In this document: one piece after another, positions 1-64,000 of the stretch | How positions within the stretch are numbered: the first letter of the stretch is position 1 | Layout of the letters: each line of letters opens with the position of its first letter | DNA from: Psammoneis japonica | Taxonomy: Eukaryota | Length of the DNA: 64,000 nt | Assembly: GCA_008632985.1 (NCBI GenBank) | Contig: QPGO01000089.1 | Coordinates: 186,001 to 250,000, forward strand | Reading direction: 5' to 3' | The notes under the pieces: generated by a model | The model's input: the letters and a program-made list of their open reading frames with translations, nothing else | Told to the model about the DNA's origin: nothing | The model's database searches: none | Made by a program: the position numbers and the translations under genes

Positions 1-37
1 ACAAGAGGACTGCAAACAGAAAAGCAACCACACTCAC

Positions 38-600
38 ATGGAGCCCCACCCCATTGTGGCTTCCAGTTCTTTGTCAAGTGCCACACATGCGCTGCTGCAC
101 GTCTGTCTAAAATGGTCAGCATGGGGCAATGAGTGATCGCCTGGCTGAAAGCAACTTGCTGAAGCAGAGCATTCTCCTGGCCAATCCCAACACCACTGAG
201 ATCTTCCATGAATGCTCTTGCATCTGGATGATCAAACATGTCATGCGTCTTGTTCATGAGTTGCGCAAAGTTGTTTTTGTCGTGAATGTTGTGATGACTG
301 AAGCCAAAGCCATCCTCTCAATGGCTCTTGCAATGCTGAAAATTCTTGGATGTGGCTGATTTGCAGTGCACTGCTGCTGCAAATTCAGGAACGAATGTGT
401 CTTGAATGACAACTGGTTCTCCTTCATGCAGTGCCTCTGCAGTGTTGTCAAGAGTGTCGGGATTTTCAAAGAGCCTTGGGTTTGAACAGTTCACAATGCC
501 GGTGCACTCAAGCTTGTGTTTGGGGCAAGACTTTGGGACACATGCGCCATTGTCAATGACCTCATCAGAGTTGCAGATCGCATGAACAGGCAAAATGATG
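38..600 (-). pseudogene. 2OG-Fe(II) oxygenase (prolyl-hydroxylase-like) relic
   Basis: Minus strand reads SASCFQPGDHSLPHADH (HxD at 115-123), a frameshift, then RAAAHVWHLTKNWKPQWGGAP, matching the family pattern ...VAYVWHL.KDW.PEWGGAL; stops and frameshifts upstream. Confidence 0.7.
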
Positions 601-889
601 TTTCCTCACAAAGAGATTCCCACAGAGAGAAGCAAAGATCTCAAAGCTGTGAACATCATTTTTCATTTTGCTGTTGTCAACAACAGCGGCAACAGGGTCT
701 TCATTCTTTGTCACCCTCTCATGTCGTTCGCGCATGCATCCCGGCTTTCATGGTCCTGACATGCCCCCCCAAACCCACAGCTTTGCTCGCCAAAGTGCCA
801 TCAGATGACAATTGATTGCAACACATTGGAAGAGTCTGTTCTTGATTTTGCTGCCCCCAGCATCTTTGCTGCCACTCTTGTTGCCAAGT

Positions 890-1030
890 GTGCATCTGGT
901 GTGTGAACCTTGCAACAAAACAGCTTTTGCTCTGAGGCTTTGGACTCTTGCAACAGCTCCTCCCTGCTGTGAATTCCAAAGAGATGACTGGAAGTTGGCA
1001 CATCATCTTCTTTGCAAGCTTGCCAAGCAG
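890..1030 (+). pseudogene. Possible MYND zinc-finger relic
   Basis: VCEPCNK...CCEFQRDDWKLAHHLLCK resembles the MYND end motif YC..ECQ..DW..HK..C. Confidence 0.35.
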
Positions 1031-2547
1031 AACCCAAAATCCTTGAGATTTTTGCAAGGGACTGGTGTGTGTGCTCTTGTGTTCTGCACCAGCAGCACTG
1101 GGGCAGACACGGCAACACATTTGAGCAGCCATTCCTCTCTGCTCCACTTGCAAAGATGACATGGCCCCAGAACAGTGCTGACATTGTCTCTCTTGCTTTT
1201 TCACCCCTGTTGTCCATTGACAATCACAATGCATTGGTTGATCACAAGCACTTTGAGTTGGCGTGGGAGTCACCCATTCTGAGCTGAGCTGTCTCCTTGA
1301 CCACGAGCCAGATGTCTCCAATGAAGCTCACCCACAGCCACACAGTTTTTCACTTTTTTGTGCTTCAAGCAAAGCAGAGCTCTTTTTTCTCATCTTCAAT
1401 GACTTGCACAGCCAAACCAGACAAGAACATTGCAGCATTTTTTGTTCGCAGCTCATGAGCCCAGCAGAGCTGCCGGCCCTTGTCAACTTTGAGCTTTCTT
1501 CAATGGCACTGGCAGAATGCTGGTGCCATTTCCATCAATCACATTTCTGTGACATGCACAACAGACAATTGCAGAAAATGCAATGATGAGAAAAGGGCAA
1601 AAGCCACTCAAGTGTGCCCTTCTGGAAAACAACAAAGAGCAAAACACACAAGAAAAAAAAGCCGCAGCAGGAGAAGCCCATTTCTAAATTTTTTTGGTGC
1701 TCACTTCATGTGGCCAAAAACAATGCCCCAATTTTCATGGACTGATTTTCATGGACTTCCCTGCTCATGAAATTTGCACAGCCCAAACATGCCTCATCCC
1801 CCACCACCGCTCACAAGCTGAGGCAGAAACCCTTGCTCCCACCTGCCACATTGTCCTGATGTCTTGCAGGGCCACACAGACATGTCAACATCCAGTGAAG
1901 AAGCAGCTCTGCACATCACAAGCCATCAGATCAAGCTGCTGCAACCTTGTTCTTTCTTTTTGTCAGTGTCACATTGCACATCGATGAGCACAGAGTGAGC
2001 CTCGATTGCTTGGGCGGCAGCCCCACCCTTCTTTTTGCATGGCGCTCTCTCTCTCTCTCTCTTGCATTTTTGGCTTTGCACCCAGGCTTCTCACAGATGC
2101 AGGCTCCAGCGTGAGGTCTGGTTTCTTGCTTTTTTTGACACAACCAAGCAGAGAGCTCTGCAGGGAGTGCACTGGCCACAAGAGAGGGACAAGTGACAGA
2201 AAGCACTGTCTTGAGAGCAATTGTCTCAAAATGGCCTGCTGCTGCTCTGTTGTCTGGCAACTTGCGCAAAAGGTCAGCATTCCAAAGTTGTGTTTCAAGT
2301 GATTTGTCTTTAGCATCATCATCTGTTTTAGTCATGATCATGGTTGTGTCAATGAAAGCGTCTCTGTTGCTTTTGTTCTCTCTCTCTTTTTTTTTTTCGC
2401 TTCGTTTTCTGTCTTGCTCTCGGCGCGCGTGCGGTGGCGACGCAGAGAACAACAGGGCTCTATCTACTCTCTAGCTAGCTAGCTACTCTAGAGCAGAGAG
2501 TTGGCAGGGAGAGTTTGATTGGACCGCACTAGTTCGGACCGCTCTGT

Positions 2548-3048
2548 GTGTGTACGCTTGGACTTGTGCTCTCGGAATCACATCACTTTATCAAGCGCGC
2601 AACCAACATTGGTCCAATCACACTTGGTCCAATCACACTAGCAACCTGTGTTGCCTTTACAACTCTGACTGTTGTGAGTCTCGTGGGCGTATCATGTGGC
2701 GATCCTGGCATTGTCCGTGATGAAAAACCCCATCACTCTCTGAATGTGGACGATTGGAGATGGTGTGGCTTGTGTAACACGTATCAGCCACCCAATGGAG
2801 CCCACTGTCCAGACTAAAAGGTTTGCGTTGCCGGGTATGATCATCACTGTGTGTGGATGGGCACGTGCACTGGACGAAAGAACTTTCGAGCCTTTAAGAT
2901 TTTCAACTTGTCGTGGTTGTTTTATTTGAATTACTGCATTGTGTGTGTCTCCATTGTGGCGCTAAGCGTATTCTCTGAGAAGGACGGCACTCACGATGAA
3001 ACAAGTGGCAATACAAACAGCACGGAAGGAGAACTGCCGTATGACTGA
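2548..3048 (+). pseudogene. DHHC palmitoyltransferase with in-frame stop
   Basis: DPG motif; WCGLCNTYQPPNGAHCPD*KVCVAGYDHHCVWMGTCTGRKNFRAF; TAA at 2815-2817 where a Cys is expected; DHHC codons at 2839-2850. Confidence 0.85.
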
Positions 3049-3246
3049 AAGCACCCCGAAAACAGCATTTGCGTTTCCAGACGAGCCTGTTTACCTAATA
3101 GGCAACCATTGATTCTGATACCCAAAATGCAGCAACAGGACACTAGTTCTCTGATGCCTCTGTCGCTTCATCCTGCTGGCTGCAAGAGCTGCTTGCACCA
3201 CAAGATGCGTGTCGTAGAGCCAAGAGATATTGAATATCTTTCTTGG

Positions 3247-4538
3247 CTACTTCTTCGATCGGTGACCTCCTCCGAGATGAATGGGACTGGGTCTTGTATT
3301 TTTCTGCTTGAAAGACATGGGCGTTTCGGAAACAAAACGATCAGGCGGCAAGCTGCATTTCATCGGTATTTCTGCTATTCTCCTTGGCGGTGGCATCATT
3401 CGAGAAGCATTGTCGATGATAGGGTTGGATGGTTTAGGCTTTGGAACAATGGACGGCTTTGGCTTTTGTTGTTGGCCGCTTCGTGGGTTCGGCGTCACCT
3501 GCTTCACTTGTCGAAAGAGACTCGACATGTTGGATAGACTCGAATTGAAGTGGCTTCCAACGAATCGACCCTTTCCACCATCCTTGAGGAGAGCGTTTTT
3601 CGACCGTGATGCTTGTTGCGTGATGTGAGCGAAAAGGGCTTGTCAATCAAGGTGTTAATCTTCTTTGCTGGCTTGGTATCCGCCAAGGGTTTGGGATCAG
3701 GCGGTTTGTCATGGCTACTACCTGGATCGGTCGTCACTTGAATGAGGTCAGCAAATACATTGTCAGCAGGTACAACTGGCAGTGGCTTCGGTTTGCTGTT
3801 TTCCTTCACGGCTTCCTCTAAAATTCGTTGGTGGAATTTCCACTTCAAAATACTCAAAGACTTGCTCAACGATCTCCATGGTTGCATTGGGAATGGGTGT
3901 GTTTGAAATACGCGGAAAACATTCGATAAGAAAATGAGCAAAGTTCGTATGTGGTCCCAGACCCAGAAGAAACGAAACCATTTCCAAAAAGGTAATCACG
4001 TCGTGCGCAAGAGACGGAGGTTCCGTCGTTTCTCGTTTCCTTTTGTTTTCGACTTGTTCTTCTTCTCATTTGAGTTGGTCGCCGCAGGTTGAACGAGTAG
4101 CAACTCTAGCATATCGTTATTGTCATTACCGTACTTGTCTGCAATCATGGCATGGAGCTGCATTCGAATAATCATGACTTTAAGTTGAATACGTCTTGTC
4201 CATTTCTGCTTGTCACAGTCTTCTTGGCAGCGTCCTTTCCATTTCGTTCTTGAGATCGGAGGGACTTGCAAGTAATGGACAATTTGGGTGGTACTATCCT
4301 TGTTGAGGGTATTCGTACAGCGTTTCAACCACGCGGTAGCCACGTGCGGCGGAGATGGGTCGTTCGTATCGATACTGGCACCGTGATGTTTCTTGAATTC
4401 ATCCACGGTAATATTGTCCTCGAACCCATACTCATTAACAGCATCGACACTATTTGTATCTCCATTCTGATCTGAGCCTAGTCTCAATTCCTTAGAGACG
4501 GAGATTGCTTCTGCGTTGCTCTCAGTGAATGGTTTCAC
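3247..4538 (-). pseudogene. Frameshifted gene, possibly Treslin/Sld3-domain-like
   Basis: Four overlapping protein-like ORF pieces join by frameshifts: RRIQLKVMIIRMQL...ITFLEMVSFLL..NFAHFLIE...IP...VFEYFEVEIP, then a Pro/Lys-rich tail with VSETP. Confidence 0.45.
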
Positions 4539-6229
4539 CGTTTTTACTTGCTCGTATGCGCTTGAGTTTGTTGGAAGAATTGCTGATAATTTTTCTTAAG
4601 GTCGATGTGTCGTAAGTTGACTACTTCTTTACGCCTTTCTCTTGTAAACACCAGAATCATCCTCTAAACAATCCGAGAGCTCAGCCGTGTGTTTTGAGAC
4701 AATTGCTTGTGCAGAAACCGTCTTGTACGTGTCGTTGTTTCTATGCTGTTGTTTTGTTTCGCAACAAGGACCAGCACCAAGTCTAACGAGCTCAGTATCG
4801 TCAAGGGCGTGGCGAAATCTATACTAGCATGAAAATCAGAGAGACTCGGCCGTTCAGTTACTTGCTTCAGTTCGGCACTGTGCAGAAGGTATGTACAAAG
4901 GTGCCGTTTTCTCGACATACAACAAATCGAGCTCTTCTTTCCCCCACTTCGATTTCTCTGGAGACGAAACAATACAGCACACCCTTCTTGAAAAGAGCTT
5001 TCTGCTTCTGCGGCTCAAAGATGATTTGAGTCTTCATCTTGTTGTTGTTACTACTTCTTGTTACCATACACGCAGTGTATTGTGTGGGGTTTTGCGTTGT
5101 TGGTTTGACTCGATCGCAAAATAATTGATTGGTATTGTTTCCGTTGGGATTATAACATTATTAAGTAATTAANTTCTGGTACAAAAAGGGTGTAGAAATC
5201 CTGTAGAAAGTGCGTGTCACCATGACGAAACGACAATCGACGCTTTCTTGATGAGAGGACCTTACAGAGGCCCAACAATTAAGACTTTGTCGTATCTTAT
5301 GAACTTACATACGGCCGCATCGAGATATGGGAGGAGAACTGACATATGGGGGGTTTATGGGGTCAGAAGAGAATAAGGCATAAATCGTGTGATAACATTT
5401 CGCTTGTTTTCGCGATGTATAATGACTTTCACAACGTAGAAACACATAGACATATAATATGAATTATTCTCTATTGATAGACGTCGACATATCTTTGAAT
5501 AGACTGTGATTTGTGTCGTATATTGCGTTCAAAGCCGCCATGGCGTCATGTAAAATTCAACAAGTCCGTCCTACCATCAGTTAGTTATTGATATACGTGT
5601 ATGGAGTTGGTTGTTACCTCAACGTCTGCCCAACCATCGGCCGAATGTGAATACGATTGTGATCGACTGAAAATGATGGTCGCGTGCAGAATCGTAAACT
5701 TATACGGGGCAGTCTGTTCGCTTGTCCTTTTAGGTTATGTTCCTATGTTTATGTTTATGTTTACGACTCACTGGCGAAGATGCTCTAANAGCATCAGCGT
5801 CATGCTGCAGCATCAGCGTCATGCCGCCGCACGCACGCACGCACGCACGAACGGTGGAAATGTACCGGTATCTGGGCATCTTGAGTTGCTTGACTGATGA
5901 GTGACAGTACCCGTAGCGACTAGCTAGCGACATCTAAAAACGAAAAATAGGCCTAATGTTCCTTGTACCAGGCGTGAAAGCTTGGTTCATTTGGCAAGGT
6001 GTCGGAGCGATGCAGTGGAGTGAGGCATCCGAGCGAACGCAAGGGTGAGGCCTGGGAGCATTGGTTGACTGGAGCACCCCAACTGGAGAAGGAACAAGAT
6101 CGAGGCAACCTCCCAACTTCAAACTGGGACGAACCCTTTGTTGCTGGATCATCCCAATTGCGAACATGCGAACCCCGCGCGACAGATTGCCCAATTCTTA
6201 AAAATGAGACGCATTTCCCAGCAAACAAC

Positions 6230-7800
6230 ACTGTCGAGAGCAGAGAGCAGTTGACGAGAAACAATGAACTGCGCTCAGCGAGATTGTTGTCACCTGCGCC
6301 ACCCTGTGGAAGTTGCATCGTTCCGTTCCGATTGTTGTTTGTGGGGTGGAACTTGATGATTTTTGGGGAATGGCTCAATTGTGTTGCTGCTGTGACGCTG
6401 CTCAAGCGAGTTGTGGACGATCCGGAAAATGTTGGTCGTGCTTTGGTTGTTGCCAGAAGTGGTCTTTTCGGGTGTGGGTGGATTGCCGGCGGACTTGTGT
6501 GATGGACGATGGTCCATGATTGTCCTCGACATGATTGCTTGCCAGCTGCCTGGGAATCATGTAGAAGTGCTTGACAGCCCTTGTTTCCATGATCTTGGTG
6601 CATCTCGTTTCCTTCCAGAAAACGACCACTGGAGCCCTGTGCGAACCTGCGTGGGATCGATCTTCCCCATGTTGCTCGACGATGCACATGAACTCAAAAA
6701 GGCCACCGTGAGCAACACACGCCCGCATCAGCAACAGGCCCTGTGCCTGTTTTTTGAATCACTTTTGGCGGCGCTGGGACCGGCTCTTGGTGGTGCAGCC
6801 GTCCCAAAAAAAAAAGTGGTGCTTGACAACGCGTTTTGGTGCCTTCGATGTAGGAGCGCCGTCGTGTCCAACAAATGTTTTGAACTTTGGCTCATCCTTT
6901 ACGATGCAGTTTTAGACAGTCTGCTGTGTTTCGGAAGTGCGCCATTGAAATGCTTTGTCGTTGGATCTTAGGATCCGTCCGATGAGGACGACGAACCAGT
7001 TGTGCAAGTAGCGAGGATGAAGAAGATGCGGAAGGAAGTGACAGCAGCTCAACAAATGGCGAGGAGGAAGAGGCTGAGGAAGAAAAGCGAGGCTGTCTCC
7101 ACAAGTTGCGAGGATGAAGAGGCCGAGGAAGAAGAGGACGAAACATTGCACATTGCAGACGCTACGAAAAATGGCCGTGGGTGGAGTCCAGCATCTCATG
7201 CGCAGCTTTTCTGGTCCGTTGGTCTTGCTCAATTGCAGCTCGGCTTTGATTTGTGGGTCCATTGACGTTCTTGAAGTCTCTCTTTCCGAACAAGGTCCCG
7301 ACGAGAGCGAGACAGCTTGCTGCTCGGCATGCTGTTTTGTTTGTCTGGCTTGGGCGACTTGCTTGGCACCATCATTGCCGAGCATTTCATGGACGTCAAT
7401 GATCCCAGCAGTCTGCAACGAGCTTGCGTGCAGTCATTCTCATCAATGGCAATTGCTTTTCTCGGCATGGGGATCTTACCTGCCTTTGCAAGTCCTTGCA
7501 TTTTAACGGCAGTCGATTCTGCCGGTGCGACCGTGATCGAAAGGTGCGTGCACGCTAAGCTTTGCTTTGGCACAGATGTTGGTTCCAAGCTCATTTGTTC
7601 CATGCTCCATGCACACAGTCACACACTCGGCCTAAGATGCTGGGACGCGTGTTGGCGATTGACATCATGTTGAGCACGACAACCGAAATTATTTCCGCCA
7701 TTCTGGCGGGATGGGTGCAGGACACCTTTCATGTGTCGGCGCAGTCGGTCAGTTTGGGAGCGTCGGCAATCGGATTTTCCGTTTCGTCTTTCACATGAGT
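6230..7800 (+). pseudogene. MFS transporter relic
   Basis: FRLLFVGWNLMIFGEWLNCVAA, DGRWSMIVLD, AALGPALGG, LLGMLFCLSGLGDLLG and MLGRVLAIDIMLSTTTE spread over shifted frames. Confidence 0.75.
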
Positions 7801-8099
7801 GGACACCGGGCAGCCACTCGAGCTCACGCATGCCATTTTTCCAAGGCACCGCGTGTTTGATGACGTCGAAATCTAAAATCACAGGGGCTCCCATGAACTT
7901 GCATTTGAGATTGTGTTTTTCAGAGTCACACCGGTGGCAGCGGGTGCGGTTTGAAATGACAACTGGAATCATTCAATGCCATTGTAATGACAGAAATGAC
8001 ACTGGGTCTGGGTCACCTCTAGGGTGCCAGAAGCAAGTGGCAATCGAAGTTATTTTGCCGTTCGTCGGACCTCATCAAGTGGCTCCAACACAATGTGTC

Positions 8100-9300
8100 A
8101 AAGACAGAGCACATCAGACAGCTCAACACACGAGAATGCCTCGGAATTGTGGTTTAGAAAATGTCATGTTTGGCTTTCTGTTCACCTTGTCCTCCCAGTT
8201 TTTTGACAAAGAGAGGATGCCTGGTTTGTCGCATCAAGAGCTGGCCCAAATGGTGAAGCGCTTGCAACGGGCAAAGTTCCGCGTTGTCCACACAGATGAG
8301 GACGCAGCATTCACATTGGACAAATTAGATGGCAGTCGGTGCAGTGTCATGTGTTTGCAAATGTCAGCAACGAGCAGGTTCCCAGTGCTGATGGCAGTGA
8401 GACTGTGAACGCTTGGGAGCTTGCTGTGGGAAAGGACAGCAACAATGACCGGATCGACGACACAGCTGTTTCATTTGGCAGTGCGACGGGAAGAATTGGC
8501 TCCAGGAGCAATTCCGGTGATGCTCAAAGGAGCAATCGCACTTTGACGAGGATGGCAACAATCACTGGATTGAAGGTACAACTTTGTCATTTGTTTTTGC
8601 GATGGGAAAGTTAAGCTCCGGGGACACTCCCGGCGGCGCACCTGAACAGTCGCACTGAGACAACCGTCCTGCATCTCATTCGAACAAGAAACAGGTCTGT
8701 CCACGGTTGATGTGAAGAGTGATCATCAAGAGCCAGCAGAGGAGGACGTCTTTGATAGAATGCTGAGGAAATGGGCAACTTGCCGCAAACCAGACAAGTC
8801 TGCTCTTACAGTCGACAGACACGAAACGGTGCATTAGATTTTATCGAAAATTGGGTGCTTCTTGTGGTTGGGATCCCGCGTCGCAGGATTTACAAAACGC
8901 GTCGTTTGTCATGAAGAAGGCCAAAGAGGCCGATTTGATTGACATTCACATGCTGCGAATGGCATGCGCAGGTCGAAACAAGTTGTGAAAGTCTGGATCG
9001 TGCTCTGTCATTCCACCAAGAGAAGTTTGGATGTTGCGACATGGTGAGCGTCGAGTGTTGTCAATCCAGAGAACACAAAGTGTTGGGCACGGTGCTTGTC
9101 TCATTTGCTTTTCGTTTTTCGGTTTGTTGCAACAGGCGCCATGCATTCATGGTGTGCTGAAGCGAGATCTTTCAGAATGGATACAACGCCATTGCTGCAG
9201 ATCGGAATGCTTTCAAAGAGTGGTGCAGTTGCATTCGTCAGACAACCATCTCGAATGTAGATGCAGCCACGGTTCATGATCATGCCATTCCCAGGTTCAA
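8100..9300 (+). pseudogene. Decayed gene of unknown family
   Basis: Protein-like fragments (ELAQMVKRLQRAKFRVV; KEADLIDIHMLRMACAGRNKL*KSGSCSVIPPREVWMLRH) and a GTGAG..CAG intron-like segment at about 9043-9135. Confidence 0.35.
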
Positions 9301-9909
9301 TGCAGCCATGAACAGAATCGAATTTGAAACTGTTTCACCTGCAACCCGATGGACTCTTTAGAATTTGTCACGTCTTTCTCATCATTTTTATTGTTTCCAC
9401 TGCCGAGCCACACCGACTCTTTGTTTCTGGTGTAAAGCAGTCTAACACATGTTCGTTCCCATGCATGGGTTGCTCATCAGCTTGTCACCATCAATCAAAT
9501 CAGGTTTGACGTGTGGAACTGGTTTTCCTCTAAAAGACGCATTGCACAAAAGCACAAGCAGAGCACTGGCGCAGTCTGCATGGGCATCCGGGACTCTCGT
9601 GATTTACGGAGAATGCGAATGAAGTTCACATGCATGCCATGCTCGTGCTCAAGAACTGTCCGGACTGTTTGCGGAGGCAGGAAAGCTGGGGCCCAATGTC
9701 TTGGATGATAAGATGATGGATGACGCACGTCAGGAATCCATGCTCAAGCACATTTCTCTACAGCACGAGTGGTGAAAGCAGAAAGCAGTGGAAAGAAAAA
9801 TGTGAATCAAAACTAGAGGAAAAGGTGCACACAACAGAGCTGCTCACAAAATCAAATCTGCTTCAAAAACCAAGCAGTTTTGCAGCGAGCAGATCATCGC
9901 ACTGCCCAA

Positions 9910-11225
9910 AACATGTCATCTTCATCCGTCAGCAGCAACGCGGACGTCAGCTTCTTGTTGCTGACGTGCATCAGCATGCTGGCCTCGTCCTTGCGCTTGG
10001 TGTCTGTGGTGGATCCTTCATTCTTGGCAACTGTCAGAGTGGCCCTCTGGACAACCCCATCTGGTTGCTGTCTGCACCATTGTCTTTCCTGAGATCAGTG
10101 CATTTGTTGGACTTGTTCAGCCATTCGCCAGAGGAATGGGCATCTTTGGGTGCATTCGCCGTGATTTTAGTCCAAACGATTGGTCTTTCCAGGCCGTGTG
10201 CCTCTTCATGTGGCTCATGATGATGATTCTCCAACTCATGGTGCAAGTTTCTCATGCTTCCGGTGGACAGTTCACGGCCGCGGCACCCTCTCAAGCTTGC
10301 GTGTTCTTTGGCTTCACCTTCATGCCTGCACACCTTGATTTTAAAATGCGCAACACCCCACGAGTTATCAACCTGAGCTGCTGTGGCATCCCGCTGACAA
10401 GACTGCAGATTCTGACACCGAACACCATGCAGACATTGAACTCGGAGACGACTGAGAGGTCTGTCTCCCTCTCGAGCTTTGACTGACCACAGCAGTGCCC
10501 CGCTCAAACTGTCCCAGCACAATCTTTGATGTGTTCTGAGACCATTTTGTGGGGAGAGTCATCACATGCTTGCAGTCTGCAACAATCGCTTTCCTGGTGG
10601 GGAATTGCATTTTCACTAAAAAAATCTCGCGCCAATTCAATGTCTCAAGCACTGTTCATCCCTTTTCTCTCACAGAAACTGACTCTCCTCTCAGCAATGT
10701 GCTCAGCAGTCAACATTGGCATTCTCTGAAGTCAGACAAAGAATGGAGACAATTGATTAAAGAAAGAGCTCAGAACATCTTGTTGCTCCTGGGCCCGGCA
10801 GTTTGCTCCCAGACATTTGAGGGCACGATTCTGAATGCTGCATTCTGGCAGTGAGAGAACGAGGCCGTCAGGTGCGAGACACAACATTCAACTTTCAAGT
10901 GCCCTCAACCAAATGCTGAGTTTTCAGCAACAGCCATTTCTTTTCGAATCGATCTGTGCAGTCACTGAATGTTTGCCCCCAACAGCCTCAAGCTTCGCAC
11001 TCTTTGCAGCTGACGTTGTCATTCTGTCATGTGATGCAATGCCATCGTGTTGTTGGCAACAGCCACACGAGACCTTTGGTTGTCTCTGTGTGGTCCCACT
11101 TGAACCAACGCACTCACTCACAAGACAATCAACCGTGCTGTTGGCTGTGGAAAGGTGCTCATCACAAGCATCGGCACGCAAAATCAAAAGTTGGAGTCCA
11201 ACTGGGGACGCGTTCCAGGTCTAGG
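9910..11225 (+). pseudogene. Decayed multi-pass membrane protein gene
   Basis: Hydrophobic segments in shifting frames, e.g. WSFQAVCLFMWLMMMILQLMVQ and FFGFTFMPAHLDFKMRNTP. Confidence 0.4.
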
Positions 11226-11549
11226 TGGGAACTCGCACTGCTGAACTGTGACATCGATAGTTTTTTGAATCTCGTCGTATGTCGCGCACGTAGAATTCTA
11301 CGTGATTTTTTGATATTTTGTGTCATTTTACGGTACACTTATTGAGCGATCCGTCCAAAAACTTTTGACATTTTTTGTTACAGCGCGATTCTATAATGTC
11401 TTAAGAATCGCGTAGGGCAGGTGCATTTGCAAAAACGTCGAGTGGTAAGGCATAATTGTGCACAACTTGGCCGTTTATTTGATGTGAAGACAAACATCCA
11501 TTAATTAAATTCTCGCACTACGGAGCTCGCAAGTAGAATTCTACGGGCC

Positions 11550-12215
11550 CAATGTCACACGGAGTCCCACCCAGGGCTGGAACGCGTCTGGGGAAGAAGA
11601 GCCACAGCAAGCAGAACCATTGTCATGGTCTTGCTCGAGCAAGGACAAACATCCAAGGAGAGACTTGCATTTGGGTCCACCAGAGGATGCCACAGCCACC
11701 ATGAGAACATGCGGAGTCGAGTCAAGTCGACACGTCAGGTCAACGAGGGTGGTTTCGTGTTTCGTCAATTGCGCCGACAAAGGGCAAAGTCATTCTGCCA
11801 ATTTTGAATGCTGCAGCATCAGAGCACTCAATCTATCTCTTTGTTGGTGTGTGATGTGTTTGCTTGTGGTTCCAATGCCGCATTGCTTCTTCTTTGCTCT
11901 TGGAAGCGACGACATCATTGTTGCGATGTTTTTTGTTGCAGCGCGGTGTGCGGTGTGGCGGAGGGAAGTGAATCTTGGAGTTCGGAGCTCCTGCCGTGAT
12001 GAATCTTGCCGATGTCATCGGGGTTCGCACACGACAAGCTCAAAACATGATGGTGAAAAACCGTTGGTTGCCCGCCACATTTTCGAAAAAATTTGAAATG
12101 GCCAAACCCGGGACAGGAACTCTGCATCACTTTGCTCATTGTTGCACGAAGCACACAAAAATCGCCGCCATTTGACTTTTTGAAACACATCGTCGTCTTG
12201 ATTGCCATGGTTGCT
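11550..12215. other. Short TpA-depleted block 3
   Basis: Nearly TA-free with CG retained; minus-strand relic EEAMRHWNHKQTHHTP looks like a Tyr->His converted sequence. Confidence 0.6.
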
Positions 12216-14311
12216 TCAGTTCTCTGCCAAAGGTGAGTCGATCGTCTCGTTCTCGTTGCGAATTAGATCTGCTGGAGTTAAGTCATTGAATGTCGTCCGC
12301 ACACGATTGCCATGTAGACCTGAAGGCTTGGGTCCTTGACGGTTTCCCTCTGTGCGTTTGATTGCGTATATCTTTGGAAGTCGGTTCGAGACGAAATGAC
12401 GATTGCCTGTCAAAGTAGTCCGTGGTTCCGACGGAGATACACCACGATTGCCAGCAAACTCGCTTCTTGCGTGTGCGCTGAATGCTTGTAAACGTCCAAT
12501 ACGGCAGTAACCCGGTGCCAACCAACGCACTTTTTAGTGCAACGGTTGTTTAAGTAGGAACCATATGAGGGCCAGCCTCTGCTTTCTTTTCTTTTTGAAC
12601 GCACGCTGAACGCCTGTAGACGTCGTGGACTAAGACGGTGTGCTTGATACCCCCGAAGGGCAACCTTTTTCGTGAAGGTTGTAAGGTGGTTCAGACCGCT
12701 TGAGTTGCTCATTGAGCATCTCATATCTGATTCCCCGTAGGTTTAATACTCCTATGGGTCGCCGGCCCGTTATATCAGCTATTCTCCACGTCCCACAGCG
12801 TTTGAAGATCTGTTTGTATCGTTCGTTCGTATTGATCTACTCGCTGAGTTATACTTTGTAACTCACACTCTTTTTTCAGATTTTGATTTCTATTTCAACA
12901 GATGATATGAATGGCGAAGCGTGTTGTTGAGAAGCCACGCTGACACTCGCATCTACAATTGCTCTGGATAGTGACGTTGAGGTTTCATTGTTATGGCTCT
13001 ATGGAATTTGAAGTCGCTTGCAAGAAGACAATGTATTGATTCAGATCGATAAGAGTTTCCTCAAGCTCCTTCAAGTATCTGACATTCGAGTCATTCGGGT
13101 TTAAAAATATGCTTCCCAACGTGCATCTACCTCCCATCTTAATCACGTCAAAGTAGCAGACGACACTCCTACGCAACAGGTGCGTCTCTGCGCTCATTCG
13201 GATCGATAAGGCTTTTTATGCTCTTCCAAGCATCTGATACGCGGAAGTGCATCAACCTACAACCTTCGTGAAGTCTCAGCAACAGACGATGCTCCTACTC
13301 AACCGGTGCGTCCATGAGCCACTTTGGTTGCTCCACTTGACGTGTTCTCCAAGGAATATAAAAGTAGCTAGCAAACGCTCCCTCGCACAGCTCGATGCGA
13401 CTCTCTAAGCTCTGACGGCTGATCCATCCCAATTTATGTGATAGTGGCTGTGCATTTCATGTAGTAGTCGACCCGAGCGCTCTCTCCAAGACATGCCCGT
13501 CGCTGTAATTTATTCAAGCGCTTGCATTCACTACCACCGCCCCAAGCCCGTAACCGTGTGTGCCCAAGTGGTGGGACAATCAGGATTCCCGACGTGGAGA
13601 ATCGCTTTCAATATCAAAGTGGTGCTTGCTTCATATGATTTCCTATTTCCTCGTCTGTATTTGCTGCAACTCCTTTCACAATTACTGACTGGGTGCTGCG
13701 AGTACCAAGATGTCTTCTTTAGCGAGCCAACATTGCCTGCTGTATTTTGGCTGCGACCATTCGTCTTGTCACACCATCAAGAACACGTGTCGCGCCAAAG
13801 CGTCCTTTGCAGCAATACGACACGATGACCAGGCCTAAATTCGAGCGACGGGAAAGCGGAAGGAGTAGATGTAGCACTTAATACCACCCGTCCCTCTCTC
13901 GTAATAGCTCCACACTCGGAGACGAGTGATAGGCCAATACTGTATCCCTCGCGAGTTTGACTATCCATCGTGGTACCCTAGTTGAATTATCCCAGAGCGA
14001 TATTAGATATGTTGCTTGACCATTTTGTAGTAGGGATAGCGTCACACATCGTACTTACACGTCTATCGTTATCATAGGCTCCGCACTCACTCTCTAGCAG
14101 TCTGCAATAATTGCTTCTTTTCTTATCGAGACTCACAACCCTCGCGCGTTTGGGGGCTGAACTAAAACAACAAACACAGAGGCAAACATGGGAAACTTTT
14201 TAGCTACTTGACATCCGCCTGTGTTAATAGTACGACATAACTAGCAGAACGACGTTCCGCCAAAGATACCCCGCCGTTCGATGACGGGTAGACTAGAGCG
14301 GCGCATTTCTT

Positions 14312-15280
14312 TTACCAAGGAATCCGAAGGCCATCTTCACAGTTGATGAACTGTCCAGTAGTTTCCATGGAGGCACGGATCGTCTCATAAAGAACACGCT
14401 TGGCACCATCGCTGGGGTCTACAGCGCCTTCCTTGTCCCAGATTTCCTTGTATTTTGCAGTCATTTCGGTGCGGTTAAATCCAGGATGCAACAGAACAAC
14501 GCAGTATCCCTTCTTTCGCAGTTCCTCTGCTTGGAGAACTCCAGCCATATTGCAAGCTGCGCGAGACATGTGATGGCCGTAGTCTCCACCTTCGTCCTTG
14601 TTTTGAGTAGCTCGCCATTCACAAGAACCCGCCTGAGAAGTAATAATGATTAACTTGGCATCTTCTGCCAAGGCATTTGCATTGACAAGTGCCGAGTTGA
14701 CGCGAAGCGGGCCCAGTGCACAAATGTTGATCTGCTTGAGTTGTTCTTCAAAGTTAAGGGAATCGTCCGAGATGCTTTCAAACGCTTCCATAAAGTATCC
14801 CGCATTGTTGATGACAACGTCGATAGCTCCTCCATCGCCCTTGACTGCTTTTGCCATCTTCTTGACTGCTTCATCATCTGTGACATCCACTCCACTGTAG
14901 ACGTTCCATTTTCCGACGAGTTGTTCGAGCTCCTTATTGGAAGAGCGGCAAACCACAATGGCAGTCGCACCAATTTGAACCAGCTCTTTGGTAATCTCAA
15001 GGCCCAAACCACGGTTACCACCCGTCACAAGCACACGCTTTCCCGACAAGTCACCACCGTCATACACACTTTTGATATCCAAGTATCGCTCGTTGTTTGT
15101 CTTTTTGGCATTCTCGAAACGAGCTGTTTGGTCTGCAATCGAGTACTCTTCAGACATTTTCAAAGCAGATGAAGTCGCGGATGCAAAACGAGGGCGAGGC
15201 GCTGAGAAGGAAAGAACTGGAGCTGTTGTTAAGAAAGCAATAACTGCTACACGAATCGTGGATTTTGTGACGGCAAGCAT
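14312..15280 (-). CDS. Short-chain dehydrogenase/reductase, probably plastid-targeted
   Basis: [20 protein letters not shown] variant of the catalytic helix, LHPG; hydrophobic leader ending VLS-F followed by a Ser/Ala/Arg-rich transit-like stretch. Confidence 0.92.
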
Positions 15281-15464
15281 AGTCGTACTTTACACGATCA
15301 ACAGCAAAAGGTCGTTGATAACACCAACAACGTGTTGACTCACTTCCAATCACACACAATGCGACGATGGATCTTCTGTCTTGTTCCCAAAAATGCCACG
15401 AGGAAGGCAACTGACGTACGCGCGGCACGGTATCTTCCGGGTTATTTTGCTGCGGTCCAGCTAA

Positions 15465-15735
15465 AAACTACTCTAGCTAGAGAGTAGCGAATAGATAGAG
15501 TAGCTCTACTCTCTCTACCGTAGTAGGGTAGAAAGGAGTACTTACTGTAGTAGAACTAGAGATTCTCTACTCTATAGAGCTAGAGAGTAGAGAGTAGCTA
15601 GCTCGCTACGCTACTCTCTAGAGAGTAGAGAGTAGAGCTATCTAGAGTAGCTCGCTATCTTAGTAGAGAGTAGCTACTACTACTAGCTAGAGCTCTACTA
15701 CTAGCTCTAGTAGAGTAAGTAGAGAGCTACATTAG
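15465..15735. repeat. TAG/CTA/AGAG-rich low-complexity quasi-palindromic satellite
   Basis: Built almost entirely from AGAGTAG, CTACTCT, CTAG and TAGC units in both orientations. Confidence 0.85.
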
Positions 15736-16281
15736 AGCCTCAAAGTACCATACTCTTTTTCAGACACTTCAATCTCCATAAGTAACCAGACGATACCGTA
15801 GCAGATTATGCCATCTCTGATACTCTAGAATGATGCATGGGAGGTGGAGGTGCTTCAGTCATGCTGCTCTGCAAGTATGCTGCCAGTGCTGATCATGTTT
15901 TGCTAGATTTGTCTCCGAGTATCTTTAGAGTAAGTTGGACTTATGAGAGAAACAAAGCGAGCAACAGGAAGCGCTACACGGAAACAAGGCACCTATACTT
16001 CTCGCTAAGCGAAACTAAACAAACCAGAGGGGTAACTCAATCACAACAGCCAACCGAGCCAATATCGAAAACAGATAGGAGGGTCACCTTAAAACTTGTC
16101 AATCCTCTCGATAAACAGCAGCCTGTACTGTCCCTACAACAAAGAACACACACTCTCTCGGATCACCTTAACATGCCAATCCTATTGATGGAAAGAAATC
16201 CGCAATGTCTACGCAGCAAAATACAATCCAAACACTCTTCCCAACACACACACACACACATATATTTCAGGACTTTTGCTT

Positions 16282-17422
16282 TTACGCGACGCCATCGGTG
16301 ACTTCTTCATCGGGTTGCTGTCCTTCAAAAAAGAGCGCATTGATAAAGAGCGAGGATCCAATGACAAGGCCCTTTGTTGCGGCGTCCGCCTCCTCGGGAA
16401 ACTTGATATCAAATGCATCAGCTTCGGTAAAGAGCTCCGTGAAGAAACTCTTTGGCGTCTTCATGACTTGGCCCGCATATTCTGTTCCGGGGCCATGAGT
16501 GTCTCTTTGGTCAATATCAAAAATATTGAAGGACTCTTTGCAACAGCCATTGCGTCGGCAGGGATTGCCTTCGGCGCAGCAATTGACGAAGCAACCACCA
16601 CAACATGTGGGCTGGTGCATTTTGTAAATGGCTTTTCCATCAGCATCATAAATCTTGAACGTCGGTACGCAGAGAAAGCAGTCCTCCTGTAGCCTACCAA
16701 GATACTCTCCACCACTGTACACTTTCATTTGTTGCTGACAGCAGCACTTGCAGCAACAGAGTGGAATACGGCAAGGACGTTTGACGGTCAGCATTTCATC
16801 TTTTGTGCTAAGCTCCTTGACGACCATTTTGAATGGGTGGTTTGGGGAACAAAACGTACGACAGCAGCAGCCACTATCCTCGAGCGAGCTGGCAATGTGG
16901 TTACCGTCCACAAAGTACTTCATCTCTGTTGAAAAACAACATAGAAAGAATGGTTGATCACGGCGATGTATGTTGAGACAGTATGTGAGCGGGGAAATCT
17001 AGTATGGTTCCGAGCGAGAGAACTTAGACATATAGCTGAACGTAGCAACCTCTGAGCTCGGAGCAGCATCACTCACCTGTTTGATGTTTGATATGGTAAG
17101 TTTATCCGGCGATGTATGGCGAGACATAAGTAAACAAGATAATGCGTAGAGAAGTTGCGAGAGAAACCAGACTTAGAAATTACTTACCTGTTCTGGCTTC
17201 GCATCCCATGAGTTCCTACAAGGGAAACATAGAAATACAACGTCAACATGCCGTTCGCCAAAAATCGCTGACACAAACATACCGATACGATGATTTATAG
17301 CTTACTCTGCACCAGCCTCGACGTGTCTGCCGGACCTGCATTTTATTTGTACTGTTGACATGATTCTTCAAGGCGTCAGAGCCACGGTCTATCATCGTTT
17401 GAGTAGCTGGGGCGGACGCCAT
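16282..17422 (-). CDS. Phospholipid scramblase family protein (3 exons: 17422-17306, 17215-17188, 16925-16282)
   Basis: Spliced MASAP...QTRRGWCR|ELMGCEARTE|MKYF...EDSGCCCRTFC...RPCR..CCKCCCQQ...FTEADAFDIKFP; GT-AG sites keep the frame. Confidence 0.9.
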
Positions 17423-17689
17423 GGTGGCGGGTGATGCGTTCTTGATTTTTTGTGATATGATAATAAATACTGTAAATGAGAATCCGGGATTGGCGAATAA
17501 TCAGCAAAAATTAGCGTTTCGAGCGAAATTAGCCGAAAGTTCTCTTGGTATTGAAATACCCGTTTACGACGTCATCGATTTCACGCAAAAGTAATCAAAA
17601 TAGGCAAAAAATCGAGCTTAACTTTGAAAACTTTCTTTGAAAAGAAAATGCGCGCTGAAACCCATCCAAAAGCATCATACTCTGCAATC

Positions 17690-19900
17690 CGTCCATTTCT
17701 CCATTGGCACCAAACGCACAGCTGCAACTTCTGAAAGAACTCATGGATGAGGCACCTCTGTTCCAACTTCAATGGTGACACCGGCAGGCCACACCAGGGT
17801 GCCCGCACAGTGACTCACATCAAGAGCACACACAGTGGGCAACAGGGGATCATTTTGCTTCTGATGCGCGTCCAGCATTGACTGGTGCTCACGGCCCTGC
17901 TCATTCAATGGTGCAGCGCCATTGACTCATTGCCGCAGTGCATGCGATGTGACCTGATGTGACACTGCATCCATGCATGCACCCACATCCAAGCACCATT
18001 GCTTTTGATGGCACACAAGAAACCTGCACAACTGCTGTCGCCAGCGCTGCTCTGTCGCGCCAAGGCAAAAAATCCAGTGCTGAGCGAAAAATTCCACAAG
18101 CAGCCGCTCCCACTCCCTCACACATCTGAACACCTTGGCAACAACTTGCATGGATTGGCAGCCCAAAAGGGCTTCTTGTTGGGGCACTGCAGCCGGCAGG
18201 TCCCTGGTGATTGATCTGAAGCAAAAGCGACCCAGCAGGAGTCGCAACAGGAGGGCCGGGTGTTGTGAGTTTGCCAGACGCGCTCCAGCTCTAGAGGTGG
18301 GACCTTGCACTGCTGCACTGTGACATCAACAGTCTTTTGGATCACATCACATGCCACGCATGCACATTTCCACATGTCACATTCTGCGAAATTGTTTCAT
18401 GCTCCCTGTTTTGCGAAGCCAAAGGCTTTCTATTTTCAACATTTGTGAGAATGAAAATGCACTGGGTGTGTGGTCTTTAATGTCTGTTGAACATGCCCGG
18501 GCAAACTGTCAATCATGTGCTCCAAGCATGGAGGAGGAGATGCGTTCGCAAAGTTGCCTCTTTTTCTGTTTTGGCGATCATGTGAATTTTCATTGCAGTG
18601 CAACATCTGGTGTGCCAACAATCTGGGTCTGACCGTCTGCCACAATCTGGGCATTTCTTGACTTTGGTGCCAGATTTTTGTCAACTTGCAAGCCAATTCT
18701 CTCCTCAAACATGGCATGAGAACTGTGTGAGTTTGTGAGCTTCTAAAACCAAAATCGCTTCTCACTTTTAAGTGTGTCATTCCTTTCACATGATGCAGAC
18801 CTGCGCCCCAATTGACATTTGGGGTTTCTCGTTCTTTCAACACAAATGTTGCTGCTTGTGATCCACCCTCCTTTTCTGCCAACTCGCCCTGCATTTTATC
18901 TCATTGCCGCGCCATTTTCAAATCCAAATTCCCAATTGCCACACGTTGTTGCATCCAAACCGCATCACAGAATGTTTTTTTTTTAATTTTCACTTGTCTG
19001 GATGTTGTTGTTTGTTTCAAATTAAGTTCACACACCAGTTTGGTTGGTGGCCATTGCGGCATTTGCTGCTGCTCCGTTGCCTGCAGCCACCGCCTGCAAT
19101 GGCAGGTCCTCTCCCATTGGCGCCGCCCATCCTTCCTCTCTCTCCTTTCTTTTTTCCTCTCTTTTGCGTTTCTTGTTTTCCTCCTGAGACAAGTTTGTCT
19201 TCTCTCGCCTTCTCTCCTTGAACCATGCACCGAATCCCTGGTTGTTCTCTCTGTCTTTCACCACCTGCTGACACAGATCATTGCACTTCTCGATCCCCTC
19301 CTTGCTCCATCCTTGGTTACTCTTTGCCAATTCCCCCGCCGCCTGCGCTGTGTGCTTTGCAGGAGCAGCATCTTTCACAGTTGGCTTTCTTCTCCTTGCA
19401 ATGTTTTCTTCCTTTTCCAATTTCTCTGCCGTGTCCTTCACCTTGTTGCAGCAGTTCAAGCACACCAGCAGAGCAAGCGCCTCCGACGAAACCGAAAGCC
19501 ATTCCTGAAGCATGTCGGTTGTGCTTCTGCCAAACTGCGCTTGTCCCACCACCGTCGGCACCACAGTTTCCAAGAACCACACGCATGTGTCCTTGCCATT
19601 TCTTCCCTTTGTCAAGTCTTCGTAAGCCACCAGCAATCCCTCTAAAGCAGCAACTGCACAGACAATGGCAAAGGAAGAGACACTCATCCCGTTGGACAAT
19701 CGCCTCCAACACAATCACCGGCACGCACACATCTGCTTGCCTGTCATTCTCCTCCTGATGTTGTCCTGCACATTGTTCCTCTTTCGGTTGAGTTTGGTGA
19801 ACGGGAATCCGAGGCTTGCAATGCAAAAATGACGGGTGCATTTTGGTGGACGATCCAAAGGCATGAAGCGACATGTGTGTCGGTTTGTGATTCACGTCAT
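17690..19900. other. TpA-depleted block 4
   Basis: TA nearly absent; Tyr-poor, Cys/His-rich translations. Confidence 0.8.
18436..19700 (-). mobile_element. Decayed repeat/transposon-associated ORF
   Basis: SVSSEALALLVCLNCC...KHT...GWSKEGIEKCNDLCQQVVKDR resembles a high-copy diatom repeat-borne protein pattern (EA.ALL..N...KYT...GWS.EG...N.L...V..DR) recalled from memory; no transposase core or termini identified. Confidence 0.5.
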
Positions 19901-19972
19901 GAAACAGTGTAACTCACGTGCTTGTTTCCCCACTTTACACGCTGCCCGTGCTCCCAGGTCCGCGGCAAATCC

Positions 19973-20293
19973 AAAATGAAGAAAGCATTTTGTCAACTGG
20001 GCAACATTTCGTTTTTTCCTCCCATTGCCTTGGCGTTCTGTTTTGTGCCCACTTCTGTGGAAAGCTAAATTGTTGTGGCCGTTGCTCCCGAAAACGGAAG
20101 CAATCGAAGAGCATTTTGCCAGCGACAAGCCTTGCATTCCGCTGATCTCAAGGCGGCCGCCACGAAAATCATTGTGAGCGTCATCGAAAACACGACCCAG
20201 AGCATCAAGGAGGACAAGGATGCCATCAAGGCATCCAAAGCGCTCAAGGCCTTTACAAAAAAGCAACAAAAGCAAAAGGGTGGTGCGGCATGA
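19973..20293 (+). pseudogene. Tyrosyl-tRNA synthetase C-terminal domain fragment
   Basis: KMKKAFCQLGNISFFPPIALA...*...PENG...LHSADLK matches KKAFCEPGN...PENGG...LHPGDLK; has an internal stop and a deletion. Confidence 0.7.
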
Positions 20294-20348
20294 AGTGACA
20301 AGAGTGTAAAGGATACATGGTCCACAAAGGTCATCTACATGTTCTTCG

Positions 20349-21214
20349 TTGAACTTGGTGACTACCTTGAGGTATTCGCCCAACTCTACATGTACTCTCC
20401 ATAGTCCATTGGAGGTATCTTGGGCCAAAAGTACGGATCTCTCGTACAGCACGACAAAAGCGCCTAGTGCTCTGCAGTGGCTCCCGTCGTCGCAAACTAC
20501 TGGTAAGAAGTGTCCATATAATTATTCGCGCAATGTCAGGCTATTCACGCTCGATCCTTGGTACCATGAAACGCTTGATTATTGTGGAGGTACAGAGACA
20601 CTAATCGGGGCACTTGGCGGACATGAACTGCCGTCTTCCTTATTTCATGAGGTACCTCGCTGGGATTTGTCGACTCTGTACAGTACGAGTACCAGTAGGG
20701 ATGTTACACCCGACATGCTCTCACTCGACTGGGCTTCGACTGGACTCAAGGATCGAATGTCGCGGGCTGCAGCACAGCCCATGTCTGACAAGCTCTTGTC
20801 GAATCTTGTGAATCATCAAAGCGTGTTTTGGTGGACTGTTATCCTAGAGCGGCGTTTACTGCTGACTCGTTAGGTCGGTTGCCTCTTCATTATGTCGTGG
20901 ATAATCCAGACTTGATATCCGATGGATCGACAAGTGGTGATGATGGCCGTCATCCCGATTACCGCATCCTCGCTTTCGTGCATACCAACCCTAGTGCATC
21001 GACTTCACGAGACCCTGTCACCGGTCTGTATCCTGCGCAGAACCTTTCAGCAACAACTGCAAGTTTGCTGGAAAGATCAGTGCAAGGCGAGAAAGCAGCA
21101 CGGGTTAGGGCGAAGATACCAATTGCATTGGAATGGATGTCGTTTACCGCAGTTCTTCATTGCAAACCCCAACGTACGCAATTTTCATTTGTAGATACGT
21201 TTGAATTAAACTAG
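20349..21214 (+). pseudogene. Fragmented ankyrin-like (GRLPLH-type) repeat protein
   Basis: YPRAAFTADSLGRLPLHY and RDPVTGLYP motifs; upstream part in other frames. Confidence 0.5.
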
Positions 21215-21365
21215 ATTTGAAATAGCAGCTACATAGAGAGATACTATTTTTCGTCATATTCTGGAGAGAAACTGAACTTTTGAGGGCTGAAGCGTGCAGC
21301 CATTCTGTCTGCACTAATCTACCATACAACTTGCTGTGGACACTGCATGCATCATCTTGGCTCAA

Positions 21366-21605
21366 TCACTGAAACTCCTCACATCCATCATAGCCGTGAG
21401 AACTCTCGAGATGCTCCAAAAGATGGTCAAAGGATGATATGCGACGGCCATGTCCGTTTGAACGTGGACAATCATTGCAATGCGCATAGTGCTGATGTCC
21501 CATCCTAACTTCAATGCCGTGCACCCCACGTATGTGATCCACCATGGATTCTTCGGTAGCTCCTCGAGCGGAACCAAATCCACAGCTGCAGCAGTATAGC
21601 GACAT
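21366..21605 (-). CDS. Small protein with two atypical C2H2 zinc fingers (79 aa)
   Basis: CCSC...HIRGVH and CNDC...HLESSH: two Cx2C...Hx4H units with hydrophobic residues before the first His. Confidence 0.55.
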   Translation of the reverse strand: MSLYCCSCGFGSARGATEESMVDHIRGVHGIEVRMGHQHYAHCNDCPRSNGHGRRISSFDHLLEHLESSHGYDGCEEFQ

Positions 21606-21910
21606 GGCTTTCCTGATTTTGTAACTGCTGAAGCTGTACGAGTATTGATCTGATTTGAAGAAGAAAAAAGAAATCGAAGGCGGCTTGTCTACTTCCCGAA
21701 AAAGGAACCAATGGAACATCACGACGAAAATTTCAATTTCGTATCATCATGTGCTAGTGCGTGACACGAAGTGTCAGTAACTGACACCATCAAAAGAAGC
21801 GTTGCCGAAGCAGGCGTAATGTGCTCGGGCAGACGGGAACAGAGTAGTTCGGAATGAACAAAAGTAACTGGGAACTGCTAAGTAGGCGAAGGAATACCCG
21901 CTACATTCAT

Positions 21911-23209
21911 TCATTGCATAGGCAATCCACATACACACACGAAGCCAACCCCTTTTTCATGACGATTCAAAACTCGAATACTGCTATACCCCGCTTTACC
22001 GCATCGTGGGCATGACGAATGTTCTAATCCACGAGCTCTAACTTGTTGGGCAGAGGCGACAAAACTCGGAATTGGCGGATTATAGCGACGGTGAATATCG
22101 TCCTGCTTGTGCTGCAGCGTCTGTAAAAGCGCATCTTGTCGCTCTTCCCGTGGCAGGTCTGGATGCCAAAATCGCAGGAGCAAGACGGCCCGACTCGAAT
22201 CAGTATTGTTAACAACCTCGTGTTCAAACGAGTCGTCAAACACCAAGACACGTCCTTCTTTCCAATTGTACCACTTGTCAGCTACTCGAATGGCACATGT
22301 CTCCTCGCTCACGGGAATGGACAGGCCCAGATGAGCGGTCAACCGCAAGTTTGTAGTCCCGCAGTGAGGCCGTATTCTTGTTTTCGGCGCAAGTACAGAA
22401 AATATGACTTCCCCGCCTCCGGCTTCAGCTAAACCAACAGCCTCAGGAATGTGTTTTTGAATTAAATCACAAGTTTTGGGAGCTACGTTTCTCGTGTTTG
22501 AAGCCCCGCTTCCGAAAAGGACGATTTCTCTCCAGTCTCCATCCACAACTTTGGAGTCGTGTTGCCCTGCTCCGTCTCGATGATCTCCAGATCCTACGGA
22601 TGGCCAATGATTTGGGGTTTTATTTTTTGCACCGACGAGATCTTTAAACTCCTTTTGAATGGCGTGATAATTCTCTTCGAGAACGGAGCACCACGACGGT
22701 CGACCTTCATTTTCGTAGTGCGCCTTTGGAGTCTTTGTTTCCATAGGATACAGGTATCCAGGTCGTTGATAGGCATCTTTCCAGTGGCTGTCGTCTTGTT
22801 TAATTACCCAGTTTACCATTCGGCATGCCATACTCAGCTCGTATCGGCCATCCTTCTTGGCATGAGCCTCGTCCTCGTATGAAGCAATCCATTCTTGAAT
22901 TGCCAAGATTCTTGAGCTGCCCGAACAAGCAATGGCTATCAGAAGATATTGTCTCGCCTTTGCTTCGTTCTGAGCATCCAAATGACATCCCGCCATGAAT
23001 ACCAACAACGGAGCAAGCTCGTGTTCTTGTGTTTCTTGCTGGCAACGATCATTCAAAAAGTCTTCAAATCGATCTATATCCACGCAGCGTGTAGTGGTAA
23101 GTTGTGATTCTAAAACAGCGTCGAAGCAGTCCATGGCAGCCAAGTAATCAGACTGATTGTACCACAATTCGAGTCCGTTGATCCATTCAGAAATTTGAAT
23201 CGAATTCAT
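21911..23209 (-). CDS. Aspartyl/asparaginyl beta-hydroxylase domain protein with helical N-terminus
   Basis: FSVLAPKTRIRPHCGTTNLRLTAHLGL, WKEGRVLVFDDSFEHEV, RFWHPDL. Confidence 0.93.
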   Translation of the reverse strand: MNSIQISEWINGLELWYNQSDYLAAMDCFDAVLESQLTTTRCVDIDRFEDFLNDRCQQETQEHELAPLLVFMAGCHLDAQNEAKARQYLLIAIACSGSSRILAIQEWIASYEDEAHAKKDGRYELSMACRMVNWVIKQDDSHWKDAYQRPGYLYPMETKTPKAHYENEGRPSWCSVLEENYHAIQKEFKDLVGAKNKTPNHWPSVGSGDHRDGAGQHDSKVVDGDWREIVLFGSGASNTRNVAPKTCDLIQKHIPEAVGLAEAGGGEVIFSVLAPKTRIRPHCGTTNLRLTAHLGLSIPVSEETCAIRVADKWYNWKEGRVLVFDDSFEHEVVNNTDSSRAVLLLRFWHPDLPREERQDALLQTLQHKQDDIHRRYNPPIPSFVASAQQVRARGLEHSSCPRCGKAGYSSIRVLNRHEKGVGFVCVCGLPMQ

Positions 23210-23544
23210 ATTGTCGGGTAAGGAGCAGCGGAAGAAGTCTGAAATGTAGTTGTCAACCTATACCACGGAGAAGCAGAGACGGATCAGTTCCTGGATCTGA
23301 GCATACATCGAGGTGGCAGCTGGCAGCCCCAACCAACAGAAAACTCTTTACTGTAGCAGAGTGAGAATCACGTCGACGCGAAGGGAACTGGGAAATACTG
23401 CGGACCTTATACCATTTCTGTTTGCGCTTCGTAGGCTAAGTGCACTTCACCATTCGACTGCGCTGATGCGTCTCATCGTTGGAAACTCGGAATGAACGTG
23501 CTTTGCTTATATTTTCAATTTGGGGAGCTCGCGCGAAAATTTTA

Positions 23545-23634
23545 GTCACGATTTGGCGGGACTCGCGGGCATGGAACGAGTCGTCAGTCCGCCGGACGAC
23601 TCGTTTGATGCCCGCGAGTCCCGCCAATCGCGAC
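23545..23634. repeat. About 40-bp-arm inverted repeat (hairpin/cruciform)
   Basis: Arm 23545-23585 is the near-perfect reverse complement of arm 23595-23634, with a 9-nt loop. Confidence 0.85.
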
Positions 23635-23827
23635 GACTCGTGACTCGTGTTCTGCGCCATCGCAACTGCGAGTGAAGCGCGAGCGAGTGAACCCAAATCT
23701 GGAATCGTTCACCACATGCAACAACATGAGACTGCACAGCGACATCCCACTCCCCAGGTTCTCCTCTTGAATACTTCACACGAGTCGTCGATATCGACTT
23801 TAAACTGCCACAAAATGAGAAAAGAAA

Positions 23828-26800
23828 ATGACTCGACGTCAAAGTGCTTTTATGCAACGTGGATCTTGGGTTCTGCCAAATCGAGGTCGTCTCTCGATTT
23901 CGAGTCGCCGAAAGCTAGTAGCACACCAAGCGACGCTTGACAACACTATATTTGACAGCAGCTTAGGCTGTCCACTCGGAAGCTATGAGGATGCCACTCT
24001 TGCTTTGGTAGGAGGCAAGGCGCTCCAGTGCTGGCGCCTCATGAAACATGGTCTCGATGTGCCTCCAGCATTCATTGTGCCGACCTATGTATACTCAATG
24101 CATATTCACAACGCTGGTGTGGTAGAATTGATTGAGGAGGTGTTTTCTAGCAATCTTCTTGATGAATATATTCGTAAGGAGACCGAAAGTAAGCTCTCCG
24201 AAATTCGTAAAAGAATCATGAACACACCGCTGAACAACGACGTTGTGGGGAATCTTGAAACCTTCTTGGATTCCCTGGGCCAAGGTACAACAGTGGCGGT
24301 CCGCTCGTCTGGAACGGCAGAAGATTTGTCGTCACAGTCTTTTGCTGGTCAATATGATACTTTTCTGTACAAGTCCACGACACAAGATGTTTGTGAGAGC
24401 ATCAAGGCGTGCTGGGCGAGCATGTTTAAGCCTCACATTTTGAATTATGTCAAGCGTCCCAGCGATTTAGATCTCAAGGGCGAGCCTTTGACAAACGAGC
24501 CCTCGACCTATCGTCTGGGAAAGATGAAGCCTCCTCAAATGGGAGTGCTGGTTATGAAAATGGTGGAGGCTACCGCGGCTGGCGTTTGCGTTTCACAGGT
24601 ATGCAAGGCGCGTTCGTGCTATCATCATGTCTGCTGTGTTTCGCGTTTGTTTATATTCTAACTTCTATTGTTGCTGTGTTGCATAGAATCTTTGGGGCTC
24701 CGTTGATGAAGTAATGATCGAGGCAGTGTATGGACAAGGAGAAGGCTTGGTTGGGGGCGAGATCACGCCAGATCGCTACGTCTTCAACAAGCTCAGCAAG
24801 AAACTGGTTTATCAGCAGTTGCACAAACAAACCCATAAATTTATCCGATCCGAGAATATGAATGGGGTTGACAAGGTTGAACTGAAGGATGATGTTGATG
24901 TACCTGTTCTTTCCAATTCTCAGCTCTTGGAGATTGTATCAGCGGCTCGTGCAGTGGAGGAGTATTACAATCGCCCTCAAGACATTGAATGGGCTCTCGA
25001 TGCCAATGGCAAGATAAAGATTATACAGGCGCGGCCTATCACAACCCTGGACAACAATCTATCCTTCTTGCCACCCGGTGAAGGGTTGTGGACGTACGAT
25101 CCAGTTCACTTTCCTCGTCCCTTTTCACCATGGATGCAAGATACTTACAGCTTTGCCTATTGCGACGAACGAGGGAAACGTACAGGATGCTTGATGAAAA
25201 CTGTTGAATTTAGATTCGTCCACGAGTTTGCATTCACCCAACCAGTCATGCGTCCACCTTCTGATGCATTGGAACGTGCAGCCGAGGCCTACTGGACCAA
25301 GAGGCAGTACGAGGACGACTATCGCGAGTTTAGAGACTTCTTCATTCCCGAATGCAAAGCGCTCCATGATGAGTTGCTTGCTGTTAACCCTTCTTCGCTA
25401 AGCCATAGAGAGTTGGTCAAGCACGTGGCTCGCTGCTTTGACTTGTCTACCGAGTTTTGGAAGCTTCATCATTCTTACTCCATCCCTGCTACAGTAGTAG
25501 TTGGCGATTTCATGATTCGCATGGGAGAATTGATGAACAAGGATCCTATGGAAACATTGGTGCTATTGGAAAGTGCTTCACCTGAATCACGAGGGCTTTT
25601 GAACCGCAACGATCCTCTTTTGGCGAATATGTACGAGCTTCTGCTAGAATCTCAAGCGGCAATGGCATTATTGCAAGTCGACGAGAGCAAAGCATCATGG
25701 GCTGTTGATTGTCTTTTACACCTACCCGGAGAGCTTGGAGAAGTTATGCGGGAAGTCATGTTACGCTACGGATGGCGTTTGGCGGGATACGATCTCGTTA
25801 ATCCTGCAATCATTGAGACGCCATCATTCTTTCTCAAGACGTTGTACTCGGGAACGCAGGAGGATCCAAACGCTTTTCAGAATGCAGGAGCTCGTGTACT
25901 GGAAACAGCCAAAAAATGGAAGGAATCCTTACCGCTTGATAAACACGACGAGTTTGATGCCGTTTTGGACCTTGGACGACGCTTCTTTCGAATTCGGGAC
26001 GAGCGTGGTCTCTGGACGGATTTGTCTGGCGTCGGCTTGTGTCGGCGTGGATTGCTCGAAGCGGGGCGCCGTTTGGTAGAGCATAGCATTATTTACAAAG
26101 CCGAGCACTTGTGTGTGACTCGAAAGCATGAGGCCATTGCGCTGCTTGGTGGCGACCTCGGTTGCCTTTCCAGCCAACAGAGTCGCGTGACTGTGGGTCC
26201 CGTGGATGTGCCGACTCCTCGCGAGTTGGAACGGCGATACAGCTACATATGCCAGGCAGCAGATCCAAGCACGATACCGCGTGCGCTTGGAGTTTCTCCC
26301 CCTGAGCCCATTGTGGCACAACTCCCACCGAACATTCGTAGAACCATGGAAGCTGTTGCAGTTGGCATGAAGGGTGTGTGGGATGAAGGCCAGGGCGGCA
26401 ACACGGAAAACGACGACATTGAAAACAACCCTGATGTAGTGAAGGGACTTGCAGCTTCTACGGGAGTGGTTAAGGGTTCATGCTGTCTGGTGTTAAATGA
26501 TGGAGATTTGCAAAAGGTCAAAAAAGGCGACGTGATTGTGACCTTTTCATGCTCGGCGTCTTTCAATTGTGTCCTTGGCCTTTGCGCCGGAATCTGCACC
26601 GATTATGGTGGAATGCTAAGCCATGCTGCGAGTAAGTAGCAGAACTGTGTGTCCGTATGCTTTGTTCCCTTTCAGTTCTAGCATCTGAAGGTCCTTTGAT
26701 TGCTATTTTGAAGTTGTTGCGAGAGAGTACGGAATCCCAGCTGTGGTGGGAACGCAATCGGCGACAAACAAATTCAGGGTAAGGCTTCATTTTGATTCGT

Positions 26801-26932
26801 CGCCATTCATTGCCAGGCAGCTCGGCACTTATAGTTGATTTCGTTACTCCCTTCTGTCACATTTTTCAGGATGGGGATACAATACGTGTCGATTGTGGCA
26901 CCGCTAAGGTCCAACGGATATCTCGAGCGTGA
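23828..26932 (+). CDS. PEP-synthase-family enzyme with rifampicin phosphotransferase/PigC-like architecture (exons 23828-24598, 24687-26631, 26714-26778, 26870-26932)
   Basis: VGGKA, VAVRSSGTAED..SFAGQYDT, GQGEGLVGG..TPD, PQDIEWA, IIQARPIT, a central helical domain, then spliced GGMLSHAAIVAREYGIPAVVG...DGDTIRVD at the C-terminus. Confidence 0.9.
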
Positions 26933-27189
26933 TGCAGTCGTGTATTTTTTAAATCTTCCCGCAAGAGCTAGCTAACTAGAATGCATTTTTTTATGTTGCT
27001 CAGAAGTACCACCCTTAGAAAAGGTCATGATAACATGTGCTTCTCTAGTCCTTCTGCATCGGCATTGTTGCCGCCAGTTTCTTATCAGTCTTGGAAGCGT
27101 CCCCAGCTGTCGCCATTTTCAAAGCCAAGTTGCCGGATTCTGTCATCAAAGGTGCTCTCACTGAAAGATGCGGCGTATTAATTACAATG

Positions 27190-28900
27190 ATCGAGCTGTG
27201 TGACAAAAGATGGGCCCGAGTCATCTGCCAATTGCAGGAACTTTGCAGCTGAAAGCTGATGACATTTTGCATTCGACTCGTGATTCCCAACACCACTGGA
27301 GTAATTTCCCATGAGGTGGAATTGTGAATTGTGAATTTTGCTGCATGTTCTCAGGAACCGTGTTGCACATGTCAGGCTTCTGTCCAACAGAACAAGGTGT
27401 AGAAGCCACAAGCACCAGCAGACGAGTTGGGGATTTTCCAGTGACTTTATTTTCCTTTTCATTGCTGTGAGTGCCAATTCACCATGTGGGCCCTTCCACT
27501 GATCTTTTTGCACACTGCTCAGTCCACTTTGCTGGTGCTTTGTATTTGTTGTTGTTTCTTGGCAAAGGCAATGAGCCTTCACACAAGACAGTGGAGTTGG
27601 CTCCCAACAAACTTCACAATGAGATTTGTCCTCTGCAATCAGCCAACCACCCTTGCGGTCATCTCCAAACTGGGCAAACACAGCCAGAACTGTGTGGCGT
27701 CAGAATCAACATGGGCAAACACAGCACACTCAAAAAGGCCCATTTGACACACACCTCTCTGACATCTTTCACACATCCTTGTTGCCATTGTCTCTCTTTG
27801 GGACTTTTGCAGCTGAGCAAGACACTCAAACAGAAGAAAGATGGGAGAAGAAGCAAGTCAAGCTGCAGGGCACCTGAAGCTCCAAGAACAGGGAACTTCC
27901 AAAGCCTGCAAAGAAGAAGAGAAAGAGTGCACACCTGCTCTGTCCTGAGATCTGCCTTGTTTGCCATTGTCTCTCTTTGGTGGTCAGATGCCCAAAAATT
28001 GGAGAAAAGAGGAACAAGCAGCAAGCCAAGCTGCGGGGCACCTGACAAAGCTCTCCGAGAATGGGGCACTTTCAAAGCACCTCTTGCAGTGCTGCAAGAG
28101 CTTTGTGCAAATGGGCTTGTGCAAGGGACAGAGATGCTGTGAGGCTGGTCACTGCAGGAGACCTCTGCCTTCTGCATTTGAGCTTTTTCACTTCTCAAAA
28201 TTGCTGCAAGACCCATGTGAGAAGTCAGGGCCAGTGGGCAGCTCAACCAGGCATGCCCCACTCCACAACCCCTGCTGCCGCTGTGGCCATGCAGCAGCTG
28301 CCTTTCTTATTTGCTTGTTCCAGTTGTGCCAGATCAGGAACTTTGGCTGGCTGGCTGGCTGGAAAATGCCCCTCACATGCCCAGCCAAGCAGCTGAAAAC
28401 ATGTGCAGGAAAGCCACAATGATGTGCCCCCCTCAAAACAGGCAACCAAGGTCAGCAAATTTGCCCCCAGAGGCCCGCTGCAAAAAGCAGCCAGTCATGA
28501 GAGCCATGAGCAGAGTCCAAGCCCCCCAAGCTGCTCCAACTTGACATTGGTTTTCCAGCCTGCTCTGTCTCCTCGGGGGGGTGTTCGCAGAGATCTCTCA
28601 GCAGCTTGTCTCGCCCACCATGCTTGTGTCTGGCAAGCAAGGATGAGCACAAGAACCTGCCTCAAAGAATGGAAAAGCAGGGTGCACCCAGCAAGAGCAA
28701 AGAGAACATGTTGGTGTTAGAAACCCAACCAAAGTTGCTCAAGCAGCATCGTGTGTTTTCATTCTGCCCCTTCTCTCCAGCCATCGCAGGCAGCGTGACG
28801 GCACACAGCAAAGCTGCTGCTGTTGTGGACCTTGGCGGAGCTTGCATGACAAATGGCACATTGGGCAGTTGTCAAGTGACTGCTGAGCTTGCCACCATTA
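27190..28900. other. TpA- and CpG-depleted block 5
   Basis: TA and CG nearly absent; no recognisable family; flanked by a CTAG tract near 26967 and a CTAG/CG-rich tract at 28915-29160. Confidence 0.8.
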
Positions 28901-29369
28901 TTTCATAATGCAGCATCTCTAGCAGAGACTCTCTGGAGGAGGGCGAGAGTTGGAAGAACAAAAGCTGCAGTGAGACGGACGAACGTGCGACAGATGCGAT
29001 CGCGCACGCGCGAGCGAGAGCGATCGATCGATCGAGTGCGTGGCCGCGCCGCGGCTGCTATGCTCTGTGTCTGTCCATGACACGGCATCATCATTGAGAT
29101 GCCTTCGCGTGCGCGCGGAGTTTTGCTCTGCCTTTTTTTTCTGCGTTCGCGGACGGATGCGCCATGAGCAGATAGATGACGATCGCGACCAGCATTCAAC
29201 AACCAAACGCAGAGAAGACTCAATCGAAGTGAATTGATATCCCATATCCATCGTTTCTGTCATTTCGCTTGCTGAAAGAGAATTGTAATGAAGTTGAGAG
29301 TGATTCATGAGACTGTTTTGCTATTATAGATCCTTATGATTATGTTTATACGGTACTTTTGAAGAAACA

Positions 29370-30407
29370 ATGATGAATCAATTCATGATGGAAGTGTTGA
29401 AGAACGGGGCATATCTGACCCCGATGGGAGTATTCTTAGCACACGCCGCTATGCGGATAGCCGTCAAACGCCCTGGAAGACTATGGAATGTTTCAGTCAA
29501 GATCATCGTCTCTGCGACGTTTGCTTCGCTGCTCTTGAGTTTCATGACCTCAGAAGAAGAAGAAGAAGAAGGAGAGAATGATGCGGGTAGCGTATGGGAG
29601 TACATGATACCACGGATGATTCAGTTTTCGCTTGGCTTCTGTCTGGGCCTCCATGTCGGCGAATCTGTTCTTCCTGTAGCACTGACGGGAAGCATTGCCA
29701 CCGGCAAGTCCACCACGGCCCAACTTCTGCAAACACCGTCTGACTTGGGTTCCATATACCTTATAGATCTCGACAAGATTGCCCATGATATATTGCTGCC
29801 AAATAGCAGTAATTCGGTTTACACGCAAGTTATCCAAGCCTTTGCGGGTTACGACATTTTGCAAGAATCTGGTCCATCACCACGTTTGATTGACCGTCCA
29901 AAGTTGGGTGCAGTTGTGTTTAGCGATCCAGCAAAACGACGCACGCTCAATCGAATTACGCATCGAATGATTCGAACCGTCATGTTGAAGGAGATTGTCA
30001 AAAACTCCTTCCAATACCCCGTTGTTTGCGTTGATGTGCCGCTCTTGTACGAAGCTGGCATGGCTTTGAGAATACTGTTTGGCATTGAAATTGTCGTTGC
30101 TTGCACTCCGAGTCTTCAGTTCAAACGCTTGTGTGAGCGAAATCCTGATTTGACGGAGGACCAATGTCGGCAGCGGATCGAGAGCCAGATGACGGTGGAC
30201 AGAAAGGCGCAAATGGCCGACATTGTGATTTGGAACAACGGCACCCAACAAGAGCTAACGGAACGCGTGGCGCAAGTCCGACAAGATCTGTTTGACCGCA
30301 TTCACGGCGGCAAGCCAAGACTTCGATTGTCGCTCATGGTTTTCATTTTTGTTACCATTGTTCAATTGTACAGGTTCCTCCAAGCTGGTGGTGGTAATAG
30401 TAGTTGA
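29370..30407 (+). CDS. coaE: Dephospho-CoA kinase with membrane segments
   Basis: VALTGSIATGKST, IDLDKIAH, IDRPKLGAVVF, LNRITH, DVPLLYE, RIESQM, ADIVIWNNG. Confidence 0.93.
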   Translation: MMNQFMMEVLKNGAYLTPMGVFLAHAAMRIAVKRPGRLWNVSVKIIVSATFASLLLSFMTSEEEEEEGENDAGSVWEYMIPRMIQFSLGFCLGLHVGESVLPVALTGSIATGKSTTAQLLQTPSDLGSIYLIDLDKIAHDILLPNSSNSVYTQVIQAFAGYDILQESGPSPRLIDRPKLGAVVFSDPAKRRTLNRITHRMIRTVMLKEIVKNSFQYPVVCVDVPLLYEAGMALRILFGIEIVVACTPSLQFKRLCERNPDLTEDQCRQRIESQMTVDRKAQMADIVIWNNGTQQELTERVAQVRQDLFDRIHGGKPRLRLSLMVFIFVTIVQLYRFLQAGGGNSS

Positions 30408-30521
30408 GGAATCAAGCACCGCGACTCATACAGCGTCTCGTTTCACAGGTAGGTATGATAGGCACCGTCAGAGACAAGCTCAGCATCCAACGAAGTACAC
30501 GTAGTTGGAAAATGTTATTAG

Positions 30522-32502
30522 TTATAAATCAGTAAAACATGAAAGTCCACGCATGGAGATTCCAGTGTGGTCTTTGTGCACAGGCACAGCAACACCGGAT
30601 GCCTTGTCGATCCTGACATATGCGGACGCCAGATACGGAGCGTCTTCTGTCAAGCCGCCATAGTATTCTCCATCAGGACCAATTTCGAGGCTTCCGATTT
30701 TTGTCAACGGGTTTCTCTGCTCGTCCCTGATTAGTTTCTTTTCAACCGCCATACCGGACTTGAGACTGACCTTTATCAGCCTAGCTTGTTCTTCTCCCCC
30801 GGTCACTCCCCACATGACTGACTTTGTTCGATCAAACGCTAAACCAGAGATGACATTGAATCCTGTTGAGCCAATCTCTGCCAATTCGCCAGTCTGAGTA
30901 TCTACTCTTGTCAGCATCGAAGGCCCTGTGCTTTTTTCATTGAATGCTGCGTAAAGGATGCCATCTGCAACTTTCAGTGCTGAAACAGAGCCTGACTTAT
31001 GACTCATGCGGCTCACAATACTACCAGTGGAGGTGTCAATTTGATACAAGCTTGAGTCACCATCGCATCCTGATGCCCATAGTGTTCGATTTCTATCGTC
31101 ATACTCAACCTCAGACGTGCAGACGGGAAGGCTTACAACCACTTGCTTCAACCCTGTGGATGGGTCTATAACGTAAAGGTCTTTGTCGTCGGAAGCATAA
31201 AACCGATTGCCGCACACGGATGTAACCTCCTTCTCACTCGTTTTGCGCACCTTTTTGATAATTCTTTCACGCTCGTCATCAGTAATTACACCGTCACTGA
31301 CCATTGTACTTAGCTCCCTCCACATGCACCCGACGAATCGTTTTTGTCTCTTTTCTTGCGATCCACGTCGATTCTTGCCACCGTTAATGCAGCTTTGGGT
31401 CAGAGGAAGCATGATGTCATTGATGGAGCAGCCATTCTCAAAAATTATTCTATCTTGGATTCCTTTGACTTTTCGGCGCAGTACCATGACATCCCTACTG
31501 GTGTCGGTGAAGGGGCATCGATCACATGCATCTCCAAATGCGTCTTTGCTGCTACTGGGCGAAGAGATTTCAACTTCGTAGGCGCCACTTTTTCCTCCTC
31601 CGGTTTTGCTGCCCCCAGAATCAAATACAGCTACGGTGTAAATCCCTGTTTTTGGTACTCGATCTAGATGAAGCAGAGCGTCTTCGTGAGGTGCATCATC
31701 GGGACATTCGCTTGGTTTGCGTAATCCGTCGTCCGCCAAAGCAATATATTCCATTTGATCCTTGAGATCCGAGTAAGAGGCTTTTGACTCCGATTGTCCA
31801 TAAAACAGAAAGAAGGCCGGATCATGTTCACAGTTCCTACGTTTCACTGAAATGGAAACTTCTTGTCCTGCACGAAGCCATACTTTGTAATAGTCCCAAA
31901 CCCGTGTGCTCCCCATCGATCTGTACAAAACAAAACCTGTCGGGTTGGATGAGCCTGGTTTTGCACAAGTGAGCGTACCCGAATAAATTCCTTCAGTAGG
32001 AGGTCCGTATGGCATCTAGAATTAAGCAGGTGGTGCCACAAGCGTTAAGGGAGGGAATCATCAATACATGCTGAACTGCAAAACCAACGAATGAAATTTT
32101 GAAGCATTTACCTGCACGTTTATCGGGAACAAAGATGAAGGAAGTTTTGGATTTTCAGGGAGCGGCTTTTTGAGAGATTCTAACTGCCGATAGTTTCTTG
32201 GCATTGATATATTGTCAATTTCTCTGTCATTGTGTGCTAAGTCGGGCTTCTCCTAACACCAAGCAGAAGAGCGTGTGAGATGAAGTAAGAAAAGCATTGA
32301 GGTGACCTCATTATTATCTTACATTAGATGAGAGTCCGTTGTAGTATTCTCCGTGTATTCTTGAAGTGGCACCTCCTAAAGATTGGAAGCAGGCGGAGAG
32401 AAGTAAGTAAGAGGACAATGCGCAAACGTCATCGTTCTTTTAATCTTGAAACTCACGGTGCATCACAACAAGAAAAACGATCGCCTTTTTGAAAGGTTTC
32501 AT
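30522..32502 (-). CDS. Secreted mosaic protein: PPC-like domain, TSP3-like motif, helical module, beta-propeller-like C-terminus (4 exons; last exon 32015-30522)
   Basis: Spliced leader MKPFKKAIVFLVVMH; DYYKVWLRAGQEVSI...DPAFFLF...DDG...TGIYTV; DAFGDACDRCP; repeated LY.ID..TG strands. Confidence 0.75.
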
Positions 32503-33348
32503 GATAAAAAGTTTGAAAGAGAAGCTGGTTCTGTTGATTTTGCCTCTCTCACTCTCTCGTTTTCACTGCCGTGAACAACAGAGGCTAGCATGAGCATGAG
32601 ATTGTGAGAGATGCTCCCAGTCGATTCGCGTTTCTTGTCCCGCGCGAACTATACTTAACAGAGTCATTAATAGATATTTCTCCTCTAGTACCGGCAATAA
32701 GACACAATAAAAATTATGTCCGAATACAATGATTCGCTTTTGACACATAAAATCTTATCCTCTTGTATGCAACGTACGTCGCGTTTGTGTTGAACTGACA
32801 TTTTTCCGGTCACGCATCACCGCAAGAAACTCTTTCAGCACAAAAGAGAACTCACAACATGTTAGCACCGCACACTGTTCATAGCGTATCCACAGAATCG
32901 AATGACAGGTTGGCTTGGAGGACAAGGATGCAGTAGATCTCAATCTATCTTTGAGGAAGGTAGATTATCGGGAGATTCTCTAGCATTTTGTGTGCGGCAC
33001 CGCAGCCCTATTTCATCACGGTTGGAGGCATTTTCATATTCGGAACATCAAAGCTTTCAGTCTTCTCTAAATGATGGGTCTACTCTCCAGAAGAAGTGTG
33101 TTTCCCATCGTGTCTACTTCTTGATGATAATGATGCTGTCTGGAAACAACATATCGCATCATCCCGACGAAACCATGTAATCGTACTCAAGGAAAAAATG
33201 CCCATTATGCTTGGATTGGCCACTTCCATTTGGGTCTTAATCCTATTGAACAAAGACAAGGTACTGTTATGGGTATTCTTTCTTTTTCTGAAATATATTG
33301 CAACAAATGCGCAGTGATTCGAATGCATTGAAAAGCCGGACAAAGTCC

Positions 33349-35046
33349 TTAACATAGAGAATGCGGAACAGAGCAAGTGGACAGAAAATCCTTTGTCAGC
33401 CTTTCTATTTCATCGGGTCTCGAAAGGATATCTTCCTTCACTGCGGCCAGAAACGCGTCAATGTCGGCTTTGTTTGTCGGGATCCCAAACGATACGCGGA
33501 CGTAGCCTTGGTTCGCGTTCTTTTCAATCACTTCTTCAAGTCGTCCTTTCTTGCTCAAGCGATGCAAATGCTTGTTTACGAAGCCTTCAATATTGGACCC
33601 ATACTTGTTCAAGTAGGGCTCAAGGATCTGCAAAGAAGAACCGGGGTTGCAGAAACATCCGGTGCGAACGGCGATACCCCGAGACGACAAAGTCTCTTCA
33701 ACAATTTTGTGAGGCAAGAGACTGCCAGACGGCGCAAGAAATACAATCGCGAGAGCATGGCCTCTTTCCTCTGCTGAACTGATTTTCTGGGGAATTTCAA
33801 CCACGGGGGCTCCATTGCTCCACCTGAGTTTACGAAGCCTCGCTTCAAGCAGCGCCGAGAAGAACTTGACGTGGCGTCCTAGGTTCGCCATACCAATCTC
33901 GCTCCTCATGTACTTGATGCCAGCGAGGACAGCTGCTGTGCCTTGGAAGTTGATTGTGCCATCTTCGTACTGCTCGTGACGATCGGAACTGTAAGAGAAA
34001 GGGATACACCTCGTTGCACTTACGCCAACGAGGCGAACTGTCCCACCCGCAAACCAAGGTTTTTGAAGGCGTTTGAGGGCTGAGCGTTTCGCAACGAGAC
34101 AACCAATTCCGGTTGGAAATCCGAAGATCTTATAAAAGCTCATACAAAGAAACTCCGGTTTTCCTAAGTCATCTACATCCACCTCATTCGTGGGCATGAG
34201 AGCGGCAGAGTCAACCAACACATCCCATCCATTCTCGTGAGCGTGGTCAACATAGCGCTTTATGTCATGTCTGTAGCCACTGGAATTCGACTCTCCTGGC
34301 AAACCAACAAGTTTGTCGGCGGACGAGAATTTCATTGAGCAGCCCAATTCTCTCATACGTTTCGTATAACTAGCGAAATCGTAGCATAAGCTCCTCCCGA
34401 GTAGACTGAACCCGCCTATGCGAGCGTGTTTTGACTTGGCAAATTCAGAAATACCAAGGACTGAGTTGTGACAGTCGGGCGCATAGAGGAAAGCCCCGTG
34501 ACGAGTAAAAGGGTAACACTCGCCTACGATACGAAGCGCACCGGATGCATTCGAGGTCCACACAACTTCGTAGTCTTTTCGATCGGCGTTGATAAAGCTC
34601 AGAACCTCTTGGCGCGCTAGCATGTCAAACTCAGATGACAACAGGGACGGAGAATTCTGAGAATGTGGATTCCCGATAACTTTCTCTGTCAAGAGCTTGG
34701 CATGCTGATCGACGAGCTGCTTGGGAGCGAGCATCGCTCCAGTGTAATCAAGATACACACAATTGTTCTCATCCAGACAAGCGAAATCTCGATCCCGAAT
34801 CTTCTGGAACTTCTCTTCCAGAGCTTCTGGGTAATTGTACATCGTACGGAGCTCGTTCTCCAAAATGCTTTCAGGTATCTCAGGATCGTGGCACAGATTT
34901 GAGGAACTCTCATGGCTCAATCCTCGACTGCGAGATTCTTCTGTAGGAATTTCAGATGGCTTAGATTCCTCCACCTGGTCGTGCCTGCGACGCGAAGCGC
35001 AGGACCACGTGGATAGCCGCTTCATCGTTCTGTTTAGTTGTGGCAA
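33349..35046 (-). CDS. Molybdenum cofactor sulfurase-like class V PLP enzyme (no MOSC domain)
   Basis: YLDYTGA, GNPHS, HNSVLGI, SFYKIFGFPTGIG, YEDGTINF, RTGCFCNPG, VRVSFG. Confidence 0.92.
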   Translation of the reverse strand: MPQLNRTMKRLSTWSCASRRRHDQVEESKPSEIPTEESRSRGLSHESSSNLCHDPEIPESILENELRTMYNYPEALEEKFQKIRDRDFACLDENNCVYLDYTGAMLAPKQLVDQHAKLLTEKVIGNPHSQNSPSLLSSEFDMLARQEVLSFINADRKDYEVVWTSNASGALRIVGECYPFTRHGAFLYAPDCHNSVLGISEFAKSKHARIGGFSLLGRSLCYDFASYTKRMRELGCSMKFSSADKLVGLPGESNSSGYRHDIKRYVDHAHENGWDVLVDSAALMPTNEVDVDDLGKPEFLCMSFYKIFGFPTGIGCLVAKRSALKRLQKPWFAGGTVRLVGVSATRCIPFSYSSDRHEQYEDGTINFQGTAAVLAGIKYMRSEIGMANLGRHVKFFSALLEARLRKLRWSNGAPVVEIPQKISSAEERGHALAIVFLAPSGSLLPHKIVEETLSSRGIAVRTGCFCNPGSSLQILEPYLNKYGSNIEGFVNKHLHRLSKKGRLEEVIEKNANQGYVRVSFGIPTNKADIDAFLAAVKEDILSRPDEIERLTKDFLSTCSVPHSLC

Positions 35047-35390
35047 TGGTGGTGGTGTGCGGAGCTTGTGCTTTGTGCATACAGGACAGAAACGGTGCTA
35101 TCAGAATAACTTTTTGGGACTTCGTTGATAGTGGGGTTCGCTTGAGGCGGTCACGTACTGTGGTGTCAAGTCAGTCGTGGATGTCAGAAATGACCAATAA
35201 TAATATGAGGGCTGTTTGATCCTGTCTCGAGCTACGTACGACCGACCTACGACGGTGTTCCTGTTTCCTTTTGTTCTCGGACTACATGTGTATGTGTTGT
35301 TTGGTTGATCTGTTTAGCTGAGTTGAGACTGCGACTGAGTTTTGTTCTCATCGTTCGTGCGAAGCTTGGAATTGTATTGTGGTTTGAAGA

Positions 35391-36420
35391 ATGCTCTCCA
35401 CCACTCTTCAAATCCTCATCAAGCATGCCACACGCCCTTGCTAATCGTTCAGTGCGGTTCTGCGAGAAAGACTTGTGATTGCCATTGGAGGGAACGCAGT
35501 ACAGCGTCGTGATAAACGCCTAACGATTGAAAATGTGCTCAAGGGATCAGCCAATATGGCACCCACAATTGCTCAGTTAGCGGTAGAGCATGAAGTGGTG
35601 CTGACACACGGAAATGGCCCGTAAGATAGTGAACTCGCGTTGGAACGTGCTGCTGCCACGAGAAGCATGAGTCAAATAGGATTCGTACGAGCACAAGCTA
35701 AGCCTTGGTTTCTGTGCATTTTGATGCGGTGCCAATTCTGACTCAAGTGACGGTCGACCGACAAGCGATTCGTTCATGATTCAAGAATCCATCGAAGGTT
35801 GTTGGTCCGATTTCACGGAATGAAGGAAGCGCGTGCACTATCTGATCAGCTACACTGGACTGTCCAGGCCGATGATGAATACTATCGTCGAACTATTCCG
35901 TCGCCACCACCGCTGGAAATCTTGCAGTAGGAAGCGATTCGAACCCTGCTGGAAGAGCGACATGATTGCCTATTGTGGAGTTCCTGTGGCCATTGGTTGG
36001 TGTCGACACTGTCATTGACATAGACATGTGTGGGGCTCGTCTAGCAGTAGGCCCTGAAAGCTGACGGGGTAATCATCTTGACAGATGGATGTGGTATTCG
36101 GGAGAAATTCGGCAAGCGAGACGCTCGAGAAATGTCGAATGTCACGCCGGAGTATCTCGAAGGGACCAAAGCTGGCAAGTCCTTTCCCGGCGGCACGGGC
36201 CCAAAACTGCAAGCCGCTGTTTGTTTTTGTAAACAAATCAAAATCCGACTCTGTTTGGGGCCGACTCTGTCTGAGGCTGCTCTCGGTGACTTGACAGATG
36301 CAGCAAAGATAATGTCAAACGAGGATAGCACGTTTATCAAGAAGGACGTGGAGGGAGGAGTCGTTTGGAGAGCCGGAAAGTCAGGCCCGCAATCCCGACC
36401 GACCAAGGACCTCACAAGTC
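35391..36420 (+). pseudogene. Carbamate kinase pseudogene
   Basis: LVIAIGGNAVQRR, VVLTHGNGP*(TAA 35622-35624), YYRRTIPSPPPLEI, VIDID, ILTD, GPKLQAA; several stops, frameshifts and deletions. Confidence 0.88.
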
Positions 36421-36951
36421 AGGATGAGACGAGCTGTTCTACTATTGAACGCTGCTTGAGCCTGAAAAGAAAATGGATTGGGTGCAACGCGATGTGGGTA
36501 GCACGTAAATTGACCCGAAGTAGGTGATGCAATCAATGCTGGTAGCTGTATGGTTGTCACTCAGAGTGGCGTTAATGAACGTCTCTATGTTTGCGGTTTC
36601 TTGTATACAAGACCTATCATCATCTAGAGTAACTTGCTTGGGTTCTCGTTTGAAGTTGAGCATTGACATTGTAGGTGGTGACTTTACTCTATGCTGTAGA
36701 TATGAATTGCCGAATCATCCAAATGGAGGGGCGAACAGAGGAAGTCGCAATCCCTATCCCTACTACAGGGTTCTCTCCATATCGAGACCACAGATGAAAC
36801 AAGGAGCGTAACTTTGTGCTTTATAGTAGTCCTTCTTTCCTTGTAACGAATCCGCAGACTGCAAACACACACTAGAGTAGGCAGCGGTAGTTAGCAATTG
36901 AAGCTACATAATGTAGCTCCCAACTATCCTACGCCAGAGTAATTGGTCATT

Positions 36952-38535
36952 CTAGAAAAGTAGGACCAATTCAATGCCAAGAACAACAACGATCGCCACC
37001 ACGAGAGGAACGGGTTTGTATCCACCAGAAGGTAGCTGTATCATTCGGGGGGTAGGCATTGGAGTTACCGGTGTCGTTGTTGGATTCGAGCTGGGAGCCA
37101 TTGTAGACGAAGCAGTGGGCGTGGAAGTAGCTGTCGCGGTGGGAGCAACAGTAGATGTAAGCGATGGTCTGCTAGATGGTGTTTCAGAAGGCATCGACGT
37201 CGACGGAGACGCAGACGGTGAATAAGATGGCATGGAAGAGACTGTTGGTGAAAAGCTGGAAGAAGGTGAATTGGAAGGAGCGATTGAAACAGAAGGCCGC
37301 ATTGTAGTAGTTGGTGCCGACGAAGGTGGACTTGAAGATGGTTCGGAGGAAGGCTGAGTTGTCGTGGGAGCCACAGAAGGCGCGGAAGTGGGCTCAAGCG
37401 TTGCGGCAGAAGGTGCCATTGTGGGTGGTCCTCCAACGGCACCTTCGGGTCGCAACGTCTCTAGAAACTGGCGACCATATGTATCGCATACATTATCAAT
37501 CTCAACAAGATTCAAAACGACGCCATTCTCGACCAGGTCTTCAACCAGCTCTAGAACAATGCGATTGACTTGCGATTCCTCAACATCCAAGAGAATGGTT
37601 GAAACCTGCAAATTAAACAACAAGGGAGGCAATGGCACCGGTCGAAAGATAGAAAGAGTGACAGAATCTTCAACCACTTGCCACAGAGCTTGCCACTGCC
37701 AAGGTCTGCCGTCTTGTGGCGGTCCTGCCTCAGCGACCTCGTTGAGATGATTCAATAGTTGCGTAGTAGGAAAGGCGTTGGTATTGCTGCTTGCCCAGCA
37801 ATCATAAAGGTTGACTTTATCGACAGTCAGCGCTCCCTGCATACACATGAAGGCCTCGTTGACTGCCGCAATGTCGTCGCCACCATTCGCTGTACAAGCC
37901 CTTACGGCATCTACGTTTGCCTGGTTGTTGTCTGGTAAGAATCCATGACAATTGACGGTCGGATCGTAGTTCTGTACAAAGCAAGACCCCTCCAGGGCCA
38001 AAACTGGACCTCTCTCTAGCGCCCCTCCGACAGTGAGACTCTGGTACTCACTGCAGTCGGTGATTAGTTCAACTCCCAAATTATTTAAAATAGCCGCAAC
38101 GCTGTCATTGCAAGCACTTCCTTCGCGACACGGAGAGATTTTGAGCAGTATGAGTTCTCCCTCTGACGAATCCAAGTTTGCCCAGTTCAATATTTCCTGA
38201 ATTGCGTCTTGGAATGCTATCTCAATGACCTCTCTGTCTCCGTGTCGAAAAAAGATACCTCCGTTGATTGCAGCAGGACGAAGGTCAAAGGCTCGCGCAC
38301 CGCAGTTCAGCTGATCTGTAAGCGTTCCAACTTGATTCTTGGCAAATCCTACCGTTATATCTTCTAGAGCAGTTTTCTCTTCCAGATATCCCGTTGCGGC
38401 ATTGTGCGAGAACAAAAAATACTCTTGGTTCAACGGAGAACTCAAGCGAAGAGGTCGCGGCTGTGCTTGTGCGGACAGAAACAAAAAGGCTGAACAAGCA
38501 CCTACAAGTCGGACAACAGTAGCTTGGAGCCCCAT
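36952..38535 (-). CDS. PI-PLC X-domain (PLC-like phosphodiesterase) surface protein with S/T/P stalk and C-terminal hydrophobic anchor
   Basis: Signal peptide MGLQATVV...SAQA; SHNAATGY, NQVGTLTDQLNCGARAFDLRP, HG; PS..PS/PT repeats; terminal VVAIVVVLGIELVLLF. Confidence 0.88.
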   Translation of the reverse strand: MGLQATVVRLVGACSAFLFLSAQAQPRPLRLSSPLNQEYFLFSHNAATGYLEEKTALEDITVGFAKNQVGTLTDQLNCGARAFDLRPAAINGGIFFRHGDREVIEIAFQDAIQEILNWANLDSSEGELILLKISPCREGSACNDSVAAILNNLGVELITDCSEYQSLTVGGALERGPVLALEGSCFVQNYDPTVNCHGFLPDNNQANVDAVRACTANGGDDIAAVNEAFMCMQGALTVDKVNLYDCWASSNTNAFPTTQLLNHLNEVAEAGPPQDGRPWQWQALWQVVEDSVTLSIFRPVPLPPLLFNLQVSTILLDVEESQVNRIVLELVEDLVENGVVLNLVEIDNVCDTYGRQFLETLRPEGAVGGPPTMAPSAATLEPTSAPSVAPTTTQPSSEPSSSPPSSAPTTTMRPSVSIAPSNSPSSSFSPTVSSMPSYSPSASPSTSMPSETPSSRPSLTSTVAPTATATSTPTASSTMAPSSNPTTTPVTPMPTPRMIQLPSGGYKPVPLVVAIVVVLGIELVLLF

Positions 38536-38894
38536 CGTGTATACACTGTGTATGTTTTGTTTCCTTTGTGACGAGTAGCGATGGATCGTCGATATTGTCT
38601 GCACTCCGACTACAGTAGTTGTTGGTTGGTTTGGAGGTCGGAGGCACACAGGCAATGCAACAGTATCGCATCATCAGGCCAATGCTGATTGAGGGATGCG
38701 CTGTGGGTCGCTCTGCGCTGCCGAAGCGTTTCGCGCGAACGCACGCAACGCACTAATAGAATCTTTTTTTGCCTCCGAAAAAGGCTCGCGTGTTGTCCGC
38801 AGACAGCCCGTCCTCTGCCTTCTTTTCGCATCCTTTCTTCCGTGCACCATAGAAAATGCTGCCACTGGAAGGTCTCAGCTGCTCACAAGCTAGC

Positions 38895-41800
38895 AAATGC
38901 TGCTGCAACCAACAAGAAGCAACAGGCTGGCGAGGAAAGAAAATGCCCAAAGTGTGAGAGATAAGCACCGGCGCTTGCCAGCACCTTCCTCAGAGACTGT
39001 GTGTTGCCTGGGGCACTTGGCAAGTCCGCGCACTTCCCAACAAATCTGTGGAGACATGCCAGAGCCTGCACAACCAAAGAAATTTGTGGCAGGATGATCC
39101 TGCACATTTTTGTGTGCAGGGCCAAGAGCCATTTGCTTTGAAAACTCAAAACAACCCCCCCAGCTTTTCAAAGGCACTTGAGAAAAACCCAGCCATTGTG
39201 TTTTCTTGCAGAAGTGCTGTGCTCCAAGAACACATTGAAACAACCCAGTGACAAGCTCACACCACTCAAGAAAGCCCCTCAGAATTGTTCCAACATCCAA
39301 AGAAAGGAACGGAAGAAACCTGAAATTCAGAGCACAGGAGGGGCAGCAACGTGCTGCTCGCCAAACGAGCAGCACCTTTTTTGCCCCAGCTCCAGAATCT
39401 CCACATGGTGCAAAGCATTTGGCAAAAGCAGTGACAAGCACAGATTTGTTCAAGGCAAATGCCAGAGTGCACTGCTGCACATTGCAGCAGACTGTTTTAC
39501 AGCGCAGCTTGCATGTGGAGAAAAAAGAGCAAGAGGGAAAGTGGACACACCTGCAACAAACTTGCAGAAGATGTGAAACATGAGGGTGGCTGATTGCACC
39601 TGTGCTTCTTTTTCTTGAGTTTGCAAGCTGGTGATTGCTCTGTTGTGCAAAAGATGAGCATGTCAGCAGCCCAAACAAGTCATCAAGTTGAGAGATCATT
39701 TTCAGGAAGAGTCAGCTCACTTTTTGCCTGCTTGTTGTGCAGAGGACCGTGACAATGCAATGGGCAAGACACAGCTCAGTCAAGCAACAAGTGCTTCAAT
39801 TTCAACACTGCTGACAGTGGGCTGGTGGTGCAGCAAGTCTGAGTTTGTGTGTGGGAGATGTCAAGGAGTGCCTGTTGTTTCATTTGCAGATTGCTGTCAG
39901 CTCCTCTCCTTTGCATTGATGCCACCATGATGGATGGGACCCATCTTGTGGCTTGTGCTGCAAGCAAGCCCTGGTGTTTCAGGGGTGGCAAACACACTTG
40001 GCAGTGTCAGAAAGAGCCCTTCTGCATCTGTGGCAGCAGACTGTTCCATGCTCAAGCATGGAATTGCAGGTCTGAGCATCTCACAGGATGAAATTGATCC
40101 ATTTGGTGGGAAACCTGAGCTTGAGGTGGAGCAACTCCAACACAGCAACTGCTGGCAGCAGAACAACTTGGCTCAAGTCCTGAACTTTTGGCAGAGCAGC
40201 AGTCAGCAACTGCCCTGTGGCAGCAATGGAGAAGGTGGCTGAAGCATGCATTTCTTGGCACAAAACACCAACATCAGGAGCCAGTGAGATGCTGGGCTTG
40301 TTTGAATTCTGCCAAGATTTTGCAGCTCAGTTGGGATGTTTTTTGCATTTTTCTTGCCAGAATCAAGCAACTGCAATGTCATCATTCTTGGTGAAGGAAT
40401 GTGAAAATCATTGCATTGTTGACTTTTGCCAACTTTTGTGTTCATTTCAAAGCCATGTCTGGGTGTTTCAACATGGCCCCCCTGATGTCAGTGTGTGCAA
40501 TTTGTGCACACCATGATGCATTGAATGCTCAAAACTTTCATTCACAACCACAGCATTTCCTTCCCCACAGGAGCTGGAAACTTTTCTGTTGCTTCTTGTG
40601 CTGCCAGCCCTCCTCCATGCCTTGTGAGAGCCCTTGAGTGGAAAGTGCAGAACCAATTGTGCCCTGGCTGGCAAGTCCGCATGAACAGGAGCACAAGTGG
40701 CTGCCTTGGGGCAAATGCAGGAAGCTGGCAATGGAGCAATGCTGTGGCAGTGCATGCATGGTTGTCAGTGCAAATGGGCAGCACATCATGTTGAAAGGCC
40801 ATGCAGAGTCATGTTGGCATGTGGGTGCAAACCCGCTGGTGGAATCCACAATTTTCCATCAAACAATGCCAGGCTCCATTGCTGCATCAGAGGATGACAA
40901 TCTGTCATTTTTTAGCTTCAGGCTTGATCCACAAATGATGCTGGACCCCCTTGGACTGCCACAAAGGCTGTCATTGCTGGCACATCAGGTTTGCTGATGC
41001 ACTCACACCCACACTGCCAGCCAAAGCTCTCAATTCTTTGACAAGACTCATTCCTCCAGAAATGGTTGCCAAGTGGCCTTGTTGCTGCAAACGCTGACTT
41101 GGAGCACCTCAGCAACTGAGGACAATGGGTGGCAGGCAGTTGAATCATGAGAGTGTCCTGTGTGCTGCAGTCCATGGTGAGCAAGACAGCATGGTTGAAT
41201 CAGGCAAAGAGAAGGGCCATTGGTTGCAGAGGCCATCACCTCACCACAGCATGACAGCAATGCCCACCACATGTCACCACAGGATGATGCTCCTCAATCC
41301 TCAACTCAGACAGCCAACACTGAGAATTTTGCTGGCGTGCATTAAAATCAAGTGGTGTTGGAGTGGAGAATTGGTGGAGCTCTGCACTCTTCCCACAGCA
41401 GCAGGAGAGGCTCCAAAGAAATGTGGCAGCTTCTCCATGTTGTCATTGCAGCCACACTTTCCAGCCAGCACCATTGCCGCCAGGCTTGCACTCCTGGATG
41501 AGTGGGGCACTTTGTTCAGTCTGTGCACCAGTGTGGGGTTGGAGCTGGGTCTTGCACACATTTCTTGAAATGGACATGGGGCAAGGCAACACATGCTGTG
41601 CAAAAACGCAAGAGCTTGGTTTTGGCTCTTCTTGCAGTGGCTCAGCTCAGATTCTTTTTGCTTTCTTGCCCTTTTTCCTCTTGGAAAATTTCAGCTGTTG
41701 TTCTGCAATTGTGCCAAAAATGACTGTCTCAAGATTGCAGCAGTGTGAAAAAAGCCCATTGTGGCAGTTGTCCAGGCAAACAACCTGGAGCAGATTCAGG

Positions 41801-44800
41801 TGACATCAGCAGACAGTGCTGTCACATCTGTCAACTCACCCACCATGTTGAAGATCAAGGATGCACACATGTCCTCACATCTGCAGTGTGGCTGCCAAAG
41901 CCATGGCAAATGCTCCCCACTGGAGACTGGAGCAGTTTCAATGGACATTGCCAAGCTTTTCTGTGATGCACAAAAGCAAGTGATTGCACCTCTGGCTGAG
42001 TTCATTGCACCAATCATTTGAGCTGATAATTGAGGCAGCTGCCCAGGTGGTTGCTGCAGAGAGGGTGTGCAGCAAGAACCCTCCACAGGGAGAGCAGCGC
42101 TGACACCTGCAATCTGATGGGTGATGACAGAGTTGCTCATGCCAGTCAAATCACAAGCAAGCTGGGCAATGAGATTCTTTCTGCACTGACATTGGCAAAT
42201 TCAGTTGACAAGCACTTGACAACACCATTGACCATGGGTGCCGCAGCTGCAGCTGAAGCTCTCCAAGCACCAAAACCCAAACTCGCTGTGCCTCTTGGTT
42301 TTTGAGGATCAACACCAAAGCCTCCTGCATTGCTCAAAAGATTGGGGCCAACCACAAGGCCACAGTGGTGCTGGTTGGCGGGAGGCAGGCACAGCTAGAA
42401 AAGCAGAAAAGCACAAGCTGAGGTGGCAGCCTGGCTGCTGAAATCTTCTGTGCCAAGGGATCCAAAAAGGGCTGCAATCTCACAGAGTTTTCTGGGGTTG
42501 CAATTTTCTCAAAACCATGAAGCAACCCATGCTGACAAATGAAATGTCATCACAAGTGTCATCCCAAGCATGTGCTGAGAACAAATCCATGGGTGTGAGC
42601 CCACATTTCCAGATTGGCAGCAAGCTTTTGTCACTCAGGGGGTGGAGCTGTGGATGTTTCCTTGTCACTTGCCTCAAGAATGGTTCAGCCAGGCTGATCT
42701 GAGGCAGCTGTCATGGCTTCAGCACAGTCATGGCTGCTGTGCCTTTGAAGTGAGAGCCCCTCCCAAAGTGTGGTTGACCACTGCATCTCTCCACCACATC
42801 TGCCATCTTCCACAAAGCCTTCAGAACCCACAAATTTTGTGGCAAGCATTTCACTTTGTTGTGTCCTGGAGCCACCTGTTCCTGGACGCATTGCTCTTGG
42901 CTTTTGTGGAAGCAAGAAACAAGTGCACGTGCATCATTGACCATGGCCAAGTGATGTGCCCGACCCACCATTGCCATGTGCATGCACGCACGCACATGCA
43001 CATCTGTCTTCAGAGGACCATCTGGGCTGGCTGCATGTCTTCAGGGGGGACAGATGGGTTGGATGGGACAAATGAAACTTGCATCTGATCAGACCACTGA
43101 GTGGTCAATGAAATGCTCTCTTCAAGATTGAAAGTCAATTGGGTGTGGACATTGTGAAAGAATCCAAAAACAAGGCTGAGTCTGAAATTCTTTTTTGACA
43201 TGGGACTTTGTTCATGATCACCGCAGTCACTCAAAGAGGCCTGGGTTGATGCTGGCATTTGACAAATTGTGATGTGACAACAAGGTCAGGTTGGTCAATG
43301 AGCATTTCTTGTGACAACAGGAAGAATGGGTGACAACAGGGGTCAAATGATGATGTTCTCCTGACAAATCATGGTTGCTGCTTGACATTGCAAACAGAGT
43401 TCTGGAGAGCAGTTGACATTGGATGAAGGCAAGAACTCAAATTTGCAGTTGTGGTGCCTGTCAAAAGGGGCTTGGTTCAAAATGAGGAGTTTGTTTTGAG
43501 AGGACAGTCTCTCCATTGTGTCAGACAAGTGACAAGGACACCGGCACGCCACTGTTGTCATGCAAGCAGCAGATCAGCAGCTGGGCTGTGTGGCACCCAA
43601 TGCAACAAGGAGACAAATTCAGCAGAAAGACCAAAAATTGCAACTGGCAATTGATCCAAAGCTCTTCCAAACAAATGAGTCAGCTCCAAACAAGATGCTA
43701 AGCCACAAAACAAAACATTGCAGATCTGCAACAGCCCAATTTTGTGGCTGAAAATGTGTCAGTGTCAAAATGATGATTGGAGCCCAAATGACAGTGACCA
43801 CCTTGCAGCTGGTTTTCAAAAATTGTGACACAGGAAGCTCATTTCTTGTCAATGGATCCTTTTGTCAAACACCAAAATGGGTTGCTGACAACTCCTCTGC
43901 AGAGCAGAAAACAAAGCAGTGTGTCTGCCCCACTCACAAAAAAAGGTGGAAAACATTGCAGCTGCATCTTGCAAGCACCAGCATGACAACAGAGGCCAGC
44001 AACAAGCACAACAGAAAATGCAAGAACCCCCACATGCCAGGGAGTTCTCTGAGCATCTTGTTGCAGGCTGCTCCCAAAGAAACAAGTTCAGCCAAGACCA
44101 GCTCAATTGATGTTCCAAGTTTTTCAGCACTGTCACCTGTTGGGCAGCAAAAAATGCTGATTGATTTGCTCTGGCAAGCAGAGCATGCTTTTGCACTTGT
44201 CATTGCTGTCAAGTCCAACAAACACAGCATGGAGCTCCTTGCAATGAACACAGAGCTCAGATGGCAGCAAGGAGTGACAGTCAAGAGAAGTCTTTCTCCT
44301 GTGCTGTTTTGAGTTTTTCTCTTGGGCAGCCTTGCTGCGAGCAACATTGGAGGCAACATCAACTGAAAAGACAGTGTGCATGAACAGAGCAGCAGAGGGG
44401 AAGGAAGTGCAAGGACAGCCCCGAGGACATGCAGAACAATTTTGAGGAAGAAGAGAGTGCAGCAGGGAATGAGAGTGATGACACAAGGTTGAGCATTGCT
44501 TGCCAAAAAGTGGAGAGGTGCTGGGTGCAGCAGTGCACAGTGGTGCACACCAAAATCACTCACAGAAGCACACATGGTTGCTCTGGATGCAAGTGGAGTC
44601 AAAGAAGCACCAACACATCCCAAATGTTCTTCTGGAAGCTGTGGAGTGGATGTTTGAAGGCCACACTCCACAATGGGTGGAGCAGATTCTTTGTTCTGGT
44701 GGCCAGGTTTGCCCTGGGGACAACAAGAAAAGGTGTCACCTTTGAATGCAAGGCAAAGCTCTTCATCATCAAAACAAAAAAAGAACCAACCTGACACTTT

Positions 44801-46990
44801 GATGAGAAGATGTGGCAACTTTTCCTCTCCAGAGCAGTGGCATCAACGTTCTGTGCTTGTTTTGCACAGGAGGTTGCAGAGACAGCGGGCTGCTTTTGAC
44901 AAGGTGATGCTGTGGCACCACGAGCAGCACTTCTTTGAGTCTTGCTGCAAGCTTCACAGCAACATGACCATCAAACACACAAAAATGACAATGTCCAGCA
45001 AGCTTTTGCATTTCACCCCAGTTGGTGGGAGGCTGAGCAGTTCTGACATGGGCTCGAATTGTCAAATGTTGCCATTGAGGAACAGCTGCGTGTGCCCTTT
45101 TGTCCCCCCCATTCTCACAGCAGCGGGCAGATGCCCCTCACTCTCACCATCCTCGTCATTGACAAATGCAAGAAATCCCACCTGCTTCTCCCTTCTCTGT
45201 GAATGCATTCCTTGTGTGGCACATTTGCCATTGCCTTGTTGGTCCATTGTCTCTTTCAATGGTGATGCAAAATGTGATGCATGACATGTGAGATGGATGT
45301 GTGCAGTGGATGCTGAACCTGACAAGGCAAGATGGATGAGCCAAGCCAATTCAATCAAAATAAATTGCTTGTCATGTCATTCGTGCTGAAAGTGTTGGGC
45401 AAGTGCAATTGGCTTGCATTCGCATGGACTGGTCTCGTGGATGAAACAGTCAAGTCAACTGAAATGTTGTGCTCTCTTTGCTGGCAAATGTTTGCATGGT
45501 GCAAAAGATGCGCCAATGTTCTTCACGCAAGAGGTGGTGAATGTTGCATCATCTGGTGTTGATTGCAGTTGTCTTCTTGTTGATGTCATTGCACAAGTTT
45601 TCCCGCAACAGCCCAGTTGCAACAAGAACCTTTCATCAACAATTGGCAACAATGCCACCTGGAAGAAAGGTTGGCTCAAAAGACAAGAAGCCCAGAAAAA
45701 AGCAGCGCTCCTTGACTGAAGAACAAAAAGCTGAAAGGAAGAGAGGAAAATCTTGATGACGAAGGCACAAAAGGCCCGGGGGGCTTGTCAGGCCTTTTTT
45801 CTGGTCAACCAGCTTTTGCTGTCAATGCATCAAATGACAAGGGAGCAAATGGCTCACTTGGGCAAGAAGAAGAGAAACAGCCATCAGATGAGGAGGGAGA
45901 ATCCACTCCTGTGGCTGCCCTCATGGCTGCCCTCAACATGCCGCCTGCAATGGCAGAAGTTGATGGTGCATGGTGTTGATGATTGTGATGGCGAGGACAT
46001 TGACCAAGCCACTGAAGATGATGAAGAAGAAAATGATGAAAACTTTGATGACAACAGCAGGCAGGCAGGGTGATGCTGAATTGTCTCCAAGCAATTTGTG
46101 CTCTCATCTGCAGGCAGAGACAAGCAGAAACTTCACGGCACTGAATGAGAGATGGCTGTTGAAACCAGTGGATGACAAGGACTGGAGAATTCCAGTTGCC
46201 ATGGCAAAACATGTTTGTGAAAAACTTGGCATTCATTGTGGTGAACCATTGTGCTGCCTTGAGGTCCCAGCTTGGCTCCCAGGGTGCTAAAGTGTTGAGG
46301 ACAGCACGCCAACATGGGCAAGACAAATGCGAGAACTTCAATGAAAATGGATGTCCAACTGGTTGGTTGTGGTGACATGTGAAGAAGCGCGTGCCTTGTT
46401 TGATTGTGGTTTCACACTGGACAGTGTTGTTCCCACATGCAAGCTCCAATTTTGTCATGACAAGCTGCTTCCCAGGAGCCGTCGAGCAAAGAGGGCTGCA
46501 GAAACTTGAGCTTGCACTGGCTTTCAAGGGCAACCGAACCCTTTCACAGAGATTTCAGGTCATGGCACATCAAGTGGCACCCCCTTCCTTGGAGGCACCA
46601 CTCTCAGTCTTGCCGGGGAACCACCCCTTGGCTCTCTGAGGCCATCTCAAACCAAGGTTCAAGTGACAGTGGGTCCCGCCCCACGACTTGTGTTTTCTGG
46701 AACAAAATGCACACCAGACATGCTCAAGATCAGAGGCAGTCAATGAACCAAATCCTTGCTTGTTTCGAACGTGGAGAATGAATTGTGGAGGAATGTAAAC
46801 ACATGGGCAAGCATTCTTGGTGTCCCAGAATGATTTTGTTTGTGCTCCAGGAAGGATGGCGGCTCCTCGTTGTGGCAATGAATGAAGGAAAACATTCCGT
46901 GGCGTCTGGAACAAATGCACAGAACTTTGTCATGGTTCAACATTGTTGTTGCAAAACATGTCCATTGCCAGAGATGATCCACATGCCGCC
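38895..46990. other. TpA- and CpG-depleted block 6 (about 8 kb), decayed repeat/TE-like content
   Basis: Runs of hundreds of bases with no TA and no CG (e.g. 39900-40600); dense spurious ORFs ending almost only in TGA. Confidence 0.9.
45650..46290 (+). mobile_element. 5' fragment of a repeat/transposon-associated ORF
   Basis: MPPGRKVGSKDKKPRKK, an acidic tract, then MLNCLQAI..LQAETS...RWLLK...CEKLGIHCGEPLCCLEV..WLP, recalled as a diatom repeat-borne family (..EP.YY....WLP). Confidence 0.4.
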
Positions 46991-47044
46991 TCTAACTTCG
47001 CGGTTTTGGCTGTGGCCCGTTCCCGATTGGCGTCAAGGAAGCGA

Positions 47045-47270
47045 TCGACCCTTTAGCAGCACCCAGGGAAAACGAAACGGAGAGAAGCCTCTAGAGAGAG
47101 AGTAGAATCAACTTACATGCCGGTGGGTGGTGGGGCTAGTTCATGCAGTGTCATGCGGTCGACCCTGTAGTAGTATCTAGGGAAATCAAAACGAGGGAGA
47201 GAAGCCCAGTGGAGAGTAGAATAACATACACACCGGTGAATGGTGTGGCTAGTTCATGCAATGTCATGCT
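47045..47270. repeat. Two-copy tandem repeat, period about 114 bp
   Basis: TCGACCC...GGGAAA...GAGAGAAGCC...GAGAGTAGAAT...CCGGTG...GGCTAGTTCATGCA.TGTCATGC at 47045-47158 and 47159-47270. Confidence 0.85.
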
Positions 47271-47329
47271 AAATAGGTGTGTTTTTTATTTCAAAACATA
47301 CATTGTGTTCTCTATCCCAATCCTTTGTT

Positions 47330-50300
47330 TTACTGTTTGGCTTCGGGCATGGATCTCTGAACGCTGGTGATGCGATCTCCCAAACTCAGAGCAATGCCTT
47401 GTGTCTTGGAACGAATCCGTATGTACCCAGCCAACTTGCCGTCATTGTCGTCTTTCTTCTCGACCGAAACATTAACGAGGGCGTCTTCACCAAAGACACT
47501 ACAAAAATAACAAAAGCACGCTTGTGTTAGTTGACGAATCAAAGACTATGAAACTCGAGTTGTATCAGCAAATAGACATGATACACAAATGCGATAAAGG
47601 TACGCGTAAGGACTGATCCCACACGGGCCCGCTCTCGTGCTTGCAATACAGTGCTGAATGCGTCACAAGGCACCTTGTCGGTGCTGACAGTTTCGCGAGA
47701 AGTTTCTTTCTCCCAGTATTAACAGACACTGCTCATGAAAAGGCGTGCAACGCAGTATCCAACACGAAACCGGGAAATAATCGACAAACGCATCGAGAAC
47801 AAGCAATGTCTTACCTTCTTGCATAGAGGTTGGCGGCAAGGAAGCTTCCCGTTTCAGACGTGTCGTGCGGAGTGAGGCAACGCATGTTGGTCGATTCGAC
47901 AATGTGATTGAGAAAATCCAACAAGTTGGGAATAGAGGTTGAAATGGCCACCTTGTTTTCCCATTCAAACTCGGCCCACATGGATCGAAAGGCTTCGTCG
48001 GTACAAGTTGCGGGGCGAATGTAATCCATAATGTCCATGTGAATATCATTGAGATTGATGTATCCCTTCTCCCGAGTCGCCGTGTCTTCGTAGACAATGG
48101 TTCCAAAGATGTGCCCCGTCTCAGTGGAGGAGACCTTGATGGAGGCGCGGACGGTGATCTGATCGAGAGGGCCAATATTCTGAGACTGCGGGCGTTCGAC
48201 AATCTTCATGTCACCCATTGTGGCTAGCTCCACTGTCAAGTTGGCTAGTGTGTTGGGAGTACGATTGATGACCAGAATCTCCAAGACAATGTCATAATCA
48301 TGGACCGTGACAAAGGCCTCCGCATATACATTATCCGCAAACCCACTGAGTTGGTAGACATGATTCAGTTCGGAACTAAGCAAATCGTTGGCACCGGCAT
48401 ACCCAGTGGCACGTTCCAAATCGTCTCCGTCATCAAGGTCGACATCACCACCCTGAACAGCCATGGAACGCAACTGACGAAAGTGGATCAAGTCGTCAGG
48501 CTGTGCCGTGACGAGTTTGCCTGCATCGTCCTCGCCGTCGGCCGAAGCATCTTTGGTTTCTTTCTCCTTGAGCGTCTTGAGAAACTGGGCAAACGTTGCC
48601 TTGCCATCGTTCAGGAGAGTATCCTTGAGTAAAATACAAGCCTTGGGGTCCAATAGCGCACGGCAGCATAGTGTAATGCGTTCCGAACAATCAGCCACGG
48701 CGGGACGCTGAGCTGAAACACTAGCCTCGGCCATTTTGACTACACCGCACATGATAAGCAGCGTATCGGAAGTCATTTTCTTAATCGCCAATTGGTCCAT
48801 TTGAGGCAAGTCCGTAGCCCTCAAACACAACTTGGTGAGGCAGGAAGCTAGAATGGTTCCCAAGAAGACATCACCACCAATCACCATCTTGCGCAAATGA
48901 GGGGTATTATCCGACTCGTCTGGACGAACGGCTTCGGAGTAGACAGTCTGGGTTGCATAAGTACCATCGGCCAACACAACGTTCTTAGTGATCATTTTGG
49001 GAGCCTCTCCTTCTTCGTGCTTCTCTTCATGACTCTCTTCCTTGGCAATCAAGAATGGGGTAGGGCCTAACTGTTCCGATATGGTTTCAAAGGCCTCCAC
49101 AATAGTTTCCTCCGTATCCGAGTATTCACCCAAGATCCAAAGGCATACGCACATAACGTTGCTAGAGGAAATGTCCTCGACTGAACCCAACAACTTGGGC
49201 AAGATAGATCCTCGCAGTGCCGGGTACTGTTCAACAATAGCTCTGACAAAAATAGCAACCTGCATACCACCATCCGTGGCTAAAAAGTCCATGAGGGTAA
49301 AAACAACCGACTCGGCAACATTGGGGAATCGCACGGCGCATCCGTGAATGGCTCGAATCAGCATATTCCGGTAGGCCATGCCCTTTGCTTCCGCCATGGT
49401 GGAGTCCTGCTCCTGAGCAGTCTTGGCAACCTCGCGCTTGAGCGTCGATACCACATCAGCGACGTTACGAGGGGTCACAATGTCCATGGCCACATCGAGT
49501 ACCTTCTTGCAAATATCAGCACTCGGGGAGCTGAGCGCGCGAAGAATATCCATGAGCAACTCCTGCAAGATCTTGCAGTGACGAGTCTTGAGGTCTTCCA
49601 ACCGCTCAAGAACAATGAGCTTGACATTGTTGTCGTTCTTGCTATTCAACAAGTTTGTATACGTGACGGCGGCAGCCCGAATAGCAGTGGGAGCGGAAGA
49701 AAGCGACACTAGAGTCCAAGCTGCCTCGTAGGACACGGCAGCAGACGTGCTGGAAAGCATCTGAAACAAGACGCGGACAAATCGTGACTTTTGGGTAGGG
49801 TCACGACGACAGACCTTACGAGTAAGTTCCAGAACGAGCAAGGCGAATCCATCTCCATACTTGCCCACGTCATCCATGTTTTGGGCCAAGAACTGAATGG
49901 CCAAATCCTCCGACTGATTGAAAAGCATGAGAAAGGCGTTTCTCCTGGCAGCCACATCTGTTTCGGCTTGGAGGAATTCGTACATAAGCTCTGGTCCATC
50001 GGGAATCAAGTGCTCTCCAAACAGCTTGTGAGCGTGAAATACGGCAAGCGCCGCGTTCTTACGGACGTATTGATGGCGGTGTTCGAGACACGCCTTGATG
50101 GATGGGATGAGCGGACCGAGAATCTCCTCATCCTTCACCTTGCAAAGAAAGCGAAGCATACTGCCTCGTACGTATTCATTCGGATGATTTAAATCATTCA
50201 TAAGTGCATTACACACCAAGAGCATTTCTGGAAGCATCTTACGCTGAACCGGGGGACCTCCTGCAGCAGCCGCCAGCACTTGATCGGATGTTGGTTCTTG

Positions 50301-50686
50301 GTACTTGGGCACAACCTCCCAGTAAAGCATGCACACTTTTTCAATTGCTTATCCTGAGAATTGATACAGAACCGAATCACCTGCATAAGGACTCGAGGCA
50401 TAGGCTCTCCACCGAGCATTGCCATGATTGCAGCTTTGAGAGCGTGCTTCTTGACCTACGAGGAAAACGGCATGTTTCACAGCAGACACACGAGTTGAGA
50501 CTCTGCGTACAATTCACGTAGAAACTGGTACTAAAGATACACGCTGGATACCACCGCACTCACATTGTCGTCATGACTCTCCAAATCCTTCATGATTTCA
50601 TCTTCCGACGGCAATCCACCGGCTGTCACATCAGATGCCAACGTAAAGGTACAATACGATTCATTGCTATTGGTTGGGGCCGGCAT
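47330..50686 (-). CDS. COPB1: Coatomer subunit beta (exons 50686-50564, 50455-47815, 47498-47330) with one apparent 1-bp frameshift near 50338
   Basis: DLNHPNEYVRGSMLRFLCK, LEHRHQYVRKNA, VLADGTYATQ, QLSGFADNVYAEA, FRSMWAEFEWENKV, ARSVFGEDAL, RIRSKTQGIALSLGD. Confidence 0.95.
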
Positions 50687-51066
50687 GGTCGCTCCAAACT
50701 GTTGTCTTTGCAGTGCGGCTGTTGTGTGTGATGATGACAATGTCTCGAGGGCAGCCAAAAAGACCGGTACAGTACAAATCAACGTAAACTTCTACGGTGA
50801 ATGCTTTTCTGATGAAAATGCGATTCATGTCATTCCGGATTCCATGACATTTTTGTGACTGCTTGTCTGTCTTTGGGTGATTGAGTGTGTGACTTCCATG
50901 GCGGGAAATCCTGACCCTGCCTGACGTTCAAGTTCGCGGTGTCACTTTTTTCTTTGTTGCTGCATGTCGTTGTTCTTGTTGCTTGGAAAGCCGTCAGACG
51001 AACACCGAGACGATATTGTCTTCTCTCACAAGTTAAATTTCTTTCACAGTTACTTACTCATTGACC

Positions 51067-51774
51067 ATGCCGTCCATGGAGAAACTCAAGGAGGTGCAAG
51101 CCCGAACGGGCGTGTACATGGCTATTTATCTCGTGATTCATTTCGCTTGCCACTTTACGCTTCCGCTTGGACTGGATGTTGCCAATTCAAACTTGCATTT
51201 CTTCCGCCACTTGTATCAACACAAGCTCTTCGAGTCACTCATGCTGTTGAGCTTCTGTGGGCATGTCTATTCCAATGTCGGTCTCTACCTCAAGCGCAAA
51301 GACTTGGCAAAGAACAAAAAGGACGGGGCTGAGCTCCCCAACACCAGCTCCGAGCGAAAGGCTCATCGATACGCCGGATACTTTTTGGCAATCTCCATAT
51401 TTGGGCATGTCGGAGCGACACGTATTGGACCAATCTTTGTTTTAAAGGAGGACGCGTCCCAGTATGACTATGGCTTTGTCGCCAAGGCGAATGAATTGCT
51501 CCCCGGCGACTTTTTTCTAGTTTATTTGGTTTTATTTGGAATGGCGGGTGGATGGCACATGATTTACGGAGTAAGGAGTGCCTTGGCCACCTTTCGGGGA
51601 AAGTCTGTTGCCGGAAAGCCCTTTCCCATGGCACTCAAAGTCCTGGCCATGCTGAGTCATATTGGCATTCTCCTCGCCGCACTCTCTCTCGGGGGATACC
51701 TTTATCCGATTGGGCATACGCAAGAAGAGTCGGAAGTGCACGACAAGCTGTTTTCAGCAATGGGGATGCATTAG
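51067..51774 (+). CDS. Multi-pass membrane protein with conserved His residues (DUF1691/Mcp1-like, possible heme binder)
   Basis: Five hydrophobic helices carrying IHFACH, GHVYS, AHRYAGYFL..GHVGATR and WHMIYG. Confidence 0.7.
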   Translation: MPSMEKLKEVQARTGVYMAIYLVIHFACHFTLPLGLDVANSNLHFFRHLYQHKLFESLMLLSFCGHVYSNVGLYLKRKDLAKNKKDGAELPNTSSERKAHRYAGYFLAISIFGHVGATRIGPIFVLKEDASQYDYGFVAKANELLPGDFFLVYLVLFGMAGGWHMIYGVRSALATFRGKSVAGKPFPMALKVLAMLSHIGILLAALSLGGYLYPIGHTQEESEVHDKLFSAMGMH

Positions 51775-52124
51775 AAGAAATGAGGCAAGTGGATTTGTTT
51801 ACTTCTGAAGTTTAGGATGGAGCTAAACTAGTATTGCTGAACTGGTGACGGACGAGTTTGATTGTCGTGTTTATGTATCAGGAAGACTTTTTAATTATCG
51901 AGATATTGCGCTTAACCAATATTTCCTTTTTTAGTTGGAGTCTTTGTCACGAACGTTTTATGTGTGAGACTGACCTATACATCATTCATGATTCAACCTT
52001 GCAACACATGAGTTCCAAGAGATGCCGCTACTAGAGGGCCCTCTAGAGAGAGTTTAGGCAACCAGCATATACAGTAACCGTGTTTTCAGCACATGCAGGA
52101 CCGTTGAAAGAGCACACCTGGAGC

Positions 52125-52524
52125 TGTCTCATGCTGGTGAAATATCTGCTACTTTTTAACGATCTAGCGAAAACAAGTAGCGTGAACAGGAAGCAGCGAC
52201 TATGCGGTATCTCAGTTTCTTTGTCAACTCCAAGCTTCTGATCCCAACTTCTCTCGGCAAACATGACTATCTGCCAGATGACCCGGTGCAGCTGGCGACT
52301 TCATAACGTGCGGCAGTTCGTAAATCGCTCCAACAACAATTTGCATTGCTTTGCTATTGAGAAACGCTGGCGCTTCAGAACCATGTTGGTGCTCGTTTGC
52401 TTAGCTGCAGTCAAGCCGAATCATAAACGGACGCATTAGGCCCACATAGTCGAGCGAGATACGCCACAATTAAAGACCCTTGCGAGGGGCATAGGGACTG
52501 CGCCCATTACTCAATGCAAATTCA
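52125..52524. repeat. Diverged duplicated segment A (partner 57028-57349)
   Basis: Shared TGTCTCATGCTGGTG.AATATCTGCT, CATGACTATCTGCCAGATGA, TTCATAACGTGCGGCAGTTC and GTCAAGCCGA. Confidence 0.8.
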
Positions 52525-52857
52525 AGCCATCAACGGTCCCAGCGCCATTCATGTTCCGAATGATGGTCCAAGGACATGACAACTACGAGCACACCGTAGC
52601 TGACACATTCCATGGGCAATTGCAACTACCAAATGATTGACAGGCTCCTTAGCTGCAAGCATCCAATGGTAGTTACTACCTCAAATCTTCGTCAGAGTTG
52701 AGTTGCGGGTGTTGCTCTGACAGAGAAATGCTGCACCTCGTTCTACGTTCGTTCCAATAAAAGGACTATCTCTCAAAGTAGATACAAAGAGAAATTATAC
52801 ACATTATAAATTATGAGCATACATACCTTGCTTACCTTACCTATTTCTTCACTTCCC

Positions 52858-53934
52858 TCACCAGTTGACAAGTTGTTCCATCGAGACAACCGTGATTCTT
52901 CCAAACATGGAATCGACTCGCTGTTCAACCGACTTGATAAGAAACTTTGTGCCTGGCCGAAACAATACTTCACATTCATGCTGATTCTTTTTGAGTGCCA
53001 TCGCTTTTATGTCCAAGCCCGTCTTGCTATCAATCTCGAAGAGAGTATTGCAGCCGCCTTCACCGGTGATGAAGCTTTTGCACTTTTCCTTCTTGCGAGA
53101 TGAACTCAAAAAGGCTGGGTCGGAAAAGGTGCCACCAGGCTTCAACGAATTGTATAAATCTTGCGATAGCTCCGTACCACGATACACAACACCATTGAAG
53201 GAGTTCAGCTTTGGACAGTGTTGGAGGGCGTGATCCACGTCGCTGGCTCGTGACTTCAACAATTCGGGATTCAACATCGTTTGTTGACCACGAAGGAACT
53301 TGTTAATCTCCGAGTACCCCGAGCCTGTGTAATCCTGGATCGCAAGCTTATCCGCTTTGTCTTGCCGACGCTTCTTCGTTGTATGCAGTCTCTTGATATC
53401 TTTGTAAACCTTCTTCATCAAGATGGCTCGTGACTCGACGCGTATCTTCTTTTCTCGTACGAAATCTTGAACGGCTCGGCACAACTGGATTCTTTCAGCA
53501 ATCTTGCAACGACATTCCAACAGAATCATGATCCATCTGAGAGGGAAAGTGGGACAGTATGGTACGATCTGCATAGAAGAGAACGAAGGAGAAACAGAAT
53601 CGGTGAGTCGTAAAGTTTGAGGAAAATTGCAAGAATCAGCGACGACCCTCTGAGCCACTACAAGAGAAGAACTCAAGCCAGGCGAGAGTGTAGTAGTCAG
53701 CGAATGTCTCATTCCGAATCCCATGGGGACCGTCATGATGGTGGGTAACTGAACAAACACCAAATGTTGCCCACCAGCGATCGATGCAAAAGGACGCTGC
53801 TGCCGAGTCACGAAAACCGCAGCAGCAAGCACAGTTCTTTGTTGTGGGTCATGAACTGCAATACCCATCACGCCAGAACGAAGCTGGGTGCAAAAGCGAG
53901 AGCGCATGTATCGAGTTGATAGCATAAAAAGCAT
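52858..53934 (-). CDS. VIP2/C3/ARTC-type mono-ADP-ribosyltransferase (R-S-ExE)
   Basis: AIQDYTGSGYSEINKFLRG, VVYRGT, PAFLSSSR, LFEI, HECEVLFRPGTKF; single intact ORF; true start codon uncertain. Confidence 0.88.
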   Translation of the reverse strand: MLFMLSTRYMRSRFCTQLRSGVMGIAVHDPQQRTVLAAAVFVTRQQRPFASIAGGQHLVFVQLPTIMTVPMGFGMRHSLTTTLSPGLSSSLVVAQRVVADSCNFPQTLRLTDSVSPSFSSMQIVPYCPTFPLRWIMILLECRCKIAERIQLCRAVQDFVREKKIRVESRAILMKKVYKDIKRLHTTKKRRQDKADKLAIQDYTGSGYSEINKFLRGQQTMLNPELLKSRASDVDHALQHCPKLNSFNGVVYRGTELSQDLYNSLKPGGTFSDPAFLSSSRKKEKCKSFITGEGGCNTLFEIDSKTGLDIKAMALKKNQHECEVLFRPGTKFLIKSVEQRVDSMFGRITVVSMEQLVNW

Positions 53935-55043
53935 AACTGCAATAGCAAGGGGTACAACCGTAACTCTACAACGAGCAAGAGGATTGTGAGAGCTTCAGCA
54001 GCAGAACTGATTTTGCCGATCTGCGCCGTGATGGCCTTTGGTCGGATTGCTTGTGGTACTGGTTCTACGTATTTCTACGCAGTGATTTTTGAAACTGTAG
54101 GTTTGCCCTCCATTTCCACGCTCGCCAAAAGTGGGTTGCTCGAGGTAGGTTCGATCAAAATTTTGTCGTGAAATGAGGTTCGTTTGAAAAAAGTTAATCG
54201 GAAACTGCTACTTGCGAATGTGTGGGTTTCGGGCGTCACCCAGACGTAGGAGCGAGGTGACCGCCTGATGGATGCTTGACGACACCATTCTACCGTATAT
54301 GGATTTGTAGCAAAAATAGACGAGTAGCTGTTGAGCTACATGGAGCCGTCCGATGTCTAGGCTCACTGAGCAGTCTAGCTTCTAAGAAAATGGCGGGGCT
54401 AGAGTAGAAGTAAAGTAACAACCCAGTACGATGACATTATAGTAAATACGAGACGTTTCCCCTATTCTCTGTTGTCATACTATGCTTCTTCTTCCACAGA
54501 CCTTTCAAGTTTCAAGCTGTTATTGGTCCAACCGTTTTGAAGCCTAAGTCATAATGAAGTATACTGTTGGCACCAAAGCTCGACACACCGCTGACCGTCA
54601 AGCCTCACCAAAACATCGTTCGATAGACTGACTCCTTGACCCATCGCATGAAAATAAATTCAAGAGAAGTACAGAAATCGCGATGAAGCATTTGAGATGA
54701 ATCATGATATTATAACCCCCACCACGCTAAACACTCGATGCAAGGCAAAGTGCGTATTCTCTAGATACCTACTTAGTCCAAAACCGAATCCAAGACTTAT
54801 ACCGGTAGTCCAATTCGAATCTGAGCCTTTACAAAGATTGAATAAAACAACAAACAGCCGACAAAAGCAAAAGAAGCAAAGAAGGGTTGATGGTGGCACA
54901 GGATGGCATTGGCTCGTGACTTTCGACTGTTTCCTTGGTGTTGATTATTGGTTCAAATTCAGGGTAAAGTGGCGGCTCCGTCGGTGCTGTCGGCTTTGGC
55001 AAGGATTCTTCTTCCTCTTCCACCAACGTGATGTTGCCATTTA

Positions 55044-55891
55044 GACACTCGTGAGGGCATTACACCTGCGCCCATTTCTCAAAGCAAAATTTCAGATACT
55101 TCCCTAGGTGGCAATGGCGATGTATGGGTTGTCTCGAAGCACAAAGAAGTACGGGCATCACGCCTTTATGTCGAGAGCAAGACCTGACTTATCCATGCTG
55201 CAGCCGTCGTTGCTGACATGACTTTCAGGCCTACCGTATGCTCACTCGTGCAAATGTATCTGCTCGCAAGGTTTGGACCAACTGTAGATCTATCAAATTC
55301 GAAAAAAGGTTCCTCCCCGCGTATTTCTCGTTTTCTCGTCACCACAACGGGTGCAACTCCTTAAAAATCCATCAACGAACACCCAAACCTATGAAAATCT
55401 CTGTCCGTAAGTTTGGCCCTAGAGTGTCCATCGGCCGAGTTCGAATCAACGTTGGCCCCGCGTATTTCTTGTTTGTCTCGCTACCGCAACGGGCTTCACC
55501 TCGAAAGAGTTCTCAATGCAACACCCAAACTGACGAACAAAACTTGATCGTCGGGGTGGAACTGAGGTCGGTGCTATGCATACGGAGCCAACGTCCAACA
55601 AGAGTCCACGAACACACTTAATTTCACAGAATCCCTAATATGCATAGAAGTACGACATCCCGTTCCTGTATCCGAATTCGAGCATCTTCTCATTGTTAGA
55701 AGAGCTTGTCAAACTCGCACACAAGTGCCTGACATACATCATGTCGTTCACGGGGCGACACATGACCATGGACCGTCCGTAGTCGGAACAGCAGCAGAGT
55801 TGCCCATCACAGGATGAATTTACGCCTCCACGGTTAATCTGCCATTCATTGTCGCTCATCATTGCAAACTAGAAGATGTCCATCTCGAACA
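55044..55891. repeat. Diverged duplicated segment B (partner 57350-58094)
   Basis: Shared TACTTCCCT.GGTGGCAA, GTCGAGAGCAAGACCTGA, TTTCAGGCCTACCGTAT, CCGTCCGTAGTCGGAACA and GAAGATGTCCATCTCGAACA. Confidence 0.8.
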
Positions 55892-57027
55892 TGGGGACTT
55901 TTGCCTGCCTTTGCGAGCATGCTCTTCCGGTAGAACCACGAGTCGCTACTGCAAATCGAGAAACGATGATTTCGTCCCAATAGGGACTATCCCCGTCCAG
56001 TAGCCTTCATTGGATAATGACGAACAGCTGGCATGCCCACTGCCTACACGCTCATGTGGTGCTGAGCCATAGTAGCCTGATTCCAATGAACAGTATTTGG
56101 AATTGCTTCACTGTATGGTAAAGCTTTATCAATGCGTGAAATCTGCAGATAGCTCCGCAAAATCTTGTCTACGCACGAGTGTCTGGTCGAAAGCAACAAT
56201 TCCACCATGTTCTCTATCACCTTCCTCACCAAAATACTTGGAATGAGTCGGCGTTGACAACGACGTGCTGCCCTATCCCGGCAGACGGATCGCTTATCAT
56301 TGCCTGCAGCAGTAGCAAGAGAAGATTCGAAGATGCTTCAGGCCAACCTTAGAGTCAATTTGCACTAGCCACTGGCGAAAGATATCTGCAAGACCCGTTT
56401 TCCATCCCTGAAAGTATGTAGATTTTGTGCCCACCCTGCAATGAAGAGTATCCTTCTGAATATTTCCAGTCGCGTCCCATTTCAGACTCACAGGGCCACA
56501 CAGCAGGTAGGAGGAGACCTGGAATATAAGCCTCATAGAACGAGGAGATCATTTACAGAAGCCGAGCCTTCGGGACACGCCCCACGCTTTGCCCATCGCC
56601 CCACGAGCCCTACTGTAGTTTCAACGTAGTCGTACTACCCCTTGTGCGTCCAGTCAAAACTTGTAGCTGCAATGTTCAGCACTCCGTTATTGTATGAGAA
56701 AAACAAATCAATTTCAGTCTTGAAGCAACATTATTGTCATTGCGTTCGAGGATTGCATGAACAGCACCTCAAAGAAGAGAATACAACGAGCAGACGATGC
56801 TTCTAAGCAATCTAGCCACTGGTGTAGCACTTGAGAAGCCTGGACAAGAGCGGAGGCAATTCCAAGAATAATCGCGAAAAATCAAGCTCACGAGTTCCTT
56901 GACAATCGGAAGACCAAGGGATACCGCTGGCAACAGCAGTAATCGTGCTTTCTGTACAAGAACGACCCTTGAAACAGCCCGTCTGCAGCAGGAACCATTC
57001 CCATTGAAATGCCCATGGGCATTTGTC

Positions 57028-58094
57028 TGTCTCATGCTGGTGGAATATCTGCTTCTTTGACGTCTAGCGACAACTCGTAGCGTCTCCAGGAAGCAACGCC
57101 TGTGCGGTATCTTTGTTATTTCTTCTGACCCAAGCTCCATTTATGAATGTCTCCGCAATCATGACTATCTGCCAGATGATCCGCTAAAGCTGCGATTTCA
57201 TAACGTGCGGCAGTTCTCAACTCTCTCCAATCACACTTGGCATTTATATGTTTTTGAGAGACGCTGGCGACTTCGGAACTATTACTAATTTGCGTAGCTG
57301 CCGTCAAGCCGATGCATGAGTGGACGCATCATACACAATCAAGCGAGATTCCAGCTACTTCCCTCGGTGGCAAAGGCCATGTGTGGCTTAGCTCAAAACA
57401 AAAAGGAGTACCTGCCATCAAACCTTTATGTCGAGAGCAAAAACACCAGTGAGATCGGCCCCACCACGGACCGGCCATCACCAAGGAGTGCGGGGCATCA
57501 AATCATTACGTCGAGAGCAAGACCTGATTTCTCCATGCAGTCGCCATTCCCCATGCATTGTGGGGAACGTTGTTGCTGGCATGGTTTCAGGCCTACCGTA
57601 TACCCACTCGTGCACATGTATCTGCCCGCAAGGTTTGGTCAAATTCGAATCATGCGGTTCCGCGCCGCGTATTTTCGTTTCTCGTCACCGCAACAGGTGC
57701 AACTCCCAAAAATCCATCAATGACACCCGAACCTACGAAAGTCTCTCTCCGCGGTCGCGTTCGAATCTACCGCCACAGGTTTCACATCCAAGAGTTCTCA
57801 ACAAGACACCACGAATAGACTTAATTTCACAGCATCTGTAAACTCGTATGCATATGAGTACGGTATCCTGTAAGCGAGTTCGACCCTGTTTAACATTGTA
57901 TGTAGGAGTTTCCCAAACTCGTACAAGTACCTGACATACATCGTGTATCGTTCACGGGGCCACACATGACCGGGTAACCGTCCGTAGTCGGAACAACAAC
58001 CGACTTGTGCATCACAGGCTGAATTAACGCCTCCATGGTTACTTCGTCATTTCCTATCATTCATCATTGCAAACTGAAGATGTCCATCTCGAAC
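57028..58094. repeat. Contiguous A'+B' copy of the duplicated unit
   Basis: Same motifs as segments A and B, joined at AAGCGAGAT|TCCAGCTACTTCCC (57349/57350). Confidence 0.8.
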
Positions 58095-58165
58095 AAGGTT
58101 CCTTTTCCTGCTCTTCAGGACTTCCTGTGCATACAAAGTTTTATTTCGTTTGTCCCACACATCAT

Positions 58166-59119
58166 TTATGACAAAACTCCAATTTCAGTATGGAAATCCA
58201 AGAACGCTTGGATGGTGCTGTCCGGTGCTTCGACCTGAGGCCAGTGTCCGATTCGCTCATCCAGCATCACAATTTTGGCACCATTGACTTCTTCCTTTAC
58301 AGCTTCGGCCAAGTGCTTACCAGAAACTGGATCAGCAGGACCATCAATGAGTAAGAAAGGATTCCCAGCTGCATAAGCCTTGAGAGCGCCTACCCATCTG
58401 TCTTGGTGTTGCTTTCGTTCGGTCATGTACTGAATGTTCTTGAGGAAAAGCTTTTCGCCTCCGTTGCATCGAACAAGGGCATAATACTCTTGAATCTCTT
58501 GATCCGTAGGCTTTGTGTCTGGACCAAAGACTTTTGATATGGATGACTTAAACAGAGAAATGCTCACAAGTATTGAAGCAAATAGCCTAAACCGGGAACA
58601 ACTAAGAGACGTTGCATTAGCGTCGGTCTGTGCACAGAGGGAAGAATACCTCCATTCAGCATACTACCGACTGGATGAAGAAACAGCAAGGGCTGCTATC
58701 ATCAAGCTGACGAGCGAGCATTTCTTGTACAAAAGTGTCGCCCAAGTCATGTGAGAGCACATGAAAATCGAGCTTTTTGTCCGCGGTGCAGTCGCCCAGT
58801 TGTTGGAGAAGCGCTTCAAGCAAATCAATTTGCTCTTCAATCGGTTTGTACTCTTTTTCGGAGAATCCATAGCCGCAAAAATCCCAACAAAACACTTCAA
58901 ACCTCTCTTCTAAGGAGAGAAATATCTTCTGAAAATCAAAGGAGGCTGTTGGATATCCATGAAGCAATAGCAGCCGCGGCTTGTTCGAAGTGCTTGCTGA
59001 GAAGAAGTCTTTGGACGCCATGAAGAAAAGATCGACTCCACAGCACTCTCAATCGATCCTCTTGCACGCCAAGCCTCAAGTCGAGGAAGCTCTGATACGG
59101 GAAGCTCAACAAGCGTCAT
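58166..59119 (-). pseudogene. MEST-like alpha/beta hydrolase with three apparent 1-bp deletions (pseudogene or assembly error)
   Basis: LEAWRARG, LLHGYPTASFDF, DFCGYGFSEK, SHDLGDTFVQE, LNGGILPSVHRPTLMQ, GPADPVSG, IGHWPQVEAP; frame breaks near 59043, 58662 and 58568. Confidence 0.8.
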
Positions 59120-59490
59120 CCTTTACGTGTATGATACTTGTGTGATTTCAATGGTGTGTTCGAGTTCGAGACGCCATGCCCCATGGACGCCATTTTTGCG
59201 GCTTCCAACGTGCGTGCGGACCCGGAGATGATTTGCCGTTTCTAGTGCGCGCCAGATGCGCGTTTTTGGTGCGCTGACTCTGCGCGTGCGTGTCACAAAG
59301 TTGTGCTGACATCATCATTCAGAATCATTCTGATTGGCTGTTCCACGTCATCTGCGTCAATCCCAAAAATGAGCTCCCTTCAAAAAATGGGAAGCGTCGA
59401 TTTCTCGTGTCACAAAACCAAAAAATGCCGCATCAAATGACGAAGTAAGAACAAACAACAGCTCAAGTCAACACATGCACAAACATCGTT

Positions 59491-60639
59491 ATGGAATTTT
59501 TGCCACTATTGCTTCAAGATTATTGTTCTCGACTTCTACGAAATGATGCATCGCTTGTGGAACTCAATTTGAAATGTGCTGGCATGAACAATCACGACGA
59601 GTACTTTCGAGTGGTGGTTGAGAGGTTGAAAGACAGTTGCACTGTTGTAGCGTTGGACTTGTTTGGCAATTCTCTCGGAACCAGCATTGACTCGATGCGT
59701 CTAGTCGGATCTCTTTTGCGAGTCAATCACAGTCTTCGTGTTGTGAATCTTGATAACAACAACATTGACGGCAACTCTTTCGACACACTTTGTCGGGGAT
59801 TGCGACACAACAGTTCCTTGATTGAATTGTCTTTGAACGATAACAATCTTGGAGCACGAGGTGGTGATGCTCTTGGTGAATTTCTGGCTTATAACTCTAC
59901 TATTCAAAAGATATCGTTGGATCGAAATCGACTAGGCGGAAACGGGGTGCTCGTAATATTCAGAGGGTTGATACAAGGAGGCAAGCATTCCGCTGTGCGG
60001 GAGTTGTCCCTATCCGGTAATAATATCATCGAGCAGGCTTCATTTGCCATGCCCATGTCTTCCTTGGCCACAACTTCTGTTTGTGATAAGGCCTTAAGGA
60101 CTGCAATTCGAGAACTCTTACGAACCAATCCCTCACTACAAGTTTTGAACCTGTCGAGTAACGGTCTTGGTGCCACCCATGGATTACCTGCAACGATAGC
60201 ACAAGCTCTTGGGGATAACGATAGCCTCGATGAACTTGATATGAGTGACAATGGATTGGATGACGCGGACGCGGCTAGTTTCACTGATGCTCTTGCTGTA
60301 AACCACACACTTCGAAAGCTGCATTTGGACGACAACCCCCTCATTGGAGTTCATGGAGTGACAAGCATGCTTCAGAGTGTACGTCGCTATAATTTGGACA
60401 TTGAGTTGATTCGTTTGTCAGATTGTGGTTGTAAACTAAATGAAAAAGCATACAAGGAAAAGGAAGGCGAGCTTCGATACTGGCTCGAAGCCAACCGAGC
60501 AGGTCGTTCTCACGTTTATCAGAATGCCGCAACACTCCCTTCCGCACTATGGCCGCTAGTTTTGGAACGTGTAAGAGACCAACCGGATGCCATGAACTGC
60601 TTTCTTCGCTCAAAACCGGAGCTAATGCTGACAAGATAA
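59491..60639 (+). CDS. RNI-like leucine-rich repeat protein (NLRC3-like LRRs)
   Basis: Repeated N.SL..L.L..N.I/LG units; C-terminal ANRAGR...LWPLVLER...FLRSKP. Confidence 0.9.
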   Translation: MEFLPLLLQDYCSRLLRNDASLVELNLKCAGMNNHDEYFRVVVERLKDSCTVVALDLFGNSLGTSIDSMRLVGSLLRVNHSLRVVNLDNNNIDGNSFDTLCRGLRHNSSLIELSLNDNNLGARGGDALGEFLAYNSTIQKISLDRNRLGGNGVLVIFRGLIQGGKHSAVRELSLSGNNIIEQASFAMPMSSLATTSVCDKALRTAIRELLRTNPSLQVLNLSSNGLGATHGLPATIAQALGDNDSLDELDMSDNGLDDADAASFTDALAVNHTLRKLHLDDNPLIGVHGVTSMLQSVRRYNLDIELIRLSDCGCKLNEKAYKEKEGELRYWLEANRAGRSHVYQNAATLPSALWPLVLERVRDQPDAMNCFLRSKPELMLTR

Positions 60640-60784
60640 ACAATGCGATCAGCTGCTTCCGGACGTCATACCTCATGTACATAACACTGCTAAATTTAAA
60701 ATAGAGATAATGCGTAACCTGCCACACTCTACCTTAACCCAGGTCACACTTGCACCCCCTTTACTTATGACCTGTCCTTTGCAT

Positions 60785-63700
60785 GACAAGCGCAGAGCAC
60801 GGACTCACAGATGATGGAGGTAGTCCATGCGCATTCCCCACAGCTTTGTACACAGTGCCTGACGCCTTCCATTCTCAAGAAGTTTCAGTTGAACTGGCAT
60901 TGAGGCCCACGCATGTCTGTCCACATCACAACTTGCTTCAGGTCAATGTCGTTGCATTTGAATTGGCTTTTGCAATGTTGAACAATCTCAAGAAGAGACA
61001 TGCATTGTGGAAGACAGGATGCCTCTTCTTCTCTTTCGATGTTTTTTCACCAAAGAAGGGCCAGACATCACTTCTTGTCCACACTGTTGTGACCAGTGCT
61101 GTGATTGTCCTCAGAGAGCAAACAACAACAAAGATGCAGAGGCTGGTGTGAGCATCCACAGAACAACTGCCAGTGTTGGTCAGGTGTGCTTGATGCACTC
61201 TCCAACTCTGGGTGGGACCTTGCACTGCTGGGCTGTGCATTTCTGCATGGCTTTTGGACTTTTGCAGCATCATTTTGCAGCACAATTGTTGGGCTGTCCA
61301 TTCAACAACTTTTGACATTTTTTCTGTGGGAATCTGCTGAAAACAACCCATGTGATGCAAAACACTCAAATCAAAATCTGAGTGTTTGTGCATCACAAAG
61401 CTGTTCTTGGTTGGCTTCTCTCAGTTTGCTTGTGAAAAAGAGAGAACTTGATTGACAGTTGTCTGATGAGGCGAGCTCAGTTGCAAATGCATTGGTCTGA
61501 AATGTGCCCAGTTGGGTGACAGCAAAGCCCATTTTGCACAAGGACAAAACTCATTGTGGAAGATGGATGGAATGCGCTCCAGCCCTGTGGGTGAGACTTT
61601 GTGCGACATTTGCCCACAGAATTCTGTGCATGAGCTGCCTCTGCACTTTGCACTTTGGCCAATGAACACATTTGTTTTTGACATTTTTAAATGAACAACC
61701 ACCAAGTTTGTGGCAAATCTGTGCCTGCTGTGAGCACTTGAAGTTTTTGGCAAGCTGCCTGTCCTGGGCACCTGCACAGCTGTTGAAAGAGAGTGGATCA
61801 CCCAACAACTGCACTGCACTGTGATTCAAAATTTTGCCTGAATCATGCAGAAATGACAAAAAGAACATCAACGCCACAGTTCAGCAGTGTGAGGTCCCAC
61901 CAGTCAATGCTGAGTGGTGCTGCCAAACTTTTGTCTCAGGGGAGCTCAAAGAAGCTTTGCACATGCAACATGGCCACGAACCATCTGACTTGCACTGGCA
62001 CTGCAATTGACACAGACTCAAGTTCTCTCTTCAGCATGCTCCTCAGTGTGAGCAGAAGGGTGACCTTGTCAACTCCTGATGTGACAAGATCCACAACAAA
62101 CTCAATGATCTGCTGTCCTTCCTGACATGCAAAATGCCTGCTGTCATCAACCCTGGTCACATCTCAGGAAGCCCAAGCTCCACAAGGCAGTTCAGCAGGT
62201 TGCCAAGTGCAGCTGCAGACTCAAACAAAGTTGTGAAAGAGATTGTGAGGTGCATCATGGGTGTGGAGATGTTCTTCTCATTTGTTGCTGGTGGAGTGAG
62301 GTGTTGGCTGTGATGCTGCTGTGTTTTGTGGATGTCAGAGAGTGGCCAACACTTCAATGCTGAGCCTTGCTTGCCCAAAACTCCAGAGCAAACTCTGGCA
62401 TCAGGGAGATCACACAAGGAACAGGAGTCATTTGAAAATGTTTTGTCATTGACAACAAATTTGTTTTCACAACAAAAAATGCAAAACTCTTGTGTGAGAA
62501 AATGTGGTGCACAACATCACACTGGAGAGTGGTTGGAGCCAACAACTTTGTGGGAACTCAGCTGAAATGTTGTCTGATCAAAGGCACTTTGATTTGCACA
62601 CTGAAGAACAACACCTTTGATCAGATGACATCAATTGACTGCCCAAGAATTTGACCTTCAAACAAGGACAGATGGGCAGACTGACAGCGGTCATTTTTGC
62701 TCTCCTGCACAAATTTGGCACAATGACTCTGAGAGCCATGATGACTCCTGTTGAAACAGAGAACAAACAACAAACCTGCTGGAGAGAGGAGGAGAAGAGT
62801 CAAGGAAGGCACCAGCACCCACACTCTTCAGTTTGAAAAAGACATTTTGGCACAAAAACAACAACTCTCACAACAGCCAGAGCTGCTTTCCTCTGCTTGT
62901 GTGGCTCTTGCACCCCCCCCAGCCATGTTCCAGCCATGAGTGCCAAACAAAAAAGTGAAAAAACGGACATTTTGTTGAGCCGATGCAGATTTCGTGTGGC
63001 TCATTTGTGGGTGCTTGAGTGTGCTAAAAAGACCCACCACCTGAGTGTGCCCAAACAGGCAGCTGCTCTTCATTTCTCATTCTCATTGAGTTGAGAAAGC
63101 ACCCCCTTGACACAAGGGTCATTGATCTAGAGTTGGAGTTTGCATTTGTTGTTTGTCAGCATGGTCTGACAAAACCAGCTGAAAGTTCACGTCATGAAAA
63201 CATGAGCTTGCCAAGATTCCAGGGATCCACAAATCTGATTCACAAAGAGTGCAGACACCATGTGCATCATGAAGGAAGTGATGAAATGTGGTGTCTTGCA
63301 TGCCAAAATGGACCTTTTGCATTCACAAGATTTTGCGCTGCTTTTTGCACCACAGAAAGTTGACACAAAACAGACCAGCAATGCACAGAAACAACCTGGC
63401 AAGCCAACTTAGATGAGGCTGATTTAACGGCACTGTTTTTGTGTTGAGCACTTTAAGATCAGGGGGGCAAGGTGGCCTGAGAAGAGGGTGTGCAAATTTT
63501 GCAGTTGAAAGTTGCTGAAATCTCAACAAGTTCATGGTCATTGACATGATCAAAAAAGAAATGGAGCCAACAAACTCAACCAGCAAAACATGATGGCTCT
63601 GATGGCATCATTTGCATTGCCACAAGGTGGAAAAAAGCAGCTGCTGCTGTGTGTGGTCATGTTCATTGCCAAGTCAGCTTCACTTTTGGGGCTTGCTTTT

Positions 63701-64000
63701 TACTGAAAAAACAGCTCTGATGTGTTCCAGCTGTGCATGAACAAAAAAATGCAAAAAATGGACATTTTTTCATGCAGACATGGGTTTCACATTGTTGCTG
63801 ACTTGAGAACAAACTTGCAAACCCAAAACTTTGTCTCTTGCACTTGCAGTTGCATCAAAAGCATCCCAGCACAAAGAGCCATGGATCTGGAGCTGAAATT
63901 AACACTTGCCCTTGTGTGACTTGACAAGCCAATTAAAAACCCATGTTGCAAAAAGATTGGCTCACCAAGATTCTGCATTGCTTTGGATCTGGTTTTGTGC
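60785..64000. other. TpA- and CpG-depleted block 7 (runs off the window)
   Basis: TA and CG nearly absent; remaining TA mostly in TTA/TAA. Confidence 0.88.

Follow-up and report, generated by a model that had tools for sequence, protein, structure and literature searches.

Regional loss of TpA dinucleotides in seven sharply bounded blocks of a 64-kb window from the diatom Psammoneis japonica

The window is the whole 64-kb stretch of the Psammoneis japonica assembly that was analysed here, and it contains two N. Seven blocks within it were tested for observed/expected (O/E) values of TA, CG, and TG/CA, and their bounds were refined from TA positions (Table 1). TA is nearly absent from the blocks (O/E 0.02-0.13) and stands at O/E 0.61 outside them (1709 observed, 2786 expected), while TG and CA reach O/E 1.4-1.9 in the blocks versus 1.18 outside. 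Composition shifts within 100 bases or less at the block edges. Pooled, the blocks hold 86 TA versus 997 expected at host TA density (Poisson log10 P = -306), and the longest stretch free of TA measures 1,662 bases (P = 3e-31). An earlier note on this DNA, made from the letters, had described seven such blocks with sharp edges, little TA, an excess of TG/CA, and normal TA outside; all seven are present, and its coordinates were right to about 70 bases. It had also reported that TAA and TAG stops vanish. They do, and just 0.03% of codons in the six frames still encode Tyr, both being necessary consequences of the absence of TA.

Table 1. Blocks and associated features of the window (X1 is a second DNA data set)
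Positions	Feature	TA observed/expected	TA O/E	CG O/E	Further values
1..2460	Hypermutated block, runs past the left end of the window	4/165		0.29	
5967..11221	Block, TA erased, CG nearly kept	42/323	0.13	0.75	
11222..11542	TA-normal island dividing one larger block				22 TA in 321 bases
11543..12263	Block, TA lost, CG intact	1/41	0.02	0.86	CG 36/42
17679..19909	Block carrying short-repeat copy B (18276-18393)	11/135	0.08	0.54	
27184..28898	Block	7/103	0.07	0.18	
38892..46992	Main hypermutated block, 8.1 kb, without recognisable gene	10/530	0.02	0.14	GC 48.7%
43109..43775	Multi-copy piece of the main block in X1				Summed contig depth 218 vs ~60
46444..47100	Multi-copy piece spanning the main block's right edge				Summed depth 442 in X1
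60767..64000	Block running past the right end, with internal paralogue pair	11/238	0.05	0.11	

The main block (38895-46990) has 10 TA where its composition predicts 530 and host TA density predicts 342 (Poisson log10 P = -130). It contains 917 TG (O/E 1.86) and 938 CA (O/E 1.82), a TG/CA mean of ~1.84, which shows that both strands are hit equally, and strand-coordinated runs of TG or CA are absent (runs test z = -0.34). X1 contigs skip three of its segments (43277-43741, 43386-43425, and 44350-44960). The multi-copy piece at its right edge adjoins a 115-bp tandem pair at 47041-47269.

The TA and CG missing from the blocks are matched by their surplus of TG and CA. Per base of pooled block sequence, TA loss is 0.0387 and CG loss 0.0331, versus a TG+CA gain of 0.0676. 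Regression over 128 windows of 500 bases gives TG/CA O/E = 1.889 - 0.530 TA - 0.388 CG (R2 = 0.88), with slopes of -0.5 expected for 50:50 conversion; the CG deficit, at O/E 0.11-0.29 in four blocks, is balanced by the TG/CA excess with a slope of -0.39 per CG unit. Host sequence in which TA and CG are converted in silico matches the 16 dinucleotide values of the block with r = 0.98, versus r = 0.77 for unmutated host sequence. At the tetranucleotide level the mass balance shows no correlation (r = -0.02), which may be due to mutation of neighbouring sites and an ancestral composition that is not known. The GC level stays steady (about 48-49% in the blocks, 47.5% outside) because the AT to GC change at TA offsets the GC to AT change at CG.

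Since CG O/E stays at 0.54-0.86 in three blocks, TA loss is separable from CG loss. TA is also lost faster than CG, with TA O/E at 0.13 and 0.02 where CG O/E is still 0.75 and 0.86. In block 5967-11221 the measured TG/CA mean O/E is 1.515, compared with 1.525 predicted by hand calculation of the mass balance; this block demonstrates that TA loss is independent of CG loss and precedes it. Decay of CpG through 5-methylcytosine (5mC) resembles the pattern in the CG to TG/CA loss of four to five of the seven blocks; diatom transposable elements (TEs) are reported to be CG-methylated via DNMT5 (PMC9998398). However, such decay cannot remove TA, which is no product of cytosine deamination and is lost in two blocks with CG almost intact. 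It was thus rejected as the sole cause, in line with the earlier note, which had stated that 5mC deamination cannot remove TA. The 86 surviving TA are strongly biased in context: YTAR is enriched 3.2-fold and RTAY stands at 0.15-fold (chi-square P = 6e-18), and the fraction of host density that remains is 0.03 for TAT, 0.05 for TAC, 0.10 for TAG, and 0.20 for TAA.

Two paralogue pairs, together with the X1 comparison below, show that the sequence was altered in situ. A short dispersed repeat of 115 bp occurs as copy A (11206-11317) and copy B (18276-18393), with a score of 143 versus a null maximum of 66.5. Copy A forms the first ~115 bases of the TA-normal island, which is probably a younger insertion, and copy B lies within block 17679-19909. 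Five aligned TA sites of copy A read CA (four) or AA (one) in copy B, with none kept, while its 10 CG sites read CA (five) or TG (two), with three kept. The polarity of this pair is TA to CA. The second pair, 63068-63241 and 63829-63995 in block 60767-64000, differs by 50 transitions and 7 transversions over 161 aligned bases. Its YR sites comprise 7 CA/CA, 7 TG/TG, 7 CA/TG, 2 TA/TG, and 1 CG/TG, so that 7 of 21 TG/CA sites are discordant (TG vs CA); these paralogues were converted independently after duplication. No unmutated source copy of the main block was found, so that polarity there would follow from mass balance, the 115-bp pair elsewhere, and two-sequence differences that are themselves unpolarised.

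The two-sequence differences come from X1, whose contigs stand at ~60 depth and which is possibly not independent of the assembly. X1 contigs match the block at 99.5%, TA absence included, with ~8 TA in their version versus 10 in the window. Between window and X1, 7,453 bases of block contain 36 differing letters, grouped in 31 events, whereas 9,543 bases of flank contain none (Fisher P = 1e-13); these differences represent divergence between two sequence versions rather than a measured rate and cannot be polarised alone. The events consist of 6 TA/TG or TA/CA exchanges, 9 CG/TG or CG/CA exchanges, 5 TG/CA doubles, 7 other transitions, and 4 transversions; 20 of the 31 fall at TA, CG, TG, or CA sites and 11 elsewhere. 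By site class, 4 of 9 covered window TA differ, as do 3 of 56 CG and 0.15% of other sites. Block 27184-28898 has a single difference, at 28284 (TG vs CG). Position 43700 reads TA in the window and TG in all six X1 contigs, a pattern that points to back-mutation or to an effect of paralogues more than to an ancestral TA that was kept. Seven single-base indels between window and X1 lie within 38783-42504, and with the 11 off-site events they suggest that generally relaxed fidelity or assembly quality may lie behind part of the excess in the block. The X1 version could represent the second allele of a diploid clone instead of another strain, two cases that contig depth cannot separate.

Searches for genes in the blocks were negative. 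None of 250 block open reading frames (ORFs) of at least 60 aa reached the Pfam gathering score, and none was a reverse transcriptase relic; a 302-aa ORF had no HMMER match among 1.84 billion representatives, and no homologue of a 244-aa ORF was found. A viral-contig search with two block ORFs returned no relative, a metagenome search for block relatives returned no match, and a purine/pyrimidine-coded self-comparison revealed no LTR or TIR in the blocks. The best tblastn match of 23 window ORFs to the blocks had E = 0.12. The earlier note had described relic proteins with Tyr to His/Cys, Val to Ala, and Leu to Pro changes, but no relic was found to compare, and these substitutions follow from codon logic; nor were the duplicated genes that it invoked found by tblastn. 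Support for its suggestion that repeats or duplicated genes act as the trigger was likewise not found: TA is normal in the dispersed repeats at 52124-58150, which are 72-80% alike, and none of the window genes is matched by a block. With respect to a possible foreign origin, parts of the main block are multi-copy in X1, and a short dispersed repeat is involved in block 17679-19909.

A literature search for TpA-erasing hypermutation found a sole report, an April 2026 preprint by Mettrop et al. on an unrelated alga, Bigelowiella natans, which outdates the earlier statement that no mechanism had been named (bioRxiv 10.64898/2026.01.13.699255). The text of the preprint describes A to G/T to C hypermutation that is restricted to TpA and affects integrated DNA of viral origin as well as TE-like sequences. 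It counts 124 clusters of windows poor in TpA and rich in CpA+TpG, and puts forward a DNA adenine deaminase resembling ADAT2. In mutation-accumulation lines, two regions of integrated viral DNA acquired de novo TpA to TpG/CpA changes at ~6e-7 per site and generation, and the process is active in only some lines (bioRxiv 10.64898/2026.01.13.699255). The words 'diatom', 'CpG', and 'trinucleotide' have no mention in this text. To the extent that it describes the system, B. natans resembles the present case in having only TpA to TpG/CpA transitions in bounded nuclear regions (CG to TG/CA occurs additionally here), a long-term TpA-poor, CpA+TpG-rich footprint that is mostly unannotated, and more diversity between two sequencings of a locus. 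Both hosts are marine algae of the SAR supergroup, although B. natans is a chlorarachniophyte (rhizarian) and the present host a diatom (stramenopile). By the same text, TpA rho is 0.45 in the NCLDV region of B. natans and its virophage region is still TpA-rich, whereas O/E is 0.02-0.13 here; its targets are integrated NCLDV/virophage and TE-like sequences, whereas no viral or TE protein is recognisable here. Coupling with CpG decay in four to five of seven blocks also sets the diatom apart, as does the RTAY-over-YTAR preference measured from its surviving TA; a de novo rate was measured in B. natans.

Other mutators share single traits with the blocks. Fungal RIP is likewise a regional, irreversible transition hypermutation with dinucleotide context and sharp blocks, affecting non-genic or repeated DNA and destroying coding capacity. 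It converts CpA/TpG to TpA and lowers GC, whereas here TpA becomes CpA/TpG and GC stays level. RIP was rejected, since its signs are opposite, as had been noted before (TA O/E 0.02, TG/CA O/E 1.84, and GC 48.7% vs 47.5% outside), and the host is no fungus; as to its duplication trigger, the repeats at 52124-58150 are untouched, yet converted paralogues exist. The A-to-I deaminases ADAR, TadA, ADAT2-ADAT3, and the TAD2-TAD3 enzymes of fungal mRNA editing share the A to G outcome and the T(U) immediately 5', but they act on RNA and on one strand, whereas the change here is in DNA, strand-symmetric, and heritable. APOBEC3/AID offer a parallel in concept, defence through mutation of invading nucleic acid at short sequence motifs, but they convert C to U at TC/CC/WRC in a strand-coordinated, GC to AT manner, whereas the change here is AT to GC at TpA and uncoordinated.

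The observations as a whole are probably best explained by region-restricted, in-place TpA to TpG/CpA transition hypermutation with slower CpG decay, acting on blocks of non-genic, partly repetitive DNA of the diatom nuclear genome. Within bounded regions, the palindromic TpA would change in place to TpG or CpA, with either strand struck with equal probability, site by site; RTAY (5'-TAY on both strands) would be the best context and YTAR the worst. The superimposed, slower CpG to TpG/CpA decay is attributed to 5mC deamination in silenced DNA, and the CG loss would thus reflect 5mC. Of this reading, the composition, the mass balance of conversion, the strand symmetry, the context bias, the divergence in place, and the polarity of one paralogue pair are shown by the sequence itself. 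Because the block edges are sharp, the target would be a discrete unit, be it an inserted element or a domain of chromatin. The process would be ongoing or recent, given that the two versions of this locus diverge almost exclusively within the block.

The chemistry may be adenine deamination, in which a TadA/ADAT-like deaminase would turn A into I, which is then read as G. In ADAT tRNA substrates U precedes the target A, and bacterial TadA recognises UAC; by analogy, the TAY preference here matches this substrate context. To our knowledge, ADAT2/3 are universal tRNA enzymes, and their presence alone would prove nothing. As proposed for B. natans, the agent would be an enzyme aimed at silenced or foreign DNA and serving genome defence, although a by-product of heterochromatin-specific repair would leave an identical footprint.

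The attacked base may instead be thymine, which we consider unlikely: a TET/JBP-type dioxygenase or other enzyme would modify T in 5'-TpA (e.g., to 5-hydroxymethyl- or 5-formyl-uracil), and mispairing with G would yield TA to CA on one strand and TA to TG on the other. Because TA is its own complement, T to C at 5'-TpA fits equally well, and of the earlier proposal of a single A to G event, in-place conversion on both strands is supported, while adenine is one of two candidate bases. A to G followed by a 3' pyrimidine (TAY) and T to C preceded by a 5' purine (RTA) fit every sequence result equally. In dinoflagellates, TpA is a site of enrichment for 5-hydroxymethyluracil, and 5-formyluracil is able to pair with G; a literature search for the dinoflagellate base at TpA found no paper. 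Against thymine, there was no sign of such a base in diatoms in this analysis, the 5'-T and TAY preference agrees with TadA/ADAT substrates, and fungal A-to-I editing likewise favours U at -1; the only published proposal found for the TpA signature is adenine deamination. Mutation as a passive by-product of silenced or methylated chromatin, such as error-prone or biased repair or replication in heterochromatin over a long accumulation, is quite improbable. It would suit the CpG decay of most blocks, typical of methylated DNA, the seemingly lower general fidelity indicated by the 11 off-site X1 events, and the failure of self-comparison, tblastn, and viral searches to find a trigger (repeat or viral identity). 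However, TA has been lost completely in blocks that retain CG at 0.75-0.86, hence much faster than by 5mC decay, and the switching on of the process in only some B. natans lines suggests regulation. A repair bias that singles out one dinucleotide and depends on its flanking bases is not known to us.

Foreign DNA that was TA- and CG-free on arrival, or selection against both dinucleotides, is very unlikely, although sharp boundaries would suit insertions. A TA-normal repeat copy exists alongside a converted one, paralogues diverged by TG/CA discordance after duplication, leftover TA and CG are the sites that differ between the two locus versions, and no function for selection is visible by Pfam or HMMER. 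Nor is a donor with TA O/E 0.02 known to us. Retroelement transcripts could also have been edited A-to-I by ADAR- or ADAT-like enzymes before reverse transcription and integration, so that copies arrived mutated, and the 5'-U preference of such enzymes is documented. This origin is hardly credible and is contradicted by strand symmetry: single-strand editing predicts TA to TG only, but TG and CA are equally frequent without strand runs, divergence occurs in place at a fixed locus and between neighbouring paralogues, and the 250 block ORFs include no reverse transcriptase relic. ADARs, moreover, are not known outside metazoans. A sequencing or assembly artefact, such as miscalls at modified bases, is just as implausible; the clustered indels, the two N, and the possible dependence of X1 on the assembly would favour it, but the block is matched by X1 contigs at ~60-fold word depth, paralogues of one assembly show conversions between them, and the form taken by mass balance and context bias is that of a biological process.

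Relative to B. natans, the region-restricted TpA hypermutation described here appears to be of the same recently described kind, in a more complete form, coupled to CpG decay, and RTAY-preferring. It is conceivable, though somewhat short of probable, that diatoms have an enzymatic system that outpaces 5mC decay in editing the 5'-TpA sites, RTAY above all, of double-stranded nuclear DNA wherever sequences are silenced or invading. If true, transposons and viral inserts would be erased beyond the reach of homology search, and 37% of the window would be such 'dark' DNA. Together with B. natans, this would make TpA editing a defence common to the SAR supergroup, or one that evolved repeatedly, and a natural adenine deaminase of DNA, acting as an A:T to G:C editor, or an equivalent thymine modifier would have to exist.

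TA is nearly missing from seven stretches of the window, which were delimited by sliding windows and a list of TA-free gaps and together span 23.6 of 64 kb. The window as a whole has a GC level of 48%, an observed/expected ratio (O/E) of 0.42 for TA, and a TG/CA O/E of 1.38. The main block (38895-46990) contains 10 TA where base composition predicts 530 (O/E 0.02) and 67 CG where 480 are expected (O/E 0.14), together with 917 TG against 492 expected and 938 CA against 516. TA O/E is 0.02-0.13 across the six other blocks, and the remaining 40.4 kb shows O/E values of 0.61 for TA, 0.96 for CG, and 1.18 for TG/CA. Host TA density predicts 342 TA in the main block, where 10 are present (log10 P = -130), and 997 over all blocks, where 86 are present. 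The longest TA-free gap measures 1,662 bases (P = 3e-31), and block edges are sharp, with TA falling from ~1 per 24 bases to almost zero within at most 100 bases. These O/E and gap statistics within the window bear out the TA-poor, TG/CA-rich blocks described in the earlier note. Three TA-depleted blocks retain CG (see table), so TA and CG losses are separable and TA loss runs ahead.

Four computations agree in pointing to conversion of TA into TG/CA rather than its mere absence. Summed over all blocks, the losses of TA (0.0387 per base) and CG (0.0331) together come close to the 0.0676 gained in TG+CA. A regression over 128 windows of 500 bases gives a mean TG/CA O/E of 1.889 - 0.530 x TA - 0.388 x CG (R2 = 0.88), where 50:50 conversion predicts slopes of -0.5. 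In-silico conversion of TA and CG in host sequence reproduces the block profile with r = 0.98 over 16 dinucleotides and r = 0.85 over the 12 that take no direct part, compared with 0.77 and 0.59 for unmutated host sequence. The GC level is 48.7% in the main block and 47.5% outside, the level outcome predicted if AT->GC changes at TA offset GC->AT changes at CG. A mass balance at the tetranucleotide level yields no correlation, perhaps because it presumes an ancestral block composition and because neighbouring sites mutate too.

In each block TG and CA are equally frequent (917/938 in the main block) and follow one another at random (runs test z = -0.34 in the main block, others similar), so both strands are hit equally, site by site. 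The 86 surviving TA are non-random by context. YTAR (TTAA, CTAA/TTAG, and CTAG) accounts for 45/85 classified survivors versus 282/1,709 sites outside, a 3.2-fold enrichment, and RTAY (ATAT, ATAC/GTAT, and GTAC) for 4/85 versus 529/1,709, or 0.15-fold (chi-square P = 6e-18 for the bias). With strands pooled, the TA remaining relative to host density is 0.03 for TAT, 0.05 for TAC, 0.10 for TAG, and 0.20 for TAA. By this survivor bias, the preferred site is 5'-TAY for an adenine target, which is the same as 5'-RTA for a thymine target.

The polarity of change can be read from a short dispersed repeat. An island of normal, even high, TA density splits the otherwise continuous TA-free block 5967-12263 and looks like either an insertion later than conversion of the surrounding DNA or a segment that the process spares. 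Its first ~115 bases (copy A) are homologous to a stretch of another block (copy B), with a score of 143, where 300 controls reach 66.5 at most. The five TA sites of copy A align with CA (4/5) or AA (1/5) in copy B and none is kept, while its CG sites appear as CA (5/10), TG (2/10), or are kept (3/10). On the small scale of one ~115-base pair, this alignment to an intact paralogue, proposed in the earlier note, gives the predicted TA->CA direction. Alignment past 115 bases was dropped, as 79/300 controls reach the same score. Two further homologous segments lie within a single block (63068-63241 and 63829-63995; score 153, control maximum 83.5), with 50 transitions and 7 transversions separating them over 161 aligned bases. 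Their aligned TA/CG/TG/CA sites comprise 7 CA/CA, 7 TG/TG, 7 CA/TG, 2 TA/TG, and 1 CG/TG. TG versus CA requires two changes unless a palindromic TA or CG was resolved independently in each copy, so conversion came later than duplication.

X1, a public DNA run whose library kind is not on record, covers the locus at a contig word depth of ~60, and its contigs were compared with the window over 27101-47100. Among the differences listed, 36 letters (31 events) fall within 7,453 covered main-block bases and no substitutions within 9,543 non-block bases (Fisher P = 1e-13), counts that leave out 43196, 43198, and 43476, where paralogous contigs have part depth, and a further 30 differences beyond the listing. 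The 31 events, classified by hand, include 6 TA<->TG/CA, 9 CG<->TG/CA, 5 TG<->CA doubles, 7 other transitions, and 4 transversions. X1 differs from the window at 4/9 covered TA sites, 3/56 CG sites, and 0.15% of other positions. At 43700, six X1 contigs have TG where the window has TA, which may be a back-mutation. X1 may represent the other allele of a diploid clone, the same strain at a later time, or another strain; its contig depth cannot separate allele from strain, and it may not be independent of the assembly. Whatever X1 is, the main block diverged in place and its flanks did not, mostly at TA/CG-derived sites. Contigs of a further run, X2, whose kind is guessed as DNA, match gene regions, and none lies on the main block. 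The spot with two X1 contigs at 36509-36746 is heterozygous or duplicated, and the indel cluster at 38783-42504 could reflect real divergence or poorer consensus quality in the block.

Features of the window and their positions
Feature	Position	Strand	Observation
TA-poor block	1-2460		
TA-poor block	5967-11221		CG O/E 0.75 (5990-11220)
TA-poor block	11543-12263		CG O/E 0.86 (11550-12215)
TA-poor block	17679-19909		CG O/E 0.54 (17690-19900)
TA-poor block	27184-28898		one further X1 difference
Main block	38892-46992		
TA-poor block	60767-64000		
Isolated single N	5173; 5789		sequence otherwise complete
Repeat copy A	11206-11317		TA-normal
Island	11222-11542		321 bases; 22 TA; TA density normal or even high, CG normal
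Reversed bias	15501-16000		one 500-base window; TA O/E 1.55, CG 0.43, TG/CA 0.69; flanked by short-chain dehydrogenase and scramblase genes
Repeat copy B	18276-18393		inside a block
Consecutive PPDK ORFs	23819-24658; 24687-26636	+	PPDK_N halves and PEP-utilizers domain; gap 28 bases
Insertion	35161		9 bases relative to window
Two X1 contigs	36509-36746		outside any block; one identical to window (depth 52), one with 10 differing letters and 9 gap positions (depth 28)
Single-base indels vs X1	38783-42504		seven, at and within left half of main block; none among those listed for gene region 27101-35000
Multi-copy pieces in X1	43109-43775; 46444-47100		contigs 90-95% alike; deletion variants
Tandem units	47041-47269		~115 bases each, 80% alike; directly outside right edge of main block; within piece multi-copy in X1 and X2
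Dispersed repeat family	52124-52460; 55140-55947; 57027-58150		72-80% alike (323-338-base matches); TA and CG normal
ADP-ribosyltransferase ORF	52861-53994	-	378 aa; C-terminal domain (Pfam ADPrib_exo_Tox 4e-12, ART 7e-7)

Ordinary eukaryotic genes with few introns make up the ORFs between the blocks, and their products include coatomer beta, a PPDK-like enzyme, dephospho-CoA kinase, scramblase, class-V aminotransferase, and Asp/Asn hydroxylase. A very short intron would account for the 28-base gap between the PPDK ORFs, as would a frameshift within one gene. The best matches of the coatomer beta ORF are diatom proteins wherever a source is named (72-81% identity), among them those of Triceratium, Attheya, Odontella, Cyclotella, and Thalassiosira. 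Judged by such protein matches, the window is diatom nuclear DNA.

The blocks themselves carry little recognisable identity. A Pfam search covered 52 ORFs of at least 120 aa and 250 block ORFs of at least 60 aa at E <= 0.05, and none of the 250 reached the threshold; sub-threshold matches to Keratin_matx (2.3e-4, Cys-rich), Asp_Arg_Hydrox (0.049), DUF5641 (0.007), and Integrase_1 (0.019) were rejected as chance. No block resembles a window gene in a tblastn search with 23 window ORFs (best E 0.12). The 302-aa ORF at 43937-44842, of a length with a chance of about 0.02 in TGA-only DNA by hand estimate, has no match among 1.84 billion representatives in an exhaustive HMMER search. A word-index search found no homologue of ORF 7674-8405, and viral contigs searched with two block ORFs contained no relative. 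ORF 46573-46929 gave two 16-residue matches in metagenome contigs, which lie in TA-normal DNA and were dismissed as chance. Nucleotide self-comparison of the window (7 matches, mostly outside blocks) shows no likeness between blocks, and a purine/pyrimidine-coded self-comparison yields just the two short pairs described above, with neither LTR nor TIR flanking the main block. A codon-usage scan for coding frames in blocks is too weak a test, with real genes scoring 0.09-0.19, and searches for tandem repeats, Rfam families, and tRNAs gave nothing relevant.

The multi-copy pieces in X1 and the short dispersed repeat show that at least part of the block material is repetitive. The TA-normal repeat family at 52124-58150 shows that duplication at 72-80% likeness alone brings no TpA erasure. 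The earlier note's interpretation is supported in part, for the TA->TG/CA change; its relic proteins and duplicated genes find no support in the Pfam and tblastn searches, and a repeat trigger gains none from the repeat family. Tyr makes up 0.03% of six-frame block codons, and Tyr->Cys/His is a codon change that TA removal forces rather than one seen on real relics.

A literature search for the same phenomenon in diatoms or elsewhere returned just the preprint by Mettrop et al. on Bigelowiella natans, dated April 2026. According to its accessible text, two regions of integrated viral DNA contain 231/302 nuclear mutations of the mutation-accumulation lines; nearly all of these change A->G/T->C and every one lies at TpA, at a rate of ~6e-7 per site per generation in some lines only (bioRxiv 10.64898/2026.01.13.699255). 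The same text describes 124 clusters of windows poor in TpA and rich in CpA+TpG, in which unannotated and TE-like genes are over-represented, and proposes an ADAT2-like candidate enzyme (bioRxiv 10.64898/2026.01.13.699255). The process, for which the earlier note knew no named mechanism, is therefore no longer unprecedented, and the diatom case is filed as belonging to a kind first described in 2026. As far as that text extends, both cases share the signature, regional restriction, and excess diversity. The diatom belongs to a different host phylum, its erasure is far more complete, and its blocks add CpG decay and a measured flanking-base preference but lack a recognisable viral or TE identity; the accessible text does not treat diatoms, CpG, or trinucleotides. 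CG methylation of diatom TEs by DNMT5 has been reported (PMC9998398), and PMC7884421 concerns ordinary RIP indices, with no bearing on TpA erasure. Compared to fungal RIP, the diatom process is a mirror image and lacks RIP's defining feature. APOBEC-type events form strand-coordinated clusters, whereas the diatom changes are uncoordinated.

The blocks probably reflect an enzyme that modifies TpA in targeted regions of silenced or foreign DNA, combined with slower 5mC-type CpG decay. Silenced or foreign sequence would be targeted region by region, the adenine in TpA would be deaminated by a TadA/ADAT-like enzyme, and the CpG decay would be superimposed at a slower pace. A U before A34 is invariant in the tRNA substrates of TadA/ADAT, and the bacterial TadA substrate context is UAC. 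To our knowledge, ADAT2/3 are universal enzymes. Adenine deamination appears the likelier chemistry because the 5'-T requirement fits the U before A34 and TAY fits the TadA context, because fungal TAD-dependent editing is likewise reported to prefer U at -1, and because the B. natans authors propose the same route. Thymine oxidation followed by G mispairing agrees just as well with all the sequence results and stands as the less probable, though serious, contender.

A passive repair bias in heterochromatin is possible, but it is hard to square with specificity for one dinucleotide and its flanks, and with a process that outpaces CpG decay. Editing of an RNA strand followed by retro-copying is unlikely, being excluded by the equal, randomly ordered TG and CA on both strands. 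The intrinsic composition of donor DNA is unlikely to account for blocks in which a converted repeat copy aligns with a TA-normal one, and a sequencing or assembly artefact is an unlikely explanation at a locus also covered by X1, a run of uncertain independence.

If enzymatic TpA modification is a dedicated pathway, it would be a second counterpart of RIP, its mirror image, in organisms other than fungi and in one of the ocean's main primary-producer groups. Some model diatom species are genetically tractable, so the enzyme and targeting signal of a dedicated pathway would be directly testable, and a months-old discovery extends to an ecologically major lineage open to experiment. The signature also suggests that a putative natural enzyme edits DNA from A:T to G:C. 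Acting on double-stranded DNA at a defined context, such an enzyme would be of interest for base editing; adenine base editors today are laboratory-evolved TadA variants. Converted elements keep a normal GC level and evade homology-based repeat finders, so current annotation may understate how many repeats diatom genomes hold and how insertions built up in them. Scanning for TA O/E is simple, would expose such regions, and could reveal their spread among eukaryotes. The finding suggests that much unannotatable diatom DNA consists of the converted remains of silenced elements.

What the first reader, a model, noticed from the sequence alone, without database searches (positions are those of the whole stretch)
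47045..47270. Tandem repeat at a block edge records TA->CA/TG changes directly
The copy nearest the TA-free block reads TAGCAGCACCCAGGG where the outer copy reads TAGTAGTATCTAGGG, giving three TA/CA differences in 15 bp. Elsewhere the copies read ACATGCCGG and ACACACCGG, the two different products expected from an ancestral ACATACCGG. This is an internal control suggesting the direction of change and activity fading out across the border.
Basis: partly seen in the sequence, partly recalled or inferred. Interest (0 to 1): 0.75.

Follow-up and report, generated by a model that had tools for sequence, protein, structure and literature searches.

The report
Ordinary tandem duplication beside TA-erased block
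A 114-base sequence duplicated head to tail sits just outside the sharp edge of a diatom DNA block that has lost nearly all its TA and CG steps, but the two copies differ no more at TA sites than ordinary duplicates do, so they do not record that mutation process.

Summary
The tandem duplication is real: units at 47041-47154 and 47155-47272, 93 of 110 aligned bases identical.

The neighbouring 8-kb block is also real. It holds 9 TA and 62 CG where about 313 and 415 are expected.

The repeat is not a usable internal control, for these reasons:
- Both units lie outside the block. The TA change point is at 46993 (support 46950-47054) and is sharp.
- The inner unit has background TA density and keeps all 5 of its CG.
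- Transitions at TA columns are 4 of 18, against 8 of 92 elsewhere (p 0.11).
- Three unerased duplicate pairs in the window show the same pattern: 19 TA sites differ and 22 are kept, against 3 and 4 here (Fisher p 1.0).
- No third copy was found, so nothing can be polarised.

Direction is better shown by another pair, 11206-11304 against 18276-18376. There 11 TA or CG steps face CA/TG, with none in reverse.

This scan has already reported the same TA erasure on other DNA of this genome. The closest published case is one 2026 preprint on Bigelowiella natans.

The parts
47041..47154 (.). Tandem unit 1, the inner copy nearest the block
   Evidence: It has 5 TA and 5 CG in 114 bp, which is 44 TA per kb, the non-block background level.
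47155..47272 (.). Tandem unit 2, the outer copy nearest the gene
   Evidence: It has 9 TA and 4 CG. It begins 58 nt downstream of the coatomer-beta stop codon.
38962..46993 (.). Intergenic block of about 8 kb in which TA and CG steps are nearly all replaced by CA/TG
   Evidence: Between 39000 and 46900 there are 9 TA and 62 CG, against about 313 and 415 expected. Pooled over the four blocks, observed/expected is TA 0.01, CG 0.14, CA 1.78 and TG 1.85. Pyrimidine-purine (YR) steps per kb equal those of non-block DNA, 238 against 241-244. None of 30 ORFs of 100 aa or more passes a Pfam threshold.
46300..46990 (.). Border zone with TA erased but CG only about half erased
   Evidence: 17 CG (25 per kb) and 1 TA (1.4 per kb), counted from the list. 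The block has 7.4 CG and 1.0 TA per kb; non-block DNA has 52.5 and 39.6.
46987..47046 (.). CpG-dense patch immediately outside the block edge, running into the first bases of unit 1
   Evidence: 8 CG in 60 bp (list). The combined TA+CG change point is 46987, support 46975-46993.
47330..47506 (-). Last exon and stop codon of the coatomer beta-subunit gene
   Evidence: The translation of 47333-47506 (minus strand) matches Pfam Coatomer_b_Cpla positions 87-128 of 128, E 1.2e-15. The stop codon is at 47332-47330.
47811..50336 (-). Main exon of the coatomer beta-subunit gene
   Evidence: Adaptin_N E 1e-73, Coatamer_beta_C E 5e-50, Coatomer_b_Cpla positions 2-86. The best named relatives are all diatoms, at most 81% identical.

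Best explanation
The locus is the sharp right-hand edge of an 8-kb silent intergenic block. In that block almost every TA step and most CG steps have been turned into CA or TG.

The 114-bp tandem duplication sits just outside that edge. It lies in the non-coding DNA 58-290 nt downstream of the coatomer-beta stop codon.

The duplication is old. Its two copies have diverged by 15-18% through ordinary substitutions and small indels. The three TA/CA differences are the number that ordinary duplicates in this genome show, so the repeat neither records nor polarises the erasing process.

Shown here: the repeat, the block, the position and sharpness of the edge, and the lack of any excess at TA sites.

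Inferred: the erasure is a TpA-directed A:T-to-G:C mutation process together with CpG decay, both confined to silent chromatin that stops near the end of the gene's transcription unit.
For: Position of the edge:
- The TA change point is 46993 (support 46950-47054). For CG it is 46987, and for both together 46987 (support 46975-46993).
- Both units therefore lie outside the block.

State of the two units:
- TA per kb is 1.0 in the block, 39.6 in non-block DNA, 44 in unit 1 and 76 in unit 2.
- Four TA and three or four CG are shared by both units, and unit 1 keeps all 5 of its CG.

No excess at TA sites:
- No enrichment of differences at TA columns (p 0.107), no significant asymmetry (p 0.31) and no unusual clustering (p 0.57).
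- Three unerased duplicate pairs in the same window (881 aligned nt) have 19 TA sites differing by a transition and 22 kept. The directions are 9:10 overall and 1:5 in one pair. The repeat has 3 differing and 4 kept, Fisher p 1.0.

Other:
- The gene end is placed.
- No RNA family, tRNA or unusual fold is found in the units.
Against: - The three TA-to-CA differences lie among the four TA sites of unit 1 nearest the block (hand count, p 0.07).
- The four T/C differences are consecutive and on one strand. By my own post-hoc arithmetic, not a call, 14 of 2380 orderings give this.
- At transition sites unit 1 carries G or C 9 times against 3 (p 0.073).
- One TG-against-CA site occurs among 11 conserved-or-discordant CA/TG steps. 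Such sites are 0 of 95 in the unerased controls but 9 of 31 in pairs inside blocks (p 0.10 for the repeat).
- The transition:transversion ratio of 12:5 to 15:5 is higher than in the controls, 91:74 (p 0.31 to 0.10).
- The control pairs are of unknown nature and may be under selection.
Confidence: 0.6

Rival explanations
1. The TpA-erasing process reached a few tens of bases past the block edge and hit the inner unit partially. It converted three TA to CA in one same-strand cluster and hit one further TA on opposite strands in the two units. On this reading the repeat is a before/after pair.
For: - The three CA/TA differences are in the copy nearer the block, at its block-proximal end (p 0.07).
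- Four consecutive same-strand T/C differences.
- A 9:3 excess of G/C in unit 1 at transition sites (p 0.073).
- One TG/CA discordant site, a type seen only in block pairs (9 of 31 against 0 of 95).
- TA erasure reaches further than CG erasure at this border: the zone 46300-46990 has 1 TA but 17 CG.
Against: - No test reaches significance.
- Unerased controls show the same share of discordant TA sites.
- The TA nearest the block in unit 1 (47054) and the TA at 46993 are intact.
- Only 3 of the 9 candidate A:T-to-G:C changes are at TpA.
- There is no outgroup.
- CA against TG along the saturated blocks shows no same-strand runs (z -0.5 in the 8-kb block).
Confidence: 0.3
2. The duplication is an assembly or haplotype artefact. 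Two alleles, or a mis-joined read, were placed in tandem, so the differences are allelic rather than paralogous.
For: In the only sample that holds the stretch, one contig joins 47051 to 47168, skipping 116 bases or about one unit. Several other contigs leave the sequence at 47049-47156 and rejoin at 47304-47319.
Against: - Those joints rest on 22-28 matching letters in single contigs of a noisy, mixed contig set.
- Depth is present in all 30 bins of run X1.
- About 15% divergence with three indels over 114 bp is high for alleles.
- The sample may be the one the window was assembled from, so it is not independent evidence.
Confidence: 0.05
3. The repeat is the terminal part of the element that forms the block, such as subterminal repeats of a transposon. 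It escaped erasure because it lies next to an expressed gene.
For: The repeat directly adjoins the block, and subterminal repeats are common in DNA transposons (recalled, not tested).
Against: - No direct or inverted similarity links the two ends of the block. Local alignment scores were 42 and 38, against shuffles with mean 38-39 and maximum 50-51.
- There is no further copy of the unit in the window in ordinary or purine/pyrimidine space.
- No transposon protein domain was found in the block.
Confidence: 0.05

Closest known systems
TpA-restricted hypermutation of integrated giant-virus and virophage DNA in Bigelowiella natans (Mettrop et al., bioRxiv 10.64898/2026.01.13.699255). I read the abstract, Results and Discussion.
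   Same: The mutation is regional, runs from A:T to G:C, and turns TpA into TpG or CpA. Its long-term footprint is TpA depletion with CpA+TpG enrichment in clusters of windows. The affected DNA is silent or foreign. The authors propose an adenosine deaminase as the cause.
   Different: - Here the organism is a diatom.
- The erasure is near-complete: TA observed/expected is 0.01, against a Rho of 0.45 for their viral region.
- CG is erased as well (0.14). The preprint's main text never mentions CpG (0 occurrences).
- No viral or transposon domain could be found in the blocks of this window.
- The tandem repeat itself does not show the TpA restriction.
Repeat-induced point mutation (RIP) of ascomycete fungi (RIPCAL paper PMC2621366, abstract read)
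   Same: Blocks of non-genic DNA are saturated with transitions at one dinucleotide, and the edges of the blocks are sharp.
   Different: RIP makes C:G-to-T:A changes, mostly at CpA, and so creates TpA. Here TpA is destroyed. RIP needs duplicated DNA. Here the blocks show no duplicates within the window, and a three-copy repeat family at 52124-58111 is untouched. RIP is described as fungal-specific in that abstract.
CpG decay by deamination of 5-methylcytosine in methylated repeats. That diatoms methylate transposons is taken from the start of the abstract of PMC9998398 in the search listing. The chemistry is recalled.
   Same: CG falls to 0.14 of expectation in the blocks, with a matching gain of TG and CA.
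   Different: It cannot explain the loss of TA. Zones at 6000-11000 and 17700-19900 have lost TA with little or only partial loss of CG: TA 8.4 and 5.0 per kb, CG 47 and 33 per kb. The two losses can therefore be separated.
Simple tandem duplication in intergenic DNA, by replication slippage or unequal exchange (general knowledge, recalled)
   Same: Two head-to-tail copies without a spacer. There is no coding, RNA-family or structural signal. Divergence resembles that of other duplicates in the window.
   Different: Nothing distinguishes it except its place next to the block edge.

Membership tests
TpA-to-TpG/CpA regional hypermutation (B. natans type) | Changes fall only on TpA (tested on the tandem repeat) | tested here: not met
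   Only 3-4 of 12 transitions touch a TA, and there are also 5 transversions. Enrichment at TA columns has p 0.107. The share of discordant TA sites equals that of the unerased controls.
TpA-to-TpG/CpA regional hypermutation (B. natans type) | Direction is A:T to G:C (tested on the tandem repeat) | tested here: inconclusive
   Unit 1 has G/C 9 times against 3 at transition sites (p 0.073). No outgroup copy was found.
TpA-to-TpG/CpA regional hypermutation (B. natans type) | Long-term footprint of TpA depletion with CpA+TpG enrichment in contiguous regions (tested on the block) | tested here: met
   TA observed/expected is 0.01, CA 1.78 and TG 1.85 in 13 kb of blocks, against 0.57, 1.19 and 1.20 outside. 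Total YR steps per kb are unchanged. In the pair 11206-11304 against 18276-18376, 4 TA steps face CA with none in reverse.
TpA-to-TpG/CpA regional hypermutation (B. natans type) | Confined to a delimited region | tested here: met
   TA change points have support intervals of about 60-110 bp at 4 of 6 borders and 360-415 bp at the other 2. The tandem repeat lies outside the region.
TpA-to-TpG/CpA regional hypermutation (B. natans type) | Target is integrated viral or other foreign DNA | tested here: inconclusive
   None of 72 ORFs of 100-110 aa or more in the depleted zones passes a Pfam threshold. The 302-aa ORF has no homologue at E 0.01.
TpA-to-TpG/CpA regional hypermutation (B. natans type) | New mutations arise at high rate in mutation-accumulation lines | not testable with these tools
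   Only one sample holds the stretch, and only as contigs.
Repeat-induced point mutation (RIP) | C:G-to-T:A transitions, mainly CpA to TpA, so TpA is gained | tested here: not met
   TpA is lost and CpA/TpG are gained.
Repeat-induced point mutation (RIP) | Acts on duplicated sequence | tested here: inconclusive
   Within the 64 kb, the blocks have no partner outside themselves in ordinary or purine/pyrimidine space. An unerased repeat family at 75-80% identity exists. The rest of the genome could not be searched.
CpG decay of methylated DNA | CG depleted with TG/CA gained | tested here: met
   CG observed/expected is 0.14 in blocks against 0.95 outside. In the pair at 11206 and 18276, 7 CG steps face TG/CA with none in reverse.
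CpG decay of methylated DNA | Cytosine methylation present on the block | not testable with these tools
   No methylation data are available.
Simple tandem duplication | Two or more head-to-tail copies without a spacer | tested here: met
   The units abut at 47154/47155, with spacing 113-114 and E 1e-19. No third unit was found.

The most novel reading that the evidence does not exclude
The four same-strand T-to-C differences at 47057-47064 could be one footprint of the TpA eraser reaching about 70 bp beyond the block edge, into the 3' flank of an essential gene. The TG-against-CA site at 47118-47119 could be an ancestral TA or CG hit on opposite strands in the two units. If so, this would be the one place in the window where unsaturated editing is visible. 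It would suggest that events come as short single-strand clusters, as expected of a deaminase working on exposed single-stranded DNA.
Probability: 0.25. Interest if true: 0.6.

Novelty: new variant of a known kind. Interest (0 to 1): 0.35.

Why it matters
The tandem repeat itself is ordinary. The novelty label applies only to the block whose edge it adjoins.

That block shows near-total conversion of both self-complementary pyrimidine-purine steps, TA and CG, into CA/TG. This happens in silent intergenic DNA of a diatom, and the limits are sharp and stop a few hundred bases from genes.

A TpA-directed A:T-to-G:C process has been reported only in one 2026 preprint, on an unrelated alga. My searches found no description in diatoms, and none of erasure coupled with CpG loss.

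For anyone studying the process, the practical results are:
- This repeat should not be used as the before/after pair.
- The pair 11206-11304 against 18276-18376 is a better one.
- The border at 46987-46993 is mapped to within about 100 bp. It has a CpG-dense patch on its outer side and a 700-bp inner zone where TA is gone but CG is only half gone. That makes it a defined place to test what stops the process.

Tried and rejected
- Third copy of the unit in the window. nhmmer with a two-unit profile gave only the two units; the next hits had E 0.13, 0.98 and 9.6. A purine/pyrimidine-space scan gave no other place above 47 of 60 matches, against 54 of 60 for the partner unit.
- Third unit to the left, inside the block: none found.
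- Look-alikes in other windows of this scan: 0 windows. No notes exist near this place.
- Metagenome contigs scanned with a 23-letter pattern from the most conserved part of the unit. The 3 loci share only the pattern itself and have 59-64% G+C, so they are chance hits. No further metagenome scan was allowed.
- Whole genome: none is held.
- Relatives as outgroup: the closest coatomer-beta proteins are at most 81% identical, too distant for intergenic alignment.
- Sequencing runs: 3 runs of one sample and one study, held as contigs, with no RNA holder listed. After laying them, no variant inside 47041-47272 appeared among the 40 rows shown (255 more were not shown). The joints are weak, with 22-28 matching letters. 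This tells nothing about expression or about alleles.
- Rfam at E up to 1, ARAGORN, and an RNA fold of the 3' flank (z +1.09): nothing.
- The bacterial-type promoter and terminator scan gave numbers at shuffle level and does not apply to a eukaryote.
- Terminal repeats joining the two ends of the block: none above shuffles.
- Same-strand runs of CA against TG along the blocks: none. The runs z is -0.5 in the 8-kb block, the same as in non-block DNA.
- Protein content of the blocks: nothing passes Pfam thresholds in 72 ORFs, and the 302-aa ORF has no homologue.

Full report
**The observation.** Reading 46500-47900 and aligning confirms a two-copy head-to-tail duplication.
- Unit 1 is 47041-47154 and unit 2 is 47155-47272. 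Of 110 aligned columns, 93 are identical. There are 12 transitions, 5 transversions and 3 small indels. blastn gives E 1e-19.
- TRF does not report the array.
- In the 15-mer there are four C/T differences. Three are CA against TA; one is ACC against ATC.

**The setting.** The window is eukaryotic and intron-poor.
- The ORF at 47811-50336 (minus strand) is coatomer beta. Its best named relatives are all diatoms, at most 81% identical.
- The last exon is 47333-47506 on the minus strand. It matches the end of Pfam Coatomer_b_Cpla, positions 87-128 of 128, E 1.2e-15. The stop codon is at 47332-47330.
- Unit 2 therefore begins 58 nt downstream of the stop, and unit 1 ends 289 nt downstream. Both are in 3' UTR or terminator DNA.
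- No Rfam family, tRNA or unusual fold is present.

**The block.** Window-wide TA is at 0.415 of expectation and CA/TG at 1.38.
- Four blocks are nearly free of both TA and CG: about 200-2300, 27550-28700, 38962-46993 and 60850 to the window end.
- Pooled over these blocks, TA is 0.01, CG 0.14, CA 1.78 and TG 1.85 of expectation. Outside them the values are 0.57, 0.95, 1.19 and 1.20.
- Between 39000 and 46900 there are 9 TA and 62 CG, where non-block density predicts about 313 and 415.
- Total pyrimidine-purine (YR) steps per kb are the same inside (238) and outside (241-244). This is what conversion of TA and CG into CA/TG by transitions predicts.
- No Pfam domain passes threshold in 72 ORFs from the depleted zones. 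The longest block ORF has no homologue. The origin of the blocks in this window is therefore unknown.

**Where the edge is.** A likelihood change-point analysis on the series of YR steps gives the following:
- TA: 46993, support 46950-47054.
- CG: 46987, support 46757-46999.
- Both together: 46987, support 46975-46993.

The edge is therefore sharp and lies about 48 bp to the left of unit 1. Four of the six borders in the window are similarly sharp for TA, with support of about 60-110 bp. The other two are broader, at 360-415 bp.

Immediately outside the edge is a CpG-dense patch with 8 CG in 60 bp (46987-47046). Inside it is a 700-bp zone with 1 TA but 17 CG (list).

Unit 1 has 44 TA per kb, which is the background level of 39.6, and all 5 of its CG. 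Unit 2 has 76 TA per kb. The density data show no fading across the units.

**Do the differences between units favour TA sites?** They do not do so significantly:
- Transitions at TA columns are 4 of 18, against 8 of 92 elsewhere (p 0.107).
- Twelve random transitions on unit 2 remove 3 or more TA in 17.6% of trials.
- The 3:1 direction has p 0.31.
- Four differences within 8 columns occur in 57% of random placements.

An empirical control comes from three duplicate pairs in unerased DNA of the same window: 55594-55912 with 57797-58115, 52124-52460 with 57027-57349, and 55140-55410 with 57479-57754. Together they give 881 aligned nt at 79-86% identity.
- They have 22 conserved TA sites and 19 that differ by a transition. 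The directions are 9:10 overall and 1:5 in one pair.
- The tandem repeat has 4 conserved and 3 differing, Fisher p 1.0.

**Results that lean the other way.**
- The three lost TA are among the four TA sites of unit 1 nearest the block (p 0.07).
- The four T/C differences are consecutive and on one strand. This is my own post-hoc arithmetic: 14 of 2380 orderings.
- Unit 1 has G/C at 9 of 12 transition sites (p 0.073).
- The TG-against-CA site is of a kind absent from the controls (0 of 95) and common in pairs inside blocks (9 of 31, p 1e-6). For the repeat it is 1 of 11 (p 0.10). That site could derive from an ancestral CG as well as from a TA.
- No same-strand runs of CA against TG are seen along the saturated blocks.

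**Polarity.** No third copy exists in the window in ordinary or purine/pyrimidine space. None was found in other scan windows or in metagenome contigs, where there were 3 chance hits.
- No genome is held.
- The only sequencing sample holding the stretch may be the source of the assembly, and it gave only noisy contigs.

**A better internal control in the same window.** The pair 11206-11304, in an island of normal TA density, against 18276-18376, in a depleted zone, has 4 TA and 7 CG in the first copy facing CA/TG in the second. There are none in reverse (two-sided p 0.001) and 16 transitions to 6 transversions.

Two pairs inside blocks, 63105-63221 with 63864-63975 and 27777-27905 with 27955-28078, show 37:5 and 17:5 transitions to transversions. 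They have 6 of 16 and 3 of 15 CA/TG discordant sites.

**Comparison with what is known.**
- The B. natans preprint reports mutation-accumulation evidence for TpA-only A:T-to-G:C hypermutation of two integrated viral regions. It also reports a genome-wide footprint of TpA-poor, CpA+TpG-rich clusters. It does not mention diatoms or CpG.
- RIP runs the opposite way (abstract of PMC2621366).
- Five literature searches found no description of TpA erasure in diatoms. The single 'TpA' hit in PMC4504042 is the word 'Tpase'.
- Earlier notes of this scan report the same erasure on other pieces of this genome. I used them as a lead to the preprint and checked the phenomenon independently in this window.

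**Verdict.** The repeat and the block are real. The repeat is an ordinary old duplication lying just outside a sharp block edge, and it does not serve as an internal control. The spill-over reading remains possible, at about 0.3.

Noticed in passing
11206-11304 and 18276-18376: This is a dispersed 100-bp repeat. The copy in a normal-TA island has 4 TA and 7 CG where the copy in a depleted zone has CA/TG, with none in reverse (p 0.001). Identity is 77.8% in bases and 92% in purine/pyrimidine space. It is a cleaner before/after pair than the tandem repeat.
   Followed up: partly
63105-63221 and 63864-63975: This duplicate inside a block is found only in purine/pyrimidine space. Identity is 62% in bases, with 37 transitions to 5 transversions and 6 of 16 CA/TG steps discordant. 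That is expected if both copies were hit independently on either strand.
   Followed up: partly
6000-11000 and 17700-19900: These zones have lost most TA (8.4 and 5.0 per kb, against 39.6) but keep much of their CG (47 and 33 per kb, against 52.5). TA loss and CG loss can therefore be separated. No Pfam domain was found there.
   Followed up: partly
46987-47046, 28976-29052, 38699-38749, 2398-2441: CpG-dense patches of 8 CG in 60 bp, 20 in 77, 11 in 51 and 9 in 44 lie just outside four of the six block borders (lists; sequences). They may be unmethylated islands that mark or stop the erased domains.
   Followed up: no
52124-52460, 55082-55912, 57027-58115: This is a repeat family of up to about 1.1 kb, with three partial copies at 75-80% identity and normal TA and CG content. 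No Pfam domain was found. Repetition alone does not bring erasure here.
   Followed up: partly
52858-53934 (minus strand): The ORF of 358 aa matches ADP-ribosyltransferase exoenzyme families: ADPrib_exo_Tox E 3.5e-12 and ART E 5.5e-7. This is unusual in a diatom gene island.
   Followed up: no
15501-16000: This is a very TA-rich stretch, with 62 TA and only 10 CG in 500 bp. It is the opposite extreme from the erased blocks. I did not look at it further.
   Followed up: no
47300-48500: In the only sample holding the stretch, summed contig depth over the coatomer-beta coding part is about 10-20 times that over the block (about 600-1200 against 63), with many contigs 85-95% alike. The sample holds several related versions of this gene, or related organisms.
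   Followed up: no
5173 and 5789: There are two single N letters in the window.
   Followed up: no

Follow-up and report, generated by a model that had tools for sequence, protein, structure and literature searches.

A context-dependent TpA purge in non-coding blocks of a diatom nuclear contig

TA-purged blocks and their content

We analysed 64,000 nucleotides of Psammoneis japonica DNA (GCA_008632985.1, contig QPGO01000089.1, positions 186,001 to 250,000, forward strand), hereafter the window. Six non-coding blocks of this nuclear contig, making up 24 kb of the 64 kb, are purged of TA steps. They are listed, with the features of the block at the right-hand end, in Table 1. The TA+CG-free blocks contain 26 TpA steps in 15,093 bp and the TA-only blocks contain 79 in 8,874 bp, compared with 1,681 in 40,033 bp of background. 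TpA density in the blocks is 4-21% of that in the background, and TG/CA steps are about twice as frequent as expected. Within the TA+CG-free blocks, the observed to expected ratio for TpA is 0.00-0.07 in most 500-bp steps and at most 0.15 near the edges. The blocks are 1.6-8 kb in size with borders 100-200 bp wide, and the adjoining genes have normal TpA. Hence, all six are discrete regions in sharp contrast to their neighbours.

CpG is also lost from four of the six blocks (A1-A4; 128 in 15,093 bp, compared with 2,166 in the 40,033 bp of background) and is kept in two (B1 and B2). In the latter, 79% of TpA has been lost but only about 16% of CpG. The existence of TA-only blocks means that TpA loss and CpG decay are separable, that the mutator acts without CpG decay and that it can be told apart from cytosine methylation. 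A second process would then operate in the other four blocks, namely decay of CpG to TpG or CpA, presumably by deamination of 5-methylcytosine. With both TpA and CpG removed, every pyrimidine-purine (YR) step in these four blocks ends as TG or CA.

Table 1. Features of the window. Positions are those of the 64,000-nt stretch.
Feature	Coordinates	Strand	Description
Block A1	1..2311		TA-/CG-purged, continues past window start; 2 TpA, both CTAA
Block B1	5967..12264		TA-depleted, CpG near normal; 65 TpA, 41 TTA/TAA, 8 TTAA
Block B2	17679..20254		TA-depleted, CpG near normal; 14 TpA, 12 TTA/TAA, 4 TTAA
Block A2	27300..28899		TA-/CG-purged; 6 TpA, 4 TTA/TAA
Block A3	38963..46993		8 kb, TA-/CG-purged; 9 TpA, 8 TTA/TAA
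LRR gene	59491..60639		Ends before border zone of A4
Border zone	60640..60849		From LRR gene stop to A4; TA density normal to ~60760; last TpA is GTAC at 60849
Block A4	60850..64000		TA-/CG-purged, non-coding, continues past window end
Residual TpA	61688..61689		TTAA (TTTTTAAAT)
Residual TpA	63025..63026		CTAA (GCTAAAAA); context GCTAAAA
Repeat copy 1	63105..63221	+	Decayed direct repeat inside A4; partner 63864-63975
Residual TpA	63128..63129		CTAG; sole A4 site without preceding T or following A; A at +2 on both strands (TCTAGA)
Residual TpA	63410..63411		TTAG (CTTAGA)
Residual TpA	63425..63426		TTAA (TTTAAC)
Residual TpA	63454..63455		TTAA (TTTAAG)
Residual TpA	63701..63702		TTAC (TTTTTAC)
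Repeat copy 2	63864..63975	+	Decayed direct repeat; carries TTAA sites 63900 and 63934
Residual TpA	63900..63901		TTAA (ATTAAC)
Residual TpA	63934..63935		TTAA (ATTAAA; AATTAAAAA)

Block A4 spans 3,151 bp and has 16 CpG steps, TG/CA at about twice expectation and nine TpA steps, compared with about 130 predicted by the background rate. Eight of the nine lie within its last 1 kb. There is no period-3 signal in A4 and no Pfam match in any of its 14 stop-to-stop ORFs. The block also contains a decayed direct repeat, detected only when the sequence was recoded as purines and pyrimidines (123 bits, compared with a maximum of 72 bits in three simulated sequences). Hence, the copies diverge mainly by transitions. 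Comparison of the two reveals CTAG against CTGG, CG against TG and TG against CA.

A Pfam scan of 154 stop-to-stop block ORFs, each 80 aa or longer, yielded four weak matches below the curated cut-off and none above it, with no viral or transposon domain. The period-3 signal has a median of 0.9 in blocks compared with 2.5 in background, and is absent from the TA+CG-free blocks. For the only block window with some such signal, the 283-aa ORF at 18794-19642, no homologue was found at E≤0.001. Plain self-BLAST found no similarity between blocks, except for 11207-11304 with 18277-18376. Lacking viral or transposon domains and being mutually dissimilar, the blocks carry nothing that marks foreign or repeated DNA as the target. 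The window has an unpurged repeat pair (55082-55912 and 57341-58115, 73-80% identical).

The coatomer ORF of the window has 72-81% identity to its 120 best matches, and all of those with a named organism are diatoms. In sequencing run X2, which is not on record as RNA, there is a spliced-looking joint in the coatomer gene. No TA-free stretch occurs in the 21 metagenome loci of at least 6 kb that were scanned, taken from 67 coatomer-relative loci (425,046 bp). The contigs scanned are gene-dense and from other species, so this has little bearing on how widespread the process is.

Sequencing reads bear on whether the blocks are real. Heavily modified DNA can give systematic base-calling errors on some platforms. 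We consider it scarcely credible that errors in assembly, polishing or base-calling created the TA/CG-free sequence. The blocks recur in contigs built independently, from k-mers of run X1, at 3-10 differences per 640-2,262 bp and at a depth of about 60, which is also the depth over neighbouring genes. For A4, the contigs cover 60598-61237, 61296-62349 and 62557-63747 with 4, 3 and 4 differences respectively. Since X1 is possibly the assembly's own sample, these contigs exclude an artefact arising in assembly, though not one common to the whole platform. Neither run X2 nor run X3 covered the blocks at 44001-46001 and 60676-64000.

The X1 contig for part of A3 (44242-46503) has 10 differences, of which 8 involve YR steps. 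These include two adjacent TG-versus-CA doubles; chance alone would yield about 0.04 adjacent pairs from 10 differences in 2,262 bp. The others include TG versus TA, CA versus CG and two TG/CG differences. The YR steps appear to be recently hypermutable. The doubles hint indirectly at a high mutation rate, and could equally stem from CpG. There are 444 differing places, and among the 40 listed none is in 60850-64000.

Flanks of the surviving TpA steps

A sequence-only reading of A4 had proposed that surviving TA sites are mostly TAA or TTA, in a manner suggesting an enzyme. Every site that it listed exists, namely those of A4 in Table 1 apart from 63410, and ATTAAA at 41343. The CTTAGA at 63410 and the border site at 60849 had been missed. 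In A4, TTA/TAA accounts for 8 of 9 TpA steps, and TTAA for 5 of 9. The former share differs from the background of 0.356 (p=0.0016) and from a first-order Markov expectation of 0.54 (p=0.034). The bias extends to A1-A3 (14/17) and to B1 and B2 together (53/79). Over all blocks, 75 of 105 residual TpA steps are TTA/TAA, compared with 599 of 1,681 in the background. The pooled tests gave p=0.0002 for TTA/TAA (75/105 against 0.54) and p=0.018 for TTAA (18/105 against 0.10). These 105 sites, all from a single 64-kb window, are the full sample. The TTA/TAA share stays at 68-80% under three automatic segmentations, and in the background it is alike inside long ORFs (0.349) and outside them (0.364). 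Survivors are also depleted in T at +1 (12%, compared with 28%). Hence, the bias is more than plain AT-richness.

We measured survival for each NTAN context as TA/(TG+CA) at identical flanks. The predicted order, TTAA above contexts protected on one side and these above unprotected ones, holds separately in both block types. In the TA+CG-free blocks the ratios are 0.0258, 0.0114 and 0.0022 (chi-square p=7e-5), and in the TA-only blocks 0.108, 0.062 and 0.029 (p=2e-4). Conversely, the background runs the opposite way (TTAA 0.13, one-sided 0.21, unprotected 0.37).

A Poisson model with one rate per 3' base, added over both strands, was then fitted. Ancestral block composition was taken either as background-like or as like the blocks' own TG/CA flanks. 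The rates k for A, C, G and T were 0.49, 2.72, 1.49 and 2.64 in the TA+CG-free blocks, and about 0, 1.31, 0.63 and 1.53 in the TA-only blocks. Likelihood ratios against a uniform rate gave p=1e-8 and p=7e-12, and residual deviances were 8.1 and 6.9 (12 df), for the two block types respectively. Thus, T-A-Y is fastest, T-A-G has about half the rate (0.45-0.55 relative to pyrimidines) and the rate of T-A-A is lower by a factor of at least 5. The earlier formulation of the target, TA not followed by A, is right in that A at +1 protects. It falls short in that the rule is graded (pyrimidine, then G, then A) and A at +2 also protects, as strongly as A at +1 and independently of it. Among 116 strands where +1 is not A, 54 have A at +2, compared with an expected share of about 0.25.

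The footprint is short. Across 208 strands, p-values are 4e-9 at +1, 9e-12 at +2, 4e-4 at +3 and 0.008 at +4, and no significant flank effect was found at +5 and +6. The share of 3' dinucleotides among survivors relative to background ranges from 3.4-fold for AA and 2.4-fold for GA down to 0.22-fold for CT and 0.13-fold for TG. The proposal that TTAA is protected on both strands was borne out, because one-sided survival squared is close to the product of unprotected and TTAA survival (0.084 and 0.063 in the TA-only blocks; 0.0029 and 0.0012 in the TA+CG-free blocks). A short footprint that decays with distance fits a local sequence preference, such as that of an enzyme, better than drift.

These data are best explained by a TpA-specific transition process, yielding TpG or CpA, that would sweep non-coding blocks. 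The two strands would be hit independently, at a rate set by the 3-4 bases 3' of the adenine. TTAA and, more broadly, TnAn contexts would be slow on both strands and so be what remains.

The same residue might arise with no context-dependent rate, if the surviving TpA steps were newly created or were relics of ancestral TnAn islands. A/T runs are abundant in the blocks (AAA/TTT 1.33-fold), there are few residual sites, the ancestral sequence had to be assumed and the TpA steps of A4 cluster as described above. We computed the shares expected of each creation route from the blocks' own 4-mers. In the TA+CG-free blocks, the TTA/TAA share should be 0.48 for creation by transitions, 0.60 for GC>TA transversions and 0.35 for AT>TA transversions; the corresponding figures for the TA-only blocks are 0.46, 0.52 and 0.36. 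Actual shares of 22/26 and 53/79 reject every route (p≤0.0075 per block type). Furthermore, TTAA cannot be created by transversions in A or T runs (expected 0.006-0.02), yet it makes up 6/26 and 12/79 of survivors. The scarcity of T at +1, and a split of products that agrees with the rate model, also speak against such an origin, which we judge very unlikely.

Selection could instead have kept TpA steps as functional signals, such as stop codons or polyadenylation-like or promoter-like A/T motifs, or have purged TA and CG for the sake of an RNA. Stop codons include TAA, and in many eukaryotes A-rich motifs act as RNA-processing signals. Yet the blocks lack the period-3 signal and the Pfam domains noted above, and the flank rule is strand-symmetric, graded over four positions and present in six separate blocks. 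Moreover, alleles and repeat copies differ as TG versus CA at the same step, which is an outcome of mutation, not of selection. Selection is therefore a highly improbable explanation. Conversely, it is very probable that a TpA-directed, context-dependent mutational process has acted on the blocks.

Products and candidate agents

The products account for the losses. In the TA-only blocks, trinucleotide losses (0.066 for TA classes and 0.017 for CG classes) equal the gains of TG/CA classes (0.085). There, TGA/TCA is flat (1.06-fold) and the other TGN/NCA classes are up 1.23- to 1.58-fold. Rates derived from survivors alone were used to predict the TG:CA split of 32 flank classes. The chi-square-type misfit was 43 for the model and 84 for a uniform rate in the TA+CG-free blocks, and 20.7 and 23.5 in the TA-only blocks. 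The ratio of allowed to blocked products is 1.65 and 1.62, compared with 1.40 in plain background (p=0.017 and 0.11), a weak signal; in A4 alone it is 1.49 (p=0.63). TG and CA are about equal in all six blocks, so the strands are hit equally, and no strand bias of products was found in any of them. Among NpA steps, loss is confined to TpA, with no depletion of ApA, CpA or GpA.

The agent would most probably be a polynucleotide adenine deaminase, converting A to inosine, read as G, in nuclear DNA. Silenced or foreign nuclear regions would be its target, as proposed for Bigelowiella natans. We infer the enzyme class, DNA as its substrate and what selects the blocks from the footprint described here. 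The leading candidate, an adenine deaminase, is unproven. No deaminase domain was found in 86 background ORFs or ORF fragments and 154 block ORFs of the window, nor any other candidate gene.

TpA is self-complementary. Hence, A-to-G change on one strand is T-to-C change on the other, and agents directed at A or at T leave the same footprint. The agent might thus attack the T of TpA, by hydroxylation or other modification that leads to pairing with G, or be a polymerase whose repair synthesis is error-prone at TpA. The strand-symmetrised counts fit a T-directed agent equally well, as does the balance of TG and CA in every block; the flank rule would then read that T preceded by T-rich sequence is spared. 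Thymine-modifying enzymes with defined contexts occur in other protists, and polymerase-eta has a WA bias. Such a bias would erode ApA too, yet AAA/TTT is enriched in both block types (1.33-fold and 1.20-fold). No thymine-modifying enzyme was found in the 64-kb window. In addition, a deaminase is the only candidate offered so far for B. natans, the sole experimental system with a TpA signature. We consider a T-directed or polymerase agent unlikely. On balance, we favour the complete proposal of a context-dependent TpA sweep by an adenine deaminase, with less assurance than the mutational process by itself.

Comparison with known systems

Fungal RIP converts CpA to TpA in duplicated sequence and raises TpA. 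As in RIP, non-genic DNA is saturated block by block with transitions at one dinucleotide, and coding capacity is lost. The direction is opposite, since TpA is destroyed and CpA/TpG rise. The diatom blocks are also not detectably repeated, and the repeat pair of the window is unpurged. We therefore rejected RIP as the process: C-to-T change at CpA, gain of TpA and duplication were not found. Decay of methylated CpG resembles the change of CpG to TpG/CpA seen in A1-A4 and not seen in B1-B2, and cannot remove TpA. In the diatom Phaeodactylum tricornutum, 5-methylcytosine is reportedly limited to transposable elements (PMC12344493).

Among adenine deaminases, the substrate of known enzymes differs from that proposed here; TadA/ADAT2 and ADAR are RNA enzymes or engineered editors. 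Both types prefer a 5' U or T. In its tRNA loop, natural TadA reads the sequence U-A-C-G, and eukaryotic ADAT2/3 edits tRNAs with A at position 35. Hence, avoidance of a following A is no known ADAT trait. The blocks resemble TadA/ADAT2 in that the target adenine is preceded by T, and only TpA is lost. This 5' preference is strict, because CpA accumulates unedited. For a TadA-8e variant, the reported preference is a YAC context (PMC13109818), in which the 3' neighbour is of the pyrimidine type, as in the fastest contexts of the blocks. The hot spot described for ADAR2 is 5'-UAG (PMC10661471), unlike the intermediate rate found here with G at +1. ADAR-type editing, with 5' U or A and preferably 3' G, was rejected because ApA is undepleted and G at +1 gives no more than an intermediate rate.

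So far, a mutator specific for TpA in nuclear DNA is described by a single report, a 2026 preprint whose subject is a rhizarian alga, the chlorarachniophyte B. natans. The preprint was also the only relevant report of TpA/TpG hypermutation found in full-text searches. According to its main text, integrated giant-virus and virophage DNA undergoes local, TpA-targeted hypermutation; the authors measured this in mutation-accumulation lines directly and draw the comparison with RIP (Mettrop et al., bioRxiv 10.64898/2026.01.13.699255). The systems share the change of TpA to TpG/CpA, known here from a footprint and not from direct mutation calls. Discrete nuclear regions are affected in each, with long-term TpA depletion and CpA/TpG enrichment, and the B. 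natans clusters are mostly without annotation. For both, the agent put forward is an adenine deaminase.

There are also differences. The host here is a diatom, and the purge is near complete, compared with a Rho of 0.45 in the B. natans virus region. CpG is also lost from most of our blocks; the term CpG does not appear in the main text of the preprint. No viral or transposon domain is recognisable in the diatom blocks (Pfam, 154 ORFs). We describe a flank rule, and analysis of flank or trinucleotide context is absent from the main text of the preprint, though its supplementary tables may hold it. Diatoms do not feature in that main text either.

Its footprint in a diatom, close to saturation, would mean that TpA hypermutation extends beyond a single species. 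The flank rule (T-A-Y > T-A-G >> T-A-A, protection by A at +2, reach of about 4 nt) provides a quantitative fingerprint for candidate enzymes, and the 231 de novo mutations published for B. natans can be compared with it. Blocks of this kind would conceal the origin of any foreign DNA from homology searches. Tentatively, diatoms and chlorarachniophytes might share an adenine-directed, RIP-like genome defence. A nuclear DNA adenine deaminase with a footprint of about 4 nt, editing 5'-T-A-Y-B and sparing 5'-T-A-R-A, would remove the TpA steps of selected silent DNA and would not depend on CpG methylation. If true, this would point to an old DNA-editing immunity across the SAR supergroup.

TpA-poor blocks in intergenic DNA

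Counting TpA per 500 bp revealed six stretches of the window where the step nearly vanishes. Four blocks (15,093 bp; 26 TpA, 128 CpG) are depleted of both TpA and CpG. Two more (8,874 bp; 79 TpA, 403 CpG) have lost TpA only. The remaining 40,033 bp contain 1,681 TpA and 2,166 CpG. In the blocks, TG and CA occur at ~2 times the expected frequency and G+C content is unchanged. For TA-only blocks, trinucleotide losses (0.066 for TA classes, 0.017 for CG classes) balance gains in TG/CA classes (0.085).

The blocks occupy intergenic space; block A4 begins ~150-200 bp past the stop codon of an LRR protein gene. Median period-3 values were 0.9 (TA+CG-free), 1.4 (TA-only) and 2.5 (background). None of 154 stop-to-stop block ORFs scored above the Pfam cut-off, and a homologue search with the only ORF having some periodicity found none. 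Judged by sequence, the blocks seem non-coding and are of no recognisable origin. Comparing blocks with each other, we found no clear similarity apart from one segment common to B1 and B2, where identity rises to 92% after purine/pyrimidine recoding. Dispersed repeats elsewhere have normal TpA and CpG. Hence, repetition alone is insufficient to attract the purge.

Positions of blocks and other features in the window
Feature	Position	Description	TTA/TAA among TpAs
Block A1	1-2311	TA+CG-free	2/2
Block A2	27300-28899	TA+CG-free	4/6
Block A3	38963-46993	TA+CG-free	8/9
Block A4	60850-64000	TA+CG-free	8/9
Block B1	5967-12264	TA-only, CpG kept	41/65
Block B2	17679-20254	TA-only, CpG kept	12/14
Segment common to B1 and B2	11206-11304 and 18276-18376	100 bp, 77% identical	
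Direct repeat in A4	63105-63221 and 63864-63975	decayed	
Dispersed repeats	52124-52460 and 55082-55912 vs 57027-58115	73-80% identical	
Double difference	44594-44595	window TG, X1 contig CA	
Double difference	45644-45645	window TG, X1 contig CA	
Single difference	44648	TG vs TA	
Single difference	45207	CA vs CG	
Single differences	45946 and 46388	TG vs CG	
A+T-rich island	15501-16000	62 TpA, 10 CpG per 500 bp	
ORFs sharing PPDK_N domain	23828-24661 and 24714-26639 (+)	52 bp gap	
Segment skipped by X2 contig	50454-50561	108 bases, ends CT..AC (GT..AG on minus strand)	
ADP-ribosyltransferase-like ORF	52858-53934 (-)	358 aa	

Flanking bases and TpA survival

The sequence-only reading held that TpA is lost in T-A-[not A], with TTAA protected on both strands. 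All the residual sites it named are present; it overlooked 63410 (TTAG) and a border site at 60849. In A4, five of nine TpAs are TTAA. Expected shares were derived from a first-order Markov model of the blocks' own composition. Pooling all blocks, TTA/TAA accounts for 75 of 105 TpAs (0.54 expected, p=0.0002) and TTAA for 18 (0.10 expected, p=0.018). The TTA/TAA share was 68-80% under three automatic segmentations. The background share is 599/1,681 (35.6%; 0.349 inside and 0.364 outside long ORFs). The proposed survival order, TTAA > one-sided > unprotected, was borne out separately in both block types. With flanks matched, TA/(TG+CA) was 0.0258, 0.0114 and 0.0022 in TA+CG-free blocks and 0.108, 0.062 and 0.029 in TA-only blocks; in the background, the order is reversed. 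The observation is genuine and stands up statistically, but its basis is 105 sites in one window.

We described survival of xTAy as exp(-(k[y] + k[complement of x])), where k is a rate set by the base immediately 3' of the adenine, taken for both strands. Fitted rates k(A), k(C), k(G) and k(T) were 0.49, 2.72, 1.49 and 2.64 for TA+CG-free blocks and ~0, 1.31, 0.63 and 1.53 for TA-only blocks. The direction of the T-A-[not A] rule stands, but its detail is incomplete: the rule is graded, pyrimidine > G > A, and the footprint extends past +1, the first base 3' of the adenine. Residual deviance on 12 df was 8.1 (TA+CG-free) and 6.9 (TA-only). A uniform rate was rejected (p=1e-8 and 7e-12, respectively). 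Effects are additive over the two strands: one-sided survival squared was 0.0029, against 0.0012 for the product of unprotected and TTAA survival, in TA+CG-free blocks, and 0.084 against 0.063 in TA-only blocks. The model predicted the TG:CA split over 32 flank classes better than a uniform rate did: the X2 statistic was 43 (model) versus 84 (uniform rate) in TA+CG-free blocks and only 20.7 versus 23.5 in TA-only blocks. TGA/TCA does not rise in TA-only blocks, as expected if TAA is destroyed via its other strand. Comparing plain product ratios with the background gave a weak signal: 1.65 and 1.62 versus 1.40 (p=0.017 and 0.11), and 1.49 in A4 alone (p=0.63).

The residual TpAs might instead be new, with loss uniform. 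This was rejected; new creation predicts TTA/TAA shares of 0.35-0.60 by mutation route, each route failed for each block type (p<=0.0075), and transversions within runs of A or T could not yield TTAA. Retention of surviving TpAs by selection, as signals, does not fit sites that are strand-symmetric, graded and non-coding. A polymerase-eta-like WA bias is unlikely, as ApA is not eroded. The agent may be T-directed rather than A-directed; both give the same footprint and are indistinguishable because TpA is self-complementary.

The footprint was measured from 208 flanks of residual TpAs, compared with base composition around block TG/CA. Departures were found at +1 (p=4e-9), +2 (p=9e-12), +3 (p=4e-4) and +4 (p=0.008), and were not significant at +5 and +6. 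A at +2 is enriched regardless of whether +1 is A (45/92 when it is, 54/116 when not; 0.24-0.34 expected). Relative to background share, the highest 3' dinucleotides are AA (3.4x), GA (2.4x) and AG (2.0x); the lowest are CC (0.33x), TA (0.25x), CT (0.22x) and TG (0.13x). T is depleted at +1 among surviving TpAs. This indicates TnAn polarity, not mere A+T richness.

CpG decay and recent change

TA-only blocks have lost ~79% of TpA but only ~16% of CpG. Hence, the TpA purge proceeds without CpG decay and the two processes are separable. Silent DNA is methylated in diatoms, according to PMC12344493, and CpG loss in the four TA+CG-free blocks would fit such methylation. Their 128 residual CpGs skew to G+C-rich flanks (GCGC 11.7%, CCGC 10.9% and GCGG 7.8%, versus 4.6%, 5.0% and 5.2% in the background).

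The blocks are present in contigs from sequencing run X1, which excludes an assembly or polishing artefact; X1 is possibly the source sample of the window and hence not independent biology. Depth over the blocks was ~60, as for adjoining genes. X1 contigs differ from the window at 4, 3 and 4 positions over 60598-61237, 61296-62349 and 62557-63747, and at 10 positions over 44242-46503. Eight of these 10 lie at pyrimidine-purine steps. Two adjacent double differences were seen, against ~0.04 expected by chance (calculated for 10 differences in 2,262 bp). Apparently, an ancestral TA or CG was resolved oppositely in two alleles or strains, so these steps were recently hypermutable. The copies of the A4 direct repeat, detectable only after purine/pyrimidine recoding (123 bits, versus <=72 bits in simulated sequences), diverge in the same way.

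The host and comparison with Bigelowiella natans

Beyond the blocks, the products of long ORFs are unremarkable eukaryotic proteins: coatomer beta, dephospho-CoA kinase, a class-V aminotransferase, a PPDK_N protein, Asp/Asn hydroxylase, an LRR protein and scramblase. The coatomer ORF (841 aa) is 72-81% identical to its best 120 hits, and all organism-named hits are diatom. Therefore, the window is nuclear DNA of an intron-poor diatom, without a close relative in the protein collection. A skip in a contig from run X2, a run with no RNA record, falls just upstream of this ORF and suggests a short intron near the 5' end of the gene. The divided PPDK_N domain probably reflects a short intron or frameshift. 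One ORF, matching ADP-ribosyltransferase families PF03496 (E=3.5e-12) and PF01129, is unusual among diatom nuclear genes; we saw no connection to the blocks. The A+T-rich island, between short-chain dehydrogenase and scramblase genes, is the opposite extreme to the blocks.

A full-text literature search returned one relevant paper, on B. natans, and no diatom report. Among 21 longer metagenome loci of other diatoms, a small and biased sample, there were no such blocks. In B. natans mutation-accumulation lines, A>G/T>C changes made up 230 of the 231 mutations found in an integrated giant virus and a virophage, and all fell on TpA; the genome contains 124 clusters poor in TpA and rich in CpA+TpG, most of which lack annotation, and the agent proposed is an ADAT2 homologue (bioRxiv 10.64898/2026.01.13.699255). 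The words 'context', 'trinucleotide', 'flanking' and 'CpG' are absent from the main text of that preprint. We file the diatom as a new host for this very recently described kind of hypermutation, and the flank fingerprint renders the enzyme question testable.
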